Source: Ottowia thiooxydans
GTDB lineage: Bacteria > Pseudomonadota > Gammaproteobacteria > Burkholderiales > Burkholderiaceae_C
Direction: 5' to 3'
Length of the DNA stretch: 32,000 nucleotides
NCBI RefSeq assembly: GCF_040548795.1
Contig: NZ_JBEPSH010000008.1
Coordinates: forward strand, 4,310-36,309
Part shown: in pieces, positions 1 through 32,000 of the stretch
How the letters are laid out: every line of letters starts with the position of its first letter
How positions within the stretch are numbered: position 1 is the first letter of the stretch
Notes under the pieces: model-generated
Told to the model about the DNA's origin: nothing
What the model saw: the letters and a program-made list of their open reading frames with translations, nothing else
Databases searched by the model: none
Made by a program: the position numbers and the translations under genes

Positions 1-1496
1 GGTCCAGCGCCAGTGACCTTCCAACAATGGATATCCATTCGCAGAACAATGCTCTGGGCAATGGCATACACGCGTCCATCTATGAGTCGCTGGTGTACTA
101 CAACAGCAAGACTTTCAAGCCCGAGCCACAACTGGCTACGAGCTGGAAACTGATCACCCCCACACAAATGCGTTTCACGCTGCGCAGCGGCGTCAAATTC
201 AGTGATGGCTCGGTACTGACGCCTGAGGACGTGATCTTCTCGATCAACCGCTCCATGGCCAAGACTTCCAACTACGCCGTGTACGCACAAGGCATCGATA
301 AAGTCGTCAAGGTCGATGCCAATACGATCGACATCATGCTCAAAAGCCCCAATCCGGTGCTGTTGAACCAGTTGACCGAATTGCGCATCATGAGCAAGGC
401 CTGGGCCGAGAAGAACAAATCGACCGAGCCCAAGGACATCAAAACCTCCGAAGAAAGCTTTGCGCACCGCAATGCCATGGGCACCGGCCAGTACATGGTC
501 AAGGAATGGCAACCCGACCAGCGCCTGGTCCTGGTGGCCAACCCTAACTACTCTGGCAAGAACCCCACCAACGTAACCGAGATCGTCTACACGCCGATCA
601 AATCAGCCCCTACGCGTATCGCGGCCCTGCTCTCCGGTGAAACCGACTTTGTACTGGACCCCAGCACGCAAGACTTGGCCCGGCTTCGCAGCAACAGTGC
701 CATCAAGGTGCTGGACGGCGTCGAAGCCCGCACCATGTTCCTCGGTATGGACCAGCATCGCGACGAGCTGCCTGGCTCCAATGTGAAGGGCAAGAACCCG
801 CTGAAAGACCAACGTGTACGCAAGGCGCTCTACCAGGCCATCGACATCAATGCGATCAAGCGCGTCACGATGCGTGACCTGTCGCAGAACACGGGCACGC
901 TGATTGCACACCAGGTCAATGGTTGGACCAAGAAGGCCGATGCGCGCTTCCCCTACGATGTAGCCGCGGCCCAGAAGCTGCTGGCTGACGCCGGTTACCC
1001 GCAGGGGTTTGAGGTGGACTTTGCCTGTCCGAACAACCGCTACATCAATGATGAAGCCATCTGCCAGGCTGTGACCGCCATGTGGGCACGTATCGGCGTC
1101 AAGGCCAAGCTTCGCACGCTGCCTCTGGTGACCTATTTCCCCATGATCCAGCGCTATGAAGCCAGCATCTACATGCTGGGCTGGGGCGTACCAACGTTTG
1201 ATGCGCTGTATTCGCTGCAATCGCTGCTGCGCAGTGTGGGTGCGGGCGGTGACGGCAACTACAACGTAGGCCGCTACTCGAACCCACAGATGGACGCCCT
1301 GATCGAGCGCATCAAGGTTGAGACCGACCTCACCTTGCGCAACGATCTGATCGAAAAAGCGCTGGTGCTGGGCAACGAAGACGTGGCCTACCTGCCGCTA
1401 CACAACCAGGTTATCCCTTGGGCTATGCGCAAGAACGTGGAAGTCGTGCACCGCGCGGATAACCGGTTGGACTGGCGCCTGATTCAAGTTAAGTAA
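1..1496 (+). CDS. ABC transporter substrate-binding protein, family 5 (peptide/nickel, DppA/OppA-like); 5' end lies outside the window
   Basis: The frame is open from base 3 with no upstream stop and no signal peptide is visible. The N-terminal segment DLPTMDIHSQNN...SIYESLVYYN and the overall length and composition match SBP family 5. The gene is followed by matching permease and ATPase genes. Confidence 0.9.
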   Translation, partial: SSASDLPTMDIHSQNNALGNGIHASIYESLVYYNSKTFKPEPQLATSWKLITPTQMRFTLRSGVKFSDGSVLTPEDVIFSINRSMAKTSNYAVYAQGIDKVVKVDANTIDIMLKSPNPVLLNQLTELRIMSKAWAEKNKSTEPKDIKTSEESFAHRNAMGTGQYMVKEWQPDQRLVLVANPNYSGKNPTNVTEIVYTPIKSAPTRIAALLSGETDFVLDPSTQDLARLRSNSAIKVLDGVEARTMFLGMDQHRDELPGSNVKGKNPLKDQRVRKALYQAIDINAIKRVTMRDLSQNTGTLIAHQVNGWTKKADARFPYDVAAAQKLLADAGYPQGFEVDFACPNNRYINDEAICQAVTAMWARIGVKAKLRTLPLVTYFPMIQRYEASIYMLGWGVPTFDALYSLQSLLRSVGAGGDGNYNVGRYSNPQMDALIERIKVETDLTLRNDLIEKALVLGNEDVAYLPLHNQVIPWAMRKNVEVVHRADNRLDWRLIQVK

Positions 1497-1608
1497 TCCT
1501 TATGCGGCTGCGGCCCGCCTGACCATTGGTTTAGGCGGGCCGTTGTGTTTCTGTGCGGGTCCGGGTCTGACACCTCGATTGCCTGTCATCCACTTTTCAG
1601 TCAGCTCC

Positions 1609-2589
1609 ATGATTGCATTTGTTCTGCGTCGCCTGATCCAATCCGTGATCGTCATGATCGCGGTGGCGTTCATCTCTTTCCTGCTCTTCCAGTACGTAGG
1701 AGACCCTATCTCCTTCCTGCTGGGCCAGGACGCCACGGCCGAAGAAATACGGGAAATGCGTAAAGCACTCGGTCTAGACCAGCCGTTCTTCGTGCAGTTC
1801 TGGCACTTTCTGGGCAACGCTGTGCAGGGTGATTTCGGCATGAGTTTGCGGCAAGCAGCCAAAGTGTCTGGCCTGATCGCAGAGCGTTTTCCCGCGACCC
1901 TGGAACTGGCCGTCGTTGCAGCGCTGCTTGCGCTGCTGATCGGCATTCCAATGGGTGTCTACACCGCCTTGCGTCGCGGCACCTTCATGAGCCAGGTGTT
2001 CATGGGCATTTCTCTGTTGGGCGTGTCACTTCCCACCTTTCTCATTGGCATCCTGCTGATTCTGGTGTTCGCCGTTGGACTGGGGTGGTTCCCAAGTTTT
2101 GGCCGGGGCGACACCGTGCAACTGGGCTGGTGGAGTACTGGCCTGCTCACGGTGGACGGTTGGCACCATATCGTCTTGCCAGCCATCACCCTGGCCATCT
2201 TCCAGCTCACGCTCATCATGCGGCTGGTGCGTGCAGAGATGCTGGAGGTGCTCCGTACTGACTACATCAAGTTCGCCCGTGCACGAGGCCTTTCCAACCG
2301 AGCCATTCATTTTGGCCATGCACTCAAGAACACCCTGGTGCCAGTGATGACCATCACCGGCTTGCAGTTGGGTGGCCTGATCGCCTTCGCCATCATTACT
2401 GAGTCGGTTTTCCAATGGCCCGGGATGGGACTGCTGTTCATCCAGGCCGTGACGTTTGCAGATATCCCGGTGATGGCAGCCTACCTGTGCCTTGTCGCGC
2501 TGATATTTGTGGTGATCAACCTGATCGTAGACCTCCTTTACTTTGTAGTCGATCCTCGCCTGCGCGTCGGCAAAGCCGGCGGGCATTGA
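1609..2589 (+). CDS. ABC transporter permease (DppB/OppB-like)
   Basis: The ORF track gives 1543..2589. The typical N-terminus MIAFVLRRLIQSVIVMIAVAFISFLLF begins at the ATG at 1609. The protein has multiple hydrophobic helices and the BPD_transp_1-type segment YIKFARARGLSNRAIHFGHALKN. Confidence 0.9.
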   Translation: MIAFVLRRLIQSVIVMIAVAFISFLLFQYVGDPISFLLGQDATAEEIREMRKALGLDQPFFVQFWHFLGNAVQGDFGMSLRQAAKVSGLIAERFPATLELAVVAALLALLIGIPMGVYTALRRGTFMSQVFMGISLLGVSLPTFLIGILLILVFAVGLGWFPSFGRGDTVQLGWWSTGLLTVDGWHHIVLPAITLAIFQLTLIMRLVRAEMLEVLRTDYIKFARARGLSNRAIHFGHALKNTLVPVMTITGLQLGGLIAFAIITESVFQWPGMGLLFIQAVTFADIPVMAAYLCLVALIFVVINLIVDLLYFVVDPRLRVGKAGGH

Positions 2590-2627
2590 TCTCCAGGCCT
2601 CGGTGCTGTTTGAACGGACTTCCTACG

Positions 2628-3539
2628 ATGAAAAAAACAATTGGGCGCTGGCTAGACAGCGATATTGGCCACAGCTTTCGCACCTCGCCTGTTGCCATGG
2701 GCGCGGCTCTGATTGCCTTGGTCTGTGTGTTCTGTGCGCTGTTTGCGGGCTGGGTGGCACCTCACAACCCGTTCAACCTTGCAGCGCTGGAGTTGGGCGA
2801 CGCCCGCCTGCCTCCTGCGTGGCAGGCAGAGGGAAGCAGCAAGTATTTGCTGGGCACAGACGATCAGGGACGCGACATCCTGTCAGCACTGATCTACGGC
2901 GCCCGTATCTCGCTGATAGTGGGCGTTGTCTCAGTGGTCTTGTCGGTGGTGATTGGTGTGGTGTTTGGCCTGCTCGCCGGTTTCTTCGGCGGCTGGCTTG
3001 ATGCCTTCCTGATGCGTGTGTGTGATGTGATGTTGTCCTTTCCCCCCATTCTGGTTGCTTTGTTGATCGCCGGGGTTGGTCGGGCCCTGTTTCCCAACGC
3101 CCATGAAACCGTGGCCTTCGGGGTGCTGATCATCTCGATCACGCTGACCGGCTGGGTGCAGTACGCCCGCACGGTGCGCGGCTCTACCCTGGTGGAACGC
3201 AACAAGGAATATGTACAGGCCGCACGTGTGACCGGGGTGGCGCCCAGCCGCATCATGCTGCGCCATGTGCTGCCCAACGTGACCGGCCCTGTGATGGTGC
3301 TGGCCACCATTCAGGTAGCTACGGCCATCATCACAGAGGCGACACTGTCCTTTCTGGGTGTGGGGGTGCCCCCCACATCGCCCTCACTCGGTACCCTGAT
3401 ACGTGTAGGTAACGACTATATTTTCTCTGGCGAGTGGTGGATCACCGTGTTCCCGGGTGCCATGCTGGTGCTGATTGCCCTTAGCGTCAACCTGCTGGGT
3501 GACTGGCTGCGTGACGCGTTGAACCCCCGTTTGCGCTGA
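2628..3539 (+). CDS. ABC transporter permease (DppC/OppC-like)
   Basis: ORF 2415..3539 has a non-membrane, Arg/Pro-rich upstream extension that overlaps the preceding gene. The ATG at 2628 (MKKTIGRWL...) gives the normal DppC layout, including LLGTDDQGRDILS and EYVQAARVTGVAPSRIMLRHVLPN. Confidence 0.9.
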   Translation: MKKTIGRWLDSDIGHSFRTSPVAMGAALIALVCVFCALFAGWVAPHNPFNLAALELGDARLPPAWQAEGSSKYLLGTDDQGRDILSALIYGARISLIVGVVSVVLSVVIGVVFGLLAGFFGGWLDAFLMRVCDVMLSFPPILVALLIAGVGRALFPNAHETVAFGVLIISITLTGWVQYARTVRGSTLVERNKEYVQAARVTGVAPSRIMLRHVLPNVTGPVMVLATIQVATAIITEATLSFLGVGVPPTSPSLGTLIRVGNDYIFSGEWWITVFPGAMLVLIALSVNLLGDWLRDALNPRLR

Positions 3540-3555
3540 AGAAGGAGAGCAAACC

Positions 3556-4536
3556 ATGACCCTTCTACAAGTCAAAGACCTGGTGGTAGAGTTTCCGCAT
3601 CGCCACGGAACCCTCCGGGCGCTGGACCACATTTCCTTCGACATCGCCCCCGGTGAAATTCTGGGTGTGGTGGGCGAGTCTGGTGCGGGCAAGTCACTTA
3701 CCGGTGCGGCCATCATTGGCCTGCTCGAGCCCCCAGGCCGTATAGCCGGTGGTGAAATCGTGCTGGAAGGCCAGCGAATCGACAAGCTTCCTTTCGAAGC
3801 CATGCGCCACATCCGGGGCCGCAAGATCGGTGCGATCTTCCAGGATCCACTCACGTCCCTGAACCCGCTGTACACCATAGGCCGGCAGCTCACCGAAACG
3901 ATTCGAGCCCACTTGCCGGTGAGCGAGACCGAAGCTCGACGCCGCGCCATCAGCCTGCTGCAGGACACTGGCATACCGGCAGCCGAGCAACGCATTGACC
4001 ACTTTCCACACCAGTTCTCGGGCGGTATGCGCCAGAGGGTGGTGATCGCGCTGGCGCTGGCGGCTGAACCCAAACTGATCGTCGCCGACGAACCCACCAC
4101 AGCGCTGGACGTATCGATTCAGGCGCAAATCATTCAGCTGCTGAAGAAGGTGTGCAAAGAACGCGGCGCCGCTGTAATGCTCATCACGCACGATATGGGT
4201 GTAATTGCCGAGACCTGCGACCGGGTAGCCGTGTTGTACGCGGGCCGCGTGGCTGAGATTGGCCCCGTGCACGAGGTTATTCACCAACCGGCGCACCCCT
4301 ACACAGCAGGCTTGATGGCCGCCATCCCTGACATGGCAAGCGATCGCGAACGCCTGAACCAGATCGATGGTGCCATGCCCCGGTTGAATGCCATTCCCAC
4401 CGGCTGCGCTTACAACCCCCGTTGCCCGCAACGCTTCGACCGTTGCCTGCATGAACGCCCCGAACTGTTGCCCGCCGGCGCCACCCGCGCAGCCTGCTGG
4501 CTGCATGAGCCTGCTACCTTGGAGACGGCCCGATGA
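3556..4536 (+). CDS. ABC transporter ATP-binding protein (DppD/OppD-like) with a C-terminal oligopeptide-type Cys-rich domain
   Basis: Walker A GESGAGKS, signature FSGGMRQR, Walker B LIVADEPTTALD. A GAAGGAG Shine-Dalgarno sequence lies upstream. The C-terminus has the pattern C-x5-C-x6-C-x16-C. Confidence 0.93.
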   Translation: MTLLQVKDLVVEFPHRHGTLRALDHISFDIAPGEILGVVGESGAGKSLTGAAIIGLLEPPGRIAGGEIVLEGQRIDKLPFEAMRHIRGRKIGAIFQDPLTSLNPLYTIGRQLTETIRAHLPVSETEARRRAISLLQDTGIPAAEQRIDHFPHQFSGGMRQRVVIALALAAEPKLIVADEPTTALDVSIQAQIIQLLKKVCKERGAAVMLITHDMGVIAETCDRVAVLYAGRVAEIGPVHEVIHQPAHPYTAGLMAAIPDMASDRERLNQIDGAMPRLNAIPTGCAYNPRCPQRFDRCLHERPELLPAGATRAACWLHEPATLETAR

Positions 4537-5576
4537 ATACCGCCGTAATGCAATCCCCCGAGGCCACTGCGCATGCTGCCCAAGGAGCCCCACTGGTCGT
4601 CGCTCACGACCTGGCACGCACCTTTGACGTGTCCCCTCCCTGGCTCAACCGCGTTCTGGAGCGCAAGCCGCGCGTGCTGCTGCATGCAGTGGATGGCGTG
4701 AGTTTCAGCATCGAGCGCGGCAAGACCCTCGCTCTGGTGGGAGAGTCTGGCTGCGGAAAGAGCACCGTGGCCCGCCTTCTGGTGGGCCTGTACGCGCCCA
4801 CCCGTGGCGGCTTCCAGTTTGACGGACAGGACGCCCACGCCGCCTTCAAGACACCTGAAGGCCGCAAGCTGCGCCGTCGCATTCAGATGATTTTCCAGGA
4901 TCCGTACGCCAGCCTGAACCCGCGCTGGATCGTGCAGGACATTGTGGGTGAGCCGCTGCGCGAGCATGGCATCCTGTCGGACAAGTTGGAGTTGAAGCAG
5001 CGAGTGGGTGAACTGCTGCAGTCCGTCGGCCTGTCGCCGCTCGACATGAGCAAATACCCCCACCAGTTCTCTGGCGGCCAACGTCAGCGCATCTCCATCG
5101 CCCGAGCGCTCGCCACTCAGCCCGAGTTTCTGGTGTGTGATGAACCCACTTCCGCGCTGGATGTGAGTGTGCAAGCGCAGGTGCTCAACATCATGAAGGA
5201 CTTGCAGCGCCAGCAGGGCCTGACCTACCTTTTCATCAGTCACAACCTGGCCGTGGTACGCCATGTGGCCGACCAGGTGGGTGTGATGTACCTGGGCCGC
5301 TTGATCGAAGTGGCAGACAAGCAGGCACTATTTGCAACACCACAGCACCCATACACCCGCATGCTGCTGGACGCCATTCCGCAGATGAAACATACGGGTC
5401 GCTCCCGTACACCGGTGCAAGGCGAAGTACCCAACCCGCTGAACCCACCCACAGGCTGCGCCTTCCACCCACGCTGCCCGCATGCCAACGCCCGCTGTTC
5501 GGCCGAGCGTCCCAAATTACAGACGCTCAGAGGCGTACAGGTTGCTTGCCATGCGGTGGAGGAAGGACGCATATAG
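4533..5576 (+). CDS. ABC transporter ATP-binding protein (DppF/OppF-like)
   Basis: Walker A GESGCGKS, signature FSGGQRQR, Walker B LVCDEPTSALD. The start overlaps the upstream stop in an ATGA arrangement at 4533-4536. The C-terminus carries a four-Cys motif. Confidence 0.93.
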   Translation: MNTAVMQSPEATAHAAQGAPLVVAHDLARTFDVSPPWLNRVLERKPRVLLHAVDGVSFSIERGKTLALVGESGCGKSTVARLLVGLYAPTRGGFQFDGQDAHAAFKTPEGRKLRRRIQMIFQDPYASLNPRWIVQDIVGEPLREHGILSDKLELKQRVGELLQSVGLSPLDMSKYPHQFSGGQRQRISIARALATQPEFLVCDEPTSALDVSVQAQVLNIMKDLQRQQGLTYLFISHNLAVVRHVADQVGVMYLGRLIEVADKQALFATPQHPYTRMLLDAIPQMKHTGRSRTPVQGEVPNPLNPPTGCAFHPRCPHANARCSAERPKLQTLRGVQVACHAVEEGRI

Positions 5577-5640
5577 TTTTTCGCGTCGAAAGGTTGGCTC
5601 CTGCTGAGGCCAGGCTAGCGGGAGTTAGGGAGTTTCGTTC

Positions 5641-6594
5641 TCAAACCCGGCGAGCACTCGCAAGATCATCAGTCGACTCGGAATTCTGGAAGAAGTCTGA
5701 CTCCTGGAACTCTCGCGCTATCCATTCTGTAGCTACCCTGACCTTGGCAGAGGTTTCCAGCCGAGACGGAAATACCGCCCAGATATTGGCTTGCTGCCGG
5801 TACTTGGGCAGGATTTGCACCAATTGGCCAGTCTCCACGAGGTGCTGCACGTCCCAGACGGAGCGAAGCACAATGCCCATGCCGTTCACGGCCCACTGAA
5901 CGGCAATTTCGCCATGGTTGGTGGACAAGGGGCCCCGCACGCGCACTGACACCTCGCGTGCACCAGAGGTCAGCTTCCATACTCCGAAGGGATGGTCCCT
6001 CTCGCGAATCACAATGCAGCTGTGAGCAGTTAAATCGCTCAACAGCCTCGGCGTGCCGTGATGTTCAAGGTAGCCCGGAGAGGCACACAAAATGCGGTGA
6101 TTGGACGCAATCCGCTTGGCGATATGGTGGGGCGCAATATCGTCACCTATACGAATATCCAGATCAAAGCCTTCTGCGCCCACATCGATCAGGCGGTCAA
6201 ACACCTCAAACCTGATTTCAAGCGCGGGATAGGCCTTGGAAAACCGCGCCAGGATAGGCCCAACGACATGACGGCCAAACCCGAAACTGCTGGAGATGCG
6301 TAGCGCGCCGCGTGGCTCCGTGCGTTTTTCGCGAATGTCCTCCACCAGGTTGTCAACATCCTCCAGTATGCGTTGTGCCCACACATAGGTTCGCTCGCCG
6401 TCTTCACTCAAGCTGACTTTGCGGGTAGAGCGGTGGAACAGCGGGGTGCCCAGCAGTGCTTCCAGAATCTTGATGCGCTTGGTGATGAACGACGGAGACA
6501 CGCCCAGATCCTTGGCTGCGCCCGAAAAATTCGACCGCCGAACCACTTGCACAAAGAGATCCAGATCGTCTGGGCTGGGAAATCTATTTTTCAT
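5641..6594 (-). CDS. LysR family transcriptional regulator (DmlR-like by position)
   Basis: N-terminal wHTH LDLFVQVVRRSNFSGAAKDLGVSPSFITKRIKILEALLGTPLFHRSTRKVSLSEDG followed by a LysR substrate-binding domain. It is divergent from the dehydrogenase operon. Confidence 0.92.
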   Translation of the reverse strand: MKNRFPSPDDLDLFVQVVRRSNFSGAAKDLGVSPSFITKRIKILEALLGTPLFHRSTRKVSLSEDGERTYVWAQRILEDVDNLVEDIREKRTEPRGALRISSSFGFGRHVVGPILARFSKAYPALEIRFEVFDRLIDVGAEGFDLDIRIGDDIAPHHIAKRIASNHRILCASPGYLEHHGTPRLLSDLTAHSCIVIRERDHPFGVWKLTSGAREVSVRVRGPLSTNHGEIAVQWAVNGMGIVLRSVWDVQHLVETGQLVQILPKYRQQANIWAVFPSRLETSAKVRVATEWIAREFQESDFFQNSESTDDLASARRV

Positions 6595-6689
6595 GAAGTG
6601 TGCATTCTGAATTGCTATTTTTTACTATTGTTGTCGATTTATCAATTTTCTATGATCACCAGCTTCACCTGAAATCTCCTAGGATCCCC
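6595..6689. promoter_or_regulatory. AT-rich divergent promoter/operator region between the LysR gene and the dehydrogenase operon
   Basis: A 95-bp AT-rich spacer lies between divergent start codons, the classic LysR arrangement. It contains TTCTGAATT (6605-6613), which recurs next to the second LysR gene. No promoter elements could be assigned with confidence. Confidence 0.45.
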
Positions 6690-7778
6690 ATGAAAAAAAC
6701 GTACAGAATCGCGTCCATCCCAGGCGATGGCATAGGCAAAGAGGTGATGCCTGAAGGCTTGCGCGTATTGAAAGCTGCGACTAAAGCATTCGAGTTCGAG
6801 ATCGAGTTCGTGCAATTCGACTGGGCGTCATGCGATTACTACGTCTCCAGTGGATCGATGATGCCGAGCGACTGGAAACAAATCCTGAGTGGCTTCGATG
6901 CGATCTATTTCGGTGCCGTGGGATGGCCGGCCCTGGTGCCGGACCACGTTTCTTTGTGGGGTTCACTGCTGAAATTCCGCAGGGAATTCGATCAATACAT
7001 CAACTACAGGCCAGTGCGGCTATTTGAGGGCGTTCCTAGCCCGCTGGCCGGGCGCAAGGTGGGCGACATTGACTATGTGGTCATCCGCGAAAACACCGAA
7101 GGTGAGTACACCTCCCTGGGCGGGATCATGTTCGAGGGCACCGATCGCGAAGTGGTGGTTCAGGAATCCGTTTTCTCGCGACACGGGGCCGACCGGCTTC
7201 TGCGCTACGCGTTCGACCTGGCGAGCAAGCGTGCGCGAAAGCACGTGACTGTGGCCACCAAGTCGAATGGCATCGCAGTGAGCATGCCGTGGTGGGACAA
7301 GCGCGCAGACGCCATTGCCGGCGAATTTCCAGATGTGGTCCTGGACAAGCAACACATCGACATATTGACCGCCCGCTTCGTGCTTCAACCAGGACGCTTT
7401 GACGTCGTGGCTGCCACCAACCTCTTCGGCGACATCCTCTCCGACCTTGGCCCCGCCACAACCGGGACCATCGGCTTGGCGCCTTCTGCCAACCTGAACC
7501 CTGAGCGCCTATTTCCCTCGCTGTTTGAGCCGGTGCACGGTTCCGCGCCCGACATCTACGGAAAGAACATTGCCAACCCCATCGCGATGATCTGGTCGGG
7601 CGCATTGATGCTGGACTTCCTGGGCGAGAAGGCCGCACACGATCAAATCGTAGGCGCCATCGAAGAGGCTCTGCGCACCGGACCCCGGACGCCAGACATG
7701 GGAGGCAATGCCAGCACCCAAGACGTCGGCGCGGCGATTACACAACTACTACAAATCCGCACGCCGCAGCCAGACTGA
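6690..7778 (+). CDS. Tartrate dehydrogenase/decarboxylase or D-malate dehydrogenase (isocitrate/isopropylmalate dehydrogenase family)
   Basis: The ATG at 6690 gives MKKTYRIASIPGDGIGKEVMPEG. Other family segments are VVIRENTEGEYTSLGG and NLFGDILSDLGPATTGTIGLAPSANLNP. The protein is about 362 aa. Pairing with a divergent LysR gene mirrors the E. coli dmlR-dmlA arrangement (recalled from memory). Confidence 0.9.
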   Translation: MKKTYRIASIPGDGIGKEVMPEGLRVLKAATKAFEFEIEFVQFDWASCDYYVSSGSMMPSDWKQILSGFDAIYFGAVGWPALVPDHVSLWGSLLKFRREFDQYINYRPVRLFEGVPSPLAGRKVGDIDYVVIRENTEGEYTSLGGIMFEGTDREVVVQESVFSRHGADRLLRYAFDLASKRARKHVTVATKSNGIAVSMPWWDKRADAIAGEFPDVVLDKQHIDILTARFVLQPGRFDVVAATNLFGDILSDLGPATTGTIGLAPSANLNPERLFPSLFEPVHGSAPDIYGKNIANPIAMIWSGALMLDFLGEKAAHDQIVGAIEEALRTGPRTPDMGGNASTQDVGAAITQLLQIRTPQPD

Positions 7779-7810
7779 AGTTCGAAGATTTCAACATTCA
7801 AGGAGACAAC

Positions 7811-8806
7811 ATGAACATCCCTATCACTCGACGCCTTCTGGTTGCAGCCACGCTGGTCATCACCTCCGCTCCGGGCTTGTCATACGCTCAGAGCGAACGC
7901 GTTGACAACTATCCGCAGCGCCCCATCAAGCTCGTGGTGGGTATTGGGGCTGGCAGCACAACGGACCTGCTCACTCGCATTGCGGCACGCAACCTCTCTG
8001 AAGCCCTCAAGCAGCCTGTGGTGGTGGAAAACCGGCCGGGTGCAGGGGGAACACTGGGCGCTGCCGCCGTCGCAACAGCGCCGCCGGACGGGTACACCTT
8101 GTTGTTCGTAAGCTCTTCGTTACCCACGTTCGGGCATTTCTATGACAACCTGAAGTTCGATCCAGTGAAGGATTTGGTGGGAGCTGCGGGCCTGGCGCAG
8201 GGCGGCATGGTCATGCTCACCCGCCCCGGAGCACCTTGGAAGAACCTGGCGGAGTTGGTGGCCTATGGCAAGGCTAAACCCGATGGCACTGTCTCCTACG
8301 CTTCGGCTGGCGTCGGCAGCATCGCCTACCTTTACTCAGAGTTGTTCGCCCAGAACATGGGCCAGAAATTCTTGCATGTTCCCTACAAAAGTTCTGCTGC
8401 CGCGCTTGCCGATTTGCTGGCCGGTCACGTGGATTTCGTCTTCGACGGAACGACCACGGCCAAACCGATGATTGACGCAGGCAAGGTGCAAGCATTGGCG
8501 TACTCGAGCAACCGCCGCAACCCCTTCCTTCCGCAGGTCCCCACCATGCAGGAAGCTGGCGTGAAAGACTTCGACCAGCGTACCTGGTTCGGTATCAGTG
8601 CGCCGCGGGGCACCCCCCAGAAGATTTTGGACCGCATCTCCAAAGCTTCTGCCACATTCACCGGCCAGTCCGCCTACCGCAACGAACTCGCTGGTGCGGC
8701 GCACGAGCCTATGGCCATGTCCGCCCAAGCTTTCGAGAGACTGGTTCAAGATGAAGCGCGAGTTTGGGGCAAGAGCATCCAACAGATCCGCAGCAACGAA
8801 AAGTGA
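7811..8806 (+). CDS. Bug-family (TctC-like) tripartite tricarboxylate transporter substrate-binding protein
   Basis: Signal peptide, then YPQRPIKLVVGIGAGSTTDLLTRIAA...VVVENRPGAGGTLGAAAVATAPPDGYTLL and HVPYKSSAAALADLLAGHVDFVFD, all typical of Bug proteins. An AAGGAG Shine-Dalgarno sequence lies upstream. No tctA or tctB gene is adjacent. Confidence 0.9.
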   Translation: MNIPITRRLLVAATLVITSAPGLSYAQSERVDNYPQRPIKLVVGIGAGSTTDLLTRIAARNLSEALKQPVVVENRPGAGGTLGAAAVATAPPDGYTLLFVSSSLPTFGHFYDNLKFDPVKDLVGAAGLAQGGMVMLTRPGAPWKNLAELVAYGKAKPDGTVSYASAGVGSIAYLYSELFAQNMGQKFLHVPYKSSAAALADLLAGHVDFVFDGTTTAKPMIDAGKVQALAYSSNRRNPFLPQVPTMQEAGVKDFDQRTWFGISAPRGTPQKILDRISKASATFTGQSAYRNELAGAAHEPMAMSAQAFERLVQDEARVWGKSIQQIRSNEK

Positions 8807-8822
8807 TCTGGTGCAAAGCTGT

Positions 8823-9830
8823 ATGCCACACGATCACTTCTGTTCCATTGGGTCGCTCGCGCTGAAGAACGGCGACAGCTTGCCAGACGTGACCATTGCA
8901 TACGCCTGCTACGGCAAACTCTCGGCCGATGGCAGCAACGCGATCCTTGTCACGCATGGCTACACAGCGAGCCATAGGCTGCTCGCGCACGGTGCTGGCG
9001 TGGCAGAAGGCTCCTGGGCTCCGTTGATCGGCCCAGGCAAGCCATTGGACCCGGACAGGTATTTCATCGTATGCCCCAATATGCTGGGCTCTTGCTACGG
9101 CAGCACGGGGCCGTCCAGCCTCAATCCGAAAACTGGTAAGCCCTACGGCGTTACTTTTCCAAGGATTGGCTTCTCCGACATAGTGGCTTCGCAGCGCGCT
9201 CTGCTGGACAAGCTCGGGGTTACGCACCTTCGTGCAGTGGTCGGTCCCTCCATGGGTGGGTTTCAGGCCTTGCAATGGGCCATTGATCACCCAGATTGGC
9301 TGGACACTGTCGCCGCAGTTGTTTCAGCGCCCTACTTGCCGCAGACCGAGAGCATGTCCATGGACTGGCTTATGCACTGGCTGGGGCGCGATCCTGCCTG
9401 GAACAACGGTGAGTTCACACCTGGAGCTTTGTACGACACCATGTGCCGCCTGAGAGTAGCCACGCTGCGTCAGTACGGAATGGAAACTATTCTGAACGCG
9501 CAAGGTGTCGATCCCACCGATGTCCAAGGGCGGATGGAGCGCATGGCGGCGCAATGGGCCCATGAGTTTGATCCACATGCACTGGTCGTGCTCCTGCGCG
9601 CCGCCCTCGATTTCGACGTGCAGCCCTTCATGGGCGCAATTCGCGCCAAGGTACTGCATGTAGTGGCGCGCAGCGACAAGCTGTTCCCACCCAACGCCAC
9701 CATGAACTGTGAGATGGCCCGCGTGCTTGGCAGTTACCGGTACGTGGAAATGGACACCGACCTCGGTCACTCCTCCTCTGGCCCTGCACATGCGTTATGG
9801 AGCCCTGCCCTGGCGGCGCTAATCGACTGA
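8823..9830 (+). CDS. MetX-like alpha/beta hydrolase (homoserine O-acetyltransferase family)
   Basis: ITIAYACYGKLSADGSNAILVTHGYTASH, PLIGPGKPLDPDRYFIVCPNMLGSCYGSTGPSS, nucleophile elbow VGPSMGG, and later SDKLFP and LGHSS as Asp/His candidates. The start could be the ATG at 8823 or the GTG at 8811. The 8598 start in the track overlaps the Bug gene and is unlikely. Confidence 0.8.
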   Translation: MPHDHFCSIGSLALKNGDSLPDVTIAYACYGKLSADGSNAILVTHGYTASHRLLAHGAGVAEGSWAPLIGPGKPLDPDRYFIVCPNMLGSCYGSTGPSSLNPKTGKPYGVTFPRIGFSDIVASQRALLDKLGVTHLRAVVGPSMGGFQALQWAIDHPDWLDTVAAVVSAPYLPQTESMSMDWLMHWLGRDPAWNNGEFTPGALYDTMCRLRVATLRQYGMETILNAQGVDPTDVQGRMERMAAQWAHEFDPHALVVLLRAALDFDVQPFMGAIRAKVLHVVARSDKLFPPNATMNCEMARVLGSYRYVEMDTDLGHSSSGPAHALWSPALAALID

Positions 9831-10037
9831 CTGCTCTGCAACGAGTTTTCGGGACGGGTAGCAAACCCTGCCGCTTCGCAGGCCCTGAGACTCGACTGGC
9901 CTATCACGTCAGCCCACCATTTTCGTATGCCACGTCCGTGGTCGTGAATCGACGCCGTCCTACGGAATTTTCCCCTGCCTGAGCCTAGACTGCCACAGGC
10001 TCCATTTCGGAGATAACCGCGAACAAAAAGAAGAAGA

Positions 10038-11303
10038 ATGATAAAGCCCGTCGTCATTACTGCGCTCATCACCCTGCTTGCCGTCGTATTGGCGATGAAC
10101 TTCGCCACGCCAGAAAAGAAGCTCGAGCGCAAGATCGAACACCGCTATGTAGTCAGCGACCCCCAGTTCAGAAGGGAACTGAGTGTCATGCTCGGCCCTG
10201 CCATTCTTCCTGGCAATCGCGTGCAAGACTTTCAAAATGGTGAGGAAATCTTCCCCGCCATGCTGGAAGCCATACACGACGCGACGCAGACCATCACCTT
10301 CGAAACCTACATCTACTGGTCCGGTGACATCGGAAAGAAGATGACAGAAGCGCTTTCCGAGAAGGCGCGCGCAGGCGTCAAAGTCAGGGTACTGCTGGAC
10401 TGGGTGGGCAGCTTGAAAATGGAGAATGAGCTTATTGAGGGCATGCAGGAAGCTGGCGTCATAGTGCACCGGTACCGGCCTCTTAAGTGGTACAACCTCG
10501 GCCGCATGAACAATCGGACACATCGCAAGCTGCTGGTAGTGGATGGCCGAGTCGCGTTTACCGGTGGTGTTGGCATTGCCGATCAGTGGGAGGGACAAGC
10601 CCAGGACCCCGACCACTGGCGCGATGTCCACTTCCGGCTAGACGGGCCGGCAGCAGCGCAATTTCAAGCGGCGTTCAACGACAACTGGATCAAGGCTACT
10701 GGCGAAGTCCTTAACGACGAAGAGTTTTTCCCTCGCCTTTCGCCAGCCGGGGACGTAGACGCCCACCTGTTTATCAGCTCCCCTGCCAGTGGCAGCGAGA
10801 GCATGCACCTGATGTATCTGCTGGCCATTGCAGCGGCAGCTGAAAGTATTGATCTCCAGGCATCCTATTTTGTGCCGGACGAACTCATCATCAAAGCGCT
10901 AACGGAAGCACGCAGCCGCGGCGTGAAAATCCGGATTCTGGTGCCCGGCGAACATATAGATTCCGAGACCGTTCGGTTTGCGTCCAAAGCGTCATGGGGG
11001 CCCATGTTGCAAGCAGGGATCAAAATATACGAATACGAGCCCACCATGATGCACAACAAGGTGCTGATAGTGGACAAGGAGATGGTCTCGGTAGGTTCCA
11101 CCAATTTCGACGTGAGGTCGTTCCGCCTGAACGACGAAGCCAGCCTTAACATCTACGACGCTGCCTTTGCAGAAAAAATGACGCGGATGTTCGAGGAAGA
11201 TCTCAAGCACACCCATCTCTACACTTTCGAGACATGGGCAGCGCGCCCCTTGAAGGACAAATTGATCGAGCGCTTCGTATTACCGATCAAATCTCAGTTG
11301 TAG
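10038..11303 (+). CDS. Phospholipase D family protein / cardiolipin synthase-like, with an N-terminal TM helix
   Basis: Two HKD motifs are present: HRKLLVVDGRVAFTGGVGIAD and HNKVLIVDKEMVSVGSTNFD. The N-terminus has the hydrophobic helix VVITALITLLAVVLAM. Confidence 0.88.
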   Translation: MIKPVVITALITLLAVVLAMNFATPEKKLERKIEHRYVVSDPQFRRELSVMLGPAILPGNRVQDFQNGEEIFPAMLEAIHDATQTITFETYIYWSGDIGKKMTEALSEKARAGVKVRVLLDWVGSLKMENELIEGMQEAGVIVHRYRPLKWYNLGRMNNRTHRKLLVVDGRVAFTGGVGIADQWEGQAQDPDHWRDVHFRLDGPAAAQFQAAFNDNWIKATGEVLNDEEFFPRLSPAGDVDAHLFISSPASGSESMHLMYLLAIAAAAESIDLQASYFVPDELIIKALTEARSRGVKIRILVPGEHIDSETVRFASKASWGPMLQAGIKIYEYEPTMMHNKVLIVDKEMVSVGSTNFDVRSFRLNDEASLNIYDAAFAEKMTRMFEEDLKHTHLYTFETWAARPLKDKLIERFVLPIKSQL

Positions 11304-11406
11304 TCGAAGTCTCAAGACGCTCGGAAAGCCAGCACATACTGACCTCAAGGCTCCTCCGAACCACAAGCCGCCTCGCTGACATCAGGTTGAAAAAATTCCT
11401 GCAGGG

Positions 11407-12507
11407 TCACTTTGCCAAGCCGCGGGCCGCTTGAAGGATCTGGGTTCGGATGAGGGTAATGGCCTGCCCACGCGCCATGCTCTGCGGGGAAGTGCTTGAG
11501 GTGGCCGCAACCACCAGGTTCAGGTGCGGGTACACCCATATCCACTGACCGCCATGGCCGCTGGCCATGAACGGTTTGCGTGTCACACCGCGATCTGGAG
11601 CACTGTTGGCCACCCACCAGAGATAACCATATGGTGTGCTCAATGGAGGGCCGCCAGAATTCCTGCCTGAGGTGGCTGTGCGCATGAAATCCAGGGGCAC
11701 CAGTGCATTCGCTCCCCACGACCCCTCCCTCAATGCAAGCTCCCCCAACCGAGCCATGTCGCGGGTACTAAGACGCAGGCCCAGGGCACCGAAATCGAAG
11801 CCGTTGGCACCTTTGGCCCAGGAAAATCGCTTGATGCCGAGCGGCGCAAAAAGCTGTTCGCGCGCAAGCTCTGATACGGGCTTACCGGCTGCACGAGAAA
11901 GCGCAATCGCCAGCAGGTTGGCGGCGCCATTGTCATAGTTGAATTGCTTGCCTGGAGAGGCCACAAATGGCCGGCGCGTGATCCACGCCACGTTGTCATC
12001 CAGGTCACGCTGGCTGAACTGCGCCCCTGGCCAACCGGCAGTCATGGTCAACAGGTGTGAAATGCGCAATTGACGTGCACGCGGATCCGGGTGACCACGT
12101 GCCAGATCGGGCACCAGTTCTGCCACCAATTGATCGACGCGCTTGATCTGGCCGGACTTCAGCGCCTGCCCCACCAGCAACGCGAGCACGCTCTTCGTGA
12201 TGGACTGCGTATCCTGAAGCGTATCGGCGGTGACGCCCTTCCGGTAATACTCAAACATGAGCTGACCATTCTGAACGACCACTACACTGCGTATGTCCGT
12301 GTAGTGGCTTTCGATTCGCGTTGTCAGATCCCCAAACAACTGCGAGGCCTTTGCGGCCCTCGCTCGCGACGGCTGCTGCCATTCGGGTTTCGAAGGCTCT
12401 GAACCAACTGGGCTCTTTTGCGCCAAAGAGGTTGATGCGGTTACAGCCGCAAGCGTCAGCATCAAGGTGCGAAGCCAGGCCCGCACTAACCGTGAAACAC
12501 CGAGCAT
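11407..12507 (-). CDS. Serine hydrolase, beta-lactamase/transpeptidase fold (class C/PBP4*-like), secreted
   Basis: SxxK motif SITKSVLALLVGQAL, a YDNGAANLLA segment (Y-x-N-like) and a C-terminal GHGGQW. The ATG at 12507 gives the signal-peptide-like start MLGVSRLVRAWLRTLMLTLAAVTASTSLAQ. The track start at 12573 is a TTG, and ATGs at 12549 and 12540 are also possible. Confidence 0.8.
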   Translation of the reverse strand: MLGVSRLVRAWLRTLMLTLAAVTASTSLAQKSPVGSEPSKPEWQQPSRARAAKASQLFGDLTTRIESHYTDIRSVVVVQNGQLMFEYYRKGVTADTLQDTQSITKSVLALLVGQALKSGQIKRVDQLVAELVPDLARGHPDPRARQLRISHLLTMTAGWPGAQFSQRDLDDNVAWITRRPFVASPGKQFNYDNGAANLLAIALSRAAGKPVSELAREQLFAPLGIKRFSWAKGANGFDFGALGLRLSTRDMARLGELALREGSWGANALVPLDFMRTATSGRNSGGPPLSTPYGYLWWVANSAPDRGVTRKPFMASGHGGQWIWVYPHLNLVVAATSSTSPQSMARGQAITLIRTQILQAARGLAK

Positions 12508-12721
12508 TGGGTCAATTCCAAGACATGAAACGATCGTCATGAACGCCATCCGAGTGATACTTTGGGCGCGCAACGGCCTCTGACCACCCGCCTCGCATCC
12601 ATACGCGATTCAGGTCGGGCGTCCAGCCGCATCTCATACTACCTCTGAATTCCCTGCTATCGCTTCGCCCACCCCATTGCAAACTCAGAGCCTCTGGCTA
12701 GCCATCGAATGGCGTTTTATC

Positions 12722-13306
12722 TCAGCGACGTGAATAGACTTTACGGCTCAAAACTGCTCCTTCGTCCTGGAGCGGGGCCGGTGAGGTTTCTGTCGCATCG
12801 CGCAGTTGACCATCGCGATCGTGGTGCACCAGCAGTTGCCGGGTGCGTTGCCATGTGGAAAGCAATGCAGGAGGTACGGCAATGTAGGAAGCCAGTGCGA
12901 ACAAGGATGAATGCTCATATTTCGACGGCGCCTCGCGTTGGTCCTGCATGCGGCGCAAAGGTCCCATCACAAGCATGGAAAGAAGGATTACGCCGATCAC
13001 GATGGCATAGAGCCCCAACAGATGCCATACCTCAGGTTGGGATCGAGCTCCCAAAACGTAGGGCCAGGCATACCAGATCGCGCAGAACCAGATCGCGAGC
13101 GTGACCGCGGGGCGCAGCAGGCGCAACCACAAGAACATCACGAGAGCACGCTGCGGCGAACGCCCTGTGCCGAAGGCACTCAGAGGAATGCGCGCCGCAT
13201 CGATGATGGGCTCATCAACGTTGGGCTGGCCCCAGGAGCGTTGGCGTGTCGGTGGCGGCGATGAACGCTCGCGCGTTGCTGTAATGGAATCATTGTCGTG
13301 GTACAT
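12722..13306 (-). CDS. pgaD: PgaD-like PNAG biosynthesis membrane protein
   Basis: A small protein with two hydrophobic helices (ALVMFLWLRLLRPAVTLAIWFCAIWYAWPYVL and WHLLGLYAIVIGVILLSMLVM). It lies immediately after pgaC and overlaps it by 17 nt. Position and topology match PgaD, but the sequence family is poorly conserved, so the call is partly positional. Confidence 0.7.
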   Translation of the reverse strand: MYHDNDSITATRERSSPPPTRQRSWGQPNVDEPIIDAARIPLSAFGTGRSPQRALVMFLWLRLLRPAVTLAIWFCAIWYAWPYVLGARSQPEVWHLLGLYAIVIGVILLSMLVMGPLRRMQDQREAPSKYEHSSLFALASYIAVPPALLSTWQRTRQLLVHHDRDGQLRDATETSPAPLQDEGAVLSRKVYSRR

Positions 13307-14573
13307 CAGAAACTCCTCGGTCTGGGCTCGTCCATACCGCGCGTTTTCCGCGACGGCGTATCAGGGCCTTGGGAAGGGCGACGACCGTGGTGGCCATCGT
13401 GATAGTCCAGAATGCGATCGGATACCAGATCGTTCCGGCGAAATAGCGCAGCAGGTCGCGGTCGTAGCGACGGTCGATCCACAGGCTCACCAATATCTGC
13501 AGGATGCAGGTCATGGCCAGCAGCGTCCCCTGCCATTGCGGCAGCAGCGCCGAATGCCAGCTCGACTCCTGAGGCAGGAAGGGACGGATGAAGCTGATTG
13601 CAAGTACCAACACCATCGCGTAGGCCCACACCACACTCGTCATGTACTCGGCATAGATAAGCCACAGGCGCCAACTGCGCAGCCTCAGAATGCGAAGCGT
13701 GACGCGCAGCATGGTCTGAATGCCGCCTTCGGCCCAGCGAAGCCTCTGCTTCCACAAACCCCTTAGCGTCTCAGGCATGAGAATCCAGCAAAGTGCGCGA
13801 GGTTCGAAGCGCAGCCGCCAGCCAGCCAGCTGGAGCTTCCAGCTCATGTCAATGTCTTCGGTGAGCACATCCGTGCTCCAAAAACCCACGTCAATCACTG
13901 CACGGCGACGGAACATGGCCAGTACCCCCGACACCGTGAACAAAGTGCCGATCAGTTGCTGCGAGCGCTTGATGAGCCCAATGATTGAAGAGAACTCACC
14001 TACCTGCATGCGCCCCAGCACGGTGGTGCGCGTGCGGATACGCGGATTACCTGTGACTGCTCCGATGGTTTCCGAGGACAGCATGCGCTTGAGCAGCCAG
14101 GCAATGGCGTTTGGGTCGACCAGCGCGTCGCCGTCGATGCCCAGAATGTACTCACCGAGCGCGAGTTGACAGGCGGTGTTCAGACCCACTGCCTTTCCCT
14201 GATTGCTGGCATTGTGAATCACGCGCAGCCGCTCGAACTCCAGTGTCATGGCGTCGAGAAGCCGACCCGTCCCGTCGGTGCTGCCATCGTTAACGGCGAT
14301 CACCTCGTAGTTCGGGTAACGCGTGCGCATGAGCTGCTCGATCACCTCTCGCAGATGCGGCTCCTCGTTGAAGCAAGGCACCACCACAGTCACCAGCGGC
14401 AGCGAGGGCAGTTGCAAGAGCGGGTCCACTTCTACGTCTCGCTTGCGCTCGAATGACCATGCATGCGAGACACCGCCCGCCATCCATACCCACGCCATAA
14501 AGAAAGGGTAGTAGAAAACAAAGCCAAACAGCACCGGCGGGATCGAATCCAGCAAGAGGGCTAGCCCGTTCAT
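13290..14573 (-). CDS. pgaC: Poly-beta-1,6-N-acetyl-D-glucosamine synthase (GT2 family)
   Basis: VVVPCFNEE, VIAVNDGSTDGT, ILGIDGDALVD, and the QxxRW motif in LWKQRLRWAEGG, flanked by TM helices. The ATG at 14573 overlaps the pgaB stop as ATGA. The longer 14798 start in the track would run about 225 nt into pgaB. Confidence 0.93.
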   Translation of the reverse strand: MNGLALLLDSIPPVLFGFVFYYPFFMAWVWMAGGVSHAWSFERKRDVEVDPLLQLPSLPLVTVVVPCFNEEPHLREVIEQLMRTRYPNYEVIAVNDGSTDGTGRLLDAMTLEFERLRVIHNASNQGKAVGLNTACQLALGEYILGIDGDALVDPNAIAWLLKRMLSSETIGAVTGNPRIRTRTTVLGRMQVGEFSSIIGLIKRSQQLIGTLFTVSGVLAMFRRRAVIDVGFWSTDVLTEDIDMSWKLQLAGWRLRFEPRALCWILMPETLRGLWKQRLRWAEGGIQTMLRVTLRILRLRSWRLWLIYAEYMTSVVWAYAMVLVLAISFIRPFLPQESSWHSALLPQWQGTLLAMTCILQILVSLWIDRRYDRDLLRYFAGTIWYPIAFWTITMATTVVALPKALIRRRGKRAVWTSPDRGVSDVPRQ

Positions 14574-16642
14574 TGGGGTGCTCCCGTAGCCAGCGGTGCG
14601 GTTGAAGCACGGGCGCTGCGTGGCAAGGTGCGCGGCAATAAAGAACGCACGGAGATTGCGCGTCGCACTGTGTCCAGTGAGGGTTGATTGTTCAGAAAAT
14701 CGTCTGGGTAATAGCCCAGATGACGCACGCCAGCGCGCTGCAACAGAGTCCACTGTCGGGTCAGCTCTTCGTCGGATACTGGCTCGCCGGTTCGCCAATC
14801 GCGCGCCTGTAGTTCGAACACGGTGCCGTCCAGACCCCGGGGCGTGTCCGCCGCACGTCGGGCGAGGCGGCTTAGCCAGGCGTCGCTTTCAGCTGCAGTC
14901 CGGGCCTCCTGCTCCATGCGCGGCATCGCCATCAGGCCCACGTAGTCATAAGCTGCAAGCGAAGCTTCATAGTTCTGTGCGAACCATTGCTCAGCGGCGG
15001 GTTCAAGCACCGGCCGCGCGTAGAGGTTGCGGGCGGTCTCCAGGCCTGGGCGCCAAACGCGCACGCGGGCTGCCAACTCTTTCGTGAAGTCGATCAGGTG
15101 GCGGGTCTTTGCAGTGCTCCAGCGCTGCATCAGCATGGGGTCGGCGCGCAGCGTGGTCACGTCGGCCGGCATACCCCAGCTGCGATACGCTTCGAGCGCA
15201 GCAGAGCTCGCATCCTCGTCATCAGAGAGCATGGCGTCGTCATGAAACAGCAGGCCGGCAAAGTCGGCGTGGCGGCCAAGGTCTTCGTAAATGTCACCGA
15301 CCAACCCGCGTACCTCAGGGTCGAAAGGTGATAGGCGGTGGTAGCGGTCGGCGGGTGCTTGACCGTTCACAGAGCGGACGGTGCGCGTCGCGAGCGGGTT
15401 GGAAGCCGGCAGACGAAAGGCTGTGACCGGCATCCAAGCGTAGACCTTGACGCGGGCGCGGGTGCGCAGCTGCCAGGCCGCGCGCGCAAACAGGTCGGAG
15501 CGCATCGGCAAGTAGCGGTTGGGAAAGTACAGCTCGCTGGCCACGCCATCCCCATCGGGGTCGGCGTAGGCCTGCAGGAAAACCGAGCGTGGGCGCACGG
15601 CGGCCACTCGCTCGATCAGCGCAGAGAGATTTTGCTCCTGCCTGGCTGGGTCAGGGTCGTAGACGTAGTCCAGATCGACGTGCATGACACGGTTGATTGG
15701 CCGTACCTCGCCACCAGCCGGGCTACGCAGCATGTGCACGTAATCGGGGGCCGAGGCATCATAGGTAGCCAAGCCGCGGCGGATGCGCGTCAAAGGCACT
15801 CCCAGCGTGTTGGGGCCGGCATCGAGCGTCAAGGTGATCGGCATGCCCGCGCGCACTGAGGCATCTATCACAGGCGCGTTATAGGCTCCATAGGGCCAAA
15901 CGGTGGCACGCACTTTGGCGCCAGTGCGTGCTTCTATCAGTGCACGGCTGCGGCGCAAGTCGGCCTCAACGCGGTGCAAATAGGCCGCGTCGCTCTCGTA
16001 GCGGCCAGTCTCTGGATCGTAGCGGTGAGTAACCGCAGCCGGCATCAAGTTGCCCTGCGGATTGCCCTGAATGCCGGTATGCATCTCATGGGTATGCGTA
16101 GCGAATTCGACCAGTGGAGAGCGTGCCATCTCGGCCGCCTCACTCCAGAGCAGGAAATTCTCGCGTGGAACGGGCTTGTCGCCCCAGGGCACAAGTTGGC
16201 CTTCGGGCACTTCCAGCCAGCTCGTCACCAAGGCGAACACCGCCGGGTAATCAAAGCGCTGAAGCAGTGGAAACACCTTGGTGTAGGCGCTTCGGTAGCC
16301 ATCGTCGAACGTGAGCAGGACAGGTTTCGGTGGCAGTGGCTTGCCGCCGGAGCGCGATTCCGTGATCTGCTGCAGACTGACCGGCCGGTAGCCGCTGTAC
16401 TGCAGCCACGCGAACACCTCGGTGAGCGTGCGCTCGTCAAGGGCGGTATCGTCGGGCGCCGCCTCAAAGCTCGCGCGCACGTTGGAGCGTACGTCGTGGA
16501 ACGCGATTACTCGAAAGTCGGCCCCGTTGACGGGATCGGCTGCTGGCAGTCGCTGCGCCGAGGCGGGCCATAGGGGTGCCAGAAGCAACCCGAACAGCAC
16601 AGCACGCAGCCATTGGTAGAGGAAGAAGGAAGTTCTTTTCAC
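14570..16642 (-). CDS. pgaB: Poly-beta-1,6-N-acetyl-D-glucosamine N-deacetylase (CE4 deacetylase domain plus C-terminal glycoside-hydrolase-like domain)
   Basis: 690 aa. CE4 motifs LLTFDDGYRSAY and FATHTHEMHTG. The long C-terminal domain matches the PgaB/BpsB layout. It has a signal peptide ending PASAQ with no Cys. The GTG start overlaps the pgaA stop as GTGA. Confidence 0.92.
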   Translation of the reverse strand: MKRTSFFLYQWLRAVLFGLLLAPLWPASAQRLPAADPVNGADFRVIAFHDVRSNVRASFEAAPDDTALDERTLTEVFAWLQYSGYRPVSLQQITESRSGGKPLPPKPVLLTFDDGYRSAYTKVFPLLQRFDYPAVFALVTSWLEVPEGQLVPWGDKPVPRENFLLWSEAAEMARSPLVEFATHTHEMHTGIQGNPQGNLMPAAVTHRYDPETGRYESDAAYLHRVEADLRRSRALIEARTGAKVRATVWPYGAYNAPVIDASVRAGMPITLTLDAGPNTLGVPLTRIRRGLATYDASAPDYVHMLRSPAGGEVRPINRVMHVDLDYVYDPDPARQEQNLSALIERVAAVRPRSVFLQAYADPDGDGVASELYFPNRYLPMRSDLFARAAWQLRTRARVKVYAWMPVTAFRLPASNPLATRTVRSVNGQAPADRYHRLSPFDPEVRGLVGDIYEDLGRHADFAGLLFHDDAMLSDDEDASSAALEAYRSWGMPADVTTLRADPMLMQRWSTAKTRHLIDFTKELAARVRVWRPGLETARNLYARPVLEPAAEQWFAQNYEASLAAYDYVGLMAMPRMEQEARTAAESDAWLSRLARRAADTPRGLDGTVFELQARDWRTGEPVSDEELTRQWTLLQRAGVRHLGYYPDDFLNNQPSLDTVRRAISVRSLLPRTLPRSARASTAPLATGAPQ

Positions 16643-19278
16643 TGCAAAGGCATCGAGAGATTCAGGAACACGCCGTGCTGTCGTTCATTCACGCCGTCGT
16701 ATGGATGGCTGCCCAAGCTCAGGCCATAGCGCAAGGTGAGCTTTTGACCCAGAGCCCAGTTGTGTTCGTAACGCAGACTCCAAAGCGGGCCGCGACCAAA
16801 GTCGGCCTGGTGATAGCTGCCACCTGCGAGCTCGACCGCCTGGATGAATTGGCGGTCGTCTCGTTTCCAGCTGAGCCACTGGCCGCGCACGGCAATCTGC
16901 GCGCTGGCGTCGCGCGAGGGACTGAAGTAGCGCACGTCCTGCAGCCGGGTATGGCTGGTGTCCGCGCCCAGACGGGTTTCGAGTTGAAAGCGCGGAGTGC
17001 TGATCCAGCGCTCGCGCCAACCAAAATCGAAGCTGTCGCGCAGGTTGCCGTCACTGAAGTCGAGCCGGCGCCATTGCAGGTCGAAGCGACGCGACTCATT
17101 GAGCAGGTAGGTCACACTGGCGCCGAAGTCGCGCGCACCGATGGACTGCGCGCCAAGAGGGACGACCCGCGCCTTCCATGGCAATTCCTTACTGTCGCCG
17201 TCATAGCTCGCCGACAGCCGCCAGGCGTCGCTGGCGCGGTAAGCGATGCGGCCAGCCACGCTGCTGCGATAGGGGCCAGCATTCGAATGCTGCAACACGC
17301 CCTCGGCCAGCCAGCGACCTTGTTGCCAGCTCAGACCGAGGCCGCCGCGCGCCAACCTGGCACTGCCCTCCAAGGTGTCGCCGCGGCCCAGGGACTGGTC
17401 ATAGAAGACGCGCCAGGCGTCGGCAATCAAGCCGGTGCTGAGCCGGCTGTCGGCGCGCCATTCGCGGCCCGCCAGCGCGGTGCCGCCGCGCGAGCCTTCG
17501 GCGCTGAGTTCAAGTTGCGCGCCCACCAGCGAGCGCCGCTTGATCTCCATCTCGCGGACCTGGTGTGCATCGGGTGCGTCGGCGAGAACCCCTTCGGCGC
17601 GCTGTCGAGCCTCACGGAATTCGCCGGCATTGAGCAGCGCCTCCACATGACCAATACGGGTGCTCACGTTGTCAGGATGGTTGGCTGCCAGTGCCTCAAA
17701 GCGTGCGACGGCAGCCTCGGGATGCTCTCGCAACCGTTCAGTGAGCGCGGCACCGGATGCAAAGCCGGAATTGAGTGGCGCCTCGCCGGTCAAGGTGACA
17801 AAGCGCGGTTGTGCAATCTTCGGCCGGTCACCGTAGAGCTGCAGAAGGGAGTCCATGCCGGCAACGGACGAGTATTGTTCGTTAGGACGCCCGGCTTCTG
17901 GCGCGAGCCGCATAGTGGCAGGGGTGTCATCTTCCATGCGCTTTAGCAGCGATTCAGCGTCATCGAAGCGGCCAGTATCCAGGTACGCATAGACCAGGCC
18001 GAAAGACAGATCGTCTGACACCGGCAGATCAGCCAAGGCCTTCTCGAAAAGTGGAACGGCGTCGGCCGACCGGCGCACTTGTGCCATCGCACGGGCCACC
18101 ACGCCCAGCGCATAGGCCGGTAGTTCAGTGTCGGCAGCAAGCAGCGTCTCATACTGCGCAATGGTCTCGGCAGGACGGCCACGCTCCAGCAACGCCAGCA
18201 TGTGGTCAGACTGCAGCCGCACGCGCAGCGTGCGCCAGTTGTCAGCATCCTGAGGGGTTGATTGCGCAGCTCCAGCGTCGAGCCGCGCTTGAGCTGATCT
18301 CTGATCAACCAGAACCCGGTCAATCTCAGCAACGCGTGCCGGGCCGAGCCGTTGGTCGCGAGCCTTCACGGCCCAGCGTAGACGCTGGGCCAGGGCCTGC
18401 TGTTCGAGTGTGGCCAATGCCAACGCTGAGAACGCCCCCGGATGAGCGTGCTGAATGTCCTTGGCATCCTCAAAAGCTGCCGATGCGCCGCCCTGCTCCG
18501 CCAGCAAAAAGCTGGCCTCGCGCTGCGCATCGTGGCGCTCGGATTGCAGTTTGATGACGTTTCTGTAGGCTGCTAACGCCTGGTAGGGCTCTCCGAGCGC
18601 ACGCGCCAGCGCCGCTTGCAGGTCCAGCAACGCCACACGATCCGAGATCGCCGTGGGTGTCGGCTCCGACAGCGCACGGTAGATCGCCTGCGCGCCCGTT
18701 GTATCTTTTACCGCCAGTCGCCAGAAGGCTTCGTGAATACGTGGATTGCGAGCCTCTGGCTGGCGTACCCGCCAGACTTGGATGGTTTCGCCCTGTTGTG
18801 CCAGATCGCCCATTCTTCGCGCAGCAATGGCCAGCGGTTCCAGTGCGTAGTCGTCAAGCTCGGCGGCAGGCGTCTGGCGTCCTAGCTCCACAGCATCGGC
18901 GAACCGCCCATCCGCGACGGCGATGACGATAGCGTCAGAGGCCACGCGACGGCGCTGTGTGGCGTCCAGTGGCACAGCCAGCCATTGACGTAGCTGTTGT
19001 AGAGCTTGCACTGCAGTCATCCGGCCGTCGCGGCGGGCCACGATCAGAGCGTCGTGCGACTGCGGATCATAGGCTAACGCTTCGCCAGAAGAACCAGAAG
19101 GCATTGACGCAACGCCGGCGCCGGAGAACGAAGCGATGCCAGCACCAAAGGTGAGCACGCAGACAATCGGCAAACAATTCCGCACAGCACTGATCAGACG
19201 GTTCGGCACTGCCTTGGCAAGTGCAATTTCACACCCTGCAACGACAGTGCCTCTATTTCTTTGTGTATAGATAGACAC
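16639..19278 (-). CDS. pgaA: PNAG export outer-membrane porin with periplasmic TPR domain
   Basis: 879 aa. An alanine/leucine-rich TPR-like N-terminal two-thirds is followed by a C-terminal beta-barrel-like region with alternating aromatic and polar residues (WRADSRLSTG...YGLSLGSHPYDG). It is the first gene of the pga operon. The GTG start at 19278 is preceded by GGGAG with a 4-nt spacer, but the start is not certain. Confidence 0.88.
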   Translation of the reverse strand: MSIYTQRNRGTVVAGCEIALAKAVPNRLISAVRNCLPIVCVLTFGAGIASFSGAGVASMPSGSSGEALAYDPQSHDALIVARRDGRMTAVQALQQLRQWLAVPLDATQRRRVASDAIVIAVADGRFADAVELGRQTPAAELDDYALEPLAIAARRMGDLAQQGETIQVWRVRQPEARNPRIHEAFWRLAVKDTTGAQAIYRALSEPTPTAISDRVALLDLQAALARALGEPYQALAAYRNVIKLQSERHDAQREASFLLAEQGGASAAFEDAKDIQHAHPGAFSALALATLEQQALAQRLRWAVKARDQRLGPARVAEIDRVLVDQRSAQARLDAGAAQSTPQDADNWRTLRVRLQSDHMLALLERGRPAETIAQYETLLAADTELPAYALGVVARAMAQVRRSADAVPLFEKALADLPVSDDLSFGLVYAYLDTGRFDDAESLLKRMEDDTPATMRLAPEAGRPNEQYSSVAGMDSLLQLYGDRPKIAQPRFVTLTGEAPLNSGFASGAALTERLREHPEAAVARFEALAANHPDNVSTRIGHVEALLNAGEFREARQRAEGVLADAPDAHQVREMEIKRRSLVGAQLELSAEGSRGGTALAGREWRADSRLSTGLIADAWRVFYDQSLGRGDTLEGSARLARGGLGLSWQQGRWLAEGVLQHSNAGPYRSSVAGRIAYRASDAWRLSASYDGDSKELPWKARVVPLGAQSIGARDFGASVTYLLNESRRFDLQWRRLDFSDGNLRDSFDFGWRERWISTPRFQLETRLGADTSHTRLQDVRYFSPSRDASAQIAVRGQWLSWKRDDRQFIQAVELAGGSYHQADFGRGPLWSLRYEHNWALGQKLTLRYGLSLGSHPYDGVNERQHGVFLNLSMPLQ

Positions 19279-19770
19279 TCAACTCCCTGAACCCGAACTT
19301 CTCTCAGACCTGATCAGCCATAACAAGAAAGCTCTCAAAAAAAACAATAACCAAACAACCATTCCGCATTAACGCTTCAGCAGGGGCATCATAAAAACAA
19401 TATTCAATAATTCTTCAACCCCATATATATTTAGAATGGATTTGCGTGAAATATTTTTTGGTTTTTTAGTTTAATTTTTGGATAAGCACCCAAGAGTTCA
19501 ACGTTCCGCTCTTGTCGCAACACATTGCTATTAAATGGAAATTACTTATTTCCATTTAAATTTGCTTCAATAGCAATAAAAAGAAGTATTTCTTAAAGCC
19601 CAAAAACCACCCACCCCAGGGAATTTATCCACCATGCTGGCATTCGTGTCTCTTTGCATATATTGTTTCCGCACGAAAAAATACCCAACTCTCATTAACA
19701 AACCCCATAAATCTTAAAAATACAGTACTCACCGTTAATCGCGGCGGGTTAAAAACTACCGCTTTAATAT
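19279..19770 (-). promoter_or_regulatory. AT-rich upstream/leader region of the pgaABCD operon
   Basis: My hand count over 19321-19740 gives 143 G+C in 420 nt, about 34%. A pgaA coding line (17401-17460) counted 41 of 60. There is no credible ORF. The region contains A-tracts and a nested palindrome. The position of the promoter within it was not determined. Confidence 0.5.
19524..19577. repeat. Nested inverted repeat (candidate operator or leader RNA hairpin) upstream of pgaA
   Basis: Perfect 12-bp arms: TTAAATGGAAAT (19531-19542) and ATTTCCATTTAA (19548-19559), with the 5-nt spacer TACTT. Outer arms are ATTGCTAT (19524-19531) and ATAGCAAT (19570-19577). Verified base by base. Confidence 0.85.
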
Positions 19771-20132
19771 TCAATCGAAATGATTGCAAGGAATTCCTGC
19801 CGTGATAACGGATGGCCCTGAGTGGTGATGGAGTCTTAAGCTCGTGCTCACATACGGATCACTTGAACCGTGTGCTTCGAACACTCGTGGTGTTGGCCTC
19901 GCGTTGACCTTGGCAGCGAGACCAAGCAACTCGCGTGGCACCAGGGAATCGAATTGAATTCCGACCATCGCGCGCATGACCGCAGGGAGGAGTCGGATCC
20001 GATGGAGACAAAACGGGCAGCCAACCGCGCGCGGGTTGGTGCAACCAGGTTGAAGCGAGGCCTCAGTGAGCGGACAAATTTGGCTGGAAACCGCAAAGCT
20101 CCGACAACGCAGAGTGCATACGCAACGCTTGC

Positions 20133-21020
20133 TTAGCTCGATAGCCCAAGCAATACATTCAGTACAGCGGTTACTGCCAAGTCAGGGGTCGACAAGCGCC
20201 TATGGGCCACGGCCATGGGGCGCATAAGTTGAGGCTGCAACGGCCGTACATGCACGTCGGGCGAATTCATCTGGTCTTGTACTTCCTCCAACGGCAGAAG
20301 AACTGCACTTTGGCTTGCTGCGGCGAGACTCTTGAGCGCCCCGGGATAACTAAGCGTGAGGAATGGCCGCGGATTGAAGCCAGCCTGTCCGAACCATGAT
20401 GAAACAAGGCCATGCATCTGCGTGGCAGGCGCGAAAGAAGCCCAACGCCGTCCAGCCAGCCACTCGGGAGTGACCTTCTCAGGAGCTTCCCATGAGGCGG
20501 GCAGGAGTGCCACCATGGGATCGTTACGCCATGGCGTCAGGTGAACTTCCGCCATGGGCGGCTGGGGACTTGCCACGATGCCGATATCCAGAGTGGCCGT
20601 CTTCAATCGATGCATGGCCTCAGCCGAGCCCACTGCTTCCAGCTTGACTTCTACGCCTGGACTTTGCCTGCTCAGTACCTCAAGCGCCATGGGCAATAGC
20701 CGCGTGCTTACACCGGCTGAAACGCCCACTCTCACAACCCCCTGTCGCCCACTGGCCCGGCGTTGAACCAGATCGATCAGGTCATCACTGGCGGCCAGCA
20801 ATTTTCGACCTTCTTGCACCAGCACCGCCCCTACAGGCGTCAACTCTGTCTGTCTTCGTCCGCGTACGAGCAGTACCGCGTTCATGCGCGATTCAAGCTC
20901 CTTGATGTGCAGGCTGATGGTCGGAGGCGCCAGATGCAGCGCTTGTGCGGCTGCGGCAAAAGTACCTAGATCCGCGATGGCGACAAGGGTCTGCAGCTGG
21001 TCCAGATTCAAGTTACGCAT
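20133..21020 (-). CDS. LysR family transcriptional regulator
   Basis: N-terminal wHTH LDQLQTLVAIADLGTFAAAAQALHLAPPTISLHIKELESRMNAVLLVRGRRQTELTPVG followed by a LysR effector domain. It lies between the pga operon (same strand, downstream) and the rsb operon (divergent). Confidence 0.92.
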   Translation of the reverse strand: MRNLNLDQLQTLVAIADLGTFAAAAQALHLAPPTISLHIKELESRMNAVLLVRGRRQTELTPVGAVLVQEGRKLLAASDDLIDLVQRRASGRQGVVRVGVSAGVSTRLLPMALEVLSRQSPGVEVKLEAVGSAEAMHRLKTATLDIGIVASPQPPMAEVHLTPWRNDPMVALLPASWEAPEKVTPEWLAGRRWASFAPATQMHGLVSSWFGQAGFNPRPFLTLSYPGALKSLAAASQSAVLLPLEEVQDQMNSPDVHVRPLQPQLMRPMAVAHRRLSTPDLAVTAVLNVLLGLSS

Positions 21021-21090
21021 CAGAATTTCTGAATTAATTGGTCATATAAGTCAACTTTACAGAATATAGAGCACCAACGAGCATTCAGTC
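21021..21090. promoter_or_regulatory. AT-rich region upstream of the LysR gene containing short dyads
   Basis: CAGAA-T-TTCTG dyad at 21021-21031, TTCTGAATT at 21027-21035 and a second CAGAAT at 21060-21065. The function is inferred only from position next to the LysR start codon. Confidence 0.4.
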
Positions 21091-21300
21091 ATGGCAAACA
21101 CAGACTCCCATGACGACTTGCAGCCCGTGAACGCTGAGCGACTAATCACCCGATATGCAGCCAGTGGCCTCATTAACGAAAGCGCCCGCGTCACCCAGCC
21201 TGGGCGCCTTGCCCGTTGGTGGGGTTGCGTGCAGCGTCTGCTGGCCAAAGCTGAGAAAAAGGTCACTGAGAACTTTCGGGTCCCTCCACACGGCGGCTAA
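21091..21300 (+). CDS. Hypothetical small protein (69 aa); coding status uncertain
   Basis: An ATG ORF divergent from the LysR gene with a 70-bp spacer. Third-position GC is moderately high. There is no strong Shine-Dalgarno sequence and no recognisable motif. Confidence 0.3.
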   Translation: MANTDSHDDLQPVNAERLITRYAASGLINESARVTQPGRLARWWGCVQRLLAKAEKKVTENFRVPPHGG

Positions 21301-21507
21301 GGATGGCTAAGGGCCGCTAAGGAGTTCAGATCGTCCGTCGACAACCGAAGGCAACCCGTAGCCTGGGTACCCCACGTAGATCATCCCTATGAGTTCTTGT
21401 AGGAAATCATGCCGTCCTGGGCCTCCAGCGGCAAAAGTGCCATTTCCTCCGATAGACCTGCCCCATAATTCCCGGCGAACTAAATAAGTCATGCATAAGG
21501 GGTTGCC

Positions 21508-22341
21508 GTGGAAAAGAGCTATAGCATTTTGGCCAGTCTGCTGGAGAACGAAGAATCTCAAGTACTGGATCAATGGATTCTCAGCGCCGGAGGCTCTGCT
21601 TCTCCCAAAGTGCGCGCTGAGGTAGCCCCTATTCTTGACAAGCTGCGCGCTGCAGTTCAATCGAATGAGCCCCTCACCTCTGGCTCTGGTGCATGGAAAC
21701 CGCTCAATGCTGCCCTGGAAGCCCTGTCTGCTTCGCGTGCCGCGCAAGGTACTACGGCGGGAAGCACAAGTGCCTTGGTGCTTGCTTTAAAGCAACCTGT
21801 TTTCGCAGCGCTGCAAAAGTCGCTTTCTTCAGACAGTCAAGCCTTGTTGGAAGCCATCACGGAGTCTTCCAAGCTCATTGACGTCATGGCCCAATGGACT
21901 GCCGACTCGTATCAACGGAGCCGAGATCAACTGATCGCTCGGCAACAGGAAGAATTGCTGGAGCTGTCCACGCCAGTCATCAAGCTATGGGATGGCATCT
22001 TGGCTGTTCCGATGATTGGAACGCTGGATTCCAGCAGAACCCAGGTCATCATGGAAACGCTGTTGCAACGCATCGTGGAAACCGAGGCATCGATAGCCAT
22101 CATTGACATCACCGGGGTCCCCACCGTTGACACCCTGGTTGCGCAACATTTGCTTAAAACGGTCACTGCGATTCGGTTGATGGGCGCTGACTGCATCATC
22201 AGCGGCATTCGTCCGCAGATCGCTCAGACCATTGTTCATTTGGGAATTGATCTTCAGTCAGTGGCCTCAAAAGCCACCCTGGCTGACGCTCTTGATCTGG
22301 CGCTGAAACGCATCGGCTACACCTTCACCAAGATCAAGTGA
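21508..22341 (+). CDS. rsbR: RsbR-like stressosome sensor protein (N-terminal helical sensor domain plus C-terminal STAS)
   Basis: GTG start preceded by AAGGGG with a 5-nt spacer. The C-terminal half, ELSTPVIKLWDGILAVPMIGTLDSSRTQVIMETLL...IDITGVPTVDTLVAQHLLKTVTAIRLMGADCIISGIRPQIAQTIVHLGIDL, closely parallels B. subtilis RsbRA as I recall it. Confidence 0.88.
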   Translation: MEKSYSILASLLENEESQVLDQWILSAGGSASPKVRAEVAPILDKLRAAVQSNEPLTSGSGAWKPLNAALEALSASRAAQGTTAGSTSALVLALKQPVFAALQKSLSSDSQALLEAITESSKLIDVMAQWTADSYQRSRDQLIARQQEELLELSTPVIKLWDGILAVPMIGTLDSSRTQVIMETLLQRIVETEASIAIIDITGVPTVDTLVAQHLLKTVTAIRLMGADCIISGIRPQIAQTIVHLGIDLQSVASKATLADALDLALKRIGYTFTKIK

Positions 22342-22350
22342 GGTTGAGAG

Positions 22351-22725
22351 ATGTACCGTATTCCGATACTGCGCATGGGACGAACGCTGCTGGTCACCAT
22401 TCAGATTGATATGGAAGACCAGACCGCCATGGCGCTGCAGAACGACCTTGCGGAGCAGATTGTCAAAACGGGGGCCAGAGGTGTACTGATTGATATCTCT
22501 GCATTAGAGATTGTTGACTCATTCGTGGGAAGAATGTTGGCCGGCATCTCGAGCATTGGGAAGATTCTTGACGCAACCACCGTCGTAGTCGGCATGCAAC
22601 CTGCCGTGGCCATCACGTTGGTGGAGCTGGGCCTTTCCCTGGATGGTGTCAAAACCGCGCTCAATGTGAGCAAAGGCATGGCCCTTCTAGAGGCTGCTGC
22701 TCAAGGAGATTCTTTTGTCACTTGA
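22351..22725 (+). CDS. rsbS: RsbS-like single-STAS stressosome scaffold protein
   Basis: 124 aa. IPILRMGRTLLVTIQIDMEDQTAMALQNDL...GVLIDISALEIVDSFVGRML...VVGMQPAVAITLVELGL parallels B. subtilis RsbS. The conserved Ser is in the DSF motif (Ser57, nt 22519-22521). Confidence 0.9.
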   Translation: MYRIPILRMGRTLLVTIQIDMEDQTAMALQNDLAEQIVKTGARGVLIDISALEIVDSFVGRMLAGISSIGKILDATTVVVGMQPAVAITLVELGLSLDGVKTALNVSKGMALLEAAAQGDSFVT

Positions 22726-23119
22726 CACTCACGGCTCTGAGCCACTCCGCAGTGAAGCGGATATTGTGTTGTGTCGTCAGACAGTGAGAAGGCTCACTGG
22801 CGAACTCAAATTTTCACTGGTCGATCAAACCAAGATGATCACGGCCGCCAGCGAATTGTCGCGAAACACCCTCGTGTACGGCGGCGGGGGCGACATGGAA
22901 TGGGAACTGCTGAGCGACGGAATCAAACGTGGGCTTCGACTGAAGTTCAGAGATTCTGGCCCTGGCATACCCGACCTCAGTCTTGCACTCAAGGATGGCT
23001 GGACATCAGGCAAGGGCATGGGTCTGGGCCTTTCCGGCAGCAAGCGCCTGGTCCATGAGTTTGAACTCGAATCGGCCGTAGGTGTAGGCACCTGCGTCAG
23101 CGTGACCCGTTGGAAATAA
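22715..23119 (+). CDS. rsbT: RsbT-like serine/threonine kinase (GHKL anti-sigma-type kinase)
   Basis: 134 aa. ADIVLCRQTVRRL..., N-box SELSRNTLVYG, DSGPGIPD and GKGMGLGLSGSKRL. The TTG start at 22715 lies 6 nt after AAGGAG and overlaps rsbS by 11 nt. Confidence 0.88.
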   Translation: MSLDTHGSEPLRSEADIVLCRQTVRRLTGELKFSLVDQTKMITAASELSRNTLVYGGGGDMEWELLSDGIKRGLRLKFRDSGPGIPDLSLALKDGWTSGKGMGLGLSGSKRLVHEFELESAVGVGTCVSVTRWK

Positions 23120-24117
23120 TAGGCGGCTCCAGCCACGTTTCGTTTCCCATGGAAGATGCCAGCCGTGTGGGCGAAGCTCGTCGGCACGTGGCCAGCCTGT
23201 GCAGCGAACTCGCCTTCGACGAAGTCCTTTCTGGACAGGCAGCCATCGTTGTGAACGAGCTTGGAAACAATCTCTGCAAACACGCGGTCCGTGGGCAGCT
23301 TTGGATTGCTTGTCGCAAGGGAAACGTTCCCGAAATCGAAATTCTGTCGGTGGATGAAGGGCCAGGAATCGGCGACCTCACTCTGGCAATGAGCGATGGG
23401 TACTCGACTGCCAGCTCCCCAGGTACTGGCCTCGGAGCAGTGCAACGGCTTTCTACGGATTTCGACATTCATTCCGAGGCTGGCAAGGGAACGGTGGTTT
23501 TGACGCGCTTTCGCGCAGCCCCCCACAAACAACGAGCATTCACTTGGGGTGTAGTGGCATTTCCCGCCCCTGGAGAACGCGTATGCGGCGATAGCTGGGC
23601 GCTCGCATTCAAGGGTCAACAGGCCGCCATGTTGGTAGCCGATGGACTCGGTCATGGCGAGCTTGCGGCAGAAGCCTCTCAAGCAGCTGTCGGGGTGTTC
23701 GAGAAGGACCCCTTTGCCGAATTGCAGGATTCTTTGGAAGAGTCTCACGTCGTTCTGAGAATGACGCGCGGCGCCGCCGTGACCCAGGCTCAATTGGATG
23801 CGGATTCCAATAATTTGACTGCCGTCGGTGCGGGTAATGTCATGATCCGTGTGGCCAATGGGGTTTTCAATCGCGCCGTACTTCCTCAAAATGGCACTGT
23901 GGGCCTCCAGATACGCCGCGTCGAAAAAACCGCCATGCAGTGGCCTGCTCATGCCTTGGTGGTGTGCCACAGCGACGGCCTTCAGTCTCGGTGGCCACCA
24001 GAGGCGATCACATCTCTGCTTGGGAAGGATCCGGCGTTAGCCGCAGCCATCCTGGTCCGAGATTACGTTCGAGGGCGAGACGATGTCACGGTCATGGTTG
24101 TGCGCCGAAACGACTGA
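23110..24117 (+). CDS. Fusion protein: N-terminal RsbT/RsbW-like HATPase domain plus C-terminal PP2C/SpoIIE phosphatase (RsbX-position gene)
   Basis: Kinase-like motifs: VVNELGNNLCKHA, VDEGPGIGD, GTGLGAVQRL. Phosphatase motifs: VCGDSWA, LVADGLGHG, VVCHSDGL, GRDDVTVMVV. The TTG start at 23110 overlaps rsbT by 10 nt. The first ATG (23149) would cut off the conserved first strand, SHVSFP. Confidence 0.88.
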   Translation: MEIIGGSSHVSFPMEDASRVGEARRHVASLCSELAFDEVLSGQAAIVVNELGNNLCKHAVRGQLWIACRKGNVPEIEILSVDEGPGIGDLTLAMSDGYSTASSPGTGLGAVQRLSTDFDIHSEAGKGTVVLTRFRAAPHKQRAFTWGVVAFPAPGERVCGDSWALAFKGQQAAMLVADGLGHGELAAEASQAAVGVFEKDPFAELQDSLEESHVVLRMTRGAAVTQAQLDADSNNLTAVGAGNVMIRVANGVFNRAVLPQNGTVGLQIRRVEKTAMQWPAHALVVCHSDGLQSRWPPEAITSLLGKDPALAAAILVRDYVRGRDDVTVMVVRRND

Positions 24118-24120
24118 GAG

Positions 24121-25074
24121 ATGGATATGAACGATTTGACAGCAGGTGGTGGTGGCAGTCGAGGCAATCAGGTCAATCAAGGCGATTGCGTTTCAGACAG
24201 CCAGAACAAGGACATGGAGCGCCGCTTGGCTGAAGCGCAAGCAGAGGTTGAGTCTTTGCGGTCCGAGCTGGAGGAGACCAATCGCGGCGTCGTCGCGCTT
24301 TATGCTGAGCTGGATTCGCAAGCTGACCATCTAAGGCAAGCCACGGAACTCAAAAGCCGCTTTCTCGCCTATATGAGCCACGAGTTCAGAACGCCCATTG
24401 GTGCTATTCAAAGCATAGCGCGAATCCTACAGGACAAAGTCGATGGTCCACTGACTGAAGAACAGGAAAGACAGGTCCAGTTCATTCAAACCACCTCGGC
24501 CGAGTTTGCAGAAATGGTCAACGACCTGCTGGACCTTGCGAAGGTTGAAGCGGGACGTATTGAAGTCTCGCCGGCATGGTTTGAGATGGTCGACGTGTTC
24601 GCTGCACTGCGTGGCATGTTCAAGTCTGTAATCATCAACCCCGATGTGACCTTGCTTTTTGAGGAACCAGAGAGTGTTCCCAAGATGTTCACTGACGACC
24701 GTAAACTGGCTCAGATCTTGAGGAACTTCATCAGCAATGCGTTGAAGTTCACCCTCCAAGGGGAGGTCCGCGTCAGTGCCATCCGAGTTCCCGGAGACCG
24801 AGTGCAATTTGCAGTGTCTGATACCGGAATCGGTATAGCGCCTGAATTTCACGACGCCATTTTTCAAGATTATTCCCAGATCGACTCACCCATTCAGAAG
24901 CGCCTCCGAGGGACCGGCCTTGGGCTGTCCCTCAGCAAGAAGCTGGCAGAGCTGCTGGGCGGGACCGTCTCAATTGAAAGCGAATCCCATAAGGGCTCCA
25001 CGTTTTTTGTGACCATACCGATTCAGATGGATGTCCAAACCGACTCCACCGCGAGCGAACTCAAACACTCCTGA
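24121..25074 (+). CDS. Cytoplasmic histidine kinase (coiled coil, HisKA, HATPase_c; no TM or sensor domain)
   Basis: H-box FLAYMSHEFRTPIGAI, N-box NFISNALKFT, G1 DTGIGI, F-box FQDYSQ, G2 GTGLGLSLSKKL. The N-terminus is Gly-rich, then a heptad-like helix ERRLAEAQAEVESLRSELEETNRGVVALYAELD. No hydrophobic helices are present. Confidence 0.92.
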   Translation: MDMNDLTAGGGGSRGNQVNQGDCVSDSQNKDMERRLAEAQAEVESLRSELEETNRGVVALYAELDSQADHLRQATELKSRFLAYMSHEFRTPIGAIQSIARILQDKVDGPLTEEQERQVQFIQTTSAEFAEMVNDLLDLAKVEAGRIEVSPAWFEMVDVFAALRGMFKSVIINPDVTLLFEEPESVPKMFTDDRKLAQILRNFISNALKFTLQGEVRVSAIRVPGDRVQFAVSDTGIGIAPEFHDAIFQDYSQIDSPIQKRLRGTGLGLSLSKKLAELLGGTVSIESESHKGSTFFVTIPIQMDVQTDSTASELKHS

Positions 25075-25078
25075 AGAC

Positions 25079-27064
25079 ATGTCTACCATTTCTGCCAGGC
25101 TCAATGTCAGCATCGATCGGTCCAAGCACACCGTTTTGGTGGTCGATGACAACCCTGTGACCTGCTATGCAACCTCTCGTTCGCTGCGGGCCGCTGGCTT
25201 TCAAACGATTGAGGCGGGAACAGGAAGACGGGCTTTGGAGCTCTCGGTGGGAGATGTGTCCGCCGTCGTGCTTGATGTGCATTTACCCGATATGGGGGGC
25301 TTCGACGTTTGCCGCGAAATCCGTGCGAATGAGATCACACGGGCTCTGCCTGTGTTGCACCTTTCCGCGGCCTTCGTCAAGGATGCAGACAAGGTAGCGG
25401 GCTTGGAAGCTGGGGCGGATGCATACCTCACGCACCCCGCGGAGCCTGCGATGTTGGTGGCAACCGTGCAAGCCCTGGTACGTGCACGGCTGGCCGAGAA
25501 GAAAGTCCACCAAAGTGAAGCGAAGTTTCGATCAATCTACGAACAGGCGCAGAGTGGCATCGCCTTGATCAATGATGACGGCCGATTCACTGACGCGAAT
25601 CCCGCCTTGCTTGAGATGATGGGACGCACCGCTGAAGACGTGCTCGGTCGGCCTGTGGCGGAATTCGCCGCACCAGGCCATGAGGAGCATATTCAGCACA
25701 TCATGGCGGCGCAAAACACCCAGTCCCTGTGGCGGGAAGATGTCGTGTTGTTTGACGCGAGCGGTGAGTTGCTTCACCTCGAATGGAGTATGGCTCCGGG
25801 CGCTCGGGGCGAATTGCGTGTGGCGGCTGTCGCGAACGTTTCAGATCGCATTCAGCTGGAACAAGAGCGCAAGCTCTTGCTGGAACGAGAGCAGGCCGCG
25901 CGCGCCACTGCTGAACGCTACAGCCGTTCAAAAGACGATTTCGTTGCCGTGCTTTCCCACGAGCTTCGCAACCCGCTGGCCGCCATCATTATGAATGTGC
26001 ACCACCTCATTCGGAAGTCGCCGCCTCCAGAGCTGGCAAAGAGCATCGACGCGATCAAACGCAATGCCAATACTCAAGCGCGCATCATCAGTGACATTCT
26101 GGACGTGTCGAGGATCAGCTCAGGCAAGCTGACGCTGGAGCGCGAATGGGTTGAACCCGACTCGCTTATCTCTTCGTCCCTGGACTCCATGAAGCCCGCC
26201 ATGGACGCCAAGCACTTGACGCTTGATCTGCAAATGCAGACTGGCAGCAGAAATGCACTTTTGGATCCCGCGAGGTTTCAGCAAATATTCTGGAATATTC
26301 TGAACAACGCCATCAAGTTTTCTAACGAAGGCGAACGCATCGAGGTGAGTCTGAGCACGCACGAGAACGATCTGATCCTCACAGTGCGAGATCACGGAAG
26401 AGGCATTGAGGCGAGCTTTCTCAATCACATCTTCGAAAAATTCACCCAAGTCGCGACCCCTGGGAGCAAGTCCACAGGAGGCTTAGGGCTTGGGCTTTCG
26501 ATTGTTAAGCACTTGGCTGAATTGCACTCTGGCGATGTCACCGTGTCCAGTCCCGGCATTGGGCTAGGCACCACGGTGAAAGTGACCTTGCCCGAAAGCC
26601 TTTCGCCCGTTGGAGAAGCTCCAGATCAGGATTCGAAGTGGAGCGAGCTCAATGATGGAACGGAAGAGCTCAACGGCATTCGTATTTTGGTCGTAGAAGA
26701 CGATCAGGAAGCAGCCGATCTGCTCGGCTTGATTCTTCAGGAACGCGGCGCTACTGTCAGCATTTCAGGAGATTATGAGGCTGCAGTGGCCTCGCTTGAG
26801 AGGACCGGAGCAGACCTTCTCATCAGCGACATAGGCCTGCCGGGTAAAGACGGCTATGAACTCATCCGCCATGTACGAGCCTCTTCAAGCCCGTACTCCC
26901 GCATACCTGCCATCGCTTTGACTGCCTTTGGGCGCGAGGCGGACAAACAAGCTGCCATCGCTGCGGGGTTTGATCTTCACTCAGCCAAGCCACTTCAACC
27001 GCAGAAACTGCTCGTCGCTATCAAGTCGTTGATGGCTAGTGGCTCGCCATCAGGTTCAGCGTGA
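25079..27064 (+). CDS. Hybrid sensor kinase: REC, PAS, HisKA, HATPase_c, REC
   Basis: REC1: VLVVDDNP...VVLDVHLPDMGG...LHLSAAF. PAS-like: FRSIYEQAQSGIALINDDGRFTDANPALLEMMGR. H-box: VLSHELRNPLAAI. N-box: NILNNAIKFS. G-boxes: DHGRGI and GGLGLGLSIVKHL. REC2: ILVVEDD...LISDIGLPGKDG...ALTAF...SAKP. An alternative start at 25031 would overlap the upstream gene by 44 nt. Confidence 0.92.
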   Translation: MSTISARLNVSIDRSKHTVLVVDDNPVTCYATSRSLRAAGFQTIEAGTGRRALELSVGDVSAVVLDVHLPDMGGFDVCREIRANEITRALPVLHLSAAFVKDADKVAGLEAGADAYLTHPAEPAMLVATVQALVRARLAEKKVHQSEAKFRSIYEQAQSGIALINDDGRFTDANPALLEMMGRTAEDVLGRPVAEFAAPGHEEHIQHIMAAQNTQSLWREDVVLFDASGELLHLEWSMAPGARGELRVAAVANVSDRIQLEQERKLLLEREQAARATAERYSRSKDDFVAVLSHELRNPLAAIIMNVHHLIRKSPPPELAKSIDAIKRNANTQARIISDILDVSRISSGKLTLEREWVEPDSLISSSLDSMKPAMDAKHLTLDLQMQTGSRNALLDPARFQQIFWNILNNAIKFSNEGERIEVSLSTHENDLILTVRDHGRGIEASFLNHIFEKFTQVATPGSKSTGGLGLGLSIVKHLAELHSGDVTVSSPGIGLGTTVKVTLPESLSPVGEAPDQDSKWSELNDGTEELNGIRILVVEDDQEAADLLGLILQERGATVSISGDYEAAVASLERTGADLLISDIGLPGKDGYELIRHVRASSSPYSRIPAIALTAFGREADKQAAIAAGFDLHSAKPLQPQKLLVAIKSLMASGSPSGSA

Positions 27065-27108
27065 GGTCAAGCTTCCGTTCACCGTAGTTTGCCCTGCGCA
27101 GAGTGGAT

Positions 27109-27543
27109 TCAGGGAGAGCTCTGAAGCATCGCACGCTCAAGTCCCAGAAGCTTTTTTTCAAGCTCTTCGGGTTCACTGCTTTTGAGCAAAGCCGTCACAT
27201 TAGGTCCTATCGATTCCAGACCACTGTTCATTTCATAACCGGACAGCAAAAGTATGAACCGGTCTTTATTCGGCTGCAACCAATGCCTGGCCAAATCGGT
27301 CCCTGACATTCCGGGCAAACTGATGTCGGTTATCAATACATCAAACTCTTGATCATCAGCGGCAGCCAGCGCGGCCTCGGCGTGAGGCACTGACACAATC
27401 TTTCGGTGTTCGGCCTCCATGAAGGATGCCACCACCTCTCGGATATCTTCGTCGTCTTCGACGTAGAGATAGGAAATCATACTTTGCGGCTCGTTAACCC
27501 CAAGACGAGGGAACTGTGAAAGCGTTATGAATTTTCTGAGCAT
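27109..27543 (-). CDS. Single-domain response regulator (REC only)
   Basis: YLYVEDDEDIREVV...FDVLITDISLPGMSGTDL...ILLLSGY...ALLKS. No output domain is present. An alternative start at 27480 (MISYLYVEDD) would give a more typical REC N-terminus. Confidence 0.88.
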   Translation of the reverse strand: MLRKFITLSQFPRLGVNEPQSMISYLYVEDDEDIREVVASFMEAEHRKIVSVPHAEAALAAADDQEFDVLITDISLPGMSGTDLARHWLQPNKDRFILLLSGYEMNSGLESIGPNVTALLKSSEPEELEKKLLGLERAMLQSSP

Positions 27544-27650
27544 CTATTCTTCACGCGTTTCACAATAGTGGGTGTACGCTGGGACCGTTTTTCATGTAGG
27601 ACAACGCCTACTTTTTCACTGCCTAACCTGACAAAGCTTCGAATTCCATC

Positions 27651-28229
27651 ATGACTTCAAATGTAGCGCCTGTGCCGCTGGAAAAAGCCACCCGTCTGCT
27701 TAATCACGGCCCGACTGTCCTGGTCTCTGCACGGCATGCCGGTGAGGACAACGTCATGGCCGCAGCCTGGGCCTGCGCGCTGGACTACACGCCACCCAAG
27801 CTTACCGTGGTGCTGGACAAGATGACCAGGACGCGGCCCTTGGTTGAAGGCAGTGGAATCTTTGCCATACAGGTCCCTACTGCTGCTCAAATGCAACTTA
27901 CCTTCGACGTCGGCCATAGGAGCCTACACGACGACGCGGATAAGCTCGCAAACTGTGGCGTGAAGCTATTCGGCATCGACGGTCACGATTTGCCCTTTGT
28001 TTCGGGGTGTTCTGCTTGGCTAGCCTGCAAACTCATTCCCGAGAAGCACAACCAGCAGATCTATGACCTGTTTATCGGCGAAATCGTAGGTGCTTGGGCG
28101 GACACCCGAGCCTTCGAGAACGGACACTGGAAGTTTGAAACTGCCGATCCCGCGTGGCGCAGCCTCCACTATGTAGCGGGCGGCCAGTTTTACGCTACCG
28201 GAGAATCGCTGGTGGCACCGTCGAAGTGA
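27651..28229 (+). CDS. Flavin reductase family protein (FMN-binding split barrel)
   Basis: LLNHGPTVLVSARHAGEDNVMAAAWACALDYTPPKLTVVLDKMTRTRPLVEGSGIFAIQVP matches the flavin reductase-like domain pattern. The protein is 192 aa. Confidence 0.85.
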   Translation: MTSNVAPVPLEKATRLLNHGPTVLVSARHAGEDNVMAAAWACALDYTPPKLTVVLDKMTRTRPLVEGSGIFAIQVPTAAQMQLTFDVGHRSLHDDADKLANCGVKLFGIDGHDLPFVSGCSAWLACKLIPEKHNQQIYDLFIGEIVGAWADTRAFENGHWKFETADPAWRSLHYVAGGQFYATGESLVAPSK

Positions 28230-28247
28230 AGACAGTTTAGCCACACT

Positions 28248-28296
28248 CGCCTCCCCCAGAAAAAAGGCGATCGCCGGAGGGAAGCGAACGCCTTTT
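28248..28296. terminator. Possible bidirectional terminator between convergent genes
   Basis: AAAAGGCG (28262-28269) pairs with CGCCTTTT (28289-28296). An internal GGCGATCGCC palindrome and an alternative CGCCTCCC/GGGAAGCG stem are also present. A-run and T-run flanks give symmetry on both strands. The stems are short, so support is weak. Confidence 0.3.
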
Positions 28297-28369
28297 CAAT
28301 GCTCTCATCTGCGCGTTGCCTTGCGCGGTGCCTAAGCCAGGCCCGCCAGCTACACCACCTCAGCAGTTG

Positions 28370-30409
28370 TTACTGCACTTGGTAGATCGTGGTCGTGCCG
28401 CTCACCTCGTGCCCGACAATCAGCAGCGCCTTGCCATTAGGCGACTTGTGTGCAGGCACAAATGCCAAGCCTTCAGGGCCGAGGTCACCAAACTTTGCGC
28501 CATTGGCGGCCCAACCACCTGCTGCGCTCGCGGCATCTGCAGGTTGGTCACCCCAGTTTTCGCGGGTATTCAGGTAATCCTGAAACACAGGGGCTTTGGG
28601 ATCTGTGACGTCATAGACCATCACACCACTCATACGCTCCAAACCGATGAAGGCGAAGTAGCGGTTTCCAATACGGCCAATGGTGACACCCTCTGGCTCG
28701 GGACCCTTCGCATCGCTACGGCTATCGAACTTGTATTCGTCGTGGCCGGTATTGAAATGCGGCGCACAAGGAACAAGGCGTGCCGAACCTAGTTTGCAAC
28801 CCGCGTTCTCCGCAATGAATTTTTCGAACAAGCTGCCGGAATCCCACATCAAGGAACCCGTGTCATCCCAGACTGCGAAAGAGCGGGCACCGTAGGAATA
28901 CAGTGTGTGGTACATCAACCGGCTCTTGGGGTCGGCCGCCGTCAGGCTCGCATCTTCCAGTCCGGTGTCGAAGTTGTAGAGCCGAGGAGATCCATCAGCC
29001 TTTTGGTGATAGCCGAGGGTCCACGTGACATTCAAGCGGCCCAGCTTGTCGTCGTCGCGGCAGCTGCCCGAGCGCCGCTGATCGGCATGCATGCAGTTGG
29101 CACCATTGGTCCCAAACACAGCGGGGTCGAGCATAGCCCCGGCAGCCAGGTCGCGCAGCTGCGCCGGCATATCCTCGCCCCCTCGCCTCTCGAACCCGTC
29201 GTTGTGAACCAGGTGCTTGACTCGGAATTCCTCAACGAAACCTTGGCTTCGCTTGGTATCTACGGCAGAAGTACCCCAGTAGGCCGGGTTATCTTCACCC
29301 CAGGCGCGTGCGTCACCCTCGTTGGCCGTCACCAGGAATGTTTTGCCCCCGACAGTGTAGGAAGCCACTGCGTCTGGCATGTACACCCCTTTAACTCCAG
29401 GATGTGTCTTGATGAGAAGTTCGGCAGGCTCGTCGCTCGCATCTATCTCGTTGCCCACCACACCATAGTCTTTGAACCCGAGCGGCCGGATGGCAGTGAT
29501 GCGCGCGTTAGCCACGTCCACTTCTGCGAAGGCATTGTTTTCTTGCAGTGTCACCCAGGCCTTGGTGCCGTCGCCAGAAACTGCAATGTATTCAGGCTCA
29601 AAATCCTGGGCAGCGCTGGCGAGATTCCGCGCACCGTAAGCGGCGGAGTTGTCCTTGGGTCCAAAAATACGGACGCCCTGTGCTCGCAGACCATCTTCCT
29701 GGCCGTTGAAAGCCTTGAAATCTGCCGTACGCACGGCGGCCTGCTTGTCGGCTTGCGTCTTGCCGTTAACCAGCTTGGTGAGATCTACCACGCTCACCGA
29801 GCCTTCCGGATCAATGCTGTAATCTGCGTTAGGTTCACCCTCGTTCGCCACCAACAAGGTTTTGCCATCTGGAGTGAAAGTGACCATGTCGGGCAATGCC
29901 CCTACTTGCGCCGACCCGAGCAGTTCGAGCGTTTTGGCATCGTAGAGACTGACGAAGCCATGGTTGGTTTTGGGGGATGACTCAATAGCCAGGGCAATCA
30001 CGCCACATTGCGCTGCCACGCTGTTGACCGAGACTGCAGGACTGGCGCCTGCGCCAGCTGCCGTCGCCGCAGCAGAGGCATTGATCGCTCCGAGCTTGGT
30101 GGGGGCCGCAGGGTTGGCTAAATCCAGTACATCCAATTCGCCTGCTTTCGCATTGACGATGAAGCCGCGCTTGCTTGCAGCGTCGAAGGCCGGAATCTCT
30201 GCAGCAGACTCAAGAAAAGTACCCGATGCATAACGGCCGAGGAAACTCAGCTTGATGCCAGAAGTCGGCGTTGTGCCAACTTCGCTGTCAGTGGCGCAAC
30301 CCACGACGCGGGGCGCAGGAACTTCCACAGCCGGGGTGTCGGAGCCACCGCCGCAGCCGGTCATCGCCAGCAACAACAACGCAGGAAAAAATGCGGAACG
30401 TACAGGCAT
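28370..30409 (-). CDS. Choice-of-anchor-I type beta-propeller lipoprotein (putative secreted phosphatase/phytase-like)
   Basis: Lipobox LLLLAMTGC. Repeated ANEGE/ANEGD segments (LLVANEGEPNADYSIDPEGSVSVVDL and FLVTANEGDARAW). C-terminal DLGPEGLAFVPAHKSPNGKALLIVGHEVSGTTTIYQV. I recognise the family from memory, and the enzymatic function is not established. Confidence 0.75.
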   Translation of the reverse strand: MPVRSAFFPALLLLAMTGCGGGSDTPAVEVPAPRVVGCATDSEVGTTPTSGIKLSFLGRYASGTFLESAAEIPAFDAASKRGFIVNAKAGELDVLDLANPAAPTKLGAINASAAATAAGAGASPAVSVNSVAAQCGVIALAIESSPKTNHGFVSLYDAKTLELLGSAQVGALPDMVTFTPDGKTLLVANEGEPNADYSIDPEGSVSVVDLTKLVNGKTQADKQAAVRTADFKAFNGQEDGLRAQGVRIFGPKDNSAAYGARNLASAAQDFEPEYIAVSGDGTKAWVTLQENNAFAEVDVANARITAIRPLGFKDYGVVGNEIDASDEPAELLIKTHPGVKGVYMPDAVASYTVGGKTFLVTANEGDARAWGEDNPAYWGTSAVDTKRSQGFVEEFRVKHLVHNDGFERRGGEDMPAQLRDLAAGAMLDPAVFGTNGANCMHADQRRSGSCRDDDKLGRLNVTWTLGYHQKADGSPRLYNFDTGLEDASLTAADPKSRLMYHTLYSYGARSFAVWDDTGSLMWDSGSLFEKFIAENAGCKLGSARLVPCAPHFNTGHDEYKFDSRSDAKGPEPEGVTIGRIGNRYFAFIGLERMSGVMVYDVTDPKAPVFQDYLNTRENWGDQPADAASAAGGWAANGAKFGDLGPEGLAFVPAHKSPNGKALLIVGHEVSGTTTIYQVQ

Positions 30410-30504
30410 CGGGCCGGCTTCCTCTTGAGTAGTAACAGGAACGGCGATGCTATCGATCGATTATTACAGTATGACGGCAGAGTGAATATTCTGTGGCGGG
30501 CGAT

Positions 30505-31440
30505 TCAGTTCTGGCGAAACACCAGAACTTTCAGGGATCTATCTTCATCCGTATCGCTGAACACGGGCGGGTTGGCAACCCGTGACACATAGGTGAGTTC
30601 AGGGGCATGCTCACGCATGCCTTCCAGAAGAAACTCAAGTCCCAATTCAGGAGCGTTCAGGCACAACAGCACGTGCCCGCCCGGTGCCACCAATGTGGGC
30701 AGGCGGCGCATCAGGCGTGCGTAGTCCTTGGTGGCAATGAAGCTACCTTTTTGATAGCTGGGTGGATCAACAATCACGAGGTCATATGGACCACCGCGAG
30801 TCAACTTCCCCCATGAGTTAAAAATGTCATGAGCGAAGAAAAGTGCCCCTGACGAAAGACCGTTGAGCTTGTGGTTCTGGCGACCAACTTCCAGAGCACC
30901 TTTGCTCATGTCCATGTTCACCACCTGCTCTGCTCCCGCATCCAGCGCGACCAATGAGAAGGCGCAGGTGTATGAGAACAGGTTGAGCACCTTAGGCCTG
31001 AAGCCCTGAGTGGATCTCACAAGCTCAACGTGTTCATGCACCCAACGCCGGCCCTCGGCCATGTCAAGAAACAAGCCATGGTTCTGGCCCTTGAGCAAGT
31101 GCACCAGATAGCGCAGGCCTGATTCGGTGACCTCGTGAGGCTGCGGAATCGTGCCACTCATCAGGCGAGTCTCAATGGCGCCAGTCGCGCGACACTGAAA
31201 AACCCAGTTCAATGGTTCTGTTGGCGAAGCGACGCGCTGCCAGTGAGCCGCCAGCGCTTCGCCAATGGTGGTGAGCTCGCTCTCTTCGACGTTCCGAAAA
31301 CTGGTCAAAACCCAAACGGGAGGAAAAGCATCCAGCACCCAGTGTTCACAACCCGGGTAGCGGCCCCCGCGTCCGTGAAAAATCCGGCGGGCGTCGCCAC
31401 CCGGTGTGATGGTCTCTATAGCGTTCAACAATGCTTGCAT
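30505..31440 (-). CDS. Class I SAM-dependent methyltransferase (RlmI-like catalytic domain, no PUA domain seen)
   Basis: VLNLFSYTCAFSLVALDAGAEQVVNMDMSKGALEVG...YDLVIVDPPSYQKG. The ATG at 31440 (MQALLNAIE...) is preferred over the 31545 start in the track. Confidence 0.85.
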   Translation of the reverse strand: MQALLNAIETITPGGDARRIFHGRGGRYPGCEHWVLDAFPPVWVLTSFRNVEESELTTIGEALAAHWQRVASPTEPLNWVFQCRATGAIETRLMSGTIPQPHEVTESGLRYLVHLLKGQNHGLFLDMAEGRRWVHEHVELVRSTQGFRPKVLNLFSYTCAFSLVALDAGAEQVVNMDMSKGALEVGRQNHKLNGLSSGALFFAHDIFNSWGKLTRGGPYDLVIVDPPSYQKGSFIATKDYARLMRRLPTLVAPGGHVLLCLNAPELGLEFLLEGMREHAPELTYVSRVANPPVFSDTDEDRSLKVLVFRQN

Positions 31441-31883
31441 GGACAGGATTCTGACGGATCCACACCGCTCGCTTCGGATACCGTGGGCCATGTTCTGAGG
31501 AGATAGGCATGCCAACGTCCAAAGGTCTGTTCGCCTCTGTGCCATCTCACAGAATTTTGTCTAGCCAAGGATCGGCGCGACTACTTCTGCTTTGCCTTTT
31601 TGCCGCTGCCCTTACGAGCATTCTGAGCACTGGGCTTCGGCGTGATCACGGCTGGCCGAAACTCCCAGATTTGCTTTCAATAGAAGTTGATTTCTGGGAG
31701 CTTTGCTGTGATGTTTCGCTGTGCTGCCACAGATGGATCCTTCGCTCGCACATGGACCACATGATTGGTCTGCGCCATCCCTTGACGGTGTTGGCTTCGC
31801 GTTTGCCCTGACAAGAGATACAAGCACGGGTGCCTCAGTCATCCCGTATCAACGCAGGCCACTGAGGCAAGTTAAGTGAACTC

Positions 31884-32000
31884 TTAATCCAAGCTTAATT
31901 TGGCCCTCTCGGCCACGCGGTGAAATCGCTGGGACTCTTCGGCAATAAAGGCATTGACGTTCACTTTTCTATCCACCGCAGGATCAAGTCCGCTATCGCG
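31884..32000 (-). CDS. 3' end of an unidentified CDS that continues beyond the window
   Basis: An open frame runs from the window edge and reads ...RDSGLDPAVDRKVNVNAFIAEESQRFHRVAERAKLSLD, ending at TAA (31886-31884). It is too short for the ORF track. A 9-bp inverted repeat follows it: TGCCTCAGT at 31831-31839 and ACTGAGGCA at 31861-31869. Confidence 0.35.
   Translation of the reverse strand, partial: RDSGLDPAVDRKVNVNAFIAEESQRFHRVAERAKLSLD

Follow-up and report, generated by a model that had tools for sequence, protein, structure and literature searches.

A genuine stressosome gene set is present in the window, the 32,000-nucleotide stretch of Ottowia thiooxydans DNA that was analysed. It is made up of six tightly packed genes, all on the plus strand, the first three of which encode proteins that, judged by their sequences, are closely related to stressosome proteins of solved structure. 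These are followed by a HATPase-PP2C fusion, a soluble histidine kinase (HK5) and a hybrid kinase. HK5 is a member of a dedicated kinase family marked by a stalk motif, and the motif kinase neighbours the RsbR-S-T-PP2C genes and vice versa; we count both the family and this reciprocity as new. The reading we favour, on a balance that tips modestly towards it, is a stressosome-type module with an RsbR/RsbS core, RsbT as the switch, an RsbX-type reset phosphatase and HK5 as the dedicated output. The arrangement was recognised early (Pane-Farre 2005 and Makarova 2001, as cited in PMC9237108 and PMC6501615); being common and long recognised, it is less unusual than a preliminary description of this DNA had implied.

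The RsbR-like gene (gene 1, 21508–22341) is separated by a 9-nt gap from the RsbS-like gene (gene 2, 22351–22725), which overlaps the RsbT-like gene (gene 3, 22715–23119) by 11 nt. A 10-nt overlap leads into the HATPase-PP2C fusion (gene 4, 23110–24117), and a 3-nt gap into the gene for HK5 (gene 5, 24121–25074). The gene for the REC-PAS-HK-REC hybrid kinase (gene 6, 25031–27064) overlaps gene 5 by 44 nt, or lies 4 nt beyond it if it begins at the ATG at 25079, which is probably its true start. A start of gene 4 at ATG 23149 is possible and would give a 322-residue form like that of many homologues; the overlap with gene 3 would then become a 29-nt gap. On the minus strand, a REC-only gene (27109–27543) converges on the 3' end of the cassette. 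The ORF coordinates agree exactly with the gene order, junctions and convergent gene of the preliminary description, and Pfam searches of each ORF upheld every domain assignment proposed there. Its statement that the window contains no sigma factor, rsbU, rsbV or rsbW was borne out by Pfam and local homology scans. Within the window, the local homology scan found no further STAS, RsbT-like, PP2C, histidine kinase or REC ORF of at least 50 residues. Pfam found no sigma factor or Hpt domain among the large ORFs and the ORFs in intergenic gaps, and no RsbU, RsbV, RsbW or output domain (DNA-binding or enzymatic) linked to the cassette within the window.

The gene 1 product is an RsbR-like co-antagonist or sensor, with an amino-terminal RsbRD_N domain (non-haem globin-type; Pfam 7.6e-15) and a carboxy-terminal STAS domain (9.8e-14). 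Its best PDB match (phmmer) is the RsbR of Vibrio vulnificus (7o0i_B, 2.2e-38), of which the STAS half is matched by residues 105–276; before residue 105 there is no similarity. The Vibrio sensor domain is a haem globin. Listeria RsbR matches at about 5e-30. In the phmmer alignments, Ser175 corresponds to T171 of B. subtilis and T175 of Listeria, a position at which the V. vulnificus protein also has a serine, while Thr209 corresponds to T205 and T209, respectively. The gene 2 product is an RsbS-like, single-STAS scaffold protein (Pfam 6.2e-9). It matches the RsbS proteins of B. subtilis (6jhk_A, 1.5e-29, about 50% identical) and Listeria (9e-29), as well as MtS of Moorella (4e-24). Its DSF serine, the conservation of which had been described, is Ser57 within VDSF; it aligns with the phosphorylated serine of B. 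subtilis RsbS and is predicted to be phosphorylatable. The gene 3 product (134 residues) is an RsbT-like GHKL serine kinase and switch protein (HATPase_c 3e-10, HATPase_c_2 1.6e-4), similar in size to its B. subtilis and Listeria counterparts. Its N-box, G1 and G2 motifs are intact with respect to the family consensus, and its only PDB sequence match is SpoIIAB (5e-5). RsbT is the third gene in every cassette examined.

The amino-terminal half of the gene 4 product (about residues 1–140) is an RsbT/RsbW-like HATPase_c_2 domain (Pfam 1.5e-8), in which N54, D82xGxG and G105xGxG are invariant in the family alignment. The carboxy-terminal half (about residues 147–335) is an RsbX-type PP2C phosphatase, with GD161, D178GLGHG, D289G and D324D325 invariant. 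Although the SpoIIE match (1.9e-4) is below the Pfam cut-off, PDB sequence and fold matches confirm the PP2C domain. By sequence it best matches MtX of Moorella thermoacetica (3zt9, 1.1e-10), followed by RsbX (3w40, 2.5e-8), and the AF2 model (pLDDT 89, pTM 0.90) resembles the same two structures in Foldseek comparisons (TM 0.90 and 0.83, respectively), SpoIIE, RssB and Rv1364c all being poorer. It is not an RsbU-, RsbP- or RsbY-like phosphatase: the domain is RsbX-type by sequence and fold, and is not accompanied by a receiver domain. In Rv1364c of Mycobacterium tuberculosis (PDB 3ke6, in Foldseek well below RsbX and MtX as a fold match), a GHKL Ser-kinase-like domain and a PP2C domain also share one polypeptide, in the opposite order. 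Streptomyces OsaC is, like Rv1364c, a multidomain RsbW-like kinase and PP2C protein. Unlike gene 4, both have added PAS, GAF or STAS domains and an RsbU-like PP2C domain, and act on sigma-factor partner switches.

HK5 (317 residues) is 100% identical to a protein of Ottowia thiooxydans and contains HisKA (2e-17) and HATPase_c (3e-27) domains. Pfam revealed no RsbU_N domain, and there is no sensor or membrane domain, as had been noted before. In the AF2 model, residues 1–23 are disordered and residues 24–104 form one long helix running into the DHp H-box (His87), which is followed by the HATPase_c domain. The stalk motif (residues 46–65, positions 24256–24315, plus strand; LRSELEETNRGVVALYAELD) is near-invariant in alignments across phyla and lies in a helical region with a pLDDT of about 90. 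Its ELEETNRGVVALYAEL segment, a near-invariant helix motif of the family, is located 34 residues before the phospho-accepting histidine; the spacing from the stalk threonine to the histidine is 34 residues in 150 of 152 family members and 41 (34+7) in the other two. The motif is present in 1270 clusters at 50% identity and directly precedes HisKA in every full-length member examined. It is a candidate site for the docking of RsbT-type domains or for modification by them.

Searches seeded with gene 4 gave 84 loci, 76 of them with at least 2 kb downstream. The stalk-motif kinase is the next gene in all 76, and the R-S-T genes lie upstream in 73 of 74. Conversely, the HATPase-PP2C gene is present at 55 of 57 metagenome loci that were seeded solely with the kinase motif and had enough flank. 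In one of the two exceptions the cassette is permuted and truncated where the contig ends. The cassette, its reading frames overlapping or abutting, was found on plasmids as well as in at least nine phyla, and is conserved while the flanking genes are unrelated in the loci compared. This reciprocal, near-obligate linkage ties the kinases to the rsb genes, as the preliminary description had proposed, and makes it very improbable that the two sets are functionally independent and merely adjacent. Equally improbable is a canonical RsbU-RsbV-RsbW-sigma cascade, encoded at another place in the genome, as the target of RsbT; to our knowledge, Betaproteobacteria are not known to have SigB-type sigma factors.

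In 30 of the 76 loci, gene 5 has the Pfam architecture HATPase_c_2-stalk-HisKA-HATPase(-REC). An RsbT paralogue is thus fused amino-terminally to the HK5 orthologue in many relatives, joined to the same helix. Its assignment as an RsbT paralogue is based on sequence: it is 37% identical to RsbT, compared with 25–27% for pairs involving the PP2C-linked domain, and it retains the N, G1 and G2 boxes. The amino-terminus is the usual input position in histidine kinases. Together, the motif and these natural fusions support an RsbT-type domain acting on the HK5 stalk, and the earlier proposal of the coiled-coil amino-terminus as an RsbT target is strengthened by them. We count the fusions as new; they offer a testable clue to how the stressosome and kinase halves connect. 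RsbT of short-kinase loci is no closer in sequence to the fused paralogue than RsbT of long-kinase loci; sequence thus gives no indication that free RsbT assumed the role of the fused domain.

For the favoured module we infer the following interactions and direction of signal flow. By homology, a signal at the RsbRD_N domain of RsbR would alter RsbT-dependent phosphorylation of RsbS Ser57 and RsbR Ser175 and Thr209. Released RsbT would engage HK5 at the motif in its dimeric coiled-coil stalk, in fixed helical register with His87, and switch autophosphorylation, a step that the fusion in cis would hard-wire in many other lineages. This would be akin to Bacillus, where RsbT activates RsbU by ordering its coiled-coil linker (PMC12143880). 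Stressosome operons also contain kinases with RsbU_N domains (PMC12143880); HK5 lacks this domain, so the Bacillus docking mode is not simply transferable, which counts against our explanation. So does a two-hybrid test in V. vulnificus, in which RsbT and D1 did not interact (PMC9237108). The coupling of RsbT to the kinase, described earlier as uncharacterised, is likewise treated as unsolved in that study.

The PP2C fusion would reset the module by dephosphorylating the STAS core, to which its own RsbT-like domain may recruit it. Alternatively, Thr53 in the HK5 stalk could be phosphorylated by RsbT or by the RsbT-like half of the gene 4 product, a change that would disrupt or re-register the coiled coil, the PP2C domain removing the phosphate and acting on the kinase besides or instead of the STAS core. 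Thr53 is invariant, all three RsbT-type paralogues retain their ATP-binding motifs, and a kinase-phosphatase fusion directly upstream of HK5 and translationally coupled to it would suit a writer and eraser pair. We nevertheless consider this covalent coupling unlikely. Thr53 appears, from the heptad reading, to occupy a core position of a helix that is continuous in the AF2 model. Known RsbT and RsbW substrates are Ser or Thr residues at the amino-terminus of a helix in a STAS fold. The Asn, Gly, Ala, Leu and Tyr residues around Thr53 are as invariant as Thr53 itself, a pattern better suited to a binding surface than to one phospho-acceptor.

Downstream of HK5 in the favoured module, its phosphoryl group would be passed to the amino-terminal receiver of gene 6, a second tier with a PAS input, and the signal would leave via the carboxy-terminal receiver of gene 6, the convergent receiver or both, towards an unlinked effector. 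The hybrid kinase has the REC-PAS-HisKA(His310)-HATPase-REC architecture described earlier (Pfam) and always follows HK5 in Comamonadaceae-type cassettes. Its first receiver keeps the acidic pocket and Asp, with His replacing the conserved Lys in the family alignment; this puts ordinary phospho-activation in doubt and counts against our explanation, as does the lack of an Hpt domain or a DNA-binding or enzymatic output linked to the cassette. Of the two-component phosphorelay put forward earlier, the linkage of histidine kinase and receiver genes to the rsb genes stands, while a phosphorelay in the strict sense is not established, the window containing no Hpt or output domain. The convergent gene encodes a single-domain, CheY-like receiver (Pfam REC 1.4e-13) whose linkage to the cassette is confined to the Comamonas/Acidovorax/Ottowia clade (loci L001, L002, L005, L006 and L039); Variovorax, for example, lacks it there, as do most other Comamonadaceae loci inspected.

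Signals might also run the other way, the kinases and receivers, with PAS as sensor, being inputs that regulate the stressosome or the PP2C, like RsbK-RsbY in Bacillus cereus; or the PP2C fusion could be an RsbU-like RsbT target, with an unlinked STAS/anti-sigma partner switch as output. Two-component control of partner switches is known (RsbK/RsbY; PMC9912610, PMC4574943), gene 4 sits where rsbU does in Bacillus, the PAS domain of gene 6 offers a separate point of input and the cassette has no linked output domain. The RsbX-type character of the phosphatase, the fusion of the RsbT paralogue to the kinase on its input side in relatives, and the lack of RsbV, RsbW or sigma genes both in the window and among the genes annotated (Pfam or RefSeq labels) at six related loci make this less probable still than covalent coupling.

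The favoured logic of released RsbT acting on a coiled-coil linker follows that of B. subtilis and Listeria (PMC12143880), with which the conserved phospho-sites and RsbX-like PP2C fold are also shared. In Ottowia, the effector would be a histidine kinase instead of sigma B, and the RsbX-type gene, with its extra kinase-like domain, directly follows RsbT, unlike in those species. The V. vulnificus and V. brasiliensis locus (VvRsbR-S-T-X with VvD1-VvD2) is likewise a Gram-negative R-S-T set with an RsbX-type phosphatase, then two-component proteins and no sigma B (PMC9237108, PMC10014275, PMC4976288). In V. vulnificus the downstream two-component system, co-expressed with rsbRSTX, is the presumed output (PMC9237108, PMC10014275). 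RsbX is single-domain in Vibrio-type clusters (PMC9237108), VvD1, unlike the 317-residue, sensorless HK5, contains PAS and exceeds 1000 residues, and the Vibrio locus has a c-di-GMP domain that the Ottowia cassette lacks. Moorella MtR-MtS-MtT-MtX, with single-domain MtX, controls MtG, a diguanylate cyclase (Quin et al. 2012, as cited in PMC4976288 and PMC12143880). The output there, non-sigma as proposed for Ottowia, is described in these citing papers as an RsbU_N-GAF-GGDEF cyclase, whereas the Ottowia kinase has a different, motif-bearing stalk.

The same six-gene cassette is present on megaplasmid MP1 of Deinococcus radiodurans R1, where DR_B0024–DR_B0029 encode, in order, two STAS proteins, an anti-sigma regulatory factor, a HATPase-PP2C protein, a stalk-motif kinase and a REC-kinase. 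In contrast to HK5, the Deinococcus kinase is of the long form, with an amino-terminal RsbT paralogue and a carboxy-terminal receiver, and the second kinase lacks the PAS and carboxy-terminal REC domains of Ottowia gene 6. The Deinococcus kinases are described in PMC6501615, citing Makarova 2001, as co-regulated with the anti-sigma-factor regulation operon next to them, and in omics data DR_B0028 is raised after vacuum exposure (PMC6501615).

The locus consists of six genes on the forward strand (21508–27064) and a convergent seventh on the reverse strand (27109–27543); their positions and all junction lengths match the preliminary description, and Pfam searches of the ORFs confirmed the domains it had assigned to each gene. 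RsbR (21508–22341) contains an RsbRD_N and a STAS domain, RsbS (22351–22725) a STAS domain and RsbT (22715–23119) a HATPase_c domain. Gene 4 (23110–24117) contains a HATPase_c_2 domain followed by a SpoIIE/PP2C match under threshold. The fifth gene (24121–25074) encodes the histidine kinase HK5, with HisKA and HATPase_c domains and no recognisable domain before residue 78. Gene 6 (25031–27064, with a probable start at ATG 25079) has the order REC-PAS-HisKA-HATPase_c-REC, and the convergent gene contains a REC domain only. None of the seven proteins matches an NCBIfam model at its cut-off, and Rfam gave zero matches across the window. HK5 is 100% identical to a protein from Ottowia thiooxydans (Comamonadaceae, Betaproteobacteria).

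As stated earlier, the window contains no gene for RsbU, RsbV, RsbW or a sigma factor. A local homology scan of the 32 kb revealed no further STAS, RsbT-like (HATPase_c_2), PP2C, kinase or receiver ORF of at least 50 amino acids. The remaining large and intergenic ORFs, which according to Pfam include a peptide ABC transporter, two LysR regulators, a pgaABCD operon, a flavin reductase and others, contain neither a sigma factor nor an Hpt domain; for the small intergenic ones, Pfam gave no match of any kind. A sigma-B partner-switching output, made up of RsbU_N plus PP2C, RsbV, RsbW and a group-3 sigma factor linked to rsbRST, was not found in the window. Between rsbR and the divergent LysR gene is a 487-nt gap (21021–21507), in which a 69-residue ORF without Pfam match is located (21091–21300, forward strand) and no promoter-like site scored above chance. 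Over the whole window, the promoter and terminator scan performed no better than on shuffled sequence and thus says nothing about operon structure. An antisense ORF of 381 amino acids (22825–23970, reverse strand) runs across rsbT and gene 4; we presume it to be a shadow ORF, given the good support for the genes that it overlaps on the other strand.

In RsbR, the sensor domain is amino-terminal and the STAS domain carboxy-terminal. In a search of PDB sequences, the STAS half matches RsbR from V. vulnificus (PDB entry 7o0i_B, 2.2e-38) and Listeria (about 5e-30). Ser175 and Thr209 align with the two regulatory threonine positions of B. subtilis, T171 and T205; Vibrio RsbR likewise has a serine at the first of these. 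RsbS, a single STAS domain, matches RsbS from the cryo-EM stressosome of B. subtilis (PDB entry 6jhk_A, 1.5e-29) and from Listeria (9e-29), and its Ser57 (VDSF) aligns with the phosphorylated serine of the B. subtilis protein (S59, IDSF). RsbT, the frame of which overlaps rsbS by 11 nt, has 134 amino acids, a HATPase_c match of 3e-10 (Pfam) and conserved N, G1 and G2 boxes. Its sole match in the PDB search was SpoIIAB (5e-5), the PDB set giving no RsbT reference for an orthology score. These profile and PDB sequence searches uphold the STAS domains claimed for the first two proteins and the GHKL kinase claimed for the third. RsbR and RsbS closely resemble proteins for which stressosome structures have been solved, from which we infer that they probably assemble into a pseudo-icosahedral complex of about 1.8 MDa, which would sequester RsbT.

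The protein encoded by gene 4 has an RsbX-type PP2C domain, its atypical feature being the amino-terminal HATPase_c_2 domain. The best sequence matches of the PP2C half are the Moorella phosphatase MtX (1.1e-10) and B. subtilis RsbX (2.5e-8). The AF2 model (pLDDT 89, pTM 0.90) can be superposed onto MtX with a TM-score of 0.90 and onto RsbX with a TM-score of 0.83, with SpoIIE, RssB and Rv1364c ranking behind. Aligned homologues show no variation in the motifs for ATP binding (HATPase_c_2 domain) or in those for metal binding (PP2C domain). Judged by these sequence and fold matches and by motif conservation, gene 4 is predicted to encode RsbX with an added RsbT/RsbW-like domain, not RsbU. A role as RsbU analogue is ruled out, as the protein is of the RsbX/MtX type by sequence and fold and is devoid of RsbU_N.

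HK5 is a soluble kinase of 317 amino acids, without other sensor, in which a coiled-coil linker leads into the effector domain. In its AF2 model, residues 1–23 are predicted to be disordered, and residues 24–104 form one unbroken helix that continues into the DHp domain, with a pLDDT of about 90 over the region described next. The coiled-coil amino-terminus had been noted before; alignment of the regions preceding the H-box (SHEFRTP, phospho-His87 in HK5) in the kinases of the gathered loci now reveals that it is not generic, carrying a near-invariant block, L-x-x-E-L-E-[ED]-T-N-R-G-V-[VL]-A-L-Y-A-E-L-[DN] (HK5 residues 46–65). In the present analysis, we define a stalk-motif histidine kinase family by ELE[ED]TNRGV[VL]ALYAEL (HK5 residues 49–64), situated 34 residues ahead of the phospho-His in a kinase encoded beside RsbR-S-T-(HATPase-PP2C); HK5 belongs to this family. 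The spacing from the motif threonine to the phospho-His is 34 residues in 150 of 152 members and 41, one heptad more, in the other two. In every full-length member examined, the motif is immediately amino-terminal to HisKA, and no Pfam model covers it. A profile of the motif region matches 1,270 clusters at 50% identity among 1.84 billion representatives; this was a full HMM scan, used because a word-indexed search with a 50-residue query returned only 17 short fragments.

The amino-terminus of HK5 might be thought a degenerate RsbU_N domain, a possibility ruled out by the lack of a Pfam match to RsbU_N at E ≤ 0.01 and by the AF2 model, where disorder plus a single helix is predicted and not a helical bundle. 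The first 30 or so residues (residues 1–31, 24121–24213) are of low complexity, predicted to be disordered and unconserved. NCBI annotates HK5 in forms of 315 and 286 amino acids, so translation may in fact begin at Met32 (ATG 24214). Two metagenomic members (P0121 and P0127) apparently have two tandem copies of the TNRGVVALYAEL motif, and many matches to the motif profile are reported as two stretches; the tandem TNRGVVALYAEL motif is present in 0 of the 164 fetched loci.

Homologues of gene 4 number more than 6,500. The same six genes are found in four relatives with long contigs, where the flanks are unrelated on both sides. A genome scan with gene 4 gave 0 loci when a single protein was the query and 80 when an alignment was used. 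These 80 belong to Comamonadaceae, Oxalobacteraceae, Gammaproteobacteria and the cyanobacterium Microcoleus, and to Gemmatimonadota, Acidobacteriota, Planctomycetota, Myxococcota, Bdellovibrionota and Verrucomicrobiota. Domains were mapped in all of them with HMMER. The next gene after gene 4 encodes an HK5-homologous kinase in all 76 loci where 2 kb or more of downstream sequence is available, and RsbR, RsbS and RsbT precede gene 4 in 73 of the 74 with enough upstream sequence. Conversely, when metagenomes were scanned with the pattern GVVALYAEL alone, the HATPase-PP2C gene and RsbR-S-T were located beside the kinase in 55 of the 57 loci whose flanks were long enough; of the other two, one has a permuted cassette that is truncated where the contig stops. 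From these counts in both directions, the stalk-motif kinases and the rsb genes are reciprocal, near-obligate neighbours, which, at the level of comparative genomics, counters the possibility that the kinases are independent of the rsb genes.

In PLSDB, 96 records carry the cassette on a plasmid (58 from Phaeobacter, 17 from Deinococcus, 7 from Streptomyces and others including Xanthomonas), for instance on the D. radiodurans megaplasmid MP1 (25219–31023) and on X. vasicola pXVH29. Its presence on plasmids and its scattered distribution among many phyla suggest that the cassette is often transferred horizontally as a self-contained unit. An Aquabacterium MAG has two copies on two contigs (L039 and L084). 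The kinase of its second copy has 573 amino acids and the order stalk-PAS-HisKA-HATPase-REC (Pfam), which shows that the stalk and the DHp domain can accommodate a PAS domain between them.

A longer orthologous kinase (450–750 amino acids) is encoded in 30 of the 76 loci; according to Pfam, it contains an amino-terminal HATPase_c_2 domain, a linker, the same motif and HisKA-HATPase_c, often followed by one or two receivers. Examples come from Microcoleus, Janthinobacterium, Massilia, Acidobacteriota, Gemmatimonadota and Deinococcus; the short form is present in the window, other Comamonadaceae, some Planctomycetota and the Xanthomonas vasicola plasmid. The fused domain, in which the N, G1 and G2 boxes are kept, is 37% identical to RsbT of the same locus; identities are 27% between RsbT and the gene 4 domain and 25% between the gene 4 domain and the fused one. 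By sequence, the fused domain is an RsbT paralogue. Loci with the long form still have a separate RsbT, and in the window the only RsbT-type domains are the free RsbT and the amino-terminus of gene 4. The amino-terminus is the usual place of input domains in kinases. Following the Rosetta-stone argument, this fusion points to the RsbT-type domain as the probable input of the stalk-motif kinase, acting on the motif. Free RsbT resembles the fused paralogue to a similar extent in loci with short and long kinases (109 versus 113 bits), showing no convergence.

The best-supported reading is that signals pass from the stressosome through an RsbT-type domain to HK5, and from there via receivers to an unlinked effector; the direction of flow, the contacts and the output are inferred. 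The RsbR/RsbS core would control the RsbT-type domain, which would engage the HK5 stalk and so switch autophosphorylation of His87. The phosphoryl group would pass to REC1, the amino-terminal receiver of gene 6, then to the carboxy-terminal receiver of the same protein and/or the convergent receiver and finally to the unlinked effector, and the gene 4 RsbX fusion would reset the phospho-sites of the STAS domains. The docking step is modelled on RsbU, which RsbT activates by ordering a coiled-coil linker, a logic also proposed for kinases and cyclases (PMC12143880); HK5 differs from the effectors described there in lacking RsbU_N. The main rival explanation is that an RsbT-type kinase phosphorylates the invariant Thr53 of HK5. 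Such a mechanism was suggested for Vibrio by Heinz et al. after a negative two-hybrid test, RsbT-kinase contact being undetected in V. vulnificus (PMC9237108). The docking reading, for its part, is weakened by the lack of convergence of free RsbT in short-form loci.

The proposed phosphorelay was borne out in part. The phospho-accepting residues are present, namely the HisKA histidines (His87 of HK5 and His310 in SHELRNP of gene 6) and the aspartates of the receivers, all three of which keep the acidic pocket. Among the scanned ORFs of the window, no Hpt domain and no terminal response regulator with DNA-binding or enzymatic output were found. Related cassettes inspected by Pfam or RefSeq labels also contain no Hpt domain or receiver with an output domain. 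This weakens the model; these components may be unlinked to the cassette. REC1 (25079–25500) keeps the acidic pocket, the phospho-Asp and the Ser/Thr, with a histidine replacing the conserved lysine (GADAYLTHP, around residues 129–137). The replacement occurs throughout the Comamonadaceae-type family, the position being variable in the other type, and it also weakens the model; REC1 is possibly an atypical receiver or a pseudo-receiver. Linkage of the convergent REC-only gene to the cassette is confined to the Comamonas/Acidovorax/Ottowia clade (L001, L002, L005, L006 and L039).

RsbRST modules with alternative outputs in Proteobacteria had been surveyed before, as the preliminary description noted. 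According to the parts of PMC10014275 and PMC9237108 that cite Pane-Farre et al., catalogues from 2005 onwards list outputs other than sigma factors, among them two-component systems in alpha-, beta- and gamma-Proteobacteria. The RSTX-D1D2 locus of V. vulnificus has been studied structurally and genetically, and eleven downstream architectures, including HisKA/REC phosphorelays, are known for clusters with globin-type RsbR, in which RsbX is a single domain (Heinz et al., PMC9237108). The window cassette is not of this Vibrio type. Its RsbR has an RsbRD_N sensor, with no similarity to VvRsbR before residue 105, whereas the Vibrio sensor is a haem-binding, globin-coupled one; its RsbX is fused to HATPase_c_2, its kinase is of a different family and, in place of a c-di-GMP-related response regulator, no GGDEF, EAL or HD-GYP domain was found in the window by Pfam. 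The same cassette as in the window is DR_B0024–DR_B0029 on megaplasmid MP1 of D. radiodurans, the kinases of which are known from omics data only (PMC6501615) and, in the part of that paper citing Makarova 2001, are thought to be co-regulated with an adjacent anti-sigma-factor regulation operon. The fusion of an RsbT-like domain to RsbX, that of an RsbT paralogue to the kinase and the stalk motif are undescribed in the searchable literature, in which Pane-Farre 2005/2017 and Makarova 2001 are represented at second hand. A stressosome with a kinase output is thus already known, and the window locus is one member of a large, long-noticed and never characterised cassette family. The preliminary finding is real, and its interpretation as such a system is supported.

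A broader reading, which we hold tentatively and consider somewhat doubtful when its parts are taken together, is that RsbT-type HATPase_c_2 domains are portable kinase inputs, free in the window and fused in Deinococcus, Microcoleus, Janthinobacterium and Acidobacteriota. They would read the state of the stressosome and gate autophosphorylation by docking on, or phosphorylating (at Thr53), a stalk motif in fixed register with the phospho-His, and the RsbT-like domain borne by RsbX would share the docking logic. If true, this would be a new, phylum-spanning coupling of a Ser/Thr partner-switching machine to His-Asp signalling, and if the proposed coupling holds, the coiled-coil linker model (PMC12143880) would cover histidine kinases in addition to phosphatases and would gain a new kind of receiver element. 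Many bacteria without sigma B have stressosomes, and how these signal there is an acknowledged question. The cassette is a simpler and far more widespread test case for stressosome-kinase coupling than the Vibrio locus, with a sensorless soluble kinase, a sharply defined candidate interface of 16 residues, natural cis-fused kinases that indicate which domains communicate and, in DR_B0024–29, a genetically tractable homologue. Recent evidence points to RsbT as a possible stress sensor in its own right in Bacillus (PMC11821858), which adds interest to the fusions of RsbT domains to kinase and phosphatase.

At 2.2 kb from the stressosome cassette, in a neighbourhood that is not conserved in relatives, lies a complete pgaABCD-type operon for the biofilm polysaccharide poly-N-acetylglucosamine (12722–19278, reverse strand), coding for PgaA (16639–19278), PgaB (14570–16642), PgaC (13290–14798) and PgaD (12722–13306). 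Its non-coding leader of about 560 nt (19279–19840) is unusually AT-rich, with about 46% GC compared to about 58% for the window.
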